Source: a virus. From it: 64,000 bases of DNA. The notes under the pieces were generated by a model. That model ran no database searches. It was not told the DNA's origin and saw nothing but the letters and a program-made list of their open reading frames with translations. Below are positions 1 through 64,000 of this stretch, piece after piece (positions within the stretch are counted from its first letter, which is position 1; each line of letters begins with the position of its first letter). The DNA lies in IMG/VR virus record IMGVR_UViG_3300008952_003529, one strand, 5' to 3'. The position numbers and the translations under genes are program-made.

Positions 1-84
1 ATCAAAACGGCTGGGATGACGGTCATTTTGATATCATTAGAGACAATGAGCCAAACCCCCGCCACCAGGAAGGATAATCATAAA

Positions 85-204
85 ATGAGAATCACCCGGC
101 GGCAGCTCAGACAGATAATCCGAGGTATAAAAAATGAAAATCGCTGGCACAGGTTATTTAAACCCATAGCGCAATATTTAATGTTTGTTGAGGAGACAAC
201 ATGA
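85..204 (+). CDS. Small ORF (39 aa) carrying the shared MRITRRQLRQIIR leader
   Basis: The track ORF 16..204 contains an internal ATG at 85 giving MRITRRQLRQIIRG, which matches the N-termini of the next two genes; its stop overlaps the ATG at 201. Confidence 0.4.
   Translation: MRITRRQLRQIIRGIKNENRWHRLFKPIAQYLMFVEETT
174..180 (+). promoter_or_regulatory. Putative late promoter ATATTTA
   Basis: 20 nt before ATG 201. Confidence 0.4.
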
Positions 205-680
205 AAGTTTCGAAAAGACAATTACTGAGAATCATTAGAGAAGAAGCTGAAGCAGCAGTCGAGGAAGAAGCTGAAGCTTCTGAAGATAGTGCTGAGGATT
301 CCGCTGAGGAAAGTGAGACTACCACTGAGGCGGCGTTACGCCGTAGAGTTCGAGCTGCACTCATAAAGGAAAGTCGCGGGGCTGGCTTGTTTGGTGGGAT
401 CGGTTTTGAAGGTCTTGGACAAACAAACCAAAGAAATGCTGCTAAGGCCTATCATGGCACATACTCAAATTCTAGAAATCAGCGCGTCGTTAGCGCACCC
501 ACAAGACGTAATCGGCTTGTTAAGGAAGAAGCTGCGGGTAATCCCAAAGATGTGCTTTACAAGACAGTGCTCCCCGCATTAGAGGATGCTGGATTTCGTG
601 GGATAGAAGCTTTCAAAATGCTTCGCAAGGTTGTTCAAGCCATGGAAGCTGATCTTCAAGCAATGCTTGGTCCACGATAA
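201..680 (+). CDS. Acidic hypothetical protein with MKVSKRQLLRIIREE leader; candidate internal head protein
   Basis: SD GAGGAG upstream; basic leader followed by an E/A/S-rich tract; function is inference. Confidence 0.6.
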   Translation: MKVSKRQLLRIIREEAEAAVEEEAEASEDSAEDSAEESETTTEAALRRRVRAALIKESRGAGLFGGIGFEGLGQTNQRNAAKAYHGTYSNSRNQRVVSAPTRRNRLVKEEAAGNPKDVLYKTVLPALEDAGFRGIEAFKMLRKVVQAMEADLQAMLGPR

Positions 681-847
681 TGAAAATGCCCATTGTCATA
701 CCCTTATTTTTAGGATTGGTTATAATGGGCTGTCCCAAGAAACCAGCAACTCCACAAGCTGCTTATCCAGAATTTGAGGAAGTTGACTTACCAGATGATG
801 ATGAACTAGACGACTTACCAGAAGCTGGTGATAAGGATATTAAATGA
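680..847 (+). CDS. Small lipoprotein (55 aa), absent from the ORF track
   Basis: My translation: MKMPIVIPLFLGLVIMGCPKKPATPQAAYPEFEEVDLPDDDELDDLPEAGDKDIK. Hydrophobic signal, lipobox-like IMGC, acidic tail; overlaps both neighbouring genes. Confidence 0.65.
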   Translation: MKMPIVIPLFLGLVIMGCPKKPATPQAAYPEFEEVDLPDDDELDDLPEAGDKDIK

Positions 848-1653
848 AGCTCACAAAACGACAAATCTTAAAAATTATTAGAGAAGAAGCAGAAGGCTTA
901 AACGTGGCTCGAGTTTTTGGGGCAACGTCTAATCATCAAGACGAAGAGGAAGCTATTGCTGATCCAGAAATTGAAGTTGATGCTGTGGAAGATGTGTGGG
1001 CCGGTGGTGACAATTTGGTTGATCCTATTGATGCACAAGAGGTAACGACTGACGTGCCAGTAGAATCCGGAATCGAAATTGACGAAATAGTAGAAAGAAT
1101 TTCTAGAAAGCTTCGAATCAAGAGGATCATTCAAGAAGTAGACTGGGTGGATCCCATGGCTTTCTTGCCTGATGCAGAATCGGTGGAGCAAGCATTCGCT
1201 TCTGGTGATCGTATTTCTTTGATGATTGACCAACCAGGACTTGTTGGAGAGGTAGAACCAGAAGATGACGAAGAACTGGACGAACTTGAAGAAAGCGTTG
1301 CGAGGGCATTCGGTCTTTCATTGAAAAAAAGATTAACTGAAGAAGAGCAGAAACCACCCGAGGGTGAGGCTCCTCCAGAAAGTGAGTCTTCAGATGAGGC
1401 ACCACCCGAGGGTGAAGCGCAGGATGAAGCACCCCCAGAGGGTGAGGCTGCAGAAGATCCCACAACACAAGCAGGAAAAAAGGCGGCAGTAGCTTTAGAC
1501 AAAAGTGCAGCGCAACCGCTCGTTTCAGCCATAGACTCCGCTGGAAATTTAGCTGGTGTAGAAGAAATTCTCACACAACTCATCCAACAGATGTCTGATG
1601 ATGGTAAGGGCTTAGCTAAGAAAGCGATGCAAAATCTTGTTCGTGAAGCTTAG
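844..1653 (+). CDS. Acidic hypothetical protein with MKLTKRQILKIIREE leader; candidate internal head protein
   Basis: Same leader as ORF 201; very acidic; contains PPEGEA repeats. Confidence 0.65.
   Translation: MKLTKRQILKIIREEAEGLNVARVFGATSNHQDEEEAIADPEIEVDAVEDVWAGGDNLVDPIDAQEVTTDVPVESGIEIDEIVERISRKLRIKRIIQEVDWVDPMAFLPDAESVEQAFASGDRISLMIDQPGLVGEVEPEDDEELDELEESVARAFGLSLKKRLTEEEQKPPEGEAPPESESSDEAPPEGEAQDEAPPEGEAAEDPTTQAGKKAAVALDKSAAQPLVSAIDSAGNLAGVEEILTQLIQQMSDDGKGLAKKAMQNLVREA
1354..1448 (+). repeat. Imperfect tandem repeats encoding (DEA)PPEGEA
   Basis: ccacccgagggtgaggc at 1354, ccacccgagggtgaagc at 1402, cccccagagggtgaggc ending at 1448. Confidence 0.8.
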
Positions 1654-1658
1654 TACAT

Positions 1659-1940
1659 CTACCGTACTTCCGTTAATATTGATATAGCTCTTCTTTTTAG
1701 TTTTCTTGGACATGCTTTAATAAACGCTTCGACCTTAGAAGCGGTTGATTTAGACAGGTCATCTATGTGATTAACCAGTGATACTGGTCGGCGTGCTTTG
1801 GTATATTTTGCACCACGGTTAGTATCGTTATGCTCATAAATCCTTCGATTTATATCAGTTGTGATACCGCAGTATAAAGACCCGTCTTTACATTCGACAA
1901 GATATACAGACCATTTTTGTTCTGGAATCGATGACATCAA
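1659..1940 (-). CDS. Stand-alone GIY-YIG nuclease family protein (UPF0213-like)
   Basis: VYLVECKDGSLYCGITTDINRRIYEHN...GAKYTKARRPV signature. Confidence 0.9.
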   Translation of the reverse strand: MMSSIPEQKWSVYLVECKDGSLYCGITTDINRRIYEHNDTNRGAKYTKARRPVSLVNHIDDLSKSTASKVEAFIKACPRKLKRRAISILTEVR

Positions 1941-2257
1941 AAAATAATAAAAGAAAATTTAAAGCTGGACAACTTATTGTTGCACACTCTCATGCTGGTG
2001 TAGATGTGAAAGTAAGGCTCACCCGGAGGGATAGCCAAGACCTCGGTTGGTTTGGTGTACTAGTAGACAAAAAAGATGCACAGCTATTAAAGGATGCAGG
2101 GGTACCATGGATAGAGCCAGAACAATTCGAGACCTTTACCTTCGATTACCAAATAGTTAAACTTGTCTATAAAAAGCGAAGCAAACCAAAGGTTTTTACC
2201 AAAGATGGACAACGTATTATCCGGAAGCAACGAAAGCAGCGGAAACGAAAGGAGTGA
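1931..2257 (+). CDS. Hypothetical basic protein
   Basis: ORF with K/R-rich termini; no family recognised. Confidence 0.5.
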   Translation: MTSKNNKRKFKAGQLIVAHSHAGVDVKVRLTRRDSQDLGWFGVLVDKKDAQLLKDAGVPWIEPEQFETFTFDYQIVKLVYKKRSKPKVFTKDGQRIIRKQRKQRKRKE

Positions 2258-2507
2258 TTATTCAGGTCCTCTTGATCACGCAAAAGAGAACGCGCTTAAA
2301 TTTATCTTCGGAATGCAAACACTTAGCACATTCAAGACCATATCAGACCGAATTGAATTACTTGAAGCGCTAATGAGCTTACCGCTACTTCAATCCGGTA
2401 GTACAGAAGACGCGCTGTTTGCCAAGAAACAATATGATAGGGAGATGGAAGAGCTAGAAACAGCGATTGTAGTTTTTTGCTCTCTTCCAGATGCGCCTGA
2501 GGCTTAG
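2163..2507 (+). CDS. Hypothetical protein (start uncertain, possibly ATG 2205)
   Basis: Fills the gap up to the convergent gene at 2504. Confidence 0.45.
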   Translation: MSIKSEANQRFLPKMDNVLSGSNESSGNERSDYSGPLDHAKENALKFIFGMQTLSTFKTISDRIELLEALMSLPLLQSGSTEDALFAKKQYDREMEELETAIVVFCSLPDAPEA

Positions 2508-3418
2508 GAAGATATTCCGTATGTGACCTCTACGAGGGTACCGCCATCAGGAATTGTTAGAAAGAACACAGTGTTAATTCGCTCATCATATTGCCACTCG
2601 CTTGGATCGAGTTGTTCACCGTCAACGAACGCCGTGATTGTTTCAATTACTGGAGAGAATGATAGTTCAAGTTCCTCTATCGGCTCAAAGGGCTTACTGG
2701 CTTCTTCAACCCCGGGAGTCCAGTCTTCATCGCATATATCAATTTCTACGCCACCAAAGCTTTGAGTAACTTCTAGATATTTTTCGCCTACCTCATCCGC
2801 ACATGTACTTTCATTTAGACCTACAATAGAGGAAATGAGAACACGAGACCGTTGGGTAGTTATCCACCCGTAGAAATCCGACGCTGTCCAGTCCCAGGAT
2901 TGTTCATCTTCATCTGACACGAACACAACGAGAAGCGCTGCAGAAGATCGCATCCAGGTTGATGAATAAGCGCCGAGGTCCATGTACGTATACACAGATT
3001 CGAAGCCCTGTTCTAGTGGTGGTCCGCCCCACCCGCTACCATTGTTTAGCGCATTTAAAGCATTTGTTGCATCTATTATATCATCACCCGGTACTAGCGG
3101 AAATGTTGAATTTGAAAGCGCTTCATCTGGATCTGTGCTGATTATACCCAACCTCCATCCAGTGTCAAGGGGAAGACTGTTGAGCATCTCCTCAATCCCA
3201 AGAAGTAATTGTACATCATGATTGCTCATGCTACCTGATCGATCGATGACCCAAAGGATATCGTATCCATCAGTTTGTGATGGTTGAACAAACGAGTCAA
3301 CCCATAAGCCTGGGTATGTTTCAACCTCCACTTCATGAGTTAGCCAGTTATCTGATTGACAGCCTGATATAATAAACAAGGCTGTGGATAAAAGAAGTAA
3401 AAATGTGAAGCCCCGCAT
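2504..3418 (-). CDS. vWA-domain lipoprotein
   Basis: Lipobox IISGC; MIDAS DILWVIDRSGSM; LLVVFVSDEDEQS; SD GGAGG upstream. Confidence 0.8.
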   Translation of the reverse strand: MRGFTFLLLLSTALFIISGCQSDNWLTHEVEVETYPGLWVDSFVQPSQTDGYDILWVIDRSGSMSNHDVQLLLGIEEMLNSLPLDTGWRLGIISTDPDEALSNSTFPLVPGDDIIDATNALNALNNGSGWGGPPLEQGFESVYTYMDLGAYSSTWMRSSAALLVVFVSDEDEQSWDWTASDFYGWITTQRSRVLISSIVGLNESTCADEVGEKYLEVTQSFGGVEIDICDEDWTPGVEEASKPFEPIEELELSFSPVIETITAFVDGEQLDPSEWQYDERINTVFFLTIPDGGTLVEVTYGISS

Positions 3419-3433
3419 CCATCCTCCACTTTT

Positions 3434-3440
3434 TAACTAT
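3434..3440 (-). promoter_or_regulatory. Putative late promoter ATAGTTA (minus strand)
   Basis: 15 nt before the start of the vWA lipoprotein gene. Confidence 0.4.
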
Positions 3441-3554
3441 AGAAAAAAAATGCATTTCCTGTATGTACATTTAGTCTACGGTGATTAATTTTTATCTGTT
3501 CCCATGATATGGGACGCTAAGACCTAAGAATGACCAGTGGAGGTACAAAAAAAA

Positions 3555-4010
3555 ATGAGTCTTTTTCCTATTACTCGTATGAGTATTCTTAATCCTATTT
3601 CTGATTTTGATCATATTTTTGACACGTTGATGGACAGTAATTACCGCCTATCACCGCGCACTTATACTAACGTTACGGAGCCTGTTTCAACAGTTCCGCG
3701 TGCAAATATTCTTGAAGAGAAGAATGGTTTCGCAATCGAACTAGCTGCACCTGGCTTTTCTCGTGGAGACTTCTCGATTGAAGTCAATGAAAGCACTTTG
3801 ACTGTCTCGGTTTCTTCTGAAGATGGTCCAGAGTATGCTGAAAAGCTAAAGAGTCGTGAATATAGCTACACTTCGTTTACTCGAAGTTGGAATCTTCCAG
3901 AAAACGTCAGTGTTAACATGATTGATGCGCGCTATGAAGCGGGTATTCTAATTGTCAATATTCCCGTTGAGATGAAGACTGCTAAGAAGCTTCAGATTGA
4001 AGTACAGTAA
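3555..4010 (+). CDS. Hsp20/alpha-crystallin small heat-shock protein
   Basis: PRANILE...IELAAPGF...FTRSWNLPENV...ARYEAGILIVNIP. The ATG at 3555 follows SD TGGAGG; the track start is 3537. Confidence 0.95.
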   Translation: MSLFPITRMSILNPISDFDHIFDTLMDSNYRLSPRTYTNVTEPVSTVPRANILEEKNGFAIELAAPGFSRGDFSIEVNESTLTVSVSSEDGPEYAEKLKSREYSYTSFTRSWNLPENVSVNMIDARYEAGILIVNIPVEMKTAKKLQIEVQ

Positions 4011-4035
4011 ACATATTCATTAAGCTTCGATTAAG

Positions 4036-4062
4036 ACGGTCCGGTTTATCCGGGCCGTTTTT
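4036..4062 (+). terminator. Rho-independent terminator after hsp20
   Basis: acggtccgg / ccgggccgt stem (one G-U) followed by a T tract. Confidence 0.8.
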
Positions 4063-4076
4063 ATTTGTATGTCGAC

Positions 4077-4083
4077 ATATTTA
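4077..4083 (+). promoter_or_regulatory. Putative late promoter ATATTTA
   Basis: Just downstream of the hsp20 terminator and upstream of ORF 4160. Confidence 0.4.
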
Positions 4084-4159
4084 GATGTATGAGTTCACAT
4101 GATACAAAGAGTTAGTTCATCACAAATGATAGAAATATTAGCCTTAAGGAGGAGTACCC

Positions 4160-4336
4160 ATGCAAGACACCAAAAATCTACAAACGCTCTATCATATGCG
4201 CAAGTCTTTGCTTACTCTCCATCGTGCAAGGCACTGCGCTTTAGATGCAGATGATATCAATACGGCGAAAGATCTAAAGAAGTGCATCGATACAGTGGGA
4301 AAGCGTATCAAATTACTCGGTATAAATAAGAAATGA
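4160..4336 (+). CDS. Small hypothetical protein (58 aa), absent from the ORF track
   Basis: Strong SD AAGGAGGAG, then MQDTKNLQTLYHMRK...KLLGINKK; ATGA overlap with 4333. Confidence 0.65.
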   Translation: MQDTKNLQTLYHMRKSLLTLHRARHCALDADDINTAKDLKKCIDTVGKRIKLLGINKK

Positions 4337-4647
4337 AAAGAATAAATGAAGACGGAATAGGGAGTAATTACCACACTCTTGACCCACACTCTATCGATTT
4401 TTTTCATGATGAACGTGTTGAAGTAGAATTATTCCCGTCAGCATGGGGAAAATATTCAGTCCAGATTTCGTGCCCAGACCTGAATTACACTTCAGGCTTA
4501 CGCAATTATCAAACCGAAGAAGAAGCCAATAATTTTGCGCGAAATGAATATACTCAACTTATAACGAAGCTAGACAATCAACAAAACTTGGAAGAACAGC
4601 TTTTATTGCGCGTTCTCTGTCGTCTACAAAGAAGCTCTAACTGCTAA
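4333..4647 (+). CDS. Hypothetical protein (MKRINE N-terminus)
   Basis: Coupled to the upstream ORF; no family recognised. Confidence 0.6.
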   Translation: MKRINEDGIGSNYHTLDPHSIDFFHDERVEVELFPSAWGKYSVQISCPDLNYTSGLRNYQTEEEANNFARNEYTQLITKLDNQQNLEEQLLLRVLCRLQRSSNC

Positions 4648-5430
4648 GACGAAATTCTGTAATGCTGGGGTTGTACACCCGATTGTAAATTCATCGAATG
4701 AAATAGCTGCACCACTAATAATGGAGATAATTTCTCCATGCTCGTTTAGAATTGGGGAACCACTGCTACCTGGCGCAGCTGGAATAGTGAAAATATAAAT
4801 ATCGGAAACCTGTCCTGTGAAGTATCCGTCAAATACAGGAACCGCTAATGGAACCGCTAGCGCCCTGGGCGATGACATCGTATACACTTCTTCGTGAAGT
4901 GTCGGGTCACTGTCAGAAACCTCAAGTCCGGGCCCGAGGTGTATGTCCGCTATTAGTACGCAAAGGTCGTTGGTGGAGTCCACTGCTAGAATGGTTCCAA
5001 AACCCTCTCTACCAAACCCAGACTCCAGATGCATTTTGTACTGTATCCCGAAGTTTTCCGTGACTGGAGTCCCATTTCCGGGGGCACTGCAAACATGACC
5101 AGCTGTCAACACCAGCGAGGACCCCTTGTGCTGCCCGATTATTACCCCTGACCCTGTGGCGATCGTCTCTGCTGTTGGGAAAGATTGAGGCGCGCAATTA
5201 ACCTCATCATCTCCACAGACTACTTCATAAAATTGAATGTCTTGAGTGACCATCACAAATGATTCTATTGGAAACTTATCATTGGCTGTTTGGATTGTTG
5301 ATGGGGTTGAAATACGAGCAAACCCCGCGGCTAAGATAATGTTCAAGATGGTCAGTACGCCAACAGCGATGTATAGCATCGTACGAAAAGATGGTATGAT
5401 TTTCTTAATATATTGTCTCATATTTTCCAA
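4624..5430 (-). CDS. Membrane-anchored trypsin-like (S1) serine protease
   Basis: N-terminal TM helix; LTAGHV (His), DLCVL (Asp), GSSGSP (Ser) catalytic triad. Confidence 0.9.
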   Translation of the reverse strand: MENMRQYIKKIIPSFRTMLYIAVGVLTILNIILAAGFARISTPSTIQTANDKFPIESFVMVTQDIQFYEVVCGDDEVNCAPQSFPTAETIATGSGVIIGQHKGSSLVLTAGHVCSAPGNGTPVTENFGIQYKMHLESGFGREGFGTILAVDSTNDLCVLIADIHLGPGLEVSDSDPTLHEEVYTMSSPRALAVPLAVPVFDGYFTGQVSDIYIFTIPAAPGSSGSPILNEHGEIISIISGAAISFDEFTIGCTTPALQNFVLAVRASL

Positions 5431-5443
5431 TAGTATTATATCT

Positions 5444-5450
5444 ATACTTA
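5444..5450 (+). promoter_or_regulatory. Putative late promoter ATACTTA
   Basis: 28 nt before the PMM start, in a divergent gap. Confidence 0.35.
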
Positions 5451-5478
5451 TTGCTCATCTTTCTTTTGGTAGACATTC

Positions 5479-6288
5479 ATGAATAAAACAATCGTACTAT
5501 TTGACATGGACGGTACGCTTACGCCGTGCCGAGAAAAGATCAAATCCCCTGTTATAGCAGCCCTACGTAAGCTTAACCCTCACACAAGAATCGGAATAGT
5601 GAGCGGATCAGACTACGATTACATTATGCAACAGTGCGCAGCTCTATTCGATTTTGGTGGTGTTGATCTAGATAATATTGATATTCTACCGTGCAATGGC
5701 ACAAAATTTTATAAATGGGATAAAACAAGTTTCAAGCTTACCCATAATAATGATATGAGAATGGCCTTGGGAAAAGATTCCGGTGGAGCTTCTCAATATC
5801 AAAAGCTTGTGAGAAGAATTACAACACTACAAAATGAGGCTGTCCTGGGTGTGCTAAAGGACACAACGCTTACTGGTACATTTTTACAGTACCGAGGTAG
5901 TTTACTAAACTGGTGCTTTGTGGGTCGAGATGCTGATACTTCTGTTCGTGAAGAATTCGAAAAAATAAATCGTCAACAAAAAGTACGCGTGTTCTATAAA
6001 AATAAGCTTGATAGATTTCTAAAAGATGAAAGTATGTTAGCGACATCGGCCCTTGGTGGTAAAACATCAATTGATATATACCCGCATGGGTGGGATAAAA
6101 CGTTTGCTCTTCAATATTATCCTGGGTGGACTGTGTATTTTGTTGGTGACGCATGTCAAGAGGGCGGAAATGATTGGCACATCTATCAGGCGCTAAAAGA
6201 CTTAGGAAGAAATTTCGATCGATCGTATTGGACAAAAAGTCCGGAGGACACTGTTAATATTATCGATCAGGTTATAGAAAGGCTGTAA
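5479..6288 (+). CDS. pmm: Eukaryote-type (HAD-IIB, PMM2/Sec53-like) phosphomannomutase
   Basis: FDMDGTLT, VSGSD, GGKTSIDIYPHGWDKT, FVGD...GGNDW.IY. Confidence 0.85.
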   Translation: MNKTIVLFDMDGTLTPCREKIKSPVIAALRKLNPHTRIGIVSGSDYDYIMQQCAALFDFGGVDLDNIDILPCNGTKFYKWDKTSFKLTHNNDMRMALGKDSGGASQYQKLVRRITTLQNEAVLGVLKDTTLTGTFLQYRGSLLNWCFVGRDADTSVREEFEKINRQQKVRVFYKNKLDRFLKDESMLATSALGGKTSIDIYPHGWDKTFALQYYPGWTVYFVGDACQEGGNDWHIYQALKDLGRNFDRSYWTKSPEDTVNIIDQVIERL

Positions 6289-6316
6289 ATCTGCACGAAA
6301 AACGTTACGATATAAT
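6285..6316 (+). promoter_or_regulatory. Putative promoter GTAAATCTGCA-N15-TATAAT
   Basis: The same 11-mer at the same spacing recurs at 44524. Confidence 0.55.
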
Positions 6317-6328
6317 GTTGGAGAGTGC

Positions 6329-7957
6329 ATGAGTTTTACATACGATAAATATTTCCCATATCCCGCAATTCGTGAACAACAAACTGAGGCTATAGACTTC
6401 ATTTTAGATTCGTTTATCAATCAAAATAAGAAGTTTGTTATTCTAGAAGCCGGTACGGGTGTAGGAAAGAGCGCAATTGGTTTAACTGTTGCACGTTATT
6501 TGGCAGCCAATTGGATCGCTAGTGGTGATAAGTCTTCTGGTGCATATTTTCTTACAACACAAAAGATCCTTCAGCAACAATATACGAAAGACTTTGGTGG
6601 CTTTTCTGGCCCAATGAAGTCTATTATGTCATCTGCCAATTACACATGTTCTTTTAACAAAAAGACGACATGCGCTGAAAGTCTTCGAGCGTTAAGAACA
6701 TCTCAAAAGGGCACGCCATTTTGGAGGTCTTGTACTTTTAATTGTGTCTATAGAAAAGCTAAGGAAGACTTTCTCGAATCCCCAGAAGGCGTAACTAACT
6801 TTCCGTATTTTCTTGCTGAGACTCAATATGCTGGAAAGCTTAAGCCAAGACAGATGGTCATTATTGATGAAGCACATAATGCAGCTGCTCAACTAAGCAA
6901 ATTTATTGAGATAACAATTTCTGATAAATTTTGTCAATCATTTTTAAAGTTTTCCCTGCCTGCGAAAGGAACAGCAAAACAATACATCGACTGGATTACC
7001 GACACCTACGTACCGGCGATTAGTTCACGGCTTAAACATCTTGAGCAGATGATGGGAAAATATATTGGACTAGCAGATAAAATAAAGAGCGGAGAATTCG
7101 CTAGTATTGCAAAGAAATTTGAAATGCTAGATAAACATGTCTGTAAGGTTCGTAGATTTTTGCAGCTGTATTCATCAGACAACTGGGTGCTTAATGAGAT
7201 AGCTGCAGACGGTAGGTCTGGTAGGAAGGTCGAATTTAAGCCTATTGACGTGGCTCCCTTTGCTGAGGAAATGCTATTGAATTTTGGTGACCGGGTCCTC
7301 TTAATGTCTGCAACGATTCTGGATGCTGAAGCGTTCATAGAGCTGCTTGGTATAGAAAAAGACCAATGTGCATTTATTTCCATGCCCAGCCCGTTTCCAG
7401 TTGAAAACCGTCCAGTATTTTATTCAGGCATGGGAAAGATGAGCTCCAAGACTATTGAGACAACGTTGCCAAAGATGGCGCAAGCTGTTACGGCAATTCT
7501 GGAGCAGCACAAAGATGAAAAAGGAATTATCCATTGTCACTCTTACCGGGTGGCGAATTACTTGAAAAAGAATATCAAAAGCCGGCGACTCTTGTCTCAT
7601 AACTCAGAGAATAGAGAAAAAATACTCGAAAAGCACAAGAGGTCTAAAAGCGCGACTGTGCTATTATCTCCGTCTATGACAGAGGGTGTCGATCTTCATG
7701 GTGATTTAAGCAGGTTTCAGATTGTCTGTAAGATCCCATATCCATATCTTGGAGATAAACTAATACGAAAAAAGATGAATAAATGGAGATGGTGGTACCC
7801 ACTCCAGACAGCCAAAACGATTGTACAGGCTGTTGGTAGGTCTGTTCGATCCAACGATGACACGGCAGTAACGTATATACTGGACTCCGATTGGGAAATA
7901 TTTTATTCTAGAAACAAAAAAATGTTTCCAAGTTCATTTAAGGAGTCTTTGAAGTGA
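6329..7957 (+). CDS. DinG/Rad3-family SF2 helicase with Fe-S cysteines
   Basis: EAGTGVGKS, DEAH, MSAT, EGVD, QAVGRSVRSNDD; four Cys in the Fe-S region. Confidence 0.9.
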   Translation: MSFTYDKYFPYPAIREQQTEAIDFILDSFINQNKKFVILEAGTGVGKSAIGLTVARYLAANWIASGDKSSGAYFLTTQKILQQQYTKDFGGFSGPMKSIMSSANYTCSFNKKTTCAESLRALRTSQKGTPFWRSCTFNCVYRKAKEDFLESPEGVTNFPYFLAETQYAGKLKPRQMVIIDEAHNAAAQLSKFIEITISDKFCQSFLKFSLPAKGTAKQYIDWITDTYVPAISSRLKHLEQMMGKYIGLADKIKSGEFASIAKKFEMLDKHVCKVRRFLQLYSSDNWVLNEIAADGRSGRKVEFKPIDVAPFAEEMLLNFGDRVLLMSATILDAEAFIELLGIEKDQCAFISMPSPFPVENRPVFYSGMGKMSSKTIETTLPKMAQAVTAILEQHKDEKGIIHCHSYRVANYLKKNIKSRRLLSHNSENREKILEKHKRSKSATVLLSPSMTEGVDLHGDLSRFQIVCKIPYPYLGDKLIRKKMNKWRWWYPLQTAKTIVQAVGRSVRSNDDTAVTYILDSDWEIFYSRNKKMFPSSFKESLK

Positions 7958-8463
7958 AGGTATATGATACGGTAGAAAGCTTTAGAATAGAAGTTGATGA
8001 TAGTGATATATGGGGGAAGGGTGTTCCAGTGTATATGACGAGCGGAGGCTTTGATCCGCTGCATGTAGGGCACTTGAGGTGTATTTTAGCGACTGCGGAG
8101 ATGGCAGACGAGGATGGTGGCTATGTTGTTATCATTGTTAATGGCGATGGTTTCTTGGAAAGAAAGAAAGGCAAGCCGTTTATGAAAGCAGAAGAACGTG
8201 CCGAAATTATCGCTGGTATAAGAGGGGTCGATGCTGTTATTATTTGGGACGACGGTGGTCAAACTGTAACAGGAGCCATTGCGGCGCTCAAACCAACATA
8301 TTTCACAAAAGGGGGAGACAGAGCTGCTCCGAAAGATATTCCAGAATGGGAAATATGCCAAGAGGTGGGCTGTAAGGTTATATTTAATGTTGGTGGTGGC
8401 AAAGTGCAAAGCTCATCATGGCTGATCGAAGCACAGGAGTTAGCAAAGAATGCAAAAGATTGA
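7954..8463 (+). CDS. Cytidylyltransferase-like (HxGH) nucleotidyltransferase
   Basis: SGGFDPLHVGH, KGGDR, KVQSSS. Confidence 0.85.
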   Translation: MKVYDTVESFRIEVDDSDIWGKGVPVYMTSGGFDPLHVGHLRCILATAEMADEDGGYVVIIVNGDGFLERKKGKPFMKAEERAEIIAGIRGVDAVIIWDDGGQTVTGAIAALKPTYFTKGGDRAAPKDIPEWEICQEVGCKVIFNVGGGKVQSSSWLIEAQELAKNAKD

Positions 8464-8469
8464 TAAGTC

Positions 8470-8898
8470 ATGTTAGGAAAAGATTTTATGGGCGCCGGAT
8501 TTTTCATAGTCAATCCTTCTTCAAATCTCTTGCTAGCGCTTGTCGATAATAATGGGTTATATGATTTTCCTAAGGGTACGAAAGACAAAGAAGAACAACC
8601 ACTAGAAACTGCCCGACGGGAATGCTTCGAAGAGTGCTCTATCCTCATAGAAGAAGATGAGCTAATGAATTGTGGACCATTTTTTGATGGCAAATTATTT
8701 TTGTTTTGTGCTGAAACTGAAAAGCATCCAGCAATATTACGAAATGCAAAATCTGGTATCATAGAACATTCAGGATATGCATGGGTTAAACCTGAAGAAT
8801 TTTTGGCTAAGTGTGTACCATATCTCCAACCCATCACCAAGAAAATCTTCTTAGAGCTATCAAAGCGTGCACATCCCTTAGTCGCAAGTTATATTTAA
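8470..8898 (+). CDS. Nudix hydrolase (Ap4A-hydrolase-like)
   Basis: DFPKGTKDKEEQPLETARRECFEE Nudix box. Confidence 0.85.
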   Translation: MLGKDFMGAGFFIVNPSSNLLLALVDNNGLYDFPKGTKDKEEQPLETARRECFEECSILIEEDELMNCGPFFDGKLFLFCAETEKHPAILRNAKSGIIEHSGYAWVKPEEFLAKCVPYLQPITKKIFLELSKRAHPLVASYI

Positions 8899-8923
8899 AT
8901 TAGAGAACTAGATGCTAAGGATG
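8872..8923 (+). promoter_or_regulatory. RBS-masking inverted repeat with ATATTTA in the loop
   Basis: catcccttag (8872-8881) pairs with ctaaggatg (8915-8923) with one bulge and covers SD AAGGA; ATATTTA at 8891-8897. Confidence 0.55.
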
Positions 8924-8924
8924 A

Positions 8925-10109
8925 ATGATGTCAATTTTCCAAAGACATAAAACGGTCGCTGATCGCTCCGCTGGGGACCGTGCGAGGCATCGAAAGAAAA
9001 TCGAGAGAGCCATCAAAGATGGCATCTATAATATTGTTGCTGAAGAATCGATTATTGGGAAAGAGGGAAAGAAAAAATTTCGTATTCCTGTACGAGGAAT
9101 TAAAGAGTATCGATTTGTATACGGTGATAACGGTTCAAGAAGAGTAGGCTCTGCTCAAGGGAAAGATGTTAAGCGCGGGCAGGTGATTGGCAAAAAAGAA
9201 GAAAAAGGGCAAGGGCAAGGAAATCAGGCTGGTCAAGAAAAGGGAGAAGAGTATTACGAGGTAGAGCTTACGCTTGATCAACTTGCAGAATATCTTTTTA
9301 AAGATCTAAAGCTCCCTAATTTTGAAAAGAAAAAGAACACTAATGTCACATCTAAAAAAATAAAAAGACACGGGTATAGAACAAAGGGAATTCGGCCGAG
9401 GCTTGATAAAAAGAAGACAGTGATTGAAAAGCTAAAAAGAAAGAACAAGCGAAAGCTGATCATGTCACAACCTGAGTTAAATGAGGATGTTGACGAAACA
9501 AATGAATTTCCTTTTAATGAGAAAGATTTACGATATCGTCACTACAAGGTTCATGAAAAGAAAACGTCTAGTGCCGTTATATTCTTTTTAATGGACATTT
9601 CTGGATCTATGACAAGACAAAAGAAGTTTTTAGCAAGAAGCTTTTTCTTTTTGTTATACCATTTTATAAGGGCAAGGTATGACCAAGTGGACCTGGTGTT
9701 TATTGCTCACGATGTTGAGGCTCATGAAGTAACAGAAGACCAATTTTTTGGACGTGGATCATCGGGTGGAACATTGGTTTCTAGCGCATTAACAATGACT
9801 GAGGAGATTATTTCAAAAAGATATCACCCAAATAGCTGGAACATCTATGCATTTCAATGCTCTGACGGTGACAACTGGCCGACCGATAATGAAAGAGCAA
9901 TCGAACTAGCAAAGAAAATAGTTCAAAAAGCACAATTCTTTGGGTATTGTCAGATCGAGCCCAGTGAAGAAAGAGCTAGCTTCATCCGTGAAAATTCTTT
10001 ATCAGAAATATACGCACCGTTGATAGGTCCAAACTTTAAGGTAGCAGAGGTTTCTAGCAAGGAGCATATCTGGCCAGCTTTTAGATCATTCTTTGGGGGT
10101 GAATTATGA
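8925..10109 (+). CDS. yeaH: YeaH/YhbH (DUF444, UPF0229) vWA-domain protein
   Basis: DRSAGDRARHR, FRIPVRGIKEYRFVYG, LMDISGSM, HDVEA.EV, GGTLVSS, SDGDNW. Confidence 0.92.
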   Translation: MMSIFQRHKTVADRSAGDRARHRKKIERAIKDGIYNIVAEESIIGKEGKKKFRIPVRGIKEYRFVYGDNGSRRVGSAQGKDVKRGQVIGKKEEKGQGQGNQAGQEKGEEYYEVELTLDQLAEYLFKDLKLPNFEKKKNTNVTSKKIKRHGYRTKGIRPRLDKKKTVIEKLKRKNKRKLIMSQPELNEDVDETNEFPFNEKDLRYRHYKVHEKKTSSAVIFFLMDISGSMTRQKKFLARSFFFLLYHFIRARYDQVDLVFIAHDVEAHEVTEDQFFGRGSSGGTLVSSALTMTEEIISKRYHPNSWNIYAFQCSDGDNWPTDNERAIELAKKIVQKAQFFGYCQIEPSEERASFIRENSLSEIYAPLIGPNFKVAEVSSKEHIWPAFRSFFGGEL

Positions 10110-11413
10110 GCTCAAATTTTCTAAGCATGCTTGAAGAGTGGGACGAAAAAATTATCAAACTAGCTGAAGGACATGGTTTGGACTGGTATCCAATCCTGTA
10201 CGAAACGTGTGATTACTACGAGATGATTGGAAATATGGCATATCACGGAATGCCCACACATTACCGTCATTGGAGCTTTGGAAAATCTTTCGAGCGTACG
10301 CACGCTATGTATAATGCCGGCCTTGAGGGATTGCCCTATGAGTTAATCATTAACAGCAACCCATCAATAGCTTACCTCATGGAAGAAAACCCATTTTATC
10401 TACAAGTCCTTATCATGTGTCATTGCGTTGGCCATTCAGATTTTTTCAAAAATAATATAACATTTGCAAACACTCATGCTGATAATGTGCTATTGAGGAT
10501 GCGAAATGCGAAGAGGTTTGTCGATGGTCTTATCGAGGACCCAAGCATCGGCGTGAAGAAAGTAGAAAATATTCTAGATGCCGCGCATGCTTTGTCACTC
10601 CAAATTCCTCGTCGTTATAGAATGTATGATTCCCAGAAGAATCAAAAGAAGGCTCTTATTTTGGACATCAAGCAGGGAAAATATGAAGATGATTTTCCTC
10701 CGGATCCACGGGCGATTCCTGTTAGCCCAGAGCCTAATATTTTGGCATTCCTTGCAGAGTGTAGTCCTGTCCTTGATGATTGGGAACGTGAATTACTGTA
10801 CTTCGCTTTAGAAGACGCAGAGTATTTTATGCCACAGATTAGAACAAAAATAATGAATGAGGGGTGGGCTTCTTACTGGCATTTTAGAATGATGCATGAG
10901 CTTGAGCTTCCCGACTCAATGCACCTTCCTTTTTTAAAAATGCACAATGAAGTCGTCAGACCTCATCTTGGGAGTATCAACCCATATCACCTTGGATTCC
11001 ACCTTTTTAGAAAAATTGAAGAGCGCCACGGACTAGAAGAATGTTTTATTGCTAGAGAGTCGCTCAATGATGAATCATTTATCAGACAGTATCTTACCGA
11101 AGAAGATTGTGTTGATCTAAACCTATTTTCGTTTGGTTTGGACAAGAAAGAATTCGTGATTGAAGATGTGTCTGACAACGAGGGGTGGAAATCAGTAAAA
11201 CAAAACCTAATCAAACAGGTTTCTGCTAATAATATTCCATCAATCGTAGTGGAAGGTGTAGACGAAGCGAATATTCTAACTTTAAGGCATGAACATGATG
11301 GACGTGATTTAGAATTAGAATACGCGGAATCTGTAGTCGAACACATTACGACGTTGTGGGGAGATGTTGTTAGACTTGAAACAATTATTGAAGATGAACC
11401 ATTCGAGATTTAA
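10106..11413 (+). CDS. spoVR: SpoVR/YcgB family protein
   Basis: GMPTHYRHWSFGKSF, LPYELIINSNP, HCVGHSDFFKNN, TKIMNEGWASYWH, NPYHLG. Confidence 0.95.
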   Translation: MSSNFLSMLEEWDEKIIKLAEGHGLDWYPILYETCDYYEMIGNMAYHGMPTHYRHWSFGKSFERTHAMYNAGLEGLPYELIINSNPSIAYLMEENPFYLQVLIMCHCVGHSDFFKNNITFANTHADNVLLRMRNAKRFVDGLIEDPSIGVKKVENILDAAHALSLQIPRRYRMYDSQKNQKKALILDIKQGKYEDDFPPDPRAIPVSPEPNILAFLAECSPVLDDWERELLYFALEDAEYFMPQIRTKIMNEGWASYWHFRMMHELELPDSMHLPFLKMHNEVVRPHLGSINPYHLGFHLFRKIEERHGLEECFIARESLNDESFIRQYLTEEDCVDLNLFSFGLDKKEFVIEDVSDNEGWKSVKQNLIKQVSANNIPSIVVEGVDEANILTLRHEHDGRDLELEYAESVVEHITTLWGDVVRLETIIEDEPFEI

Positions 11414-11426
11414 GACGGAGTAATCG

Positions 11427-13355
11427 ATGCCAAAGAGCAAGTATCTTGACATTATAAACAGTCAAAGAAAAAAGAAGACCTCAAAAAAGTTTGAGGGTAC
11501 TTTTTTGGATTATCTTACGTTAGTGGAGAAAGACCCCACCTTAGCTGATCATGCGCACAAAAGATTGTACGATGTTATTTCAGCAGAGGGAATTTCTACG
11601 CTTGATGATGATGACCCAAGAAAGCATAAGTTGTTTAATAGCGAAAGTGTGAAAGTGTATGACTATTTCTCAGAAGAATTCTTTGGAATGGAAAATACTA
11701 TTTCAAAGTTAATGAGGTTCCTTCGCTCTGCATCCTTAAAGGGCGAAGAGAGTCGACAGGTTCTTTTGTTGATGGGCCCTGTAGGAGCTGGAAAGTCTGC
11801 ACTAACTGAACATATCAAGTCAAGTCTTGATGGTGTACAGTATTACCACTTGAAAGATGATCCCCAGCGAGGCGATCCACTTCAGCTTATTCCCAGATCA
11901 CTGAGAAAGAAGTTCAGCAAGCTACTCAAGGTGGCCATCGATGGTGATATTTCTCCTATAGCACGTCACCTTTTATTTGAGACGTATGAAAAGGCTTATG
12001 AGTCATTTGAAGTCGTAGAGACTACATTTTCTCAGCGTGCTCGTCGAGGGATTGCAACTGTACCACCAATGGACGCGAATAGTCAAGACGTATCAGTGCT
12101 TATTGGTTCAGAAGATATATCAAAGCTTGACAAATATTCTGAGGATGATCCTCGGGCCCTGTCATTAAACGGAGCATTCAACGTTGGTAACAGAGGTATT
12201 GTCGAACTTGTGGAGGTCTTTAAAAACGAAATTGAGTTTCTCCATACAATCATCACTGCGACACAGGAGAAGAGGATTCCAGCCCCTGGAAAGCATGATA
12301 TGCTTCACTTCGATGGTGTTATCTTAGCGCACTGTAACGAATCAGAGTGGAACCGTTTTCAAAGTGAGCATACCAACGAAGCAATTTTAGATCGTGTTGT
12401 TAAAATTGAAGTACCATATGTTTTAGAACTTGAACAAGAAATAAAGATTTATGAAAAGATCTTAGGAAGGTCCAACTTTGATTCTCATATCGCTCCTCAC
12501 ACTCTTCGAATTGCGTCGATGTTTTCAATCCTAAGTCGTCTCCATGCGAGCCAAAAGTGCGATCTTCTCACAAAGATGAAAATTTATAATGGGGAAGATG
12601 TTGTAGAGAAGGGAAGAGTAAAGAAAATTGACATTAGAGATCTCCGGGATGAAGCTCCAAGAGAGGGTATGCAAGGAATTTCAACCAGGTTTATCATGAA
12701 GGCGGTTGATAATGCCTTAAGCGATTCAGACAAGGATTTCATAACTCCCATTTCGATGCTTGACTCTCTAATAAAGCAAGTAAAAGATCAAATCGTTGAT
12801 TTAGATTTTCAGAACCATTGTCTAGACTTGATTAGAAACACAGTACGAGATGAATATCTTCGTATGCTCGAAAATGAAATAGCAAAAGCGTTTATTACAG
12901 CCTACGAAGAACAGGCACAAGCAGTATTCGAAAACTATCTTGACAATGCCGAGGCATTCACCACAAGCTCAAAAATGAAAGACAGAATTACAAAAGAAGA
13001 AATGCAACCGGATGAAACGTTTATGAGAGCGATTGAAGGTACGATCGGTGTAAGTAGCTCGGGCAGAGAGGGGTTTAGGGCTGACGTGACAGCTTATATG
13101 TTCTCTAAGATGCGTAGAGGTGAAAATGTTGATTATACTTCTTATGAGCCTCTAAAAGAAGCTATCGAAACATACCTCATCACATCTGTGAAGGATCTGG
13201 CTAGAATCGTTACAAAGACGAAAACCAGAGATGATGAGCAGAAACAAAAGTACTCAAGCATGGTACAAACACTTATGGACGAATATGGTTATACACCGGA
13301 GTCAGCAGAAGAAATACTGGTCTTCGCGAGTAATAATCTATGGAGAGATAGCTGA
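11427..13355 (+). CDS. prkA: PrkA/YeaG family AAA+ ATPase / serine kinase
   Basis: Walker A GPVGAGKS, GAFNVGNRGIVELVEVFKN, ATQE, EAILDR, EGMQGISTRF. Confidence 0.95.
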   Translation: MPKSKYLDIINSQRKKKTSKKFEGTFLDYLTLVEKDPTLADHAHKRLYDVISAEGISTLDDDDPRKHKLFNSESVKVYDYFSEEFFGMENTISKLMRFLRSASLKGEESRQVLLLMGPVGAGKSALTEHIKSSLDGVQYYHLKDDPQRGDPLQLIPRSLRKKFSKLLKVAIDGDISPIARHLLFETYEKAYESFEVVETTFSQRARRGIATVPPMDANSQDVSVLIGSEDISKLDKYSEDDPRALSLNGAFNVGNRGIVELVEVFKNEIEFLHTIITATQEKRIPAPGKHDMLHFDGVILAHCNESEWNRFQSEHTNEAILDRVVKIEVPYVLELEQEIKIYEKILGRSNFDSHIAPHTLRIASMFSILSRLHASQKCDLLTKMKIYNGEDVVEKGRVKKIDIRDLRDEAPREGMQGISTRFIMKAVDNALSDSDKDFITPISMLDSLIKQVKDQIVDLDFQNHCLDLIRNTVRDEYLRMLENEIAKAFITAYEEQAQAVFENYLDNAEAFTTSSKMKDRITKEEMQPDETFMRAIEGTIGVSSSGREGFRADVTAYMFSKMRRGENVDYTSYEPLKEAIETYLITSVKDLARIVTKTKTRDDEQKQKYSSMVQTLMDEYGYTPESAEEILVFASNNLWRDS

Positions 13356-13609
13356 TGTTAAGATTTGGATTTAGCGAAGCGTTGCTTATGTTTGCTGGAA
13401 TTGCTTTATGGCATAACCAAATGTTTGCAATAATCGCATTTTGTATGGCTTGCTTTGTTGCATTCGCAAGATTTTCGCTAGAGTGGTCGCTAAAGTCTAA
13501 AGAAACCGAAGCGAAGGTGCAGGCCTCAAAGCTATTAAATGAGCAAGTTCAAGAAGTCGGTGATGTACTTGGGACTATGTTCGGTAAAAAGAAATCCACG
13601 ATGCACTGA
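13355..13609 (+). CDS. Small two-TM membrane protein
   Basis: Two hydrophobic N-terminal segments and a charged C-tail; ATG overlaps the prkA stop. Confidence 0.65.
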   Translation: MLRFGFSEALLMFAGIALWHNQMFAIIAFCMACFVAFARFSLEWSLKSKETEAKVQASKLLNEQVQEVGDVLGTMFGKKKSTMH

Positions 13610-13617
13610 GATGTACA

Positions 13618-14949
13618 ATGAGACACTACGCCTCAGTATACTCAGGTGACGAAGCAAAAAAAATAACTCGGGACGCTCGACAGGCTATACGTGATGTAAT
13701 TCAAAGCTTGCAATCTTGGGAAAGCTCCATGATAGTTGGGAAAAGGCTTTATACCTTCGGTTGGCCTGATTCTTTTCGACTCTTGATAGAGGGGCTTGAT
13801 AATTGTCCTTTAGTGTATAGAAACCTCGTTCTTAATTCAGCAGAGGCCGTTTATCGACGATGTCCATTAGCGGTATCGCTTTATCTTATCACTTTGGAAA
13901 AAATGCTAGCAGGCCGACTTGCTGATGCTGCTCAGTTACAAGAGACAATAGATCAGCTGGTGATTAATCGAAGAAGGATATCGTCTAAGGAAGCAAAAAG
14001 CGCTTGGCGAAAGACAATACATGATGACTTTACTCGCGAAATATTTGAAGATTTATCATCTGCTGTCGATAAGACTGGAGCGCTCGGAACAATAGAGGTC
14101 AAAGGAGGCAGATATTCTAATGTTGAAATATACGAAGGCATTTCTGTTGCTGCTAAGCTAGCGCCGGCTTTTCAATCTCAAGTTGCAGGAATAATTCACT
14201 TAACAGACTGTAAGGTTGTGATTGTTGATGGAGCAATTCTTGACATTAGTGAATTAAATAGATTGCTTGTTTACGCTAACGAGAGTAAATCAAGCATTGC
14301 AATTTTTGCTTCGCAATTCTCAGATGATATATTAAATACCCTGATCGTTAATTGGAACAACGGACGTCTCAAGGCAGTTCCAATAATCTTTGAAAGTACC
14401 CTGAACGATCTTAATCAACCTGGAGATGTTGCAACAGTCGTAGGAGGAAGGTTAATATCAAAAGATTGTGAATATTCCATAACACTCCTTAACGAGGAAG
14501 AGTTACCCACTATCAAAAGCATAACTGTGAACAATATTTCGAAAAAATGTGATCTAATTTTAGATTCTGATGGTTTGTCTAGGGCATTTTTTCTAAGAAA
14601 TGAAATTCAAAAAAAGCGTGAAAAAGAAAAGATAGAAGATGTCAAGAATATCCTGAGCGCAAGACTAGCGAAACTAACAAGTAGAAAAACTATTATAACG
14701 ATTAAATGCGATATTGAAGAATCTGGAATTGTTAAAGATAGAATTTCCGACTTATTTTCTTTTATAAAATGTTGTGCAAATGAGAGCATAGTTTCTGGAG
14801 CTTCAATCTATTCAGCGGTAGAACAACAAGACACAAGCGGTCTTCCAGCTTTCTTACCCGCTTTTTCTGCAAAAATTGCCATTTTTAAAGCGATCGCAGA
14901 TGCTGAGCAGATAAACAAAATTGGAGCGCTAATACTGATGGATTATTGA
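13618..14949 (+). CDS. Degenerate GroEL/Cpn60-like protein lacking ATP-binding motifs
   Basis: Collinear similarity to GroEL ([48 protein letters not shown]); GPKG and GDGTTT are absent. Confidence 0.8.
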   Translation: [443 protein letters not shown]

Positions 14950-15012
14950 CATCATGCAATGAATTTATTTACTTCTTTAGCCAGCAGGTTAAATTATGGA
15001 CAGAAATAAGGA

Positions 15013-15303
15013 GTGACTATAATGATGTCTAAACAGTCCAAAGCAGAACTAGCAAGGCAGGTCCAAGCGCTACAGGGCGAATTGGCCGAGTCGAAAACGC
15101 CAGGAGACTTACGAGAATTAATACATACTTTGATTAATTTTCTTAACGATGAAATTGGAAGAACGCTGGCGGAGTCGACAGACCCAGAGTGGTGTGGAAG
15201 CCGCAATATGGATATGTTGACAGTTGAGCAGGCAGAAACGTTGACAAACGTATTAAGCGAGCTTGTCAAGCAGTCTTCATTCGTAATACTTTCTAGAGCG
15301 TAA
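15013..15303 (+). CDS. Hypothetical protein (probable start ATG 15022)
   Basis: SD AAGGAG upstream; N-terminal coiled coil. Confidence 0.6.
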   Translation: MTIMMSKQSKAELARQVQALQGELAESKTPGDLRELIHTLINFLNDEIGRTLAESTDPEWCGSRNMDMLTVEQAETLTNVLSELVKQSSFVILSRA

Positions 15304-15306
15304 AGC

Positions 15307-15771
15307 ATGCATGGGACGAAGCATATGATAAAATGCAGATGTATTCTCCCTACGTTAAAAAATAAACAAGACCCACCGGTGCATCAATTTATAGTATTTT
15401 CAGTAATAGATGCGCAAGAAAAAGTGTGTGAAAAGCATGTGCAGTGTAATAATTGTGGTATAGTACATAAGGTTTATGATCTATGCAAGTCTGAGATTGT
15501 CTCCAATAAGGAAGTTTTAAAAAGCGCTATGACGATCGAAGATATTCGCTTTACGCTTCCTGAAAGTGTTGCCAAAATTTTAGAAAGTTATGATTGCGAT
15601 CTTCCAACTCACGAACATGTGAAGTTTATGTATGATTTTAACGTTCGAGGTGGCTTCACTATTCTTACAAAAGAAAACGATGGAGAAGTTACTGAAGGCA
15701 AAATTCTAAGATACAAGGGCGAAAAAGCATTCACTATTGAACCGTTTGTTAAGCAGGAACGAATACTATGA
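15307..15771 (+). CDS. Hypothetical Cys-rich (CxC...CxxC) protein, possible zinc binder
   Basis: IKCRC, QCNNCG.VH...CKSEI. Confidence 0.65.
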   Translation: MHGTKHMIKCRCILPTLKNKQDPPVHQFIVFSVIDAQEKVCEKHVQCNNCGIVHKVYDLCKSEIVSNKEVLKSAMTIEDIRFTLPESVAKILESYDCDLPTHEHVKFMYDFNVRGGFTILTKENDGEVTEGKILRYKGEKAFTIEPFVKQERIL

Positions 15772-16028
15772 AAACTATTCAGGGTAAATTAGAAAAACAA
15801 AAACAGACAAGGTGGCTGAATGAAACCAGACAATGTCGGGAGATTGTCCAAGAAATTTTATCATTTGGTGTGAATCAAGACCAGATAAAAAATGTTATAA
15901 AGTTGCTCGCACTTGAGCTTGAGGATGTGGAAATAATGAAAGCAATTTCACAAATTTTAATAGAAAATGTTAACGAGCAAGTGACTACCGTTAATATTCT
16001 TAAACCAGGAGGAAAAACAGATGAGTGA
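15768..16028 (+). CDS. Hypothetical protein
   Basis: ATGA overlaps within the operon. Confidence 0.6.
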   Translation: MKTIQGKLEKQKQTRWLNETRQCREIVQEILSFGVNQDQIKNVIKLLALELEDVEIMKAISQILIENVNEQVTTVNILKPGGKTDE

Positions 16029-16218
16029 TTCAAATAGTATTCTTGAGGGGTGGGAAAGCTTGAAGGAGCTTGTCAATTCCCTAGAGCTTGATATTCATAA
16101 GAACGCGAATGGAAACAAATCTGCCGGAGTACGTGCAAGAAGGGGTTTGCGTAAATTAAAGAATGACGCAAGTTCCTTAGTAAAATTGACACTAACCGCG
16201 GAAAAAAGTGAAAGTTAA
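16021..16218 (+). CDS. Histone H1-like Hc1-family small DNA-binding protein
   Basis: GNKSAGVRARRGLRKLK resembles the Hc1 GNKAA..RVR signature. Confidence 0.75.
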   Translation: MSDSNSILEGWESLKELVNSLELDIHKNANGNKSAGVRARRGLRKLKNDASSLVKLTLTAEKSES

Positions 16219-16256
16219 TTTCCACGCTAGTTAATCAATTCGTACTTTACTTTTGC

Positions 16257-16281
16257 AAAAAGGGGGGCTTACCCCCTTTTT
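16257..16281. terminator. Bidirectional Rho-independent terminator
   Basis: aaaaagggggg-ctta-cccccttttt between convergent genes. Confidence 0.85.
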
Positions 16282-16304
16282 CTAATTTCTGAGAGCTACA
16301 ATAG

Positions 16305-16613
16305 TTAGTTTTTGTGGTATGGCAACTTCAATTCTTTAAGAGTCTTGGGACACGCAGTTTTCAAAAACTGTTTCGCAGCTTTCTCAATTTGGCAAATACG
16401 CATCCTGGTGACGTCGAACATATCACCCACATCTTGAAGCGTATACGGTCCTTCGCGCGCTGCGAGAATCGTACAGTTATTATGTTCCCTCAAATCATGC
16501 CAATAGCGACATGAGCTTTTCTTACATGCTCTCCCCGATTCTTTGTGCGCCGCAAAACATGATACACCGTCGACTATTTCAGATAAGTCGTCTTGATCAT
16601 TTTTTGATTTCAT
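16305..16613 (-). CDS. Small Cys/His-rich protein with sigma70 region-4 HTH
   Basis: YTLQDVGDMFDVTRMRICQIEKAA matches sigma region 4.2; upstream C-x10-C-x4-C-x3-H-x7-C. Confidence 0.8.
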   Translation of the reverse strand: MKSKNDQDDLSEIVDGVSCFAAHKESGRACKKSSCRYWHDLREHNNCTILAAREGPYTLQDVGDMFDVTRMRICQIEKAAKQFLKTACPKTLKELKLPYHKN

Positions 16614-16617
16614 TTAA

Positions 16618-16665
16618 TCTCCTATTCAATGCGATTAATACATTTAACGTTATTTTAATAGGAGA
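16618..16665 (-). promoter_or_regulatory. Perfect 9-bp inverted repeat covering the SD of the sigma-r4 gene
   Basis: tctcctatt (16618-16626) / aataggaga (16657-16665). Confidence 0.55.
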
Positions 16666-16691
16666 GTACAATATTTTTCAAGGGAGTTATT

Positions 16692-17999
16692 TTGAAAGAC
16701 GATAGAAAGAAGTTTATTTTAGACACAAGCGTCCTGCTGTATGATAAAAAAGCTATCCATTCCTTCCCAGGAAACGATGTTATTATTCCCTTACAAGTTA
16801 TGGATGAGCTGGATCGATTTAAAGAAAAGCCAGGCATCGTTGGAGAGTCAGCCCGATATATCAACCGCTTTTTAGATGATCTACGAGCAGAAGGTCGCTT
16901 GGATAAAGGTGTAAACGTTCCACTCACCTATTCAGAAAATCAGACGATACGAATAACCCTTTGTGACGATCCTACACAACTCCCCAAAAGTCTCGCTCAT
17001 GATAGCGGAGACAATAGGATACTTGCGACATGCATGAGCGAGAGGTCTGTAGGGGACGGTGAGACCATTGTCGTGATTACTAAGGACATTAACCTAAGAG
17101 TTAAGTGCGATGCCCTTGGCATCCATTCTGAGGACTACTACAAGGACCATATAGAGGCGGGCCAGGTAGAATATGCTGGATGGCAAAAAAACATTGTATC
17201 TAAAGAAATAATCGACGAATTCTTTGTGAAAGGTAAAGTGTCCACCGCCGTTGATTTCTTTCCAAATGAGTTTGTGGTGCTTTGTGATGGAGGGAATTCT
17301 TCTGCCTTGACATTTCATCGTGCCGGATATCTCTACGCAATGAACAAGCGACCTGCTGAGCTTATGAGTTCATTTGAAGCAAAGAACAAAGAGCAAGCAT
17401 TCGCTGTGGAGGCACTTTTACGAGATGACATTCCTCTTGTAACGCTCACGGGATTAGCCGGCTCTGGCAAAACATATGTTACATTGATGGCTGGACTAGA
17501 TGGTGTGCAACAGGGGCGCTACAAAAGAATAGTAATAAGTCGATCAATCCAGCCAGTTGGAAAAGAACTTGGGTTTTTACCAGGTGATATGTCTGACAAA
17601 ATGCAGCCATGGTTAGCTCCTATCCTGGATAATTTCAGAACAATGCTAGCAGACAAAGACTACACATACTTTCAAATGATGAGAGACCGTGGGGAATTAG
17701 AGGTTGCACCGCTAGCGTACATAAGAGGAAGGACGTTTAACGATTCCTTTATCATTGTCGATGAAGCACAAAATGCGACCATACACGAATTAAAAACACT
17801 TATCACAAGAGTTGGTAAGGGATCAAAAATCGTTCTTCTTGGAGACACAGATCAAATTGATACGCCCTACATTAATAAATTAAGCAACGGATTATCAATC
17901 GTTGTCCACAAATTTAAGGATGAGAATGGTGCTGCACATATTAAGTTGGCAAAAGGACAGAGATCAAATATAGCTACTAGAGCTTCTGCTATCCTTTAA
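16692..17999 (+). CDS. phoH: PIN-PhoH ATPase (PhoH2/YlaK-like), TTG start
   Basis: PIN: LDTSVLL, DELD, DNRIL, TKDINLR; PhoH: GLAGSGKT, RGRTF, DEAQN, GDTDQID. Confidence 0.93.
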   Translation: MKDDRKKFILDTSVLLYDKKAIHSFPGNDVIIPLQVMDELDRFKEKPGIVGESARYINRFLDDLRAEGRLDKGVNVPLTYSENQTIRITLCDDPTQLPKSLAHDSGDNRILATCMSERSVGDGETIVVITKDINLRVKCDALGIHSEDYYKDHIEAGQVEYAGWQKNIVSKEIIDEFFVKGKVSTAVDFFPNEFVVLCDGGNSSALTFHRAGYLYAMNKRPAELMSSFEAKNKEQAFAVEALLRDDIPLVTLTGLAGSGKTYVTLMAGLDGVQQGRYKRIVISRSIQPVGKELGFLPGDMSDKMQPWLAPILDNFRTMLADKDYTYFQMMRDRGELEVAPLAYIRGRTFNDSFIIVDEAQNATIHELKTLITRVGKGSKIVLLGDTDQIDTPYINKLSNGLSIVVHKFKDENGAAHIKLAKGQRSNIATRASAIL

Positions 18000-18004
18000 C
18001 TTTA

Positions 18005-18029
18005 GATCTCCATATTTAGTTCGGAGGTC
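18005..18029 (+). promoter_or_regulatory. RBS-masking hairpin with ATATTTA in the loop
   Basis: gatctcc (18005-18011) / ggaggtc (18023-18029); loop atatttagttc; ATG at 18035. Confidence 0.65.
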
Positions 18030-18034
18030 CACCA

Positions 18035-18388
18035 ATGTCTAATGCGAGAACTAAAAAGTACAATAGAAATCGTTATCGAAAGGTCTACCAACCGGTTCGA
18101 GCGTTACCTAATTGGGGCATCCGGTCCGATAAAGAAGTAGTATTAGAGACCCTTCGAGTTCAATTCAACGGCGGTGATGAACGCACATTCGTGTTACTCG
18201 GCAGGTATAAGACACTTCCAGGAATCGTAGTGACCCCTGTCGGTGACCTTGCTGATGTGAATATATTCATTTCAGCGCTTTCTCTCGGTAGTGTTCCATA
18301 CGACGGAGGTAAAGAAGTATCCATTACTCTCAGCGCTAGTACCGCATTTGAGGGTGAAGTAATCGTACAGGCAATGATGATAGCATGA
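18035..18388 (+). CDS. Small beta-rich virion protein (putative)
   Basis: First gene of the fibre operon; similar to the termini of ORF 18385. Confidence 0.6.
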   Translation: MSNARTKKYNRNRYRKVYQPVRALPNWGIRSDKEVVLETLRVQFNGGDERTFVLLGRYKTLPGIVVTPVGDLADVNIFISALSLGSVPYDGGKEVSITLSASTAFEGEVIVQAMMIA

Positions 18389-19611
18389 TATTCAATCAAA
18401 GTGAGCATGAGCTGCAATACGGAATCATTGAGATAAAAGATGGTAAAGATAGCTTTGTCTTAGCTGTATCTGGGTCAAAAGAATTTGAACCTTCAATTAT
18501 TTTGACTCCCTATGGTATTAATGCCAACTTAAATACATTCGTGATGGGTCCTTGTAAGTGGGGGTCGCTTGTATTAGAGCCAGATGATGGACAAAATGTA
18601 TACGATCTAAACCAGACATGGCGAGCCAAATCAAATCTAGCAGAATATGACGCTAAAGCAAATCTCAAGGTATGGTGGAGACTAAATGAAAAACCGCTCA
18701 GCTTGGTGGACTTGGTCATCGCGGATTCTTCTGGAAATGGAGTTAACTCAATAGGCCAAAACCAAAATAACCAAAAGCCGGATAGGTCGTTGTCAACTCC
18801 ATCAACGTACATAGCTACAACAACTTTAGATTTCGAAAATACCGTCGGTGGCGCAGCCCATGGCAACGTAGCTTTTTTCAAGGCGAGTTATTGGAACAGT
18901 CTTGTTGGTGGAGAAGGTCCGACAACAAATGGTGGCACCTCAGGTCCTGGGAATTCGATGTCTATATCTTTTTGGTTTAGACCGTTGGACTGGACCGAGA
19001 ACAATGATGGCCAGATAATCTTTCTTGCTGGTGATAACGTCGGAGCAGGATCATTTCGGGGGGTCGTAATGTCTACTAACGGCAGCTCTTTTAAGGGTAT
19101 TCGTATCGGATGGAATGCTGGATTGCCGAAGGACAACTCATACGCTGGAACAAATTTTGCTGGCTCGTATAACGTTGCATTAAACACCTGGCATCATGCA
19201 GTCATAACAAGATCTGGGGCAGAATGGTCTGGTTCTGATTGGGTTGGTGGTAATCCTTACAAATTTTATCTAGACGGCGTCGAATACACAGATGTCACAT
19301 ATGCAGCAGTTGGAGGAGGTGGAATTAAACCTAATCCGATTGTAGAGGCAGGTTCTCCAAACGCTCGTCTCGGCTACAACAGCGTCCATGGATTCAGTGG
19401 CGATTTATCAGATTTTGCGATCTGGGATACAGAATTAACAGCTACACAAGTCGAGGCGCTATATGGTACGGCAGCGTCTGGTGTCGAAGATGCAGAAACA
19501 ATTAGAGCGAAGGGTGACGTCTGGTGGGCAGTCATAAAGAGATCCACAGATATCGGAGACGTTAACGTTCAATATCAGGCCATTGGGGCCTCTCCATTAA
19601 GGGTGAAGTAA
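18385..19611 (+). CDS. LamG/concanavalin-A-like domain virion protein
   Basis: KVWWRLNE, SISFWF, NTWHHAVIT, FYLDG, FSGDLSDFAIWDTELTATQVEALY. Confidence 0.85.
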   Translation: MIFNQSEHELQYGIIEIKDGKDSFVLAVSGSKEFEPSIILTPYGINANLNTFVMGPCKWGSLVLEPDDGQNVYDLNQTWRAKSNLAEYDAKANLKVWWRLNEKPLSLVDLVIADSSGNGVNSIGQNQNNQKPDRSLSTPSTYIATTTLDFENTVGGAAHGNVAFFKASYWNSLVGGEGPTTNGGTSGPGNSMSISFWFRPLDWTENNDGQIIFLAGDNVGAGSFRGVVMSTNGSSFKGIRIGWNAGLPKDNSYAGTNFAGSYNVALNTWHHAVITRSGAEWSGSDWVGGNPYKFYLDGVEYTDVTYAAVGGGGIKPNPIVEAGSPNARLGYNSVHGFSGDLSDFAIWDTELTATQVEALYGTAASGVEDAETIRAKGDVWWAVIKRSTDIGDVNVQYQAIGASPLRVK

Positions 19612-19612
19612 A

Positions 19613-22600
19613 ATGGCAAAAGATTTTAGAAGTAATCAAATAAGAACAATAAAGCTTATCGGTTCCGGTGGAGTGAATATAACAAAGCCCTATCTGGGAC
19701 TGCTAATTTATAGTTCTTCTGCTGCAACAAATTATGATGGTGGTCATGAAGCAAAAATGCTACAAGACGTCGGCGATGACGTATGGATGTTTGTAAGCGG
19801 TTCTGCAAATACCACTGCATACATTGCAACACAGAAGCCCTCCGGAGGGTCCGTTCTTTTTGGTGGGGATGTCGTCGTAAGCGGAACGTTGTACGCTGAA
19901 AGACAGGTAATAGAAGTCGACTCAAGTGTTGACGGGGATCTTCTGGTTCCCAATTCAATAGCAGGCGGTATTAAGGGGATGTCCACTGCCGGTGGAAACT
20001 ATGCGAAGCTTCTTGTTGATCCTTTTACACAAAATCTTGGAAAAGTTGGACCCCAAGCCCAACAGAAAGATGGCACTGTCTCCTTTAATATAGTAGCAGG
20101 ACCCGGGGAAGGAAATGCATGGAGGTATGATGGCTCTCTAAAAGAAGACGTTTTCTTTCATGTTTCTGGAAGTCGAGGTGTAAGAGACACAAGACAAAGA
20201 GGCTTGGCTCTTTTTGATGGCGATCTCCATACGTCTGGTAACCTCAGTATGTCACCGGACTCAGTATGGACCACAGACATTATATTAGACAATTCTACTA
20301 ACGACCCGCCAATATTTGCTCAACAAAATGGGTTCGGAAAACGCTGGACAGAAATTGCTGTCCAGCAGAAAGGTTTTGGTCAGTTTGATGTTGAGATAGC
20401 GAACTCTGGATCTGACGTTGATAGTAATTTAAAGTTCAAGACTAGAGCGGGTCATTCCGGGGAATACTCTATGGTATTTTCTGGATCAGGTGATCTAGGG
20501 CTGGATAGACCCTCTATGGGTCCTCGAAATCTTATATTGGACGGCGCGCGCCAAACACGTATTTCCTCAGAGTGGGATAGTGTTACTGATGGTATGCAGC
20601 TAACACTTGAAGGAGCAGCAGATGGTAATGCCTCCATAATCTTTAATAAGTCAAATATAACAGGTTCAGGTGGGTATTATCTAAAAGCGGGGAGCATTGC
20701 CGCCGGGATGGGGGGCCAGGCTCTTGGTTTCCAATTTACTGGTGGTGGCTCTGCTGGGACGACCACTGCGGGACTTTATTATAATAGGAGCGGGTTCGGG
20801 CTACAAAAGCACCCTATTCTTCAAGGCCCAAATGATGCGCTGGTTATGACGTCAGCAAATGCTGGTGAGAAAATGCACATCGGTGCTGCAAAGGTGGAGG
20901 TCTGGGGACTGGAGAATGGGATTGAAATCAATGCATCCCACCCAACCTGGATAGACCAGGTCGGCGGTCCGATTTTGATGAGGGCAACCGGTTCCCATGC
21001 CGACGGTGGTGGAGTTGATATATGGGGTGATGTTCGTATGCGAGACAGTTTAGAGATTGATGGCAATCTTACTGTCTGGGGCGATAAGATCATTGGTCAC
21101 GTAATATCAGCATCAATATCTGATCCACTGTTGCTACTAAACTCTGGTGCGGTATCCTCTGGTACACCAGGTCCTGGTGGCGGTATGAATCCATCAGGTG
21201 GCGGTATCGCCATCGCATCAGGATCTACGTACATCGATCAAGCGATGGTTTTTGGTAGATATGTCCATAATAGCATAAAGAACACTTTCTTTGCTGGAAG
21301 GATGGACGTTAAAAATGGCGATGAATTACGATTTGATGGCGCTGAACCTATCCGAATGCTCGCGGCGGGGTATCGCTTTACTGGTGAAAGTACACCCCAG
21401 GCAGAAACGAACTTTTTGTTAACTGGCTCTGGCGGGGTGACAATACTTTCTGGTAGTCGCTTCGCGCTTGAGTCTGGTAAACCATGGTTCTTTAGTGATA
21501 TAGGCACGAAAACAGGCGCAGCTCCTCCAGGCTCTTACTACATGGTCTATGATAATACAGACCCAAGCCCGGGAGTTCCTGATCTGCAACTGCATATTGG
21601 AACAGGTAGCTTTACGATAAACGCTGATCCCAGCACAGCTTCGCAATTATTTCTCGGGGCATCCAAACATACTTTATGGGAAGATGACCCGACTGGTTTT
21701 GGCGAGACAAAGTTTCTTACAGACAAACAGCTAATTGTTTCTTCATCTGATGGCTTGGTACTTTCGACGTCTAATAATGATCTCGTAGTGTCAGCTTCCG
21801 CACCTATCGGTCCCAATCCCGCCATAAGGGTGCGAGGCGGAAACGTCTTTGTTAACACAACAAATAATAATGGCAAGATCGAGATTACATCGAATAAGCA
21901 ACTTAAGTTATCTTCTTCAAACATAGACGGAAAAGTTCTCGTTACAGCAGGGGAAACCGCTGGATATGACGGTGGACAACTAGACTCAGCGCAGCTTTAT
22001 CTTTCAGGAGGTATTGTTGATCCCCTGGGATATAACGGCAGAATAGGTGCTGCGTTTGTAAACACTCCCATACTAGAATCAAAGTCCATTATAGAAACTT
22101 ATCCCGATATTAACTTCTTTGTTTCCGGTTCAATAGACAGTCGTCAGTCGACCCACCGCGGGGTAGGTGTATTCGGCGGGGACTTGGTCGTATCAGGTAC
22201 TGCAAAGGTGGGCGCGCTAGCGATCGATAACCTCGTCTTAGAAGGTGCCGCTGTTGGTCAGCCATTCATTAGATTCGGGTTAACAACCGATTCTCCAAAG
22301 GTGTATCATAACGCTGGGAACCTTACATTTTTTGATGACTATATTACGACCCCTGGATACACACTAACACAAATAGCTGCAAGAGGTGTTGAGTTAAACA
22401 ACAACATTTGGAAAAACACATATGCTGGTGGCGGCGGGGATTTTGGTAGCTATCTTGCTACAAGTGGTGCTGTATCGTTTGATTTTGACCAAAATTGGGC
22501 AGGTACACCAGATCCGTATGTTCCAAAGCGCACAAATAGCCCGGGATTCGGTGGTTCAGACGTATTCTTTATTATTAGTGGTTCGAAGGGTGGTAAAAGT

Positions 22601-23416
22601 GCTGAGCACGAAAGAAGCACGTCAGTCTTTCGTGGTGATCTTCTCACATCAGGAGCCATGTATTGGGCAAGAATATCAACAGCGATGGCCGCAGCGCAAG
22701 TGGTCGGACCCGATGCAGTCTCAGTTTACGCCAAAGATGTAAGTGGAGAGACAAGACTATTTTACAGAAATGAAGTTAACGAATTACCGTTAGGCGCAGG
22801 CGGTAGCCTGGACGATGCTTATGATACCCCAACTGGTGGCGGCTTAAAATCGACTGCCGCGGGAGCCGTTGTTGAAGTGGACGGCCGTCCGGTTCAATTA
22901 GAGGGAACAATCTCAAGTGGATCACCGGTTGTGTTAGTGACATCAGGGTCGGTGGCTCTTATTTCATCTGATAACAGCACTCCACCCAGCATAATTTGCG
23001 ATACAGATGATAAAGCGGGTGGTGTCGATTTAGAATTCAAAATAAACAAGACCGGACCGCTAATGACAAAAGTATTTTCGTTGTCAGGCGGATCCGCTAA
23101 TCTAGTTATGAACAACAATGCGTTATTAGCGTGGAATCAATCAGAGACTGAGGCGATTCTAAAATATAAAAATGATCCAGCTGCCAGCATATCTCACGGA
23201 ATAGGAACCAAACACTTCTTACCTGACGCTGACAATACCTATAATCTTGGAACACCAAACTTTCGTTGGGCAAACCTATATACCGGTGACCTCCACTTAA
23301 AGAATGAGCGTGGTAACTGGACCATACTTGAGGAAAGAGACTATCTATGTGTAATAAACAATATTACAGGGAAGAAATACAAGATGGCACTCGAGCCGTT
23401 GGAGGATGACGAATAA
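19613..23416 (+). CDS. Long tail fibre / appendage protein (1267 aa)
   Basis: G/S/T-rich, internal D.xFxVSGS...FxGDxxxSG repeats; C-terminal NTYNLG...WANLYTGDLHL...NNITGKKYK motif of the kind seen in phage fibres. Confidence 0.75.
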   Translation: MAKDFRSNQIRTIKLIGSGGVNITKPYLGLLIYSSSAATNYDGGHEAKMLQDVGDDVWMFVSGSANTTAYIATQKPSGGSVLFGGDVVVSGTLYAERQVIEVDSSVDGDLLVPNSIAGGIKGMSTAGGNYAKLLVDPFTQNLGKVGPQAQQKDGTVSFNIVAGPGEGNAWRYDGSLKEDVFFHVSGSRGVRDTRQRGLALFDGDLHTSGNLSMSPDSVWTTDIILDNSTNDPPIFAQQNGFGKRWTEIAVQQKGFGQFDVEIANSGSDVDSNLKFKTRAGHSGEYSMVFSGSGDLGLDRPSMGPRNLILDGARQTRISSEWDSVTDGMQLTLEGAADGNASIIFNKSNITGSGGYYLKAGSIAAGMGGQALGFQFTGGGSAGTTTAGLYYNRSGFGLQKHPILQGPNDALVMTSANAGEKMHIGAAKVEVWGLENGIEINASHPTWIDQVGGPILMRATGSHADGGGVDIWGDVRMRDSLEIDGNLTVWGDKIIGHVISASISDPLLLLNSGAVSSGTPGPGGGMNPSGGGIAIASGSTYIDQAMVFGRYVHNSIKNTFFAGRMDVKNGDELRFDGAEPIRMLAAGYRFTGESTPQAETNFLLTGSGGVTILSGSRFALESGKPWFFSDIGTKTGAAPPGSYYMVYDNTDPSPGVPDLQLHIGTGSFTINADPSTASQLFLGASKHTLWEDDPTGFGETKFLTDKQLIVSSSDGLVLSTSNNDLVVSASAPIGPNPAIRVRGGNVFVNTTNNNGKIEITSNKQLKLSSSNIDGKVLVTAGETAGYDGGQLDSAQLYLSGGIVDPLGYNGRIGAAFVNTPILESKSIIETYPDINFFVSGSIDSRQSTHRGVGVFGGDLVVSGTAKVGALAIDNLVLEGAAVGQPFIRFGLTTDSPKVYHNAGNLTFFDDYITTPGYTLTQIAARGVELNNNIWKNTYAGGGGDFGSYLATSGAVSFDFDQNWAGTPDPYVPKRTNSPGFGGSDVFFIISGSKGGKSAEHERSTSVFRGDLLTSGAMYWARISTAMAAAQVVGPDAVSVYAKDVSGETRLFYRNEVNELPLGAGGSLDDAYDTPTGGGLKSTAAGAVVEVDGRPVQLEGTISSGSPVVLVTSGSVALISSDNSTPPSIICDTDDKAGGVDLEFKINKTGPLMTKVFSLSGGSANLVMNNNALLAWNQSETEAILKYKNDPAASISHGIGTKHFLPDADNTYNLGTPNFRWANLYTGDLHLKNERGNWTILEERDYLCVINNITGKKYKMALEPLEDDE
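19778..22660 (+). repeat. Four dispersed ~33-aa protein repeats in the fibre
   Basis: DVWMFVSGS..VLFGGDVVVSG (19778), DVFFHVSGS..ALFDGDLHTSG (20147), DINFFVSGS..GVFGGDLVVSG (22106), DVFFIISGS..SVFRGDLLTSG (22559). Confidence 0.75.
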
Positions 23417-26400
23417 TGGCGATTTATACTACGTACGTATCTAGCTCTGGTGCTGGTGCACATACTGACATCGGCGGATCTATAACTGGATCACTCTTTA
23501 TCCAAGGAGAAGCTAACTCTCCTCACACTGGAAAATTAGTCGTTAATACAATCTCTGGTTCAATGACCGACATGTTCCCAGGACTAGTTATATCAGGTTC
23601 TACAGGAGTCCCAGGTGATCTAGGCAGGATAATAATGTCTGGGACTGTTGAATTTGAGCACAAACTAGAAATTAAAGATGCGATTACATCAAATTCTTCA
23701 CTGCATATGTCTTCAAGTAATGGGCTCTTTGATGTCTCTGCTCATCCATCCCCAGTCTCTGAAGGTGTAAAGTTTAGACTCAGCAACTCTTCCAATGTTA
23801 TAAACAACAATTACATCTTAGGTCAAATTCAATTTGCAGCAACGAAAGACACTGACGGACCCCGAGGTGTTGCTGCTTCGATTTTAGCTCGAGCTCCAGA
23901 AGGATATGATGGATCCATGCATTCGACCGGAGTGCCAGCAGACCTTGAATTTTATGCTGATGATCTCGCAACACCAAAGCTCTTTGTATCTTCTAGTGGA
24001 CGAGTAGGAATTGGGACTGCTGCACCGGCAACGAAATTACACGTTGACGGTGTTACAAGATCGGTAACATCTGTTCAGACACCGTTAATAGAATATACAG
24101 ACGGGGATGATGCTATCGAAATTTCTGATGGTGGATTTCTTACATTTCCAAAAGGAATATTAGAGTCACCATCTGTGTACGTAGGACAAGCGACCTCTGC
24201 TAATAAATGGTTTAAGATAGCCAGTTTAAAATACTCGATGATCTCGAACCAAGTATCACAAGCATCATTTATGGTTCAACCTACTCCGATTAACAGCTCT
24301 ACCGGCGCCAATCGAGGTGCTGGTATGTATATTATAACCGTTCGAATCACCACAGAGACAGGTCCAGTTGTGCAGACACAGGGCAATGCCACATTTGTAA
24401 CTGTTGAATATTCTGGCCCATCTACGGATGGCCAACGCCCAAGTTGGCATGCTAAAAATAACGTGGTCCTGAATTATGAAAGCGACGGTGCTGCTGCTGA
24501 TCTGTGGTTTCGGGTTCCTAATGCTAGCGGATTCTATGGTAATTTATACGTAACTCCTGTTGTTGGTACCAGTGAGGCATCACCGGTCGCGTATAAGGGA
24601 CCTCCATGGGTGATTAACGCGCCTGTTGCCCCTACTACGCTACCCGCCACAAATGAATTCGAGTATGGCCAGTATGCATCTAAGATATTCGGTGTCGTAA
24701 CAGGTAGCCAGTTTGTTGTATCGGGTGGTAATCCAGGACATGAGGTGCACATTAACGTCGACGGCCATGGAGCACTTTCTCTTACTGGGTCTTATTCGAC
24801 AACGCTTGGCTTTGCCCACCCGTTTAGCAATACCGAGGATACCTCTTTTATAGACAAATTAATAGGTGGCGGAGCTGGTGTCGAAGGAAGTGGCGGTCTT
24901 GCCATTACAGGTTCTTATGGTACTAATTCACAAGTCTTCTTCCACGGCGATCAGAATTCTAGGGTATTCATATCTGCGAATACTGGGGACCCATCTCTTA
25001 CATTTACCACACCTGTTGCAGACGGCACCCAGCAAGAAAGATGGGCATTTGCTCTAGATGAAAGCAGAGATAATAGACTTGGCTTTAACCCTGGTAGTCC
25101 AGCTCCAGGTACTGATGACTTTCTTTCACTAAAATCTGACGGTCCTAATATTCTAATGCGCTATTCTAGAAATGCTTTAGCAGATGTAGGAGATCCCGCA
25201 AATTATTTTATGCATGTTGTTAATAATGATGACACCCTGGGGCAAGGCGCAGGTATTGCATTTACCAGTGATGCCCCCTCCTCAGCTGGAATCGATGATC
25301 CAAATGTTGGCGGAAGTATTATTTTAAAGAATGCTGGAGCTGAATCGAAGGGAACTCTACAATTCTATACAAAACAATCGACAGTAGAGGGAGACACTCC
25401 AACCCTAGCAATGGAAATCGCTGGTGGTCAACTCAATCTACAATACGGAATGCAATTTGACGGTGGTACGCTTAAAGATTCTGGAACGAATGACATCATA
25501 ACGTTTGATGGTTCTGGCAATATTGAAACGATCGCTCCAGTTTTAGATCAGCTCACCGTCATAGGGACAGATAATACAGCCGAGCCTGTTATAACCCTTG
25601 TTAGCACAAATACAACAAACCATAAAGCTGGCCAGCTTCAACTGGATCACTACCACGGTAGCGCTGGGGAAGACGGTGTAAATCTTGGGGAAATAAAATT
25701 TAGGGGTTCAAACGATGGATCCACGTGGGGTGTCGGTGCTTCTATTCAGGGTGTCGGTGATGGTGATTGGTCGACAGATGATTATCCAGGCAGGCTTGAA
25801 TTTTATACTACTAGAGAGGAAGCGGGCGCTGGTACTCTAGCACTCACAATCCACAAGGACCAACAAGCTGATTTCACAGGGAATGTAACAGTTGGGGGCG
25901 GATACGGAAGCACTGGTACAACAATTTCGACTGCTGGTGTTCTTGAAACTGATAGTTCAATCACTTGCGGTAACGTTTTATATGTCATAGGGGACTCTAT
26001 AGCGGATTCTTCTTTGACAAGTGCAATCACCTTTGATGGAGCCGCGAATACGACGGTTGCAGGTGACCTAACAGTGGATGGAGATGATATCAAGGACAGT
26101 GGCGGAAATACCATACTTTCCTCTGATGGTAACGGTTACATCGACGATCGTCCAACATTCAGAAATAGTAGCATGGCCTATCCGACCACTGGTATCGATA
26201 CCAGCGCTCCGGACACAAATGATTTTCTTAATATTTCTGGTTACCATTACTACACAACCACCGTATTGGGTTTAGCGTCCATTCAAGGAGGCGGCCAATA
26301 TAGGGGGTGGCTTGGCGATGCAGCGGAAAACGGCACCGGGTCAGGGGCGCTAAATACAACTGATTGGACCTTTACGAATGGAACTGGTGCCTCCGAACTG

Positions 26401-27480
26401 CGGTATGACTACCTCGAAGACTACACTTATTTTGGTGGATCCAAAGCTAACTTTGGTAAGTTGTACATTCTACGTGACACTGGAACCCCTATTTGGCAAA
26501 CCGCTAATACATTTGGTGCTGGCACATGGTACGTTAGATATCGGGGAATGAAAGCCAACACCTCCTGGGAAGAAGCGGATGAGATCCGCTGGCAAGTTCG
26601 AACCGATGGAGGCTCCTGGACTACTGTTCATACTGTCTATTTAGACGCTTCTGCAACGACCAGCGCAGGTAATTTACCAATATATGATGATGCGACCAAG
26701 GCCTACGGTTGCTCGGTCGATTCTTTTACTTTCACAGTCGGCGGAACTTCGTCTGAATTGCGTGGTTATAGATATTCTGGAAATACGAACGAGTGGGTGG
26801 CCATCTGGGAATTCCAGCAAGTAATGGCAAATGATGGATCGAGGTATCCATGTCTAGACATCATGTCTCCTGTTGGTGGACCGGATCACAGCACGCAGTA
26901 TTTGATGCGGTTTTTTACCAATGACGCAACGACGAGCACTCACTATCCTGACGGTACTATTACGTTGAACGATGGAACTGTTAGCTATAATCAATTTACT
27001 GGCCAGCATGGTGGAAAAGTTACCGTTGAAAATATGAAATACTCAAAGGGATCGATCGTTAGAATTACTGGAATTGATAAAACAAAAAATGAGCCTGTTT
27101 ACGAGATTGAAGAAACAACATCTGCGCAAGATAAAGCTGTTATAGGTGTATACAATAGCTTTGAGGGTGTCGGTGGGGTATCAAACTGCGGTATTGCCGC
27201 TGTAGGGAATGGCTATATACTTGTTTGTGATGAAGGTGGTGACATCGAGGTTGGAGACTATATTTGCTCGTCTAATATAAAGGGACATGGTATGAAGCAA
27301 GAAAGTGATCAAATGATGAATTACACGGTAGCAAAAGCAGCAGAACCTGTGGATTGGTCAACAATAACGTCTTCACGATGGGTAATTACAGGTACAGATG
27401 AAGAGGGAGAGCAGATTGGTGAGCATCAACAATTTCCAGCAACACAAACAAGGATCAATTGTACATTCCACTGTGGATAG
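23416..27480 (+). CDS. Long tail fibre with a probable C-terminal intramolecular chaperone / autocleavage domain
   Basis: GRVGIGTAAPATKLHV fibre motif; C-terminal FTGQH...GDIEVGDYICSS...GMKQ...NYTVAKA...CTFHCG. Confidence 0.75.
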   Translation: MAIYTTYVSSSGAGAHTDIGGSITGSLFIQGEANSPHTGKLVVNTISGSMTDMFPGLVISGSTGVPGDLGRIIMSGTVEFEHKLEIKDAITSNSSLHMSSSNGLFDVSAHPSPVSEGVKFRLSNSSNVINNNYILGQIQFAATKDTDGPRGVAASILARAPEGYDGSMHSTGVPADLEFYADDLATPKLFVSSSGRVGIGTAAPATKLHVDGVTRSVTSVQTPLIEYTDGDDAIEISDGGFLTFPKGILESPSVYVGQATSANKWFKIASLKYSMISNQVSQASFMVQPTPINSSTGANRGAGMYIITVRITTETGPVVQTQGNATFVTVEYSGPSTDGQRPSWHAKNNVVLNYESDGAAADLWFRVPNASGFYGNLYVTPVVGTSEASPVAYKGPPWVINAPVAPTTLPATNEFEYGQYASKIFGVVTGSQFVVSGGNPGHEVHINVDGHGALSLTGSYSTTLGFAHPFSNTEDTSFIDKLIGGGAGVEGSGGLAITGSYGTNSQVFFHGDQNSRVFISANTGDPSLTFTTPVADGTQQERWAFALDESRDNRLGFNPGSPAPGTDDFLSLKSDGPNILMRYSRNALADVGDPANYFMHVVNNDDTLGQGAGIAFTSDAPSSAGIDDPNVGGSIILKNAGAESKGTLQFYTKQSTVEGDTPTLAMEIAGGQLNLQYGMQFDGGTLKDSGTNDIITFDGSGNIETIAPVLDQLTVIGTDNTAEPVITLVSTNTTNHKAGQLQLDHYHGSAGEDGVNLGEIKFRGSNDGSTWGVGASIQGVGDGDWSTDDYPGRLEFYTTREEAGAGTLALTIHKDQQADFTGNVTVGGGYGSTGTTISTAGVLETDSSITCGNVLYVIGDSIADSSLTSAITFDGAANTTVAGDLTVDGDDIKDSGGNTILSSDGNGYIDDRPTFRNSSMAYPTTGIDTSAPDTNDFLNISGYHYYTTTVLGLASIQGGGQYRGWLGDAAENGTGSGALNTTDWTFTNGTGASELRYDYLEDYTYFGGSKANFGKLYILRDTGTPIWQTANTFGAGTWYVRYRGMKANTSWEEADEIRWQVRTDGGSWTTVHTVYLDASATTSAGNLPIYDDATKAYGCSVDSFTFTVGGTSSELRGYRYSGNTNEWVAIWEFQQVMANDGSRYPCLDIMSPVGGPDHSTQYLMRFFTNDATTSTHYPDGTITLNDGTVSYNQFTGQHGGKVTVENMKYSKGSIVRITGIDKTKNEPVYEIEETTSAQDKAVIGVYNSFEGVGGVSNCGIAAVGNGYILVCDEGGDIEVGDYICSSNIKGHGMKQESDQMMNYTVAKAAEPVDWSTITSSRWVITGTDEEGEQIGEHQQFPATQTRINCTFHCG

Positions 27481-27625
27481 TGGTATAATAACTTAAATTA
27501 ATTAATTATTAAATTAATAAACAGGTTTTATCAGTATTTGGTTAACTGGGAAACTGAATTCAGAATTAATATACAACCTCTGTAAAATTTGTACACGCAA
27601 AAAACTGAACTTTCTTTTTCATATA

Positions 27626-27666
27626 CAGCTGCTCACTAGAGGTTATTATTCCTTGTGAGGTAGCTG
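27626..27666 (+). promoter_or_regulatory. RBS-masking hairpin before the glycan operon
   Basis: cagctgctcac (27626-27636) pairs with gtgaggtagctg (27655-27666): 11 bp with one G-U and one bulge, plus inner agg/cct; ATG at 27668. Confidence 0.6.
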
Positions 27667-27667
27667 A

Positions 27668-29617
27668 ATGTTTAATAGTCCCTTTGAAGATACCAGAATT
27701 AAAATTGATCGATCTGCAGATGTAGTGTTTGTTGCAGATCTTTTTGTTGAGAATTATGTTGGTGGAGCAGAACTGACAACCCAGGCTCTTATCGATGCTT
27801 CTGATGACGTAATTGTTCAGAAGCTTCATGCTCAAAATGTTACGCTAGAATTATTAGAAGCTGGAATGGACAAGCATTGGATATTCGGTAATTTTTCTAC
27901 GTTAAATCCCCAACTAATTCCCAGTATTATAGGAAACATTTCATATTCGATTCTAGAGTATGACTATAAATTTTGTCAGCATCGGTCTATTGAAAAACAT
28001 CTTTCAGAGAGAGATGAAGTATGTGACTGTCATAATGAATTACATGGAAAGATGGTGTCTTCATTTTTTCACGGTGCAAAAACGATCTGGTGGATGAGTG
28101 AAGAGCAAGAACGAAGATATCTTTCAAGATTTCCATTTTTAGAAGAGAATGATAGAGTTGTCTTGAGTAGTGTTTTTGATGAAAGCTATTTTGCAGTGGT
28201 CAAGGCGCTTAATGATAAATACAAAGAAGTTGACCGTAAGGGCTGGATTGTATTGGGTGCTGAATCTTGGATCAAGGGTGCATCAGACGCAATTGCTTAT
28301 TGCGAAGAAAATAATCTAGAATATGAAGTGCTATGGAAGAGACCATACGGCGAAGTTTTAGAAAGGCTAGCCACCGCTGAAGGGCTTGTGTATTTGCCAC
28401 GCGGAGGTGATACATGCCCTCGAATGGTAATTGAAGCCAAGATGCTGGGCTGTGAACTAGTTTTAAACCAAGATGTACAACATGCCGATGAAGAGTGGTT
28501 TAAGGCTTCTCCAATAGACATGGTTTCATATTTGTACGCTGCCAGAAATCGATTCTGGGTGTCAATCAAGAGTGTGATGGGATGGACTGCAACTATTAGT
28601 GGGTATACAACAGTTCGAAACGCTAATGATATGGGTTATCCTTGGAAGGCATGTGTAGAATCAATGCTCGGATTTTGTGACGAAGTGATTGTTGTAGATG
28701 GTGGATCAAATGATAATACATGGAAGCAGCTACAGGAATGGAGCAAAAAAGAACAACGTATTAAAGCGCATCAAATTTCTGTCAATCCCGATGACCCAAG
28801 CTTTGCATACGAATCCGATGGAAAATTAAAGGCCAAAGCTAGAGACTTATGTAAGATGCAATATTGCTGGCAGATGGATGCTGATGAAATATTACATGAA
28901 GATGACTATGAACAAGTTCGACAGATAATAAGAAATTTTCCCAAAATGGTTGATATTGTTGCACTTCCCATCATCGAATACTGGGGATCAAAAGAGAAAG
29001 TAAGGGTTGACATCAATCCCTGGAAGTGGAGATTGAGTAGAAATCTTCCTCATATTACACAAGGAATTCCAGCAGAGCTTAGAAAATTTGATGATGACGG
29101 TAATGAGTATGCAGGCTGGGGTACCGACACATGCGACTATATACACAAGGAGTCACGTGAAAGACTTCCAATAGCTTCTTTTTACACTGAGGAAGTAAAC
29201 AAGTTCAGAGCTGCAGCTCTTGAAGGAGATAAAAAAGCTCTAGAAATGTATGAGGGATGGTATAACAGCGTTGTTGAACAACTACCAACAGTCCACCACT
29301 ATTCGTGGTTCGATATATCTGCAAAGATAAAACAATATAGAAAGCACTGGGCAAAATTTTGGAAAAGTCAATATCGATTGGACATAGAAGACACTGCAAA
29401 AAATAATGTAATGTTCAACAAAGCGTGGAGCGACGTAACAGATAATGATATTAACATATTTGCATCTCGATTAGCGACAGAAATGGGAGGATGGATATTT
29501 CACGAACCGGTAAACTTTTCTGCGCCCACTCCACATGTAGTGATAGGTAGAAATCATCCACAGGCTTATCTAGATAACGTTTCGAGCGATAAAGAGGAAG
29601 AAGATGCCAAAAGTTAG
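27668..29617 (+). CDS. Two-domain glycosyltransferase (GT-B-like N-terminus, GT2-like C-terminus)
   Basis: DTCPRMVIEAKMLGC; ISGYTTVRN..., EVIVVDGGSND, WQMDADE. Confidence 0.8.
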   Translation: MFNSPFEDTRIKIDRSADVVFVADLFVENYVGGAELTTQALIDASDDVIVQKLHAQNVTLELLEAGMDKHWIFGNFSTLNPQLIPSIIGNISYSILEYDYKFCQHRSIEKHLSERDEVCDCHNELHGKMVSSFFHGAKTIWWMSEEQERRYLSRFPFLEENDRVVLSSVFDESYFAVVKALNDKYKEVDRKGWIVLGAESWIKGASDAIAYCEENNLEYEVLWKRPYGEVLERLATAEGLVYLPRGGDTCPRMVIEAKMLGCELVLNQDVQHADEEWFKASPIDMVSYLYAARNRFWVSIKSVMGWTATISGYTTVRNANDMGYPWKACVESMLGFCDEVIVVDGGSNDNTWKQLQEWSKKEQRIKAHQISVNPDDPSFAYESDGKLKAKARDLCKMQYCWQMDADEILHEDDYEQVRQIIRNFPKMVDIVALPIIEYWGSKEKVRVDINPWKWRLSRNLPHITQGIPAELRKFDDDGNEYAGWGTDTCDYIHKESRERLPIASFYTEEVNKFRAAALEGDKKALEMYEGWYNSVVEQLPTVHHYSWFDISAKIKQYRKHWAKFWKSQYRLDIEDTAKNNVMFNKAWSDVTDNDINIFASRLATEMGGWIFHEPVNFSAPTPHVVIGRNHPQAYLDNVSSDKEEEDAKS

Positions 29618-30365
29618 TATTGTTCTTCCTTGCTATAATGGTGAAGCGACTATCGAACGAGCTATTAAATCAATTGCTGCGCAAACATATCGCGATTTTG
29701 AGACTGTTTTTGTTGACAACAAATCAGATGACAGAACATTATCGATAATTGAGCGATATAGACAATCCGCGAATATTCGAATCGTAACTTGCGATACAGC
29801 AGGAATCGTTCCAGCGTTGAATACTGGAATATATCATAGCGATTCTTCTTTTGTTGCAAGACAAGATGACGATGACTATTGGTACCCAACGAAATTAGAA
29901 AAACAAATGCTGCATTTTGAAGAAAATCCCGCCACGTCTATTTTGGGTACACGAATTCGTCTTCTTGACGAAGAAGGTAAAGCTCAGGATTTAGGTACGT
30001 ATGGCCGACCAGTGAATTATCCTGTAGACGATCATACGATTCGATATATGCTTATTTTGGGTCAAAATCCGCTGTGTCATCCATCAGTGGTAATGCGTAG
30101 AGAGGTACCCCTTGTCGCTGGTGGATATAGCCAGCATTTTTTCTTGGCAGAAGACATGCATCTTTGGTTAAAGGCATTTCCGTTTTTTAAGTTCGCAAAT
30201 TTACCAGAGGTTTTGCTAGATTACACCCAGACGGTTCGTGAAGACTATGACCCTCGTGTAGTGAAGGATTTAGCAACTTTCTACTATAACCTCTATAAGT
30301 CACAGGGGATAATCGAAGGAGATCGTCCTGCGCTAGTCTATGATTGGGAAAGAGGAGTAAAGTGA
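29604..30365 (+). CDS. GT2 glycosyltransferase
   Basis: VSIVLPCYNGE, VDNKSDD, ARQDDDD, HPSVVMR, AEDMHLW. Confidence 0.92.
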   Translation: MPKVSIVLPCYNGEATIERAIKSIAAQTYRDFETVFVDNKSDDRTLSIIERYRQSANIRIVTCDTAGIVPALNTGIYHSDSSFVARQDDDDYWYPTKLEKQMLHFEENPATSILGTRIRLLDEEGKAQDLGTYGRPVNYPVDDHTIRYMLILGQNPLCHPSVVMRREVPLVAGGYSQHFFLAEDMHLWLKAFPFFKFANLPEVLLDYTQTVREDYDPRVVKDLATFYYNLYKSQGIIEGDRPALVYDWERGVK

Positions 30366-31210
30366 AACCACTATTACAGACCATAATTTTTTCAAAAAAT
30401 CGAGCATTTCAATTACATGCATTGCTGTCTTCTATGAGATTGAAGGTAAAGACCTTGAAGCCGTTCATTCATACGGCAATATTGTGGTCAGCTGATGGTG
30501 CTCATAAGGATCAATATTCCGAATTAATTCAAATGTATCCTGAATTTGAGTGGATTGAAGAGACGTCATTTCGTGATCAAGTAATTCAGAAATTAGATGG
30601 CTCGAAAGCAAAAAGATGCATGTTTCTTGTGGACGATATTATTTTTACAAGAGAAGTAGACTTAGTTGACGCAGTGCAGCTGTGGGATGCTAATGAAGGA
30701 GGAGCATATCGCGTCGCTGTATCATTAAGGTTGGGAATACACTTAACGAGGTGTTATGCACTGGATTGTGAGCAAGTTCACCCAAACACTGGACGCATTG
30801 TCGGGCCCTGGTTCGTCTGGAATTGGAAAGATGCGCACTCAAAGGGAGATTGGAGTTATCCGTTTTCACTAGACGGTCATATCTTCTCTACTGGAAAACT
30901 ACGAAGCTGGATCGATCATTTAGACTTTGGGAACCCCAACGAAATGGAGTCAGAGATGGCTTCAAAGATTCCAATGACATTTAACGTTTCACAAAGTATG
31001 CTTTGTTATGTGCATGCGCCTCTTTTTAATATGCCGCTTAATCGTGTTCAGGACCAATTTAAGAATCGATGTGAAGAAATATCTGTCCAAGAATTATTTG
31101 AACATTTTCATAATGGCGATGAGCTAGATTTAGATCGATATGATAACATTCTCAATACAGGATGTCATTTTCCAATGCCTGTTTATTTGAGAAAGAGGAA
31201 GATAGATTGA
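30362..31210 (+). CDS. GT-A-fold glycosyltransferase-like protein (GTG start at 30362; track start 30344)
   Basis: IIFSKNRAFQL, FLVDDIIF, YPFSLDGH; SD GAGGAG. Confidence 0.65.
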   Translation: MKPLLQTIIFSKNRAFQLHALLSSMRLKVKTLKPFIHTAILWSADGAHKDQYSELIQMYPEFEWIEETSFRDQVIQKLDGSKAKRCMFLVDDIIFTREVDLVDAVQLWDANEGGAYRVAVSLRLGIHLTRCYALDCEQVHPNTGRIVGPWFVWNWKDAHSKGDWSYPFSLDGHIFSTGKLRSWIDHLDFGNPNEMESEMASKIPMTFNVSQSMLCYVHAPLFNMPLNRVQDQFKNRCEEISVQELFEHFHNGDELDLDRYDNILNTGCHFPMPVYLRKRKID

Positions 31211-32034
31211 TGAAAAGAAAAGAATTAAAAATCGGTATACTGTCAGTCGCTACTGGAAAGTATATAGATTTTCTAGAACCACTTTATGAGTCTATAGAGC
31301 ATAGATTTTTAAGCGGTTATAAAAAGACATATTTCGTTTTTACCGATAACCCTAAAGCTGTTCAAACAATCGCTGCAAATGTTGGAGTTGATGCGCTATC
31401 TATCCCTATCGAACGTCAAGGATTTCCTGGCGACACTTTATTACGATATAACTACTTTTCTAGACTCCCGGCAGCCTTAGCAGAAGTAGGTTCCGAACCT
31501 CCTGATGTGCTTTTTTATTTAGACGCTGACATGTTAGTCTTTTTCCCCGTCGGACCTGAAGTGCTTCCAGTCCCACCGCACTCTGAGCTTGTGGCTACTT
31601 CACATCCCGGATATTACAACCACAGAACACCTACTCATCCGCTGGGTGATCCAGATCAAAATCCCAAAAGTAGAGCCTATATTCGATCATACGAAGCTGG
31701 TGGCGATCATCGTCGTCGAAAAAGAATATGCTATCTTGCAGGTGGATTTAACGGTGGTACCTATTCAGCTTTCATGAAGATGTGTGAAGTTTTATCTAAA
31801 CAAATTGCAGATGACTTAGCAGATGGTGTGATGGCAAGATGGCATGATGAGTCGCATTTGAATGAGTACTGTAGCAGATATTACATTTTTGAGCGCTTGA
31901 AAATTTTGACACCCGAGTACTGTTTTGATCAAAAAGATATGGAGATAGATGGTAACGATATTCGAATCAAGGGAGTACAGTACGCTCCACGAATAGTTGC
32001 ACTAGATAAAGACCATAACAAGGTTAGGAGCTGA
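31210..32034 (+). CDS. GT6 (ABO-like alpha-1,3-Gal/GalNAc transferase) family
   Basis: ATGKY..F, YFVFTD, YLDADM, YLAGGFNGG, WHDESHLN, LTPEY, ALDKDH; track start 31162. Confidence 0.9.
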   Translation: MKRKELKIGILSVATGKYIDFLEPLYESIEHRFLSGYKKTYFVFTDNPKAVQTIAANVGVDALSIPIERQGFPGDTLLRYNYFSRLPAALAEVGSEPPDVLFYLDADMLVFFPVGPEVLPVPPHSELVATSHPGYYNHRTPTHPLGDPDQNPKSRAYIRSYEAGGDHRRRKRICYLAGGFNGGTYSAFMKMCEVLSKQIADDLADGVMARWHDESHLNEYCSRYYIFERLKILTPEYCFDQKDMEIDGNDIRIKGVQYAPRIVALDKDHNKVRS

Positions 32035-32038
32035 CATA

Positions 32039-32887
32039 ATGACAAATATACCAAGGGTTTCTGTTTTAATACCCCTGCATAACTGCGAAAAAACTGTATT
32101 TCGTGCGATCGACTCTGTTCTGCAACAAACATATACTGACTTTGAGGTGGTATGTGTACTAAATAATTGCTCTGATGCAACGGAAGATATACTACGAGAT
32201 ATCCAAGATGAGCGCATAAAGATCGTTTATCAAAATAAGTTGAAAGGAATTACGCCAACATTAAATCATGGATTTAGACATTGCCTCGGCGAATTTATCG
32301 CGCGCCAAGACGGTGATGATTATTGGTATCCAGAAAAGTTAAAAAAGCAAATGGATTATTTCGAGAGTAATCCAGAAGTTGATATTCTTGGAACACAAAT
32401 TCGAATGGTGACGTCCGATGGTCAAGATTTTGTAAACAGAGATGCTGGATATGCTACGTCACAAAACAAATTGGTTACTTGGGATGCGGGAAATCCTGAG
32501 ACAGATCAAGAAATTCGAGGGTTACTTTTGGAGGGTGACAATGTAATTGCTCATCCCAGCGTGGTTATGAGGGCAGTTGTATTAGACTGTGTTGGGGGTT
32601 ATGATCCACTATACATAAGGGCGGAAGATTTGCACTTGTGGATGAAGGCATTACCCTTCTTTACATTCGCAAATTTGCAAGAGGTTCTAGTTGACTATAC
32701 GGTAAAGGAATCATCGAAAGAAGATTGGATGTGGGGTCAGGACTGGAAAATGGCTGAATGCTTAAAGCCCTTTATTCTGATATTAGAAGAGGAAGATTTA
32801 CGTGCTGGTAAGTCACGGCGAGAATTTCTAAAATCTGTGGGAGCCAATCCACCAACACCTGTCCCTCCCCACAAGCCACTAAAGTAA
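32039..32887 (+). CDS. GT2 glycosyltransferase (paralogue of 29604)
   Basis: VSVLIPLHN, ARQDGDDYWYP.KL.KQM, HPSVVMR. Confidence 0.9.
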   Translation: MTNIPRVSVLIPLHNCEKTVFRAIDSVLQQTYTDFEVVCVLNNCSDATEDILRDIQDERIKIVYQNKLKGITPTLNHGFRHCLGEFIARQDGDDYWYPEKLKKQMDYFESNPEVDILGTQIRMVTSDGQDFVNRDAGYATSQNKLVTWDAGNPETDQEIRGLLLEGDNVIAHPSVVMRAVVLDCVGGYDPLYIRAEDLHLWMKALPFFTFANLQEVLVDYTVKESSKEDWMWGQDWKMAECLKPFILILEEEDLRAGKSRREFLKSVGANPPTPVPPHKPLK

Positions 32888-32900
32888 CTTTGGAGAAAAA

Positions 32901-33611
32901 ATGTTCACTATTCTTCTACCAGTTTTTAATGGTGAGCGCTGGATTATTGAGGCGATACAAAACTTAAAAGACCAGGTTTATACGGATTTTGAAGTCATTA
33001 TAGTATGCAACGGTTGCACAGATCGATCCGCTAGTTTTGCATCAAGTCAGATAGCAGAAGATAAAAGGTTTAGATTAGTAGACACAAAATTTGCGAATAA
33101 ATCATCCGCACTAAATATTGGGGTAATGATGGCGTCACGAGAGTGGATAGCAATATATGATGTTGATGACCGCTGGCATATAGAAAAACTAGATTATCAA
33201 GCCAGAGAGATATTATCTTCTTCTTCCTTGGAAGTTTTGGGAACACAAATGTTTTATCTGACAGAAGATAATGAAGTACAACCTGAGGGTCCCCTTTTGC
33301 CGCTGTCTCATGAAGATATAATGAGCTATTTGCTGGAAAGAAAAAGCAATCCATTTTGCAATAGCAGTATTACGTATCGAAGAGATTTGCATTTCACTAG
33401 AGTGGGATTTTATGATCCGCAATGTGCTGTAGAAGATTATGACTTTTGGATTCGATGCGCACTTGCTGGTGCTCATTTTAAAAATTTGGCCGGTGTTTTA
33501 GCATTTCATAGGCTTCATTCTGGATCACATTTTAACGGATCAAATAAGCAACGCAACGATAAAATTTTTTTAGATAGTATGATGGAGCATAGAAGAAAGG
33601 GAGCCGAGTAA
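32901..33611 (+). CDS. GT2 glycosyltransferase
   Basis: ILLPVFNGE, IYDVDD, VEDYDFW. Confidence 0.9.
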   Translation: MFTILLPVFNGERWIIEAIQNLKDQVYTDFEVIIVCNGCTDRSASFASSQIAEDKRFRLVDTKFANKSSALNIGVMMASREWIAIYDVDDRWHIEKLDYQAREILSSSSLEVLGTQMFYLTEDNEVQPEGPLLPLSHEDIMSYLLERKSNPFCNSSITYRRDLHFTRVGFYDPQCAVEDYDFWIRCALAGAHFKNLAGVLAFHRLHSGSHFNGSNKQRNDKIFLDSMMEHRRKGAE

Positions 33612-33616
33612 TTGAT

Positions 33617-34474
33617 ATGGTAGAAGAATTTTGTAAAAAATATGGTGTCTCAAAAGACGATGTGGTTTGGATAGATTTACAAGACACAGACTTATCAAAG
33701 CTTAAAGCTCTTAGTGAGAGCTTAATAGCGGTCAAATATGTTAGGATAACAAAGCCATCGATTAATCAAGAATTGCTTAATGACATAAACAATCATTTGA
33801 CAAATTATTTTTGTTTCCGACGGGTTGACGGTCCAAATGATCAAGACATCGTTTACGAAAATAAATTTCATACTGATCCGGTTTGGCCTGGGATTGATGT
33901 TTCTGGATATGAGAACACTTACATAAGAGGAAAACCGAAAGAATATTTACTCCACACAATAAGCCTGTTTAAGCAATTTACAAAGGCTCGTACAATTCTT
34001 GAAATCGGATCCGTACGAGCCGTGATGGAGCATACTATTGACGAATTTAATCCCGCATGTTGCAACGATGGTCATTCTACATATTTTTGGAGTCATTATA
34101 CAGGTGCTGAAGTACACACCGTTGACAACCATCCCCATAGAAAGAGAAATATTATGGATGTTGATGCTAGACTTTCAAGCGTCTTTGCGCACACTGCCGA
34201 TGGCATAGAATTTATAAAGAATTTTGACCAAGAGATCGATTTGCTCTTTTTGGATGCATGGGATGTGATACCCGATACACCATACGCCGAAAGACATTTA
34301 GAAGCTTATATCGCTTCGAAACAAAAATTAGCAGCAAGCTGCTTAGTGCTTATCGACGATACAGACGTCGGTGGCGGCGGTAAGGGTAGACTAGTCATTC
34401 CAGAACTTAAGAAAGATGGGTTTCAATGCATAGCGAATAGAAGACAAACAATCTTTTTGAGGACAGCGCAGTGA
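33617..34474 (+). CDS. Class I SAM methyltransferase with N-terminal extension
   Basis: ILEIGS, IDLLFLDAWD, LVLIDDT, GKG. Confidence 0.75.
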   Translation: MVEEFCKKYGVSKDDVVWIDLQDTDLSKLKALSESLIAVKYVRITKPSINQELLNDINNHLTNYFCFRRVDGPNDQDIVYENKFHTDPVWPGIDVSGYENTYIRGKPKEYLLHTISLFKQFTKARTILEIGSVRAVMEHTIDEFNPACCNDGHSTYFWSHYTGAEVHTVDNHPHRKRNIMDVDARLSSVFAHTADGIEFIKNFDQEIDLLFLDAWDVIPDTPYAERHLEAYIASKQKLAASCLVLIDDTDVGGGGKGRLVIPELKKDGFQCIANRRQTIFLRTAQ

Positions 34475-35394
34475 CACGTATAGTATTGATAAACACACCA
34501 ACTCTTCCTTGTCCAGATACACATTATTTACATGTTAAGAAATTTCTAAAAGGGTTTGTTCAAAACGGCTTTCCGCTTATTGAGGTTAATAATAAAAGAG
34601 AAATTGATGCCTTAACTCATGACGACATTGTATACATCTCCAATCATGGGTTCGAACCATGGGCTGGTGTAAGTCGCGAAGATCTACCAATACAAAATGC
34701 TTTAAAGCAAATGGAGCTTCTGGAGAAGAAATGTCATTATGCGATATTGTGGCATTTTCATCAAGCGTTGTTCAGATTTTTTTATGAGCCGCAATTTAAG
34801 AACGTTATTTTAACCGGCCACTGGCGTGGGTCATGGGCTGATGAAGAATATTTCGATTTTTCATTTACACCGTATAGTCAATTGGAGAATTTTGTTCCTA
34901 TGAGATTTGCTACTGACCTTCATCCCTCTGAAATTGAGGATCCGCTTGACAAGGTTTATGACGCATGCTTTATTGGGACTCCATATAAGATACCGTGGAT
35001 TCAAGAAATTGCCGGTCGCCACAATGTATATGCTCATTTTGGTAAACCGTGGTTACCAGAAGCAGATAGGCTTCGTGTTCTAAGAACTTCTACAATTGGT
35101 CTGGGCTTTGGTGCCGACCAGAATGTGAAGGAGGGTGTAATGACTGAAAGAGTTATTGAAAGCATTGCTCATGGGTGTGTTGTGATAAGTGATTGCGCCA
35201 CTGCACCAGAAAGAACCGGTGGCGCAGCAATTTATGTCGAAAGCAAGCAACACGCTCTTGAAGAAGTAAAACGGATTTTACATTCACCTGAGTTCGCTAG
35301 AGAAAAAATGCACCTCGGCCTTGAGTTTGTTAGAAATGAGGGCACCTATTTTCATCTTGCAAAAGATATGCTTGATGCACTGAATATCACATAA
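34471..35394 (+). CDS. GT-B glycosyltransferase (CgeB/YkvP-like)
   Basis: YDACFIG, IGLGF.A..N, ERVIESIAHGCVVISD. Confidence 0.7.
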   Translation: MTRIVLINTPTLPCPDTHYLHVKKFLKGFVQNGFPLIEVNNKREIDALTHDDIVYISNHGFEPWAGVSREDLPIQNALKQMELLEKKCHYAILWHFHQALFRFFYEPQFKNVILTGHWRGSWADEEYFDFSFTPYSQLENFVPMRFATDLHPSEIEDPLDKVYDACFIGTPYKIPWIQEIAGRHNVYAHFGKPWLPEADRLRVLRTSTIGLGFGADQNVKEGVMTERVIESIAHGCVVISDCATAPERTGGAAIYVESKQHALEEVKRILHSPEFAREKMHLGLEFVRNEGTYFHLAKDMLDALNIT

Positions 35395-35458
35395 GCGAAC
35401 TTGTACAGCTGCTATATTTTAAATAAAATGTTTAGAACATGTTATTCTGGGTTTAGTA

Positions 35459-36229
35459 ATGCAAGAAATCATATTGGGGTCTCCTTATGGCGGGCTAGGA
35501 GACAATATTCAACTTTCTACGCTACCAGAGCTGTACGCTAAAGCGGGACATGATGTCTATATTTGCAGTGAAGCTTATTTTCGTAATCCCGAAATAAAAG
35601 AGCTCATTTGGGAATGTAATCCTTTTGTGAGGGGTACAAAGTCAGGTATTTGTAATGCTGGAGACACCCCCGGCCGCCACCGTCCAGTGCACCCAAATCC
35701 CATATCTAATTGGGAGATTCTTCATGGGTTTTCACCAACAAACACGATACCAAAGATTTATTATACTCCACAAAAGATCGATATATTCCAAGATGTATTT
35801 CTTGTGGATTTTTCTTCAATATCAGCAGTTTTTAGTACGAGAGTTGTGGAAGAAGCTTATTTGATGATTAAAGAAAAGTACCCTGACAAAACTTTTCGAC
35901 GTGTCCGATTTCAACAAAACTTAAATCCTGTCAACGAAAAAGCACAATGGCAAAATGGCGTCTTTAGAGAATTAAACATCAGCGTAGGCAATGACGTAGT
36001 TGTAAATAACATCTTTGAGTATTGTGATATAATATGCTCATCTTTTGGATTCTTATCAATCTATAGTGGCGCCAGCCATCTAAGTTCTGCACTGAAAGAG
36101 TATAATCGAGAGTTGATTAGCTTATGTGTAGTAAGACAGGAGCACTATGAACATAATCGACGTAATTCGCTTCATTTATACGATAATATTGAATATATTC
36201 TTGTCTCATCCGATGGACTAGGGTTTTAA
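35459..36229 (+). CDS. Glycosyltransferase-like protein with N-terminal GGLGD motif
   Basis: YGGLGDNIQLSTLP; SIYSGASHLSSAL resembles GT9-type C-termini; family uncertain. Confidence 0.5.
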   Translation: MQEIILGSPYGGLGDNIQLSTLPELYAKAGHDVYICSEAYFRNPEIKELIWECNPFVRGTKSGICNAGDTPGRHRPVHPNPISNWEILHGFSPTNTIPKIYYTPQKIDIFQDVFLVDFSSISAVFSTRVVEEAYLMIKEKYPDKTFRRVRFQQNLNPVNEKAQWQNGVFRELNISVGNDVVVNNIFEYCDIICSSFGFLSIYSGASHLSSALKEYNRELISLCVVRQEHYEHNRRNSLHLYDNIEYILVSSDGLGF

Positions 36230-36232
36230 TAT

Positions 36233-36631
36233 ATGAACGTTGATAGTCAAAAAAGGATATTCACTAACGGTTGTTTCGATGTTTTACATCGAGGTCATAT
36301 TGAGCTTTTAAAATATTGTAAAACTTTGGGGTATGTGATTGTGGGATTGAATAGTGATAAAAGCGTTAAGAGGCTAAAGGGTGACAATAGGCCATTCTTC
36401 TCTCAAGATGATAGAAAATTTATACTAGAGTCTTGTCGGTTCGTGGATGAGGTACGTATCTTTGAGGATGACACACCGCTCAGAATGATAAAAGCCTTGA
36501 GGCCAGATATGATTGTGAAAGGTGCAGATTATATGCCCCAAGAAGTGGCTGGTCATGAAATTTGTGAAGTTAGAATATTCCAAATTTTAGATGGATATTC
36601 CACAACAAATATTTTGGAAAAAATACAATGA
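36233..36631 (+). CDS. hldC: Heptose-1-phosphate nucleotidyltransferase (HldC / RfaE domain II)
   Basis: FTNGCFDVLHRGH, GLNSD.SV.RLKG..RP, VKGADY, GYSTT. Confidence 0.9.
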   Translation: MNVDSQKRIFTNGCFDVLHRGHIELLKYCKTLGYVIVGLNSDKSVKRLKGDNRPFFSQDDRKFILESCRFVDEVRIFEDDTPLRMIKALRPDMIVKGADYMPQEVAGHEICEVRIFQILDGYSTTNILEKIQ

Positions 36632-36948
36632 TATATGTGTTCGATATAGACGGCACCATTTGTGAAAATTCTAATAGCGAATATCAAAATTCTATACCGA
36701 AATTAAATCGTATTGAAAGAGTAAATAAGCTTTATGATGAAGGACACACAATAATATTTCAAACTGCAAGGGGAATGGGTCGAAGTGGGAACTCCTCAGC
36801 GTATGCTTACAAAGCATTTTATGAATTTACTAAAAACCAACTTGATTCTTGGGGAGTGAAGTATCACTCATTGTTCTTAGGAAAGCCAGCAGGAGACACA
36901 TACATCGATGATAAGGGAATTAGAGATGAAGACTTCTTTACCGATTAA
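36628..36948 (+). CDS. Small HAD phosphatase (capsule-biosynthesis-phosphatase-like)
   Basis: FDIDGTIC, TARG, GKPAGDTYIDDK. Confidence 0.85.
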   Translation: MIYVFDIDGTICENSNSEYQNSIPKLNRIERVNKLYDEGHTIIFQTARGMGRSGNSSAYAYKAFYEFTKNQLDSWGVKYHSLFLGKPAGDTYIDDKGIRDEDFFTD

Positions 36949-37285
36949 ATTCGTTCCGAAGGGATGGGGATTTGAGAAGTGGATTGTTAATTGCGAAGAG
37001 TATTGCGGAAAACTTCTTTATTTTGTGAAGGGTAAACGCTGTTCATGGCACTATCATAAACTGAAAGATGAGGTGTTCTATGTGCAATCTGGAAAGATTT
37101 TGGTAAAATACTCAGAGGAAGATGATATCGAAAATGTTGGGGTAATAACACTCGGCCCAGGAGATAACTTCCATGTTTATCGTGGGCTTAGACATCAGAT
37201 GATCGCTCTTGAAGATACTGAGCTTTTTGAATTCTCAACGCAACATTTCGATGAGGATAGTCATAGGCTTCAAAAGGGAGACTAA
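36926..37285 (+). CDS. Cupin-fold protein, probable sugar isomerase
   Basis: PKGWG.E.W, SWHYHKLKDEVF, HQM; track start 36908. Confidence 0.8.
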   Translation: MKTSLPIKFVPKGWGFEKWIVNCEEYCGKLLYFVKGKRCSWHYHKLKDEVFYVQSGKILVKYSEEDDIENVGVITLGPGDNFHVYRGLRHQMIALEDTELFEFSTQHFDEDSHRLQKGD

Positions 37286-37288
37286 TAT

Positions 37289-37945
37289 ATGCGCACAAAG
37301 AGAGTACTTATAACAGGATCTTCACGAGGTCTTGGAAAGCATTTAGCGACCCAATTTGAGATGGCTGGATGTGGCGTTTTTAGACACGCAAGGATGGATG
37401 ATTCAGGATACGATATTACTGGAGACATCACAAGTGACAATTTTTATGATTTGTTAGAAAGTTTTATCAGAGATAATCACATTAGTATCTTTGTAAATAA
37501 TGCAGCGATCCATGAGCCGAAAGCATTTTTAGAGTATAGCGAAAATGATATTCGTATTGTGTTGGTAACAAATCTAGTTTCTCAAATTCTTATGATACAA
37601 CGAGTGTATAAAGTCTTTAAAGAACGAGGTTCCGGAATAGTCGTTAACATTAATTCTTTGGCAGGCCGGAATCCATCATCAAATGAAACAATTTATTGTG
37701 CAAGCAAATACGGTCTTCGTGGATTTTCCGAATCACTCCAGATTGAATCTATTGGTAAGAACATAAAGATTTTAGATTTTTATCCTGGCGCAATGAAAAC
37801 AGACATGTGCAAAAATAGAGAAAATTATGATAGCTTAATGGATCCCCATGAGGTGGCTGAAATAATATGCGACACCGTTTTACGTAATGATACCACTATT
37901 TTACCCACTGAGACAATTATAAGAAAATTTTTATCAAAGGACTAA
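37289..37945 (+). CDS. SDR oxidoreductase
   Basis: TGSSRGLG, NNAA, NINS, YCASK. Confidence 0.9.
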   Translation: MRTKRVLITGSSRGLGKHLATQFEMAGCGVFRHARMDDSGYDITGDITSDNFYDLLESFIRDNHISIFVNNAAIHEPKAFLEYSENDIRIVLVTNLVSQILMIQRVYKVFKERGSGIVVNINSLAGRNPSSNETIYCASKYGLRGFSESLQIESIGKNIKILDFYPGAMKTDMCKNRENYDSLMDPHEVAEIICDTVLRNDTTILPTETIIRKFLSKD

Positions 37946-37954
37946 AGCAAGATT

Positions 37955-38965
37955 ATGAAAGCAGCAATTTTAGAAGAAATTAATGGACCACTAGCCATTA
38001 AAGAAGTCGAGCTAACCTCGTTAAAGCCGGGGCAGGTTTTGGTAAAGATCTTAGTTAGTGGGTTATGTGGCGCTCAATTACATGAAATCCGTGGTCATAA
38101 AGGTAATGCAAAGTTTCTTCCCCACTTAATGGGTCATGAGGGCTGTGGAATCGTACAAGAAGTGGGCACCGGAGTCATGACTGTTGCACCTGGGGATAAG
38201 GTTGTAATGCATTGGAGACCTGGTACAGGAATGGAGGCGCCATTTCCAGAATATATTTTGAATGGTAAAAAGATAAGCAGCGGAAAAGTGACAACACTTA
38301 GCGAATATTCTATAGTCTCAGAAAACAGGGTGACGACAGTTCCGGCAGATACTCCAAATAATCTTTGCGCGCTTCTGGGTTGCGGATTGACAACAGCATT
38401 AGGAATTATCGATAATGAAATAGATCTTAAAATGGGCGAAAGCGTGATGGTTATTGGCTGTGGTGGTGTAGGGCTGAACTTAATACAAGGCGCAAAAATG
38501 AAGAGCGCATTTCCAATCGTAGCAATTGATCAATCCGAGTATAAAAGACAAAAAGCTTTAGAGGCAGGAGCTAGCCTCTTTATTAATACTGCAACCGAGG
38601 AGTCCCAACCTAACGAGATTGATGTGATAATCGACACCACGGGAAATGTCAACGTAATCGCAGATGCGATAGGGCGCCTGTCTAAGAATGGCAGAATGAT
38701 TTTAGTAGGTCAACCTTCTCCTAACGAAGAATTGACGATCCCTAATGGTATCACATTATTCGGTGGTTCTGGAAAGTCTATAAAAGCGAGTCAGGGTGGA
38801 AGGACCGAGCCAGCTATGGACATCCCGCGATATATCAAGATGTATCGAGCTGGAATTTTAGACATTGATAAAATTGTAACCCATACGTTTTCACTTGAAG
38901 ACGTGAATGAAGCGTTTGACTTGTTAAAGACAGGCACCGCTGGTAGAATAATGGTAAAGATGTGA
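37955..38965 (+). CDS. Zn-dependent alcohol dehydrogenase (MDR)
   Basis: GLCGAQ, GHEGCG, GCGGVG. Confidence 0.9.
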   Translation: MKAAILEEINGPLAIKEVELTSLKPGQVLVKILVSGLCGAQLHEIRGHKGNAKFLPHLMGHEGCGIVQEVGTGVMTVAPGDKVVMHWRPGTGMEAPFPEYILNGKKISSGKVTTLSEYSIVSENRVTTVPADTPNNLCALLGCGLTTALGIIDNEIDLKMGESVMVIGCGGVGLNLIQGAKMKSAFPIVAIDQSEYKRQKALEAGASLFINTATEESQPNEIDVIIDTTGNVNVIADAIGRLSKNGRMILVGQPSPNEELTIPNGITLFGGSGKSIKASQGGRTEPAMDIPRYIKMYRAGILDIDKIVTHTFSLEDVNEAFDLLKTGTAGRIMVKM

Positions 38966-39798
38966 AGAAGACTATCTATCAATTCTTAAAAGAAATTCAA
39001 GTCTATGATTGCGAATTCCAGAAGGTCAGAATAGGTAATGAGTCAGATGGAGGCTATGTTGCGCTACATGAAGTGTGTGATAAAACCCGAACGCTTTATT
39101 CTTTTGGTGTCGAAGATAACATCACTTTTGAACAAGACTTCGTCCGGCGATATCCCCAGGCGCTCGTAAAACTATTTGATCATACAGTGGATGGATTGCC
39201 GTCTAATCATCCCAATTTTGCTTTTGTAAAGAAAGGTATCGCCGCCACCCCCTCCAAAAACTTCGTTGCACTTTCTAGCATATTAGACGAAGAATGTACA
39301 GGTATAACTTTAAAGATGGATATTGAGTGGGATGAATGGAGTGTTTTGGGTTCGTTAAGTTCTGATCAGCTAAAAAAAATAGACCAAATGCTGGTCGAAT
39401 TTCACTTAGTCACTGTAGATGTTGATAACAAATTTATAGCAAATACAGACCCTGAATATAGGCTAACGCCTTATTTCGATTCATTTTATAGAGCGACTTA
39501 TGACAAAGTTAATGATGCTCTTTTTATGACATACCTTAATACAATGAAGAAAATTAATGAATGGTTTTACGCTTTTCATATTCATCCCAATAATTCGCTA
39601 AAGAAGGTTAAGACCGGTGGATATAGTTTTCCACCACTTTTAGAAATAAGCTTTGTAAGAAAAGACTTGGTAAAAAATATTAGGGCTACTACGTGTAATT
39701 TTCCTATTTCTGGTTTAGATTTTCCAAATAAGCCCTACAAGAAGGAAATTAAGAATTATTATCCACTAGCTCAAGAGGAAAAAGGAGAAAAATGCTGA
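38962..39798 (+). CDS. FkbM-like methyltransferase
   Basis: RIG..SDGGY, SFGV, LKMDIE..EW, VEFH. Confidence 0.75.
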   Translation: MKKTIYQFLKEIQVYDCEFQKVRIGNESDGGYVALHEVCDKTRTLYSFGVEDNITFEQDFVRRYPQALVKLFDHTVDGLPSNHPNFAFVKKGIAATPSKNFVALSSILDEECTGITLKMDIEWDEWSVLGSLSSDQLKKIDQMLVEFHLVTVDVDNKFIANTDPEYRLTPYFDSFYRATYDKVNDALFMTYLNTMKKINEWFYAFHIHPNNSLKKVKTGGYSFPPLLEISFVRKDLVKNIRATTCNFPISGLDFPNKPYKKEIKNYYPLAQEEKGEKC

Positions 39799-40529
39799 AT
39801 AACAGGTCAAAACAAATCAGGAGGGACACCATTACTTTATCAAAGGCCAATGGTGGTTATCATTATGGGGGTTGCTTTTCAGCAGTAGAGTTACTCGTTT
39901 CCTTGTACGATCATATCTTAACCGATGATGATAGATTTATATTAAGTAAGGGTCATGGCTGCTGGCCATATTACGTTTTGCTTAGGGAGCGTGGGTATGA
40001 CCCTAGACCTACCGGCCATCCAGAACGTGATGTGCATAATGGAATTCACTGGACAACAGGTAGCGAAGGACACGGATTTCCAGCTGCCATTGGAATGGCA
40101 ATAGCAAAGAAAATGTTAAAAAAGTCTGGAAAGATTTACGTTATTATTGGTGATGGAGAATGCCAGGAGGGCACAACTTGGGAATCTCTTTTACTGGCTG
40201 CACATCACAAGCTTGATAATCTAGTTATTATCGCTGACTGGAATGGTATTCAGGGCTCAGGGTATACAAAAGATATTTTACCCATCCCAAACTTCGACCA
40301 GATTGCTGAGGCAATCGGGTGGTCAACGTCAGTCATCGATGGGCATTCATATGAAGAAATTTTAGGTGCCCTGGCTATCTATAAAAAAGAAACGCCACGT
40401 CTTATTATTGCAAATACGATAAAGGGTAAGGGGGTGAGCTATATGGAAAATCAGCCTTGCTGGCATGCTCAATGGCCGCCACCAGACAAAGAAGAACAAG
40501 CGCTTAAAGAGCTGGAGGATTCAGAGTAA
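39792..40529 (+). CDS. Transketolase N-terminal (TPP-binding) subunit
   Basis: ILSKGH, TGSEGHG, GDGECQEG..WE, TIKGKG. Confidence 0.92.
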   Translation: MLNNRSKQIRRDTITLSKANGGYHYGGCFSAVELLVSLYDHILTDDDRFILSKGHGCWPYYVLLRERGYDPRPTGHPERDVHNGIHWTTGSEGHGFPAAIGMAIAKKMLKKSGKIYVIIGDGECQEGTTWESLLLAAHHKLDNLVIIADWNGIQGSGYTKDILPIPNFDQIAEAIGWSTSVIDGHSYEEILGALAIYKKETPRLIIANTIKGKGVSYMENQPCWHAQWPPPDKEEQALKELEDSE

Positions 40530-41011
40530 TGAGACGTGCATTTGGAAAGACGATTGTTAGGATCGCTGAAAAAGATGACAGAGTTATTTTAATATCTGGT
40601 GATGTTGAACAATGCATGGAGGAATTTCAAGAGCGCTGGCCTGAAAGGTATATTAATGCCGGGTTATGCGAGCAATCGATGATCAGTATGGCAGCGGGGA
40701 TGGCAGCAGAGGGATTGAGACCAATCGTTTATTCAATCACACCATTTTTGATTGAGCGCCCATTTGAGCAGATCAAAATTGATATCGATGAGCAGAAATT
40801 ACCTGTTATGCTTGTAGGACAAGCTGATTACCCCACCCATGGTCCAACACATCGTCCACTAAACGCTGAAGGTCTAATCGCCTTATTTAAGAATACGACT
40901 GGATACTTCCCCAAGTCTCAGCAAGAGACAGAAAAAGCAATGATTGATGCTTATTTGATGGGTGAACCAGCGATTATCTGTCTTAAGCGCGACGGTTTAC
41001 CGTTTTTCTAA
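40529..41011 (+). CDS. Transketolase pyrimidine-binding subunit, lacking the C-terminal domain
   Basis: NAGLCEQSM...AAGMA.EG, RPFEQIK, GPTH; only 160 aa. Confidence 0.85.
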   Translation: MRRAFGKTIVRIAEKDDRVILISGDVEQCMEEFQERWPERYINAGLCEQSMISMAAGMAAEGLRPIVYSITPFLIERPFEQIKIDIDEQKLPVMLVGQADYPTHGPTHRPLNAEGLIALFKNTTGYFPKSQQETEKAMIDAYLMGEPAIICLKRDGLPFF

Positions 41012-41012
41012 G

Positions 41013-41744
41013 ATGAAAGAGGTTTTAGTTATAGGTGATAGCTGCAAAGATGTATTTGTGTATTGCAGCGCAAATAGGCTGTGCCCTGATGTTCCTGTTC
41101 CTGTTTTAAATGAGAAATATCGTACATCGAATCCTGGGATGGCTGCGAATGTGCATAGAAACATTCTGGCTTTAGGTGTTGAGTGCGATTTGCTCACCAA
41201 TCAGAATTGGGAAGATTTTTCTAAAATCAGGTATGTTCATGATGAAAGTAATCATATGTTTTTTCGAGCCGACTCTTTACCCCGCATAAAACCATTCGAT
41301 ACAAGTAAGATTTGCTATGATTACCATTTGATAATTGTATCAGATTATGATAAGGGATTTTTATCTAAATCTGATATAAGGACAATTTGTTCCCATCACG
41401 ATAACGTATTTATTGATTCAAAAAAAATTCTGGGGTCTTGGGCGCATGATGCAAGATACATCAAGATTAATCACACTGAGTATCACCGCTCAAAGGACCA
41501 TATTGATAAATTTTTAGTTGATAAGATTATTCGAACAGAGGGTCCGCGGGGATGTGTGTACCAAGATGAAATATACCCTGTTAAAAAAGCTGAAATTAAA
41601 GACGTTTCTGGCGCTGGAGACAGTTTTCTAGCGTCGTTGGTTGTGAAGTATTTAGAGAATAGTGACATAATAGAAAGCATTAAATTTGCAAACAAGTGTG
41701 CTTCTGAGGTTGTTACAAGAAGAGGAATTTCAATAATCCAGTGA
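41013..41744 (+). CDS. hldA: PfkB-family kinase (HldA / RfaE domain I-like)
   Basis: VIGDSCKD, GMAANV, SDYDKG, DVSGAGDSF; track start 40962. Confidence 0.85.
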   Translation: MKEVLVIGDSCKDVFVYCSANRLCPDVPVPVLNEKYRTSNPGMAANVHRNILALGVECDLLTNQNWEDFSKIRYVHDESNHMFFRADSLPRIKPFDTSKICYDYHLIIVSDYDKGFLSKSDIRTICSHHDNVFIDSKKILGSWAHDARYIKINHTEYHRSKDHIDKFLVDKIIRTEGPRGCVYQDEIYPVKKAEIKDVSGAGDSFLASLVVKYLENSDIIESIKFANKCASEVVTRRGISIIQ

Positions 41745-42550
41745 AAATATTAGTAACAGGTGCAAATGGATTTATAGGCAAAAACATGGTAGCTGCTTTG
41801 TGTCAGCATGAAGTAGTATGTCTGGATGATGATCATTTGGATAATACCCAATGGAAGAATCTCTGGTCAACACTTTTAAAAGATAACACTTTAGACGCAG
41901 TCTTTCATATCGGCGCATGCTCAGACACATTAGAGCAGAATGTCAATTTTATGATGCAACGTAATTATGAGACGACAAAGTTTCTTGTTGATTGGTGTGT
42001 TGAAAACAATATACCCATGATTTATTCTTCTTCTGCTGCAAACTACGGCGCAAATAATGATCATCCATCCAATTTGTACGGATGGAGTAAGTACGTAGCA
42101 GAAGACTATGTTGTGAGTAATTCAGGTATAGCATTACGATATTTCAACGTGTATGGCCCCGGCGAAGAGCGTAAGGGTAGGATGGCGTCTGTAGCTTATC
42201 AAATGTGTACAAGAGATCAAAGCAATCTTGAGTGTAAGTTATTTCCAGACTCTCCGCGGAGAGACTTTGTATACGTAAAAGATGTCGTCTCTGCGAATAT
42301 TCATGCTTATGAAAATTATGAAGCGCTTCAAGGTAAATATTATGATGTAGGAAGTGGCCAAGCAAGGGCCTTTGAAGAAGTTCTTGACTTGCTGGAGATC
42401 AAGTATTCTTATCATTCTTCTGATGCGATCCCAGAAGGTTATCAGTTTTTTACTCGTAGCAATAAAGAGAGGTGGTTACCGGGGTGGGAGCCAAGATATC
42501 AGCTTGAGGAAGGGATATCAGATTATCGAAAAGTTTTGGAGACTAGATGA
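41741..42550 (+). CDS. hldD: ADP-L-glycero-D-manno-heptose 6-epimerase
   Basis: TGANGFIG, HIGACSDT, YSSSAANYG, YGWSK, RYFNVYG..E..KGRMASV, RDFVYV.DV. Confidence 0.88.
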   Translation: MKILVTGANGFIGKNMVAALCQHEVVCLDDDHLDNTQWKNLWSTLLKDNTLDAVFHIGACSDTLEQNVNFMMQRNYETTKFLVDWCVENNIPMIYSSSAANYGANNDHPSNLYGWSKYVAEDYVVSNSGIALRYFNVYGPGEERKGRMASVAYQMCTRDQSNLECKLFPDSPRRDFVYVKDVVSANIHAYENYEALQGKYYDVGSGQARAFEEVLDLLEIKYSYHSSDAIPEGYQFFTRSNKERWLPGWEPRYQLEEGISDYRKVLETR

Positions 42551-43479
42551 AAATCCTCGTCACAGGCGGAACCGGAATGGTTGGGTCTGCTTTTAGAAAT
42601 CTAAAAACCGACCATGAATTGGTTCTATATGGGTCAGAACAATACGACTTGAGAGACGATCAGCAGGTTGATGATATGTTTTATCGCAATCAAGTTGATG
42701 CAGTTATTCATTTGGCTGCAAAAGTAGGTGGTGTGAAGGGGAATATGGATTTCATGGCAGACTTCTATTCTGATAACATTAAGATAAACACCAATGTTCT
42801 AGATTCAGCACACAGTCATGGGGTCAAAAAAGTTGTTTCATTGTTATCAACATGCGTTTATCCAGACGCCGTTTCATACCCCTTGACAGAAGAACAAGTG
42901 CACCAGGGCGAACCGCATTACAGTAATTTCGGCTATGCGTACGCAAAAAGGATGCTAGACGTACACTCCAGGGCTCTTCGTAAACAATATGGGTGTAACT
43001 TCATCTGTGCTATACCAAATAATCTATATGGCCCTCATGATAATTTTGATTTAGAGAACGGTCATGTAATTCCCGCAATAATCAGGAAAGTGTGGGAAGC
43101 AAAGCTTACTAAGACAGCCCCAGTGTTTTGGGGAGACGGATCCCCGCTACGTGAATTTACGTACGCACCCGATGTTGCCAGGATCTTACTTTACCTTTTA
43201 GAAAAGTATGATAGCTCGGTGCCCATTAATATTGGGATGACGAATGAGCAGAGTATAAGCAGTATAGTAGATCTAGTGTGTAAAGAGCTAGATGTTAGCA
43301 CCTCCATTATTTGGGATCGATCAAAGCCCGCTGGACAATTTAGGAAACCAAGCTCAAACAAGAACCTATTGAAGCTTGGATGGGAAGAAAGCGAGTATAC
43401 TTCGTTGGAGTCTGGAATAAAGCAAATGTGTGAATGGTTCTCTACAAATTATCCCAATATAAGAGGTATGAATAAATGA
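42547..43479 (+). CDS. fcl: GDP-L-fucose synthase
   Basis: [37 protein letters not shown]. Confidence 0.93.
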
Positions 43480-44522
43480 AAACAGCAATGATAACAGGCG
43501 TAACTGGCCAAGATGGGTCGTATCTCGCAGAGCTTTTGTTAAGCAAAGGATATAGGGTCATTGGTCTAAAAAGACGGACAAGCTTAATAACAACCGACCG
43601 TGTAAATGCGATTTATAATAATCCCAATTTTGAACTACGCTATTATTCTCTTCACGATCCTTCAACCCTATATCGCCTATTAGAAGAATATGAGCCAACT
43701 GAATTTTATAATCTTGCTGCTCAATCTCATGTGCGGGTTTCTTTCGACGTACCAATCGAGACCGTGGATACAATCGCAATGGGTACCCTTCGTGTTCTAG
43801 AAGCTATTAGACATGTCAATAAAGACATAAGAATATACCAGGCTTCCTCTTCAGAGATGTTCGGTGATAACCCTCAAGCTCCACAGGATGAGAAAACTAT
43901 TTTAATGCCGGCGTCCCCATACGCTTGTGCTAAAGTTTTTGCGCATAATCTGTGCAGAAACTATCGTGAATCCTATGATATGCATATTTCATGTGGAATA
44001 TTGTTTAATCATGAATCCCCAAGAAGAGGTGAGACGTTCGTAACACGTAAAATTACTAGGGCCGCTGCGCGTATAAAAATGGGGCTTCAAGAAAAGCTAT
44101 ATCTTGGTAACCTTGAAGCAAAGAGAGACTGGGGTTTCGCTGGAGACTTCGTAGAAGCTATGTGGCTCATGATGCAACAAGACCAACCAGACGATTATGT
44201 TATAGCTACTGGAGAAACACACTCAGTACAAGAATGGCTAGACTGTGTTTTCTGTGTAGCGTCTCTACCACAAGCCGGGAACGTTGAAATCGATCAAAGG
44301 CTTTTTCGACCTCATGAGGTACCATTGCTGTTGGGTGACCCATCAAAGGCGTTGAAGGAACTTGGGTGGAAACCAACAATAAGATTCAATGAATTAGCTA
44401 AAATGATGTATAATGCAGATAAGATTTTCGCAGAGGGTGAGCTTCGATTGCTCGGCCGAGATTTAAAGATTGAAGCGCTTATTGATGGTCGAAAAATGCC
44501 CTATCAATCTTCAAAGAAATAG
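43476..44522 (+). CDS. gmd: GDP-mannose 4,6-dehydratase
   Basis: [49 protein letters not shown]. Confidence 0.97.
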
Positions 44523-44523
44523 A

Positions 44524-44568
44524 GTAAATCTGCATAACTTCTTTTAAAATATAAAATAAGGAAGTTGT
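44524..44568 (+). promoter_or_regulatory. Putative promoter GTAAATCTGCA-N15-TATAAA with its -10 in the loop of an RBS-masking hairpin
   Basis: 11-bp stem 44534-44544 / 44558-44568 (2 G-U) covers SD AAGGA. Confidence 0.55.
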
Positions 44569-45443
44569 ATATGCATATTAAAAACCCCGAAGAGATAGAT
44601 TTTCGTACTGGGAAGCCACACGTTTCATTTTCTGAAATACGCTGTTGGAAGGAGTGCGCTTATAGACATAAGCTTTTGTATATTGACAAGATTGGTGTCG
44701 ATGAGCCTTCTCCCTATTTATCTTATGGAACAGCTGTACATGAAGCAATTGAAGCATTCTTAAATACAGGAAACATGGACCCATCTATCGCAATTTCAAT
44801 GATAGAAAGTGAGTGGGAAAAACACGGTTTCGAATCAAAAGAATTCAACGATGCCCATGCAGCGTACAGAAAGTCTCAAGGGTGGAAGCCTAAGCCATAT
44901 CCTCCATTACATGAGTGGAAAGAATATGCCCTAACGGCGCTAACTGAACTACCACCATTTTTGAAAGAGACGTTTGGGGACTATGAGGTGGTGTCTGCCG
45001 AAGAGCAGCTATATGAATACTATCCTGAGTCGGATATCTTTTTCAAGGGCTTTATCGATGCTCTTATTAAGACTAAGCTCCGGGGAAAGGATGTCTATTA
45101 TGTTATTGACTGGAAAACCGCTGGTGATAAAGGGTGGTTTAGAAATAAAAAGCAAGATATTTTGACATGGGGCCAGATTGCTCTTTACAAGACTTTTTGG
45201 CGAAATAAGCTAGGTTTGGATACAAAACAGGTAAGATGTGGGTTTGTACTTTTAAAGCGCGGCGCTCCAGCAGAAAAAGTTTGCGAGCTTGTGAGCGTTT
45301 CAGTGGGCCCCAAGGCAGAAGAGAAATCGATGGCCATTCTACGAAGCATGATTAAAACTGTCCGCCGCGGTATTTTTCTTAAAAATCGAAATTCTTGTTT
45401 ATTTTGTGAGTTTAAAAAGACACCCAATTGTCCAGGAGGATGA
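44565..45443 (+). CDS. Cas4/RecB-like PD-(D/E)xK exonuclease with Fe-S cysteines (likely start ATG 44571)
   Basis: ECAY, GTAVH, KGFID, IDWKT, Q..LY, CLFCEF...NC. Confidence 0.88.
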   Translation: MYMHIKNPEEIDFRTGKPHVSFSEIRCWKECAYRHKLLYIDKIGVDEPSPYLSYGTAVHEAIEAFLNTGNMDPSIAISMIESEWEKHGFESKEFNDAHAAYRKSQGWKPKPYPPLHEWKEYALTALTELPPFLKETFGDYEVVSAEEQLYEYYPESDIFFKGFIDALIKTKLRGKDVYYVIDWKTAGDKGWFRNKKQDILTWGQIALYKTFWRNKLGLDTKQVRCGFVLLKRGAPAEKVCELVSVSVGPKAEEKSMAILRSMIKTVRRGIFLKNRNSCLFCEFKKTPNCPGG

Positions 45444-45451
45444 TTCTTAGA

Positions 45452-45503
45452 CATATACGTTGAACTTTTATCGGTTATGATTATCTGGTGAGGTACGTAT
45501 ATG
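45452..45503 (+). promoter_or_regulatory. Perfect 9-bp inverted repeat whose 3' arm includes the start codon
   Basis: catatacgt (45452-45460) / acgtatatg (45495-45503). Confidence 0.55.
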
Positions 45504-46748
45504 GAAAAATATAAAATACTAATGCTCTCGGATCATGCCCTCTCAACATCGGGTGTGGGTTGTCAATCACGATTTTTGATAAATGGGTTGGTTGAAAAGG
45601 GGTGTTGGTCAGTAAGACAGTTCGGGGCAGCATTAAAACACAACGAATATGACGTTGTGAAAATATCTGATGACTTTATTATCAAGCCAATAGATGGCTT
45701 TGGTAATCCAGATATGCTAAGAATAACTCTGGCCACTGAAAAGCCTGATGTCATTCTGCTGTTTACCGACCCAAGGTTTTTTACGTGGTTGTGGGAAATC
45801 GAGGATGAGATTCATCAGATGTGCCCCATCGCCTATTGGCATGTTTGGGATAATGATCCTCGGCCATTATTTAACGACAGTTATTACCAGGCAACAGATT
45901 TAATAAACTGTCACTCTTACCCAACCTTTAAGCAGGTAAGCTCAAAGTTTCCAGAACGTACTAATTTTATACCTCACGCCCTCCCAACTGATGTTTTCTA
46001 TGAGTTTTCCGATTCAGATAAAAAACGGTACAAAGAGCAAGTTTTAGGATACCAGAAAAGAAACGACTTTGTGGCGCTATGGATTAACAGAAATGCAAAA
46101 AGAAAGAGGCCAGCCGATGTTCTCTGGGCCTGGAAAGAATTTCTAGACGAGTCTAAAGCTGAGCATGCTACATTGATAATGCATACCCAGCCGAATGACC
46201 AAGAGGGACCAAACCTAATAGCGGTCGCGGAAAGGTTAGGAATTCAGCATTCAGTACTTTTCTCTCCAGAAAGAGTTGATTTTGAGAAGATGAATGTGCT
46301 TCATAACATTTCTGATTGCTGCATAAACATCGCATACGCAGAAGGGTTTGGACTGCCAACTTTGGAAGCTATGCAAGTTGGTAATCCGATTATCGCTGCA
46401 AAAACAGGCGGTTTAACAAGACAAGTTGTTGACCACCGCGACGGTAGTCAAAACGGTGTCGCATTAGATATAAAGTTAAGAACGCTTGTAGGATCACAAG
46501 GTGTACCGTACATATACGAGGATTACGCTGACGTAAAAGACTTGGCAAACGCTATTATGCACTTATATTCCATGGAACCAGAAGACAGGAAAAAGCTTAG
46601 CAAGAAATGTTCAGACTATGTTAAGGAGGAATTTTCGCTTCAACGTACCATCGATGATTGGCACACAACCTTGTTAGACCTCGTGGAAAATTGGAAGCGA
46701 GGTACTCGTACAACACCACGTTTTGAAATGATAGAAATAGGAGCATAG
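45501..46748 (+). CDS. GT4 glycosyltransferase
   Basis: RNAKRK, AEGFGLPTLEAMQVG. Confidence 0.9.
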   Translation: MEKYKILMLSDHALSTSGVGCQSRFLINGLVEKGCWSVRQFGAALKHNEYDVVKISDDFIIKPIDGFGNPDMLRITLATEKPDVILLFTDPRFFTWLWEIEDEIHQMCPIAYWHVWDNDPRPLFNDSYYQATDLINCHSYPTFKQVSSKFPERTNFIPHALPTDVFYEFSDSDKKRYKEQVLGYQKRNDFVALWINRNAKRKRPADVLWAWKEFLDESKAEHATLIMHTQPNDQEGPNLIAVAERLGIQHSVLFSPERVDFEKMNVLHNISDCCINIAYAEGFGLPTLEAMQVGNPIIAAKTGGLTRQVVDHRDGSQNGVALDIKLRTLVGSQGVPYIYEDYADVKDLANAIMHLYSMEPEDRKKLSKKCSDYVKEEFSLQRTIDDWHTTLLDLVENWKRGTRTTPRFEMIEIGA

Positions 46749-46752
46749 TAAT

Positions 46753-47904
46753 ATGGAGGTTGTCATAAGAGGACCGCTTTTAAGCGTCACTGGTTACGGC
46801 GTACACACGCGCCAACTATTTTCGTGGGCTCAGTCTCGTGGTATGAACGTACATGCAAGTATTGTACCCTGGGGTATTTGTACGTACTATGTGAATCCCG
46901 AAGCACTAAATGGATTGATTGGTGAAATTATGAGTAAAACAACGCCAGTCGAAAATGCTGATCTCTCATTCCAGGTTCAGTTGCCAGATGAATGGGACCC
47001 TACACTAGCGAAAACGAATATTGGTGTCACTGCGGGTGTCGAGGCAGATATCTGTTCGCAGACATGGGTTGAGGCATGTAAGAAAATGCATAAAGTAATA
47101 GTCCCAAGCACATTTACTAAAAAAACCTTTGTTAGAAGCGGGGTCCCTGAAGACAAAATTTGGGTGATTCCAGAAGCGCATAGCGTAAAAGATGACACTT
47201 CCCTTATACTCGATGCGCAGTTAAGCGGTCTTCCAACTAGCTTTAATTTTTTAATGTTTGGGCAGTTAACAGGCCACACTCCGGAAACAGATAGAAAAAA
47301 TACGTTTTACGCGCTCCGTTGGCTTTCAGAACTGTTTAAGGACGACAAAGATGTTGGGATAATAGTAAAAACGAACCTGGGTCGGTTCACTACAAAAGAT
47401 AGAGAGCATGCCAGAATCCTTTTTGAGGGTCTAGTAAACGAAATTAGGGTAGGCGATTACCCAAGGTTTTATCTTGCTCATGGAATGCTAGACGAAACTG
47501 AGATATCAACCCTGTATAGAAACAAAACAGTGAAGGCTTTGATTGCGCCCACCAGAGGCGAGGGCTGGGGGTTACCTATTCTAGACGCTGCATGTGCTGG
47601 GTTACCAATCATTACCACTGATTACTCTGGCCATTTAGACTTTTTAGAAAGTGTAAAATTTCTATCACTAGACTATACTCTTGTTCCAGTTCCGCCTTCT
47701 AGATGCGATGGAAGAGTGTGGATCGAGGGATCGAAGTGGGCAGACGTGAAAGAGTCCTCGTTTAAGTCTCGTGTAAAGAAATTTAGGAAGGGCTCTACTT
47801 TACCCGAAGAGTGGGCTAAGTCAGCTGCCCCGAAATTACAAAAAGAATACTCACTAAATGCCGTATCAATGGAATATGACAAATTCATGGAGAAGTGCTT
47901 TTGA
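46753..47904 (+). CDS. GT4 glycosyltransferase
   Basis: TGYGVH, RGEGWGLPILDA..AGLP. Confidence 0.9.
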   Translation: MEVVIRGPLLSVTGYGVHTRQLFSWAQSRGMNVHASIVPWGICTYYVNPEALNGLIGEIMSKTTPVENADLSFQVQLPDEWDPTLAKTNIGVTAGVEADICSQTWVEACKKMHKVIVPSTFTKKTFVRSGVPEDKIWVIPEAHSVKDDTSLILDAQLSGLPTSFNFLMFGQLTGHTPETDRKNTFYALRWLSELFKDDKDVGIIVKTNLGRFTTKDREHARILFEGLVNEIRVGDYPRFYLAHGMLDETEISTLYRNKTVKALIAPTRGEGWGLPILDAACAGLPIITTDYSGHLDFLESVKFLSLDYTLVPVPPSRCDGRVWIEGSKWADVKESSFKSRVKKFRKGSTLPEEWAKSAAPKLQKEYSLNAVSMEYDKFMEKCF

Positions 47905-48233
47905 CTGGGGTAGAGATAATATTGGCATGTAGCTTATTCATTATGACCGTGATTGCAGGAATTGCGATATATTTTGCTGTAAAATTTGGTGTTTTGATTT
48001 TGAGTATTGAAGATGCTATTGAGGAGAGTCTTGATGTGTTAGATGAAAGATACATGTCTATTAGCGAGGTCATTGAGATTCCGCTATTTTCAGACAGCCC
48101 GCAGATTCGACAAGTTCATTTTGATTTGCGACGATCAAGAGAAGCCATTCTTTCAATCGCGCATATACTAGTTGACGATTTTAATAGATTAGAGGATATT
48201 GAGGATGGCGAAGACCAGAAAAAAAATACGTAG
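47895..48233 (+). CDS. Small membrane-anchored hypothetical protein
   Basis: N-terminal hydrophobic helix. Confidence 0.55.
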   Translation: MLLTGVEIILACSLFIMTVIAGIAIYFAVKFGVLILSIEDAIEESLDVLDERYMSISEVIEIPLFSDSPQIRQVHFDLRRSREAILSIAHILVDDFNRLEDIEDGEDQKKNT

Positions 48234-48936
48234 AAATCCTGGTAAAAAAAGGAACATGTATTTTAATAAAGATACACAGGCAGCGATTGAAGAATACCAG
48301 CAAGAGGAGTGCCTCGATAAAAGAGAGGTTATTTATCGGGAAAAAATTCTACCTGCATTTGAGCAATTATCAGAGAGCTTAATCTTTGTTTATGGGTTTC
48401 ATTCCCCCTATGACAGCGTGCACGCTCTTAAGTCTGATTGCGTAACCTTTTTATACGAAACGATTTATAAGTGGGACCCCGCAAGAGGAACAAAGGCCTT
48501 CTCTTATTTTAATGTCGTCGCAAAAAATTGGCTTATTATCCGTTGTCGGAACGCGATGAAAGAGAACCGTCGTCACGTATCGATGTCAGACCTCTCAACA
48601 ATGTCTTCTAGAGATAAGCACAAAGTGGCAAACAGCAGTGTCGCTCCATCGCCGCAAGATATTTTAGAGTTGGGAGAGTTACGGGGAAATATCCTGAAGG
48701 TGATTGAAGAGATCGAAAAGCGGGTATCAAAAGATAACGAGAAAATCTGTGTAAGCGCTATACGAACTGTTTTTGAAAACATTGATAACCTTGATTTTTT
48801 GAACAAGCGTGCTATTTACGTTTACGTAAGGGAGATCTCGGGTTTGACTTCGAAGCAGTTATCAGTTGCAATGTCAAAGATACGAAAGCACTACAAGGAT
48901 ATTGTTCATGATTCCCGAATCGTGGATTTATTTTAG
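48205..48936 (+). CDS. Phage-encoded sigma-factor-like protein, candidate late sigma
   Basis: Region-2-like KWDPARGTKAFSYFNVVAKNW; C-terminal HTH; lies just ahead of the baseplate genes; track start 48199. Confidence 0.7.
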   Translation: MAKTRKKIRRNPGKKRNMYFNKDTQAAIEEYQQEECLDKREVIYREKILPAFEQLSESLIFVYGFHSPYDSVHALKSDCVTFLYETIYKWDPARGTKAFSYFNVVAKNWLIIRCRNAMKENRRHVSMSDLSTMSSRDKHKVANSSVAPSPQDILELGELRGNILKVIEEIEKRVSKDNEKICVSAIRTVFENIDNLDFLNKRAIYVYVREISGLTSKQLSVAMSKIRKHYKDIVHDSRIVDLF

Positions 48937-48945
48937 GTAAGCATT

Positions 48946-49314
48946 ATGGCTGACAACATCAAAAGTACACTTCAAAACTTTGAAAAAACAAAAAAGAAAA
49001 TAGCAGACTTTGAAGAGATCCTCACCAAGATTAAGCATGCCGATGCAAAGAAACGTATATTATGGAAAGAGATATATGATAATGCATTAACCGATCGTCA
49101 AAATGCTCATATCTTGTTTGTTGAGGCATACACATGCATGACAAATTCATCTGCGGAACATGTCACCTTGGGTTCTACACTATCGAAATATTTAGAGAGG
49201 ATGGCAAAATCAAACGAGCAATTATTGAAGCTGGCTGACTTAATTTCAAAGTCAGAATCAGAGCATAATTCGATAAACGCTGATGAGCTATTTTCGAAAA
49301 TTCAGGATGAGTGA
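48946..49314 (+). CDS. Hypothetical helical protein
   Basis: Coiled-coil-like; coupled to the next gene. Confidence 0.6.
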   Translation: MADNIKSTLQNFEKTKKKIADFEEILTKIKHADAKKRILWKEIYDNALTDRQNAHILFVEAYTCMTNSSAEHVTLGSTLSKYLERMAKSNEQLLKLADLISKSESEHNSINADELFSKIQDE

Positions 49315-51056
49315 TGGCAAAAGGTTCAGGAACTGACGCAGTAGCGAAAATTAATAACCCCACCTCGAGCATTGCAGCAGAGGTGGAAGCAGCCCAAACT
49401 GCAGGTCCAACACAGGTCCTGCAACGCGCCGTGGTGGTTGAAGTGCTATATGATCTCGCTGCATTTACCGAAGATGAATTTACAGAGCTACAAGCGATTG
49501 TTTCGACACCAGACCTTTTAGCTTCCACTCCACGGAACTCTATTATAGCTCGACCAGTTACTGCCGGAGCAGATAAACGAGCGACCGTTGAGAAGGATGA
49601 AGAGAGTGGAGAAGAAAAGGGAGTCGTGGGGGTTCTTTGTTACCCTTTCTTTCCGCCCCATCTGTGTTTTCCAGTTAAGCCCGGAGAACAAGTGTGGCTT
49701 ATATCTGATTCGCCAGATGTAACAGCGGGAGTTCTCTACTGGATGTGTCGTATTCCAGAAGCAGACCATATTGATGGTCTCAATTTCACTCATGGTGATA
49801 GAAAATTTATTGGTTCGACTGGTGAGAAAAGTTCATCTGAAAAAGCCGCTTCCGCACAAGGCGAAGAAGTAGCAGAAGCAGCAGAAGTATTTGGGTTCCC
49901 TAATGGCCCCGGGGTGCAGGATGCGTATTCCTTGAATGGCGAGCTCGCGTATGAAGATGTTGTGAACGCTTCGTTGAGTTATATGTCATTTATTCCAGAA
50001 CCAATTCCTCGCTTTACTAAGAGGCCTGGCGATCTAGTCATTCAAGGCTCAAATAATGCATTGATTTGCCTTGGTCAAGATCGCGGATGGACCCATGATT
50101 CTAGTAATGCTGCTCGACAAACCTCAGACGGAGCAGAGCAGTCAAATGCAACGTTAGAAGACGGTGACACGACTAAGGACGCTGAAATAAGCACGGGGGC
50201 AGTGGATATTGTTGCTGGAAGAGGACGCTACGATTTTCGAGTGCTTGGCGGCGCGGTAGATGATGATCCCGCATTAACATCTTCAAGAACTGTAGAGAAC
50301 GTACCTCCCGATGAGGGTCGGGAGCCTTATCCAGAAACAAACAAAAACCCTGTTGGGAATGACACAGCTGGCGTAAATCGTTTCGACGGTCCCACAGAGG
50401 GAGACCCCGACTTAGAAAATGACGCTGCAAGAGTGTATGTTGCGATGGCAACTGAAGTAGATAAGAACTTCCATATTGATACTCCTGGAGACACCATCCC
50501 GACAGCGATCGATAGCAATGTTAAAGCAGCAGAAGATGAGTCATCTATTGAATATCCCGCTGCTGTGGTCGTAAAGTCCGATGAGGTGAGAATAATAGCC
50601 AGGAAGAAGGACTCGGGGGACCCTGTTAGTGGCGCTCCAGAAATTAATGGTAGCATTAGGCTCATTAAGGAGGGGGACGCCAGTGATGATCTGGCTGCTA
50701 TCTTTATACTTCCTGATGGCACCATTCAAATTAGTGGAAAGCAGATTCTTTTAGGACGTGCTCACGCGGACGGCAGAACAAAGTCTATCTACGCAATGCT
50801 GGATGGCGGTGATCCCATGGGTCCTGATGATGCTGAACCCTGGGTTCGCTTTTCTGATTTAAAGAAATTATTTGGTCAACTTTATGAAGCTTTAGACCAG
50901 TGTTGTCAAACGCTTCAGACAAATATTTGTCCAATCATTGGACCCAACCCTCAAGTTACTGCCGCTGCAACGCAGCTTCAAGCAATGTTGAAAATTCATA
51001 AGACTCGCACACAAGATTTTGACGAGTTAGCATCTACAAGAATTTGGGGAGAATAA
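49311..51056 (+). CDS. Probable baseplate hub/spike (gp5/VgrG-like) protein
   Basis: N-terminal OB-like ..PVKPGEQVW..YW; GDLVIQGSNNALICLG; lies upstream of the gp25-like gene. Confidence 0.55.
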   Translation: MMAKGSGTDAVAKINNPTSSIAAEVEAAQTAGPTQVLQRAVVVEVLYDLAAFTEDEFTELQAIVSTPDLLASTPRNSIIARPVTAGADKRATVEKDEESGEEKGVVGVLCYPFFPPHLCFPVKPGEQVWLISDSPDVTAGVLYWMCRIPEADHIDGLNFTHGDRKFIGSTGEKSSSEKAASAQGEEVAEAAEVFGFPNGPGVQDAYSLNGELAYEDVVNASLSYMSFIPEPIPRFTKRPGDLVIQGSNNALICLGQDRGWTHDSSNAARQTSDGAEQSNATLEDGDTTKDAEISTGAVDIVAGRGRYDFRVLGGAVDDDPALTSSRTVENVPPDEGREPYPETNKNPVGNDTAGVNRFDGPTEGDPDLENDAARVYVAMATEVDKNFHIDTPGDTIPTAIDSNVKAAEDESSIEYPAAVVVKSDEVRIIARKKDSGDPVSGAPEINGSIRLIKEGDASDDLAAIFILPDGTIQISGKQILLGRAHADGRTKSIYAMLDGGDPMGPDDAEPWVRFSDLKKLFGQLYEALDQCCQTLQTNICPIIGPNPQVTAAATQLQAMLKIHKTRTQDFDELASTRIWGE

Positions 51057-51059
51057 CCG

Positions 51060-52139
51060 ATGGCTGAGAAATTTACGTTTGGGCTTGAGTCAGAAGCAGC
51101 CGATGCGACAGTCAAATTAATACAAATAGACACGCTCGGAATCAGAGTGACTGCTGCAAACCTCGCCGCAGTTGCTGCCGCCATGGCCCTCGCCGCAGCC
51201 GAAGCCGCTATGGCAGCAGCTGAAGATGAGTTGGCTCTTGCCGAAGCAGCTGAGGCCGCAGCCCTCGCGGCACTGGCGGGCGGTGCTGAAACACCCGCCG
51301 GCCTTCTTCGAGCTTTGCCCCTTCCATTCGGGTCAATTATTCCCGAGCCTCCCGAGATAGCCTTACCGACGCTTAGCGGAAGCGGCCCTGATGTAGAGGG
51401 AGATACAGAGACTGTTGAGATGTTTGCCGCCCTAACAGAGATGAGCGGAATTCAAAAAGAGATGGGTGATGCTGTATTCGCAACACTAGACCCAATCCTC
51501 CAAGGGCTTGAGGGCGATCTTACGTACGCTGTAGCTGATACCGCAATTTTCGCTGCAGGTATAACCGACGAGCCCCATGATACCCGTCCACCGCTTCCTG
51601 TATCAGAGGTTGTGCCAAGCATGGCCCGAATGCAATTATTTGACGAGTTTGTATACGCTCTCCGCCGCGCAACCATGGCCGCCGGAACTGAAGACCCCGA
51701 AGCTCCTGGAAAAATTCTTTGTGCATATATGGCATTAGCGGTTGAGAAATTTGTACGTAGAGCAGTTATTCGGGTGTCATTACCAGATGACAAAATTATA
51801 TCATTAACCGCTGATCTTAATACCTTCGGGACAAACACAGCTGCAAAATCTGCTGAGAACATTACGTTATTCGGTAATCCAAGCTTAACAGAGTGCGACT
51901 ATAATGGTACCAGCGGCGAACTTGGTTCATACGATCTACAGTCTGCAGATATGTTACTTGGATTTAACATCGTTCCGCAGCTCACATTTTATGGTGGTAT
52001 CGATACACTAAAGGACTACGGGTATAATTTCGATGCTGGAAATAGTGATCCGCTGTATCGAGCGGAGGGAGGGGAGGTACCCTTGGTGAATCTTCAAGCT
52101 ATCCTGATGGGCCTTAAAAACGGAATAAACTTTATCTAG
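51060..52139 (+). CDS. Baseplate-region protein with an Ala/Glu-rich helix
   Basis: AAAMALAAAEAAMAAAEDELALAEAAEAAALAALAGG; assigned by synteny. Confidence 0.5.
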   Translation: MAEKFTFGLESEAADATVKLIQIDTLGIRVTAANLAAVAAAMALAAAEAAMAAAEDELALAEAAEAAALAALAGGAETPAGLLRALPLPFGSIIPEPPEIALPTLSGSGPDVEGDTETVEMFAALTEMSGIQKEMGDAVFATLDPILQGLEGDLTYAVADTAIFAAGITDEPHDTRPPLPVSEVVPSMARMQLFDEFVYALRRATMAAGTEDPEAPGKILCAYMALAVEKFVRRAVIRVSLPDDKIISLTADLNTFGTNTAAKSAENITLFGNPSLTECDYNGTSGELGSYDLQSADMLLGFNIVPQLTFYGGIDTLKDYGYNFDAGNSDPLYRAEGGEVPLVNLQAILMGLKNGINFI

Positions 52140-52161
52140 ATGAGGGAATTTATCGGGGTAG

Positions 52162-52168
52162 ATAATTA
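52162..52168 (+). promoter_or_regulatory. Putative late promoter ATAATTA
   Basis: Intergenic, 15 nt before the ATG of the gp25-like gene. Confidence 0.5.
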
Positions 52169-52183
52169 ACGTCAGGAGTCGAC

Positions 52184-52690
52184 ATGGCAATAGTCCCAAT
52201 TGGTAATAGAAAAGTTTATTCTTTCAAGTCTGTAGGGCAAGATGCTGCTGAAAGAAAAAAGTTTAGAGCGGAGCAGATTAGCGCTAGAAATAAGACGGCT
52301 TTTGGTATAAAGACTCCAGTACAATTATCAACTGGAGGTACTGAATTTCTTAAGATGAATTATTCTATGGCAGATCAAGTTTCCGATAATTTTAGAAACT
52401 TGATTTTGACAAATCATGGAGAGCGGTTGGGGTTTCCAGATTTCGGGGCAAATCTCATGGAATTGGCATTCGAGTTACAGAGCGAAGACGGCCAACAGGA
52501 AGCTGTTCACCGTATTAGCAAAGCAGCTGGAAAGTATATGCCCTATTTAATACCCAATACTTTTGAAGCGATTGTTGATCATTTTGATAATCAGACGGTT
52601 GCGAAAGTCGGCCTTAGGATAAGTTACGATATTCCGAAACTAAAGGTAAGTAATAGAATTTTAGAAGTGATCATCTACACTGCGAGTTAA
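52184..52690 (+). CDS. Baseplate wedge subunit, gp25/GPW-like
   Basis: NLILTNHGERLGFPDFGANL. Confidence 0.88.
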   Translation: MAIVPIGNRKVYSFKSVGQDAAERKKFRAEQISARNKTAFGIKTPVQLSTGGTEFLKMNYSMADQVSDNFRNLILTNHGERLGFPDFGANLMELAFELQSEDGQQEAVHRISKAAGKYMPYLIPNTFEAIVDHFDNQTVAKVGLRISYDIPKLKVSNRILEVIIYTAS

Positions 52691-52696
52691 TAAAAA

Positions 52697-54541
52697 ATGG
52701 CAAATGATATAAAGAAGCAATTAAAGAAAGAGCTACAACGAAATTATCTCGCAAAAGATTTTACGGGTTTTAGGAGTGACTTATTGAGTCATGCTAGGGT
52801 GTATTTCCCTGACAAAATAAAAGACTTCACAGAAGCTAGTCTTGGGGGTATGCTTTTAGATATGGCAGCATTCGTGGGAGACTCGATGTCTTTCTATTTA
52901 GACCACCAATTTAATGAGCTAAATTGGTCCACTGCTATTGAAGCTAAAAATGTTAAGAAGCATCTACGAAATGCTGGTGTAAAGGTTCGAGGAGCAGCTC
53001 CCTCCATTGCAGAGGTAAGGTTTTATTTTGAGATACCAGCAAAGCTATCTGGGACCGAGTACGGTCCAGACTCTTCTCTTTTGCCCAAGGTGGGTCGAGG
53101 CACTAAGTTAGCTTCTGCTAAAGGGGTTCCATTTTCGTTGATAGACGATCTAGACTTTACTGAGAAAGACTTATTGGGAAACTACCTTTATGATGCGATA
53201 CTTGTTGAAGTTGATGATGCTGGAGATCCATCCAGCTATGTTGTTAGCATGATCGGAATATGTCTATCTGGTGAAGAAAAGACTGAGTCAATAAAGATCC
53301 CCAATTTGCACAAGCCCTTTCGTACGTTGACATTAGCCGCTGAAAATATCACAGACATCATAAGCGTAAAGGACAGCGAAGATAATGAATATTACGAGGT
53401 AGATAATCTTACACAAGATACTGTGTTTCAGGCTGTGCTTAATACGACTGAAGACGCTGAGCAGGTGCCTAATAATATTGAAATAATCCCAGCTCCCTAC
53501 CGCTTTCTTACAATCTATGATTACAATACAAAATTAACGAAACTTCGATTTGGTGGTGGTGATGCTCAGACTCTTGATAACGACATTGTTCCTGATCCAG
53601 CCGATTTAGCATTGCCAATGTACGGAAAAACTGTAATGAGTAGATTTTCCATTGATCCTGGCTCGTTATTACAAACACAAACTCTTGGAATAGCACCTAG
53701 AAATACAACTCTAAAAATAACATATCGCTACGGTGGAGGGCTAAATCATAACGTGGCTGCCAATACAATCAAGACGGTAGACACACTATATCTCACATTC
53801 CCCAGCGTCGCAAACGCGACAGGAGCCAATAATGTTAGGGGCTCGGTAGATATTTTGAACGAAGATCCCGCCTCAGGTGCAGATAATGCTCCAACTCTTG
53901 AAGAGCTTCGTGCACAGATTCCAGCGGCGCGTCAAGCCCAGAATAGAATCATTACCAAACCCGATTTGGTTTCAAGAATTTATACCTTGCCCAACAAGTT
54001 TGGGAGAGTGTATCGTGTAGGTGTACAGCCAAACCCTATAAATTCTTTAGCGTCTCAAATATTCGTTATTTCAAGAGACAAAAACAAAAAGCTTGGACTA
54101 ACACCTGATACGCTTAAGAAAAACATGAGAAAATACCTTAATGAATTTCGTGCTGTTAGCGATGCATTTGATATTTTAGATGCTCAGATTATTAATTTTG
54201 CTCTTGATTTTGTGATTGTAGCTCATCCGGCATCTAATAAGACACAGGTTGCGCAAAAAGCAATCCAAGCTTTGGCGAAGATTTTAGACACGAAGAATTT
54301 TCAGATCGATATGCCTATTGCGCTTTCAGACATAACAAACACAATCTTAAATACTGACGGGGTAATTTCTTTGGTGGCACTGGAACTTTCAAATAAGACG
54401 GGTACAATCGAAGATCGCGTCTATAGCGATGTTTCATTCAACCCTCAGGCAAACACATACCAACAGATGGTGATTGGCCCCGCTGGGTCAATCTTTGAAT
54501 TGAAGTTTCCAAAATCTGATATAACAGTTTCGGTAAGGTGA
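52697..54541 (+). CDS. Baseplate wedge protein, gp6/J-like
   Basis: YLAKDF..FR..L, MAAFVGD..SFYLD, YRYGGG..HNV.AN, ASGADN..TLEE, RIITKPD. Confidence 0.85.
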   Translation: MANDIKKQLKKELQRNYLAKDFTGFRSDLLSHARVYFPDKIKDFTEASLGGMLLDMAAFVGDSMSFYLDHQFNELNWSTAIEAKNVKKHLRNAGVKVRGAAPSIAEVRFYFEIPAKLSGTEYGPDSSLLPKVGRGTKLASAKGVPFSLIDDLDFTEKDLLGNYLYDAILVEVDDAGDPSSYVVSMIGICLSGEEKTESIKIPNLHKPFRTLTLAAENITDIISVKDSEDNEYYEVDNLTQDTVFQAVLNTTEDAEQVPNNIEIIPAPYRFLTIYDYNTKLTKLRFGGGDAQTLDNDIVPDPADLALPMYGKTVMSRFSIDPGSLLQTQTLGIAPRNTTLKITYRYGGGLNHNVAANTIKTVDTLYLTFPSVANATGANNVRGSVDILNEDPASGADNAPTLEELRAQIPAARQAQNRIITKPDLVSRIYTLPNKFGRVYRVGVQPNPINSLASQIFVISRDKNKKLGLTPDTLKKNMRKYLNEFRAVSDAFDILDAQIINFALDFVIVAHPASNKTQVAQKAIQALAKILDTKNFQIDMPIALSDITNTILNTDGVISLVALELSNKTGTIEDRVYSDVSFNPQANTYQQMVIGPAGSIFELKFPKSDITVSVR

Positions 54542-54547
54542 TTAAGA

Positions 54548-56098
54548 ATGTTTTACATCGTAACAGCTAGTTCAGACACTTATATTACAAACAAGATTAT
54601 AGACAATAACTTTAGAGCGACCGACGCTAACGTAGGAAGAGCCGCAACGTTAGACCTCTTTAAACTATACGACGAGTCGGTCTATACATCGGGATCTACG
54701 AGGGTTACTTCATCTGTCAGCGAGCTATCGAGAATATTAGTTAAATTTAATTACGACACAATCCAGACACTAGCAAGCTCATCGCTAGATTTTACTCATT
54801 CGAGTTTCAAGGCAGTACTGGAATTAAATGAAATACAAACTGGTGCTCCGGTTCCACGAGATTTCTGGGTCGTTTCTTATCCGCTAGCGCAGCAGTTCAA
54901 TGAAGGCTCCGGCCGGGATACATCACGCTTTACTGACGTCGACGCTGCAAACTACACAACTGCCTCATATTCATCTGGGACACCTGTATTATGGAACACG
55001 AGCGGGTCTAACAAAGGTGGATACCTGGGAGACTCTGGGGTCGATTTTATTCTTAGCGGTGCCATTGGATCGTCAGTGGTTGATTTTGGAGCCTCTCAAT
55101 ATTTTAAAGAAGGTCCTGGGAAGATCTCTCTTGATGTCACGAATGTAGTGTCTTGTTCACTAGCCAGCTCAATTCCTAATTTCGGTTTCAGGATAACTTT
55201 TAGTGGCTCGTATGACACTGATACAAAGACACGGTTTGCTAAACGTTTTGCATCTAGACATGTAAGAAATAAGTTGCTATCTCCACGTCTTCTCATTACG
55301 TGGAATAATACGATGAAAGATTCACACCTTAATTTCGTATTTAACTCATCTGCTAGTTTATTTTTACGAAATACCATTGGTGGCACGTCAACCAACCTAA
55401 GGTCTGGTTCGGCATTGACTGAGCTGAGTGGTGAAGACTGCATTTTATTAACGCTGGTCAGCGGCTCGGGTGCTACTGCTTCGTATACATTTATTACTGC
55501 ATCTCAGCATACTGGCTCCGCCACAAGCGCCGGTATGCCGGGAGTGTACTCTGCTTCATTCGCGTTGAACCAATTTGATTCATCATTTTTTAAGACGATG
55601 AAAGGTAATAATGAACTTACATTTACTGAAATATGGTCATCGCTTGATCGTACTATCGGATATATGACGGGATCGTTAACCGTTAAAAAAACAGCTGTGG
55701 CATCTAACGCGTTTGTGAATAGAAAGCTTTTATTCACCGCGACCAATGCATTGCCTGAGTATAAGCAATATTCTCGTGTTACGATGAGGTTATTTGTAGA
55801 AGATGTTGAAGCGCAACGTAAGACAAAGGCGTACAAGCTTCCTCGAGAACTTGAAACGATAATTGTTGACAAAGTGTATTACAGGATTCGTGATATCGAG
55901 TCTGGCACCATTATGGTTCCCTTCGATGAGATACGTGATTCCACCAGAGTAGCTGTTGATTCTGCCGGGATGTATATAGACTTTCGTACTTCTGGATTGC
56001 CCCACAACAGAAATTACACTATTGACCTACTCGTAAAAGATAGAAACATCTCTGAAATTGTTGAGCTTAATAACGTATCATTTATGGTTGTTTCTTAA
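54548..56098 (+). CDS. Baseplate-associated structural protein
   Basis: ASSDTYIT N-terminus; SGS-rich; assigned by synteny. Confidence 0.6.
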   Translation: MFYIVTASSDTYITNKIIDNNFRATDANVGRAATLDLFKLYDESVYTSGSTRVTSSVSELSRILVKFNYDTIQTLASSSLDFTHSSFKAVLELNEIQTGAPVPRDFWVVSYPLAQQFNEGSGRDTSRFTDVDAANYTTASYSSGTPVLWNTSGSNKGGYLGDSGVDFILSGAIGSSVVDFGASQYFKEGPGKISLDVTNVVSCSLASSIPNFGFRITFSGSYDTDTKTRFAKRFASRHVRNKLLSPRLLITWNNTMKDSHLNFVFNSSASLFLRNTIGGTSTNLRSGSALTELSGEDCILLTLVSGSGATASYTFITASQHTGSATSAGMPGVYSASFALNQFDSSFFKTMKGNNELTFTEIWSSLDRTIGYMTGSLTVKKTAVASNAFVNRKLLFTATNALPEYKQYSRVTMRLFVEDVEAQRKTKAYKLPRELETIIVDKVYYRIRDIESGTIMVPFDEIRDSTRVAVDSAGMYIDFRTSGLPHNRNYTIDLLVKDRNISEIVELNNVSFMVVS

Positions 56099-59000
56099 TG
56101 TCAAAAGGCCCAAAGATAAAGCGCGTTTTTGAAAATCAACGACTGTTTACTCCCAAGGTAATCAGAAGATACACAAATTCATCTGGTGTTCTTAGAAACC
56201 AGACAGCTGCCTCGTTATCTGGTTCAGCCCCTACATCTACAACAGGCTCTTTTAGGTATGATCCCCCCGGATCACCTATGAAGTCCACACAGCAATTGCC
56301 GCTTGATTTTTCGCAATTCGAGAACCACACATTTTTTGCATCCGCTGAATCAAATGTTAATGTCGCTTTTGAAAAAATTGTTAATCAATTTCCTTTTGAC
56401 GGAACGACTGAGGAATATGAGAATTTTCTAGATGATTTGACTGGTTTCGAAAACTACGTTTTGGATTCGTTTCCGCACTATGTAGGATACCTAACTTTTG
56501 ACAACACTGTGCTGGGTTCAGTTGATGGGAAGCATCAATCCATAGAAGTCAAGGATAGGGCCGGCGTTTTATTTCCTGCTTTATCTAGAATCCGTTCTGC
56601 AAAAACTATTTTAGATCCATCTGGTGGCTCATTTTCTGTTGAGTGTAAGTTGTCTTTGCCACCAGAAGTGAATACAAAACAGATCGTCTTTAGTCATATG
56701 AGCGATGGGGGTGTTGGTTATTCTGCATTTTTAGAAGATGGTGATGAAGCTTCCGCAAACATAAAGTTTGTAGTTGCTAGTGGTTCACATCATATTTCTG
56801 CTTCTCATAACTTAGAGAAAGGAGAAGTCTGGCACTCTTTAAGCTTCGTTTATGACCGTGATGTGACACAAAGAAATGCAAAGATATTAAGTTGTTCTAC
56901 TGTGATAGCTACGTCGCCACGCTACCGATTTAATAGTCTAAGTACACAAGGTGCTTCTTTTTTCATCGCAACCGGAAGCACAATCCAGACCGGTGGATCT
57001 TATTTCACTCCAGCCGATACATTTGCCGGTTCCATTGACGAATTTAGAGTATTTGCAGGTGTGAGGCCACCTGGTGATATTGATTATTACATGCAAAGAA
57101 ATATATTCGCTCGAAAAGATCTAAAGCTGTCTTTTCGTTTTAATGAGCCAACAGGATCATATACAAACAATGACGTTGTATTAGACCACTCTGGTATGAG
57201 CTTACATTCTAAAATCACAGGGTGGAGGGAAAACCAGATTAGAGTAGTAAATACTGACAATATGCCTCCGATGTTATTTGAGGGATCTGTAAAGCATCCA
57301 GTACTTTTTCCTTCATACCCCTCTCTCGTTACGCTGAATGAGCAATTGCTATTGTCGGCATCTCAGTATGATTCCAACAACCCAAACTTAATTACGAAAT
57401 TAATTCCAGCGCACTATTTGGACGAAGCAGCAGCCTCACTTGCGATATCAGACAATCCTGATGGTACCCTTATGGATGGAATCTCAGCGATGTCTCCAAG
57501 TTATGATGTGCCTGGCGGCGCAAGGTTGGGACAACCACAAATAATCGCGTCTTTGTTGTTTATGTGGGCCAGGGAATTTGATATGGTGAAGGCATTTTTA
57601 GATCATGTTAGTAATCTAATTTTTGCTGAGTATGATTATAATGAGTCGATAGCTGATCACCTTTTACCCGTATTAGCAGAACACTACGGGCTAGAATTAC
57701 CCAACATGTTTCGAAATGCAAAAATGAATCAATTCTTTTCAGGTGAAGAAGTCGTTACTGGAAAGCTTACAAGAAGTCTTCAATTTGCACAAAATGAAAT
57801 ATGGCGAAGAATTTTAATAAATGTTAGAGAAATAATTTCTTCAAAGGGTACAGTACACGCCATCAAGGCATTATTTAGAACTTCCGGGATAGACCCAGAC
57901 AGAATTTTTAGGTTTGTAGAATATGGTGGCACAACTACTCAACGACTTGGTACGGCTCGAGAAGTGGCTACTGAGGTTTCAACCTTAATAGATTTCTCAG
58001 GTAGTCTGGCACACCAAACATCTGTCACAACAGATGCACAGGGGTTCTACGATAAATATCCGTCTATCCAAAGTGTGTTTCTGTCTTCTTCTAGAGTTGA
58101 GAAGGGATGGCCTCCGCCAGCCGGAGACTTTGTTATGCTCAACAACCAGGTATTGGGCACAGATAACACAAATGACGGACTTCAAACATCTGGAAGCTGG
58201 ACAATCGAAACTCGAGTTAAGTTTCCTTTAGCTCGTGGACTCACTTCAAAACAAAGCTTATTTAGGCTTCATACCACATCTTCTGGCACGCCACATAACA
58301 TGATATTGAATCTTGTTGCTACACCACCTACGTCTAGGGCTGTTTATGCGGAGAAGGCTGGGGAGAAAATTACGCTTTATTGCCGTCCTGGCTTCGGTTC
58401 AGACGCACCCTTGATTGAGCTTCCGCTCACCGGCGCAGACATTTTTGATGGACGTGTATGGATGATCACTTGTGGTAGGGAAAGATATGATAGGTGTGGT
58501 TCGTATGTATCTTCTAGCTATTTTATAAGGGCAACGAAGCAAGAATATGGAAATATTGTTGAATATCATACGACATCGTCCTTTTTCGCAGAACAATCGG
58601 ATCCTCCGTATATGAACTATGGAGAAAATATTTGGCAGTTAAAAGAAGAGCCAGGCTCCAAGGCTCTGGAAAATGCGAGTGGTTCATTTTTAGCTTTCGG
58701 AAATCAGAGCATTACAACTACCGGTATAAATTTCCTGAATAACGCTGCTGCTGTGACAAATAATGATGCTAGAACAACGTTATTTCAAGGGTTAATGGGG
58801 CATACTCGTTTTTGGTCTGAAGCTTTAGACGAGCAAGAAACAAAAGAGCACTTATTAAATTTTCGATCGCTGGGTGTCCGAAACCCTCTTGTGAATTTCG
58901 GTTTCACACCTGATGTAACAGGATCGTTCGAAAAGCTTCGCTTGAATATATCATCCGATCAGCCATCCACAGAGAGTAACGATACCGGCGGTCTCTTTTT

Positions 59001-59703
59001 AATAGATTTCTCTCAGAACTTTAATCTATCTGGGTCTCAGTATTATCTACCAGCATCCGGATCGATGATAGGCGCCGTTGGACAAGGGTTTGAGGTAGAG
59101 AAGGGAGTGATTAAACCCGAGCGAATCGACTTTAGTTATCTATCACCAAATTGGGATGAGATGCCAGAGCAAAATAAAGTAAGAGTTGCCGGTTTCACAC
59201 AGGGCAAGAATCTATTTGAGCTTGGTGGTCAACCAGCGCCTGTTTACGAGATTCCAAAGTCTGCCGAGCCTGTGGATGATGCAAGATTTGGTATTGAGTT
59301 TTCGATTATGCAAGCCCTGGATGAGGACATCATGAACATATTTGCAACTCTTGATGCACTAGATTTAGCGATTGGGGCTCCAGAATTGATGTTCGCAGAA
59401 GAATATCCAGAGTTAGCACGATTGAGAAAAGTTTATTTTAATCGCTTAACAGATCAGATCAATTATAAAAAGCTGTTTGATTTTTTTAGGTGGCTAGACG
59501 ACTCGTTTGACTCGATAATAGAGGGATTAATCCCACGTAAGACAAATTACATGGGGTTCAATTTTATAATTGAGGGCCACGGACTAGAACGTCCTAAGGT
59601 GGCGTATGGGTCTGGAGACGTTTATCTCGGTGAGAGTACCAGGAGAAATTTAAAGGGAATCATATTACTTCGACAACTTGTCGGTGACATGAGGAAGTTC
59701 TAA
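56098..59703 (+). CDS. Large baseplate/tail protein with two LamG-like domains
   Basis: IWRRILIN...SKGT..AIKALF..SG (tail-formation-like); FAGSIDEFRVF; GLMGHTRFW. Confidence 0.7.
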   Translation: MSKGPKIKRVFENQRLFTPKVIRRYTNSSGVLRNQTAASLSGSAPTSTTGSFRYDPPGSPMKSTQQLPLDFSQFENHTFFASAESNVNVAFEKIVNQFPFDGTTEEYENFLDDLTGFENYVLDSFPHYVGYLTFDNTVLGSVDGKHQSIEVKDRAGVLFPALSRIRSAKTILDPSGGSFSVECKLSLPPEVNTKQIVFSHMSDGGVGYSAFLEDGDEASANIKFVVASGSHHISASHNLEKGEVWHSLSFVYDRDVTQRNAKILSCSTVIATSPRYRFNSLSTQGASFFIATGSTIQTGGSYFTPADTFAGSIDEFRVFAGVRPPGDIDYYMQRNIFARKDLKLSFRFNEPTGSYTNNDVVLDHSGMSLHSKITGWRENQIRVVNTDNMPPMLFEGSVKHPVLFPSYPSLVTLNEQLLLSASQYDSNNPNLITKLIPAHYLDEAAASLAISDNPDGTLMDGISAMSPSYDVPGGARLGQPQIIASLLFMWAREFDMVKAFLDHVSNLIFAEYDYNESIADHLLPVLAEHYGLELPNMFRNAKMNQFFSGEEVVTGKLTRSLQFAQNEIWRRILINVREIISSKGTVHAIKALFRTSGIDPDRIFRFVEYGGTTTQRLGTAREVATEVSTLIDFSGSLAHQTSVTTDAQGFYDKYPSIQSVFLSSSRVEKGWPPPAGDFVMLNNQVLGTDNTNDGLQTSGSWTIETRVKFPLARGLTSKQSLFRLHTTSSGTPHNMILNLVATPPTSRAVYAEKAGEKITLYCRPGFGSDAPLIELPLTGADIFDGRVWMITCGRERYDRCGSYVSSSYFIRATKQEYGNIVEYHTTSSFFAEQSDPPYMNYGENIWQLKEEPGSKALENASGSFLAFGNQSITTTGINFLNNAAAVTNNDARTTLFQGLMGHTRFWSEALDEQETKEHLLNFRSLGVRNPLVNFGFTPDVTGSFEKLRLNISSDQPSTESNDTGGLFLIDFSQNFNLSGSQYYLPASGSMIGAVGQGFEVEKGVIKPERIDFSYLSPNWDEMPEQNKVRVAGFTQGKNLFELGGQPAPVYEIPKSAEPVDDARFGIEFSIMQALDEDIMNIFATLDALDLAIGAPELMFAEEYPELARLRKVYFNRLTDQINYKKLFDFFRWLDDSFDSIIEGLIPRKTNYMGFNFIIEGHGLERPKVAYGSGDVYLGESTRRNLKGIILLRQLVGDMRKF

Positions 59704-62321
59704 TGGCGAAATATGAAATAATCACTCCCCATGGTGTCGAAGCACCATACAGTCTAACGGGATCCATGTACGTAGGCGGCCCACCTTTTGATGGCTACTA
59801 TACCGCTGGGTCATCTTTGGTTGGCTGGTGGCGCTTCCAGGATTTAACGTCTTTCCCTTCTTCTGGCGACGCGCCAGACTCAAGTGGTCAAGATAATCCC
59901 GCGACGAGTTTTAAAGCCAAGAGACCAGATTTTTCGATATCGTCCCCAGGCGATAGAATTCAACCAAATTCTGTATTATTAACCCAATCACCAGATATAC
60001 AATCTGCCACCATCAAAGATCTCGCGGCAGATTCTGTTCTTTCATTCGGGGACGGGGAAACAGATAGTTCATTTTCAATTGCCGCGCGCGTACGGAGACC
60101 GTCTCTATCGTTAAATGGTGCGTACGGGACGATTATTCACAAGGGAAAAGAAAATTCCGCTGATGAAGTAGAGTACCAGCTTGTACTTTGGGACAATAAC
60201 ACAGACGGTGCCTCGAGGGTGCAATTTAAAATTGGTGATCGTTCTGAAGAAGCTTTTCTGCGAGTTCAGAGTCCTGCGGAGTCATTAACGGCCGATGAGT
60301 GGCATAGCGTAGTTGTGACGTATGACGGAACAGCCAAGGCAACTCTAGATGATGGTGGCAGCTCTATAAATTGTATGGCAATATACATCGATGGACGGCC
60401 TCAGCCGCTGGAAGATAATTCTCTTAATCCCCTGTTATATGTAGCGATGGAGGGATCGACCGAACGTTTTCGGATGGGCGCTCGAGGAAGTGGTGGAGGT
60501 GCGAACGGTTTCGAGGGGAACCTGGCAGACATAGCAATATGGAATAGGGAGTTAACTGAAATTGAGATAGCTGCGATCGCGAATGCAGCAAGTGGTCCGA
60601 TTTATTGGTCATATCGAAACTTCCACCTTGTAGGATATGGTCAGCGGCTTTCACCCACTGGATCACAAGAACGCCTGTCTCTTCAAGGTTTGGACGCGCG
60701 TCCAGATGATGTATATTTCCCAAGCCTGCTTCCTCGTATTCGTCAAGGCGCTCCAATGTCGATATGGAGACAGGGCGAAAAGATATCTGACAAGTATTTT
60801 GATGACACTTTGTCCTTCCCCCATTCAGGGTCTACAAGTCTCCGCGGCGAAAATGATGTCAAGATTAATATGCGGATGAATTTTGAGTGGGAAAAGCTCA
60901 ACTTTGGTCAAGCACCGGTAGTTCAGCAGGGGGAATCTTTTGTTGAGACTAACCCCTTCAATGCAGTAGACTTTATTACATCACCCGAAAGTACCTTCTG
61001 GCCCGTAAATTTATTCAACCTTGGGTCTCTACTCGATCATGAGTTCGACGGTGTAATAGAGCCACTAGACATTCGTTCTGAACTTCTTGGATTGGTTCGC
61101 TCTAGATTCGAGGGGCATTCTGTCCGCGGCTCGCTTATGGGTCCTGCTAGCGAAACATACTTTGGTAGCAAGCTTATTGTTGACAAGTGGCGCTCTGATG
61201 ACGGAAAGACTCCATTTTTTCTCGATGCACCAATTAACTGGAGCGAGCTAACACCAAGCGCATCAGCGACATGGGACAGTTTGCCGGTGGCGGTTTATTC
61301 TAATATAACGACCGAGCCGGATCGACCGTTTGTTGATCACGATGCGTTTGAGCAGACCGTTTCTACTTTGGTAATGAATAACCCACAGCTGCCTGGTGGA
61401 ATTATCCCCTATAATTTAGCTTTATCCCCTCCAGGTTTTTCCTTTGGTAGTCAGCTTTCGTTACCATGGGCCAATGAATTGTTGGCTTGGTGGAGACTAA
61501 ACCGCGAAAGTAGCAGTGGGGGTACAGTACCCGATTCGTCAGGTAATGGTCGTGACGCGACATTCTCTTCCACTCCCACTGTTACTTCAGCAGAAACGCC
61601 AATGCCGTATATTCAAGAGACTGTTCAGCAATTCGTCAATGAGAGTGACAAAATCTTCCTCGGGACCGATGCAGTCTGGGAGCCGCTGATCGGTGGCGCC
61701 GGGGATGATGCAAAACCATTTTCAATATCTGCTTGGTTTAATGCGCAAGCGCTGGGAAGCTCGTTCCCCCACGCCGGGAAATTAATAGAGTTTGGTTTCG
61801 CCAGCAGAACAATCATCACCACCCATCCTATTGATCCCGACTACGATCTCGGCCTGAGGTTTGACTGTGGCGCCGGCACCCCCCCCAGGACCCAAGACAT
61901 ATTCTTTAATACGTGGTATCACATGGTTTGGACATATTCTGGTGGGTCCAACCACGGTGGAAACAAGAAAGCAAGGGTATACATCAATGGCGTCCAGCAT
62001 GACGTTGAGACCCAGACAGCTATAGCTATAGCATCAGGTCACGGGTATCTTGGGGGTGATCACGATGGAGGAAGCGGATGGGCGGGCTATATTGCTGATG
62101 TGAGTATATGGAGTCGCAGACTACTGTGGGCTGAAGTTCAAGCGCTTTACAGTGCACGAAACGGTATATCCAGATATGATTTAAAGGACGACACGCTGAT
62201 AGCGGCGATGCGTCAAATGAACTCAACAGCATATCCCACTATCGATCATGCCGAACGGCGTGCTAATCATGGATTTTACTTCGGACAAAATGCTGGTTCA
62301 ATTGTGTATGGAGATGAGTAG
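59703..62321 (+). CDS. Virion protein with two LamG-like domains
   Basis: LVGWWRF..FSIAARV..EWHSVVVTYDG..FEGNLADIAIW; LAWWRLN..FSISAWF..TWYHMVWTY..YIADVSIW. Confidence 0.8.
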   Translation: MAKYEIITPHGVEAPYSLTGSMYVGGPPFDGYYTAGSSLVGWWRFQDLTSFPSSGDAPDSSGQDNPATSFKAKRPDFSISSPGDRIQPNSVLLTQSPDIQSATIKDLAADSVLSFGDGETDSSFSIAARVRRPSLSLNGAYGTIIHKGKENSADEVEYQLVLWDNNTDGASRVQFKIGDRSEEAFLRVQSPAESLTADEWHSVVVTYDGTAKATLDDGGSSINCMAIYIDGRPQPLEDNSLNPLLYVAMEGSTERFRMGARGSGGGANGFEGNLADIAIWNRELTEIEIAAIANAASGPIYWSYRNFHLVGYGQRLSPTGSQERLSLQGLDARPDDVYFPSLLPRIRQGAPMSIWRQGEKISDKYFDDTLSFPHSGSTSLRGENDVKINMRMNFEWEKLNFGQAPVVQQGESFVETNPFNAVDFITSPESTFWPVNLFNLGSLLDHEFDGVIEPLDIRSELLGLVRSRFEGHSVRGSLMGPASETYFGSKLIVDKWRSDDGKTPFFLDAPINWSELTPSASATWDSLPVAVYSNITTEPDRPFVDHDAFEQTVSTLVMNNPQLPGGIIPYNLALSPPGFSFGSQLSLPWANELLAWWRLNRESSSGGTVPDSSGNGRDATFSSTPTVTSAETPMPYIQETVQQFVNESDKIFLGTDAVWEPLIGGAGDDAKPFSISAWFNAQALGSSFPHAGKLIEFGFASRTIITTHPIDPDYDLGLRFDCGAGTPPRTQDIFFNTWYHMVWTYSGGSNHGGNKKARVYINGVQHDVETQTAIAIASGHGYLGGDHDGGSGWAGYIADVSIWSRRLLWAEVQALYSARNGISRYDLKDDTLIAAMRQMNSTAYPTIDHAERRANHGFYFGQNAGSIVYGDE

Positions 62322-62323
62322 CG

Positions 62324-64000
62324 ATGTTTAACACAAAGAATCAATGGATCTGGCCAGACCTTTCAAGATATGTTTCTTCGATTGGAAGCCACGGCAAGCG
62401 ATGGGAATTGAAACCCATTTGTAAAGCTTACTATAGATTTAATGAGTGGTCCGCATCAGGTGAGCCAGGGTTTAAAGATCGTGCCGGCGCCCAAGAACCA
62501 CTGATGATAGTCACCGGCAGTGGAACTGCTGGAACCACCTCAACGACATATCCGCCAATCCTTCCATATAATAAGGAGATGTTGCCCTTAGATTTTGACA
62601 AGTCATTAGCTGGCAGCTTACCAAAGTTTACTCCCACTTCATTAGAGCTTGTTCCTAACTCTGAAACTCGAGTTGCACGTCCGCTTGTCATGAAGTGTTT
62701 TGACTTCGGAACCCGCGACCGCCGCTTTTTACTGAGCAACACTCTTAAGAATATTGACACCACTTTCCTCCAGGAAGAGTATACATTCGTTACAAGGGTA
62801 TGTGTTACTTCACCTGCCGGCGATCCAGAGCTTATATTTTCACTATCAGAATTTAATCTGACCTTATTGTCTCTTTCTTGTACATCAGCGTCAGCGACAC
62901 AATATACTTTGGGAGCGAAGGTCTTTGATACGGTCGGCACCACTGAGTCCGTTTCAGGAAACCTCTATTATGATAAATGGTACACTGCCTTTATTTCTGT
63001 AAGGGGCCCAACTGCTTCTACGGCTGGTCAGGTAAAACTGAGTGTGTGGGAAATGACAGACGGAACTCGTACTGCGGTACCGACCGTCACCGCAATTACC
63101 GCTGGAAAAACTCTTCTTAGTCTCACATCTCCTAGAATATTCGTCGGATACGGAGACCCGACTTCTGCTCCTAATCCTTCATTCCCTCCAGGCGAATCGA
63201 ATAATTGGGGACATCATTCCAAAATTTTTGAGTTAGCAATTCTTGGAAATTGGACTTCTAGTGAATTAAACCAGGCGATCGCATCAGGATGGTCTGACGA
63301 AACTCTTACCGGACATCCTCGTCTTTTCACAAATTGGACATCTGGGTTTGATAGCGAAAAAGCTAGAAAAGCATTACGATTGATGGACGACGCAAGAGCA
63401 GCTTATCCATCGATAGTAAGAACCGGTGACGGAACCCGGTTAGGGAACCAACCAGTATCACCATTTAACGATGATAATACGCTAATTTTTACCGCTAGCT
63501 CTCATTTGCGCTTTCCAGAAATGTTGCCCGAAGACTTATTTGCTGACAGCGGAGCTGGTGGTAGTCTGGAGAGGTATTCTAGAAAGAATTTAACGCACAC
63601 TTCACCGACCGATCTCGGTGCCGACCCATGGATAATTGCCTCCGGCAGTGTCAGACCCGGTATTATGTCTAGAGAAGCATTCATTTTTAATAGAAATGAT
63701 GGGATATATGGTCAGCAATTACAACACAGGAATAGACTAGCTAGCGCGATGCCTCCCTTTGATGATTCCGCCCGTGATACCGCTGTAGAAATAATTCACT
63801 TACCTGCCACACCACTTTCTACCACACTAGGTTTTGATCAACCGCTGGGTAGCAGAATCGCGATTGTTATAGATTTAAACCCCACCCAAGATCTGGCTTT
63901 AGGCCATGTCAGTAGAGACCTTATATTGACAGGATCCGAGGGAGTGGGCGGTGGCTTAGAAAATCGTACTTGTGTACCCGACTTTTCCAATGTAGGTAAG
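62324..64000 (+). CDS. Partial structural protein (at least 559 aa, open to the window end), absent from the ORF track
   Basis: My translation from ATG 62324 (MFNTKNQWIWPD..AYYRFNE..KWYTAFISV..) found no stop before 64000; LamG-like elements. Confidence 0.75.
   Translation, partial: MFNTKNQWIWPDLSRYVSSIGSHGKRWELKPICKAYYRFNEWSASGEPGFKDRAGAQEPLMIVTGSGTAGTTSTTYPPILPYNKEMLPLDFDKSLAGSLPKFTPTSLELVPNSETRVARPLVMKCFDFGTRDRRFLLSNTLKNIDTTFLQEEYTFVTRVCVTSPAGDPELIFSLSEFNLTLLSLSCTSASATQYTLGAKVFDTVGTTESVSGNLYYDKWYTAFISVRGPTASTAGQVKLSVWEMTDGTRTAVPTVTAITAGKTLLSLTSPRIFVGYGDPTSAPNPSFPPGESNNWGHHSKIFELAILGNWTSSELNQAIASGWSDETLTGHPRLFTNWTSGFDSEKARKALRLMDDARAAYPSIVRTGDGTRLGNQPVSPFNDDNTLIFTASSHLRFPEMLPEDLFADSGAGGSLERYSRKNLTHTSPTDLGADPWIIASGSVRPGIMSREAFIFNRNDGIYGQQLQHRNRLASAMPPFDDSARDTAVEIIHLPATPLSTTLGFDQPLGSRIAIVIDLNPTQDLALGHVSRDLILTGSEGVGGGLENRTCVPDFSNVGK

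Follow-up and report, generated by a model that had tools for sequence, protein, structure and literature searches.

The gene at positions 13618–14949 on the plus strand of a marine jumbo-phage sequence encodes a GroEL homologue that, judged from its alignment to GroEL, is without an ATP pocket and without a ring-to-ring contact surface. The window, by which we mean the whole stretch of DNA analysed (64,000 nt), corresponds to the initial 64 kb of IMG/VR record IMGVR_UViG_3300008952_003529, which is 75 kb long. The reading frame of the gene is open, and its product has 443 aa followed by a stop codon. We refer to this pseudo-chaperonin as mini-GroEL; the evidence for it comes from the ORF, GroEL homology, AF2 modelling, Foldseek and VIA-align comparisons and dN/dS analysis.

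When PDB sequences were searched with phmmer, residues 107–397 of mini-GroEL matched GroEL 124–417 (E value: 1.5×10−11), and a family profile made from 12 sequences matched PDB with an E value of 1.7×10−14. Profile–profile comparison with hhalign, using 150 mini-GroEL sequences against a GroEL profile, gave an E value of 1.7×10−38 and a probability of 99.95 over residues 42–397. PF00118 (Cpn60_TCP1) did not match mini-GroEL at E≤1 in a direct Pfam scan, and it gave no match in a six-frame search of the whole 75-kb record, mini-GroEL included. A PHROG scan of mini-GroEL also returned no significant match. We conclude that the window protein is a real GroEL homologue and that this homology is far beyond chance.

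The fold of the protein was predicted with AF2. A run on 12 close sequences (pLDDT 54.8, with the apical domain disordered) was superseded by a run on a 150-sequence alignment, which yielded a monomer model with a pLDDT of 94.6 and a pTM of 0.86. With this model, the best Foldseek match in the PDB had an E value of 2.4×10−23; the matches listed were all GroEL/Hsp60/Cpn60 chaperonins, at least 500 of them at E≤0.001. VIA-align placed model residues 3–443 on residues 0–524 of an mtHsp60 chain (8g7l) with a Z score of 24.1 and 427 of the 443 residues aligned. The same part of the model likewise aligned to GroEL 2–525, and the Z scores for GroEL/Hsp60 structures ranged from 21 to 24. Crystal structures of the isolated GroEL apical domain were superposed with an rmsd of 2.1–2.3 Å over 176–179 residues (Z about 21–22). 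The best fold matches in BFVD were viral GroELs, including that of Bacillus phage AR9 and those of uncultured viruses. GroEL homology, as claimed in the initial annotation of this DNA, was thus borne out by phmmer, profile–profile comparison, Foldseek and VIA-align, and the predicted fold, which that annotation had proposed to check, is Cpn60 by AF2, Foldseek and VIA-align.

According to the model, mini-GroEL contains all three chaperonin domains, namely an apical, an intermediate and a reduced equatorial domain, all encoded on the plus strand. An N-terminal equatorial remnant (aa 1–132; 13618–14013), delimited by model secondary structure and the global profile alignment, keeps the strand 4–9, the stem-loop hairpin 37–46 and equivalents of GroEL helices A–E; other sequence stands in place of the LGPKG and GDGTTT loops, and 10 aa are deleted at GroEL 107–116. 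Segment 1 of the intermediate domain (aa 133–173; 14014–14136) was located by hhalign. The apical domain (aa 174–355; 14137–14682) was defined by superposition on apical crystal structures, the residue map and family frequencies, and segment 2 of the intermediate domain (aa 356–390, including D378; 14683–14787) by alignment. The chain ends with a C-terminal equatorial remnant (aa 391–443; 14788–14946; model and alignment), in which the final helix and the terminal strand are retained and the GGM tail is missing. The protein had been described as full-length. This holds for the domains, all of which are represented, but not for the chain, which falls short of E. coli GroEL by 105 aa.

To compare individual residues, we used a global profile–profile alignment of mini-GroEL 2–443 with residues 1–525 of E. 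coli GroEL (groL from NC_000913.3), the span of which is that of the structural alignment. It reproduced the manual alignments to E. coli GroEL of the initial annotation as well as the three motif replacements reported there: LQSWES (residues 31–36) stands where GroEL has LGPKGR, RCPLAVS (residues 81–87) stands in place of AGDGTTT and is accompanied by a 4-residue deletion, and SIVSGAS (residues 390–396) occupies the place of GVVAGGG, so that GGG has become GAS. The reported shortening of the C-terminal equatorial part corresponds to the absence of GroEL residues about 427–488. Across the nucleotide site, T30 of the T30–K34 loop is replaced by L31, G32 by Q and K34 by S, and P33 is deleted. 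K51 is replaced by P, D87 by L84 and G88 by A; T89–T91 are deleted. I150 and S151 are replaced by T and I, G415 by A, G416 by S and D495 by L413, and I454 and Y478–A481 (including N479–A481) are deleted. Aspartate is left in the nucleotide site only at the equivalents of D52 (D51) and D398 (D378), and D378, at the position of the catalytic D398, is not conserved among close homologues and is variable across the family.

The main deletions comprise GroEL 107–116 and about 427–488, the second of which takes about 62 aa from the C-terminal equatorial domain. All six inter-ring contact residues considered (A109, E434, R452, E461, S463 and V464) lie within deletions. The same pattern was found beyond the window protein. 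Family members have a median of 54 aa beyond the start of the C-terminal equatorial remnant, compared with 115 in GroEL, and across 150 family representatives the ATP-site and inter-ring positions are non-conserved or hydrophobic; the ATP motifs are absent from all 150 sequences in the alignment. Taken together, these alignments indicate that mini-GroEL has neither the ATP pocket nor the ring-to-ring contact surface. With the Group I chaperonins GroEL/Cpn60/Hsp60 (1AON, 4AAQ and 8G7L) it has the three-domain fold and topology in common over the whole chain; it differs from them in its replaced or deleted nucleotide loops, deleted inter-ring residues, absent GGM tail and changed groove positions 199, 203 and 234, and in a sequence that is below Pfam detection.

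In GroEL, the inter-subunit sheet of the ring is formed by the N-terminal strand, the stem-loop hairpin and the C-terminal strand. The monomer model of mini-GroEL has strands at 4–9, 37–40, 43–46 and 437–442. Moreover, conservation within the close family is highest in the equatorial remnant: segments 47–97 and 412–442 score 0.78–0.89 compared with 0.67 overall (0.78–0.87 for segments 47–97 alone), and a new conserved motif, CPLAV.LYL, is found at the former P-loop. Since the model keeps the elements of the intra-ring sheet and the close family conserves them strongly, mini-GroEL probably retains the ability to form oligomers, namely single rings.

The apical domain is also only partly that of GroEL. 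Equivalents of F204, L237, L259, V263, V264 and N265 are kept, and Y199, Y203 and L234 are changed to Lys, Ala and Asn, respectively; five of the eight positions of the helix H/I groove (Y199, Y203, F204, L234, L237, L259, V263 and V264) are still hydrophobic. Among the 150 family representatives, the positions of L237, L259 and V264 are mostly hydrophobic, as is that of F204, position 234 is His, Asp or Asn, and position 263 is mostly Lys, Ala or Arg. Structural invariants equivalent to T261, N265, D291 and R368 are present in 149–150 of the 150. The canonical hydrophobic groove therefore appears to be remodelled and only partly preserved, and the polar positions 234 and 263 argue for a specific partner over generic unfolded clients. 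A decoy that titrates host GroES, or an inhibitor that poisons host GroEL rings, might make use of the partly retained positions in helices H and I. However, the key positions for GroES or substrate contact, L234, Y199 and Y203, are replaced, and phages with a GroEL of their own (see below) fit poorly with shutting down chaperonin function. We found no direct evidence for the GroEL/GroES inhibitor that the initial annotation had considered, and we regard such a role as very improbable.

We calculated dN/dS (Nei–Gojobori) for mini-GroEL and obtained 0.17 with a 98%-identical homologue and 0.12 with a 76%-identical one; in the same two comparisons, the values for each of three regions lay between 0.09 and 0.31. 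The reading frames of all 11–12 close homologues (443–449 aa; 50–98% identity) are intact. Frameshifts and neutral decay, which the initial annotation had named as grounds for abandoning its proposal, were thus seen neither in the homologues nor in dN/dS, and the mini-GroEL gene is kept by purifying selection. One could take the failure of PF00118 to recognise mini-GroEL as a sign that the gene is a pseudogene in decay or an ORF that arose by chance. Low dN/dS, intact frames, hundreds of family clusters and a very confident AF2 model refute this explanation, the probability of which we consider negligible.

We searched 1.84 billion cluster representatives exhaustively with phmmer and obtained 985 matches at E≤10−3 and 215 at E≤10−10. 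Nearly all of the best 150 of the 985 matches were 370–510 aa long. Three true GroELs were set aside, and among the ~145 short matches none had GDGTTT, GPKG or, at the GroEL position, GGG. We scanned 110 family members with PF00118, and the only one matched was a true GroEL of 533 aa. The PHROG family phrog_5725 ('chaperonin groEL') matched 96 of the 110, and we considered whether it might be the family of the mini-GroELs. This was rejected: when ten members were scanned singly, the short ones matched only the intermediate–apical part of phrog_5725 (~100–450 of 540), which is a true-GroEL family that they match only partly. The nearest ESM Atlas clusters are annotated 'hypothetical protein' and are 100% Viruses, and every mini-GroEL context examined was a virus-like contig (67–302 kb). 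Mini-GroELs hence make up a family, seen only on virus-like contigs, with a length of ~370–510 aa and with hundreds of clusters at 50% identity. The initial annotation had not noticed that the window protein belongs to so large a family.

In a quick, unrooted maximum-likelihood tree, 41 sampled mini-GroELs made up one side of a branch with an SH-aLRT support of 100. They lie about three substitutions per site, a figure to be read with the usual caveat for long branches, from the GroELs of bacteria and phages, among which is the intact GroEL clade of the same phage lineage. Because this long, fully supported branch sets them apart from all canonical GroELs sampled, mini-GroEL appears to belong to an old, fast-evolving lineage and not to be a recent broken copy. 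Using three family members as queries, we also searched 50,697 cultured-phage records by tblastn and obtained, at the sensitivity of this method, only canonical motif-bearing GroELs or nothing. The cultured-phage GroELs that were checked (Vibrio phage 207E48.1 and Cellulophaga phi14:2) carry GDGTTT and GGG. In the literature, of which our coverage was incomplete, we found no description of a phage GroEL family without an ATP site.

The 75-kb record is ~21% complete according to CheckV, with ~79% of the genome missing, and is therefore a fragment of a jumbo phage genome of roughly 300 kb. Megablast of the mini-GroEL region against cultured phages gave no match, and the cultured-phage homologues of the PrkA encoded next to it are only ~30% identical; the source lineage is accordingly one of uncultured marine jumbo phages. 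The window encodes an HSP20 (3537–4010) and, on the minus strand, a trypsin-like protease (4624–5430). These are followed by PMM, helicase, cytidylyltransferase, NUDIX, YeaH/DUF444, SpoVR and PrkA genes, an ORF of 84 aa and mini-GroEL. Beyond mini-GroEL lie three small ORFs (96, 154 and 86 aa), an Hc1-like gene, a sigma-70 region-4 gene (minus strand) and a PIN-PhoH gene.

The YeaH(DUF444)-SpoVR-PrkA cassette (8925–13355, plus strand; Pfam E values 10−114 to 10−131) is situated directly upstream of the 84-aa ORF (13355–13609, plus strand) and is found in close relatives too. The PrkA stop overlaps the start of this ORF by 1 nt, and a gap of 8 nt separates the ORF from mini-GroEL. A terminator scan revealed no convincing terminator between the three genes; the only terminator-like sites nearby are weak and fall within the coding sequences of PrkA and mini-GroEL, and a strong one is first met at 16257–16281. 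The order PrkA, 84-aa ORF, mini-GroEL recurs in loci L001–L004, L010, L013, L014, L016 and L017, and is seen in marine contigs of 240–302 kb. This tight packing and recurrent order would suit the proposal that mini-GroEL is a component of the PrkA-YeaH-SpoVR module whose ring PrkA, an AAA+ ATPase, remodels in trans; the initial annotation had likewise considered a ring driven in trans by PrkA. More distant family members in loci L007, L008 and L009, however, have no adjacent PrkA, which weakens the proposal, and the cultured-phage search with mini-GroEL gave only true GroELs. To our knowledge, neither cellular nor cultured-phage PrkA cassettes include a GroEL-like gene. We consider a PrkA-driven ring very unlikely and conclude that the PrkA cassette belongs to the genomic context of mini-GroEL without being an obligate partner.

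In the 84-aa protein, the first 40 residues are hydrophobic, as its hydropathy shows, and the tail is helical and charged. Homologues are encoded directly upstream of mini-GroEL in loci L001, L003, L010, L013 and L014 and also in the PrkA-less locus L009 (39% identity; E value: 8×10−18), and the ORF is absent beside the more distant members in L007 and L008. In this sub-lineage, the 84-aa ORF is conserved as the upstream partner of mini-GroEL; it, and not PrkA, is the constant neighbour, a point that the initial annotation had missed. We rejected the 84-aa ORF as a GroES analogue, given that the protein has no Pfam match and is composed of the hydrophobic and charged helical parts just described.

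The conservation of this ORF directly upstream, with or without PrkA, would be in line with mini-GroEL being a GroEL-fold binding or structural platform that is not a chaperone, possibly tethered to the membrane by the 84-aa protein, with a role in, for instance, assembly, takeover of the host or the timing of lysis. The polarity of groove positions 234 and 263 in the family, and the CPLAV.LYL motif that replaces the P-loop in the close family, would also agree with this. The equivalents of L237, L259, V264 and F204, in contrast, are still hydrophobic, the neighbourhood is rich in proteostasis genes, and the 84-aa ORF is missing in L007 and L008. A platform without chaperone function thus seems unlikely to us.

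The initial annotation had also called for a check of the genome for intact groEL/groES. We found neither in the 75-kb record, of which the completeness is ~21%, but intact GroEL was present in all three large relatives. One of these, a 254-kb contig that is 75% complete (G002), encodes a mini-GroEL 51% identical to the window protein and also a 527-aa GroEL with the motifs MGPSGK, AGDGTTT, PGGG and VDP. Two further contigs with mini-GroEL homologues (302,493 bp and 289,811 bp) carry PF00118 proteins that were found as orthologues of the G002 GroEL, with record names matched. Both proteins are thus encoded together in 3 of 3 large relatives (254–302 kb). On the 302,493-bp and 289,811-bp contigs, the intact GroEL gene adjoins those for a 5'-3' exonuclease, a full sigma-70 and peptide deformylase. 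No Cpn10 was found in G002, the one large relative searched for it. For distant family members, a pattern search with a sub-alignment found eight loci, all in fragmentary records (12–61% complete) and none with PF00118, not even the record of 61% completeness; these eight say little on pairing in distant branches. For the window mini-GroEL itself, pairing with an intact GroEL is extrapolated from the relatives.

The presence of the two proteins in the same phages raises the possibility of mixed rings, in which mini-GroEL would co-assemble as a dead subunit with phage GroEL and tune allostery or client range, by analogy with non-hydrolysing chaperonin-like subunits working with CCT. Of the hetero-ring with host or phage GroEL that had been suggested in the initial annotation, it is the version with phage GroEL that gains support from the three relatives. 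It would also fit the intra-ring strand elements kept in the monomer model and the lack of Cpn10 in G002. Several observations oppose it: the ~3 substitutions per site (SH-aLRT 100) that lie between mini-GroELs and canonical GroELs, the co-resident phage GroEL clade included; an identity of only 22% between mini-GroEL and its partner GroEL; an equatorial domain short by ~70 residues, with which subunit packing would be uneven; and the distant member in the 61%-complete record without GroEL. We therefore regard mixed rings as a tentative and rather unlikely explanation.

Other phage chaperonins (EL gp146, OBP gp246, AR9 gp228 and the virioplankton GroELs) are likewise viral GroEL homologues, and as with mini-GroEL no co-chaperonin gene was found nearby. 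They retain the ATP/Mg site and are about 520–560 aa long, whereas mini-GroEL has 443 aa and has lost the site; in the relatives, moreover, mini-GroEL accompanies an intact phage GroEL rather than replacing it. The initial annotation had stated that known phage chaperonins are ATP-competent. This is supported by the virioplankton GroELs, for which Marine et al. (2017; PMC5649160) found 21 of the 25 ATP/Mg-site residues preserved; an ATP-dependent cycle has been described for EL gp146 (PMC7185714).

What would a GroEL without a nucleotide site do? Chaperonins are defined by their ATP-driven cycle. Without ATP, mini-GroEL would run no folding cycle and therefore most likely binds partners or clients passively. 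We propose that it is a single-ring, nucleotide-independent binder, a holdase or adaptor, within a phage proteostasis set, a proposal to which we give roughly even chances. The ring would be formed through the retained intra-ring strand elements, and partners or clients would be bound passively by the conserved, partly re-polarised apical face. In this way mini-GroEL would act alongside the phage's own HSP20, trypsin-like protease, PrkA module and intact GroEL, possibly working together with the 84-aa hydrophobic protein. Of the four functions considered in the initial annotation, an ATP-independent holdase or scaffold is the most plausible.

The GroEL minichaperone (residues 191–345/376; 1KID, 1LA1 and 3VZ6) offers a parallel. 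Its apical domain aligns to that of mini-GroEL with a Z score of about 21. Zahn and co-workers (1996) are said to have observed ATP-independent chaperone activity of the isolated GroEL apical domain in vitro, and by this likeness the apical domain of mini-GroEL could act as a holdase. The minichaperone, however, is an engineered monomeric fragment, whereas mini-GroEL is natural, has intermediate and reduced equatorial domains and, as the model suggests, is probably oligomeric. Another parallel comes from vertebrates, in which BBS6, BBS10 and BBS12, CCT-related proteins of group II, have divergent nucleotide sites and work with an active chaperonin. They are not directly related to mini-GroEL: they are eukaryotic, belong to the other chaperonin group and are marked by insertions, not deletions.

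A more novel reading is that mini-GroEL is the dedicated second part of a two-part viral chaperonin, in which a nucleotide-free single ring would dock on the GroES-less, ATP-driven phage GroEL. It would sit there as a lid or as an adaptor that delivers clients, and the 84-aa protein might complete it or anchor it to the membrane; a chaperonin paralogue would thereby replace the co-chaperonin. We consider this idea quite unlikely.

A natural family with GroEL architecture in which the nucleotide pocket and the ring–ring interface are deleted would be unusual. Its genes are at present annotated 'hypothetical protein', and neither Pfam nor PHROG has an entry for them; our alignments would allow a family model to be made. 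If mini-GroEL is indeed a passive holdase or a GroEL partner, it would show how giant phages build a proteostasis network of their own, and it would provide the chaperonin field with a natural, minimal, ATP-free GroEL to study.

The mini-GroEL gene, which encodes a GroEL-fold pseudo-chaperonin without ATP-site motifs, lies in a stretch rich in proteostasis functions. A few kilobases upstream are genes for a small heat-shock protein of the HSP20 type (3537-4010) and, on the minus strand, for a trypsin-like serine protease (4624-5430); together with the PrkA/SpoVR/YeaH cassette and mini-GroEL they form a stretch that relatives keep. In the relative L017, DUF444, SpoVR and PrkA are each broken into two ORFs (1307-5738), and mini-GroEL is intact and 76% identical to that of the window. 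L017 is a long-read contig with 2x coverage, and the split genes probably reflect sequencing error, not decay.

In most relatives, mini-GroEL is directly followed by an RNaseH_like (PF04308) gene of 157-160 aa (11332-11805 in L001, 2917-3399 in the more distant L009 and 9347-9823 in L010). This gene is missing from the corresponding interval of the window (14950-15306) and from its two closest relatives, L016 and L017, where its position is taken by an ORF of 92-96 aa (window 15013-15303) for which no family match was found.

A block further downstream (16021-17999) is conserved beside mini-GroEL family members, including those on distant jumbo-phage contigs (L007, L009). At 16021-16218 it encodes a histone-like protein of the Hc1 type, followed by a strong terminator-like hairpin that is bidirectional (16257-16281); beyond the hairpin lie the gene for a protein with sigma-70 region 4 only (16305-16613, minus strand) and that for a PIN-PhoH fusion (16692-17999). 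In the 302-kb and 290-kb relatives (loci L027 and L028), the intact phage GroEL lies in a conserved block together with genes for a peptide deformylase, a 5'-3' exonuclease and a sigma-70 of full length (regions 1.2-3).

At 19613-27480 lie two very long ORFs (1267 and 1354 aa); neither had a PHROG match and the first had no Pfam match. Their counterparts in relatives measure 1200-2148 aa. Three proteins with Laminin_G_3/concanavalin-like domains (408, 1201 and 872 aa; 18385-19611 and 56098-62321) are possibly fibres or adhesins.

Glycosyltransferase genes (phrog_2170, phrog_13126) at 27668-29617 and 45501-47904 sit inside a long run of same-strand ORFs (~27.6 to 48 kb). Together with PMM, cytidylyltransferase and NUDIX genes upstream (5479-8898), they suggest a phage-encoded sugar-modification pathway.
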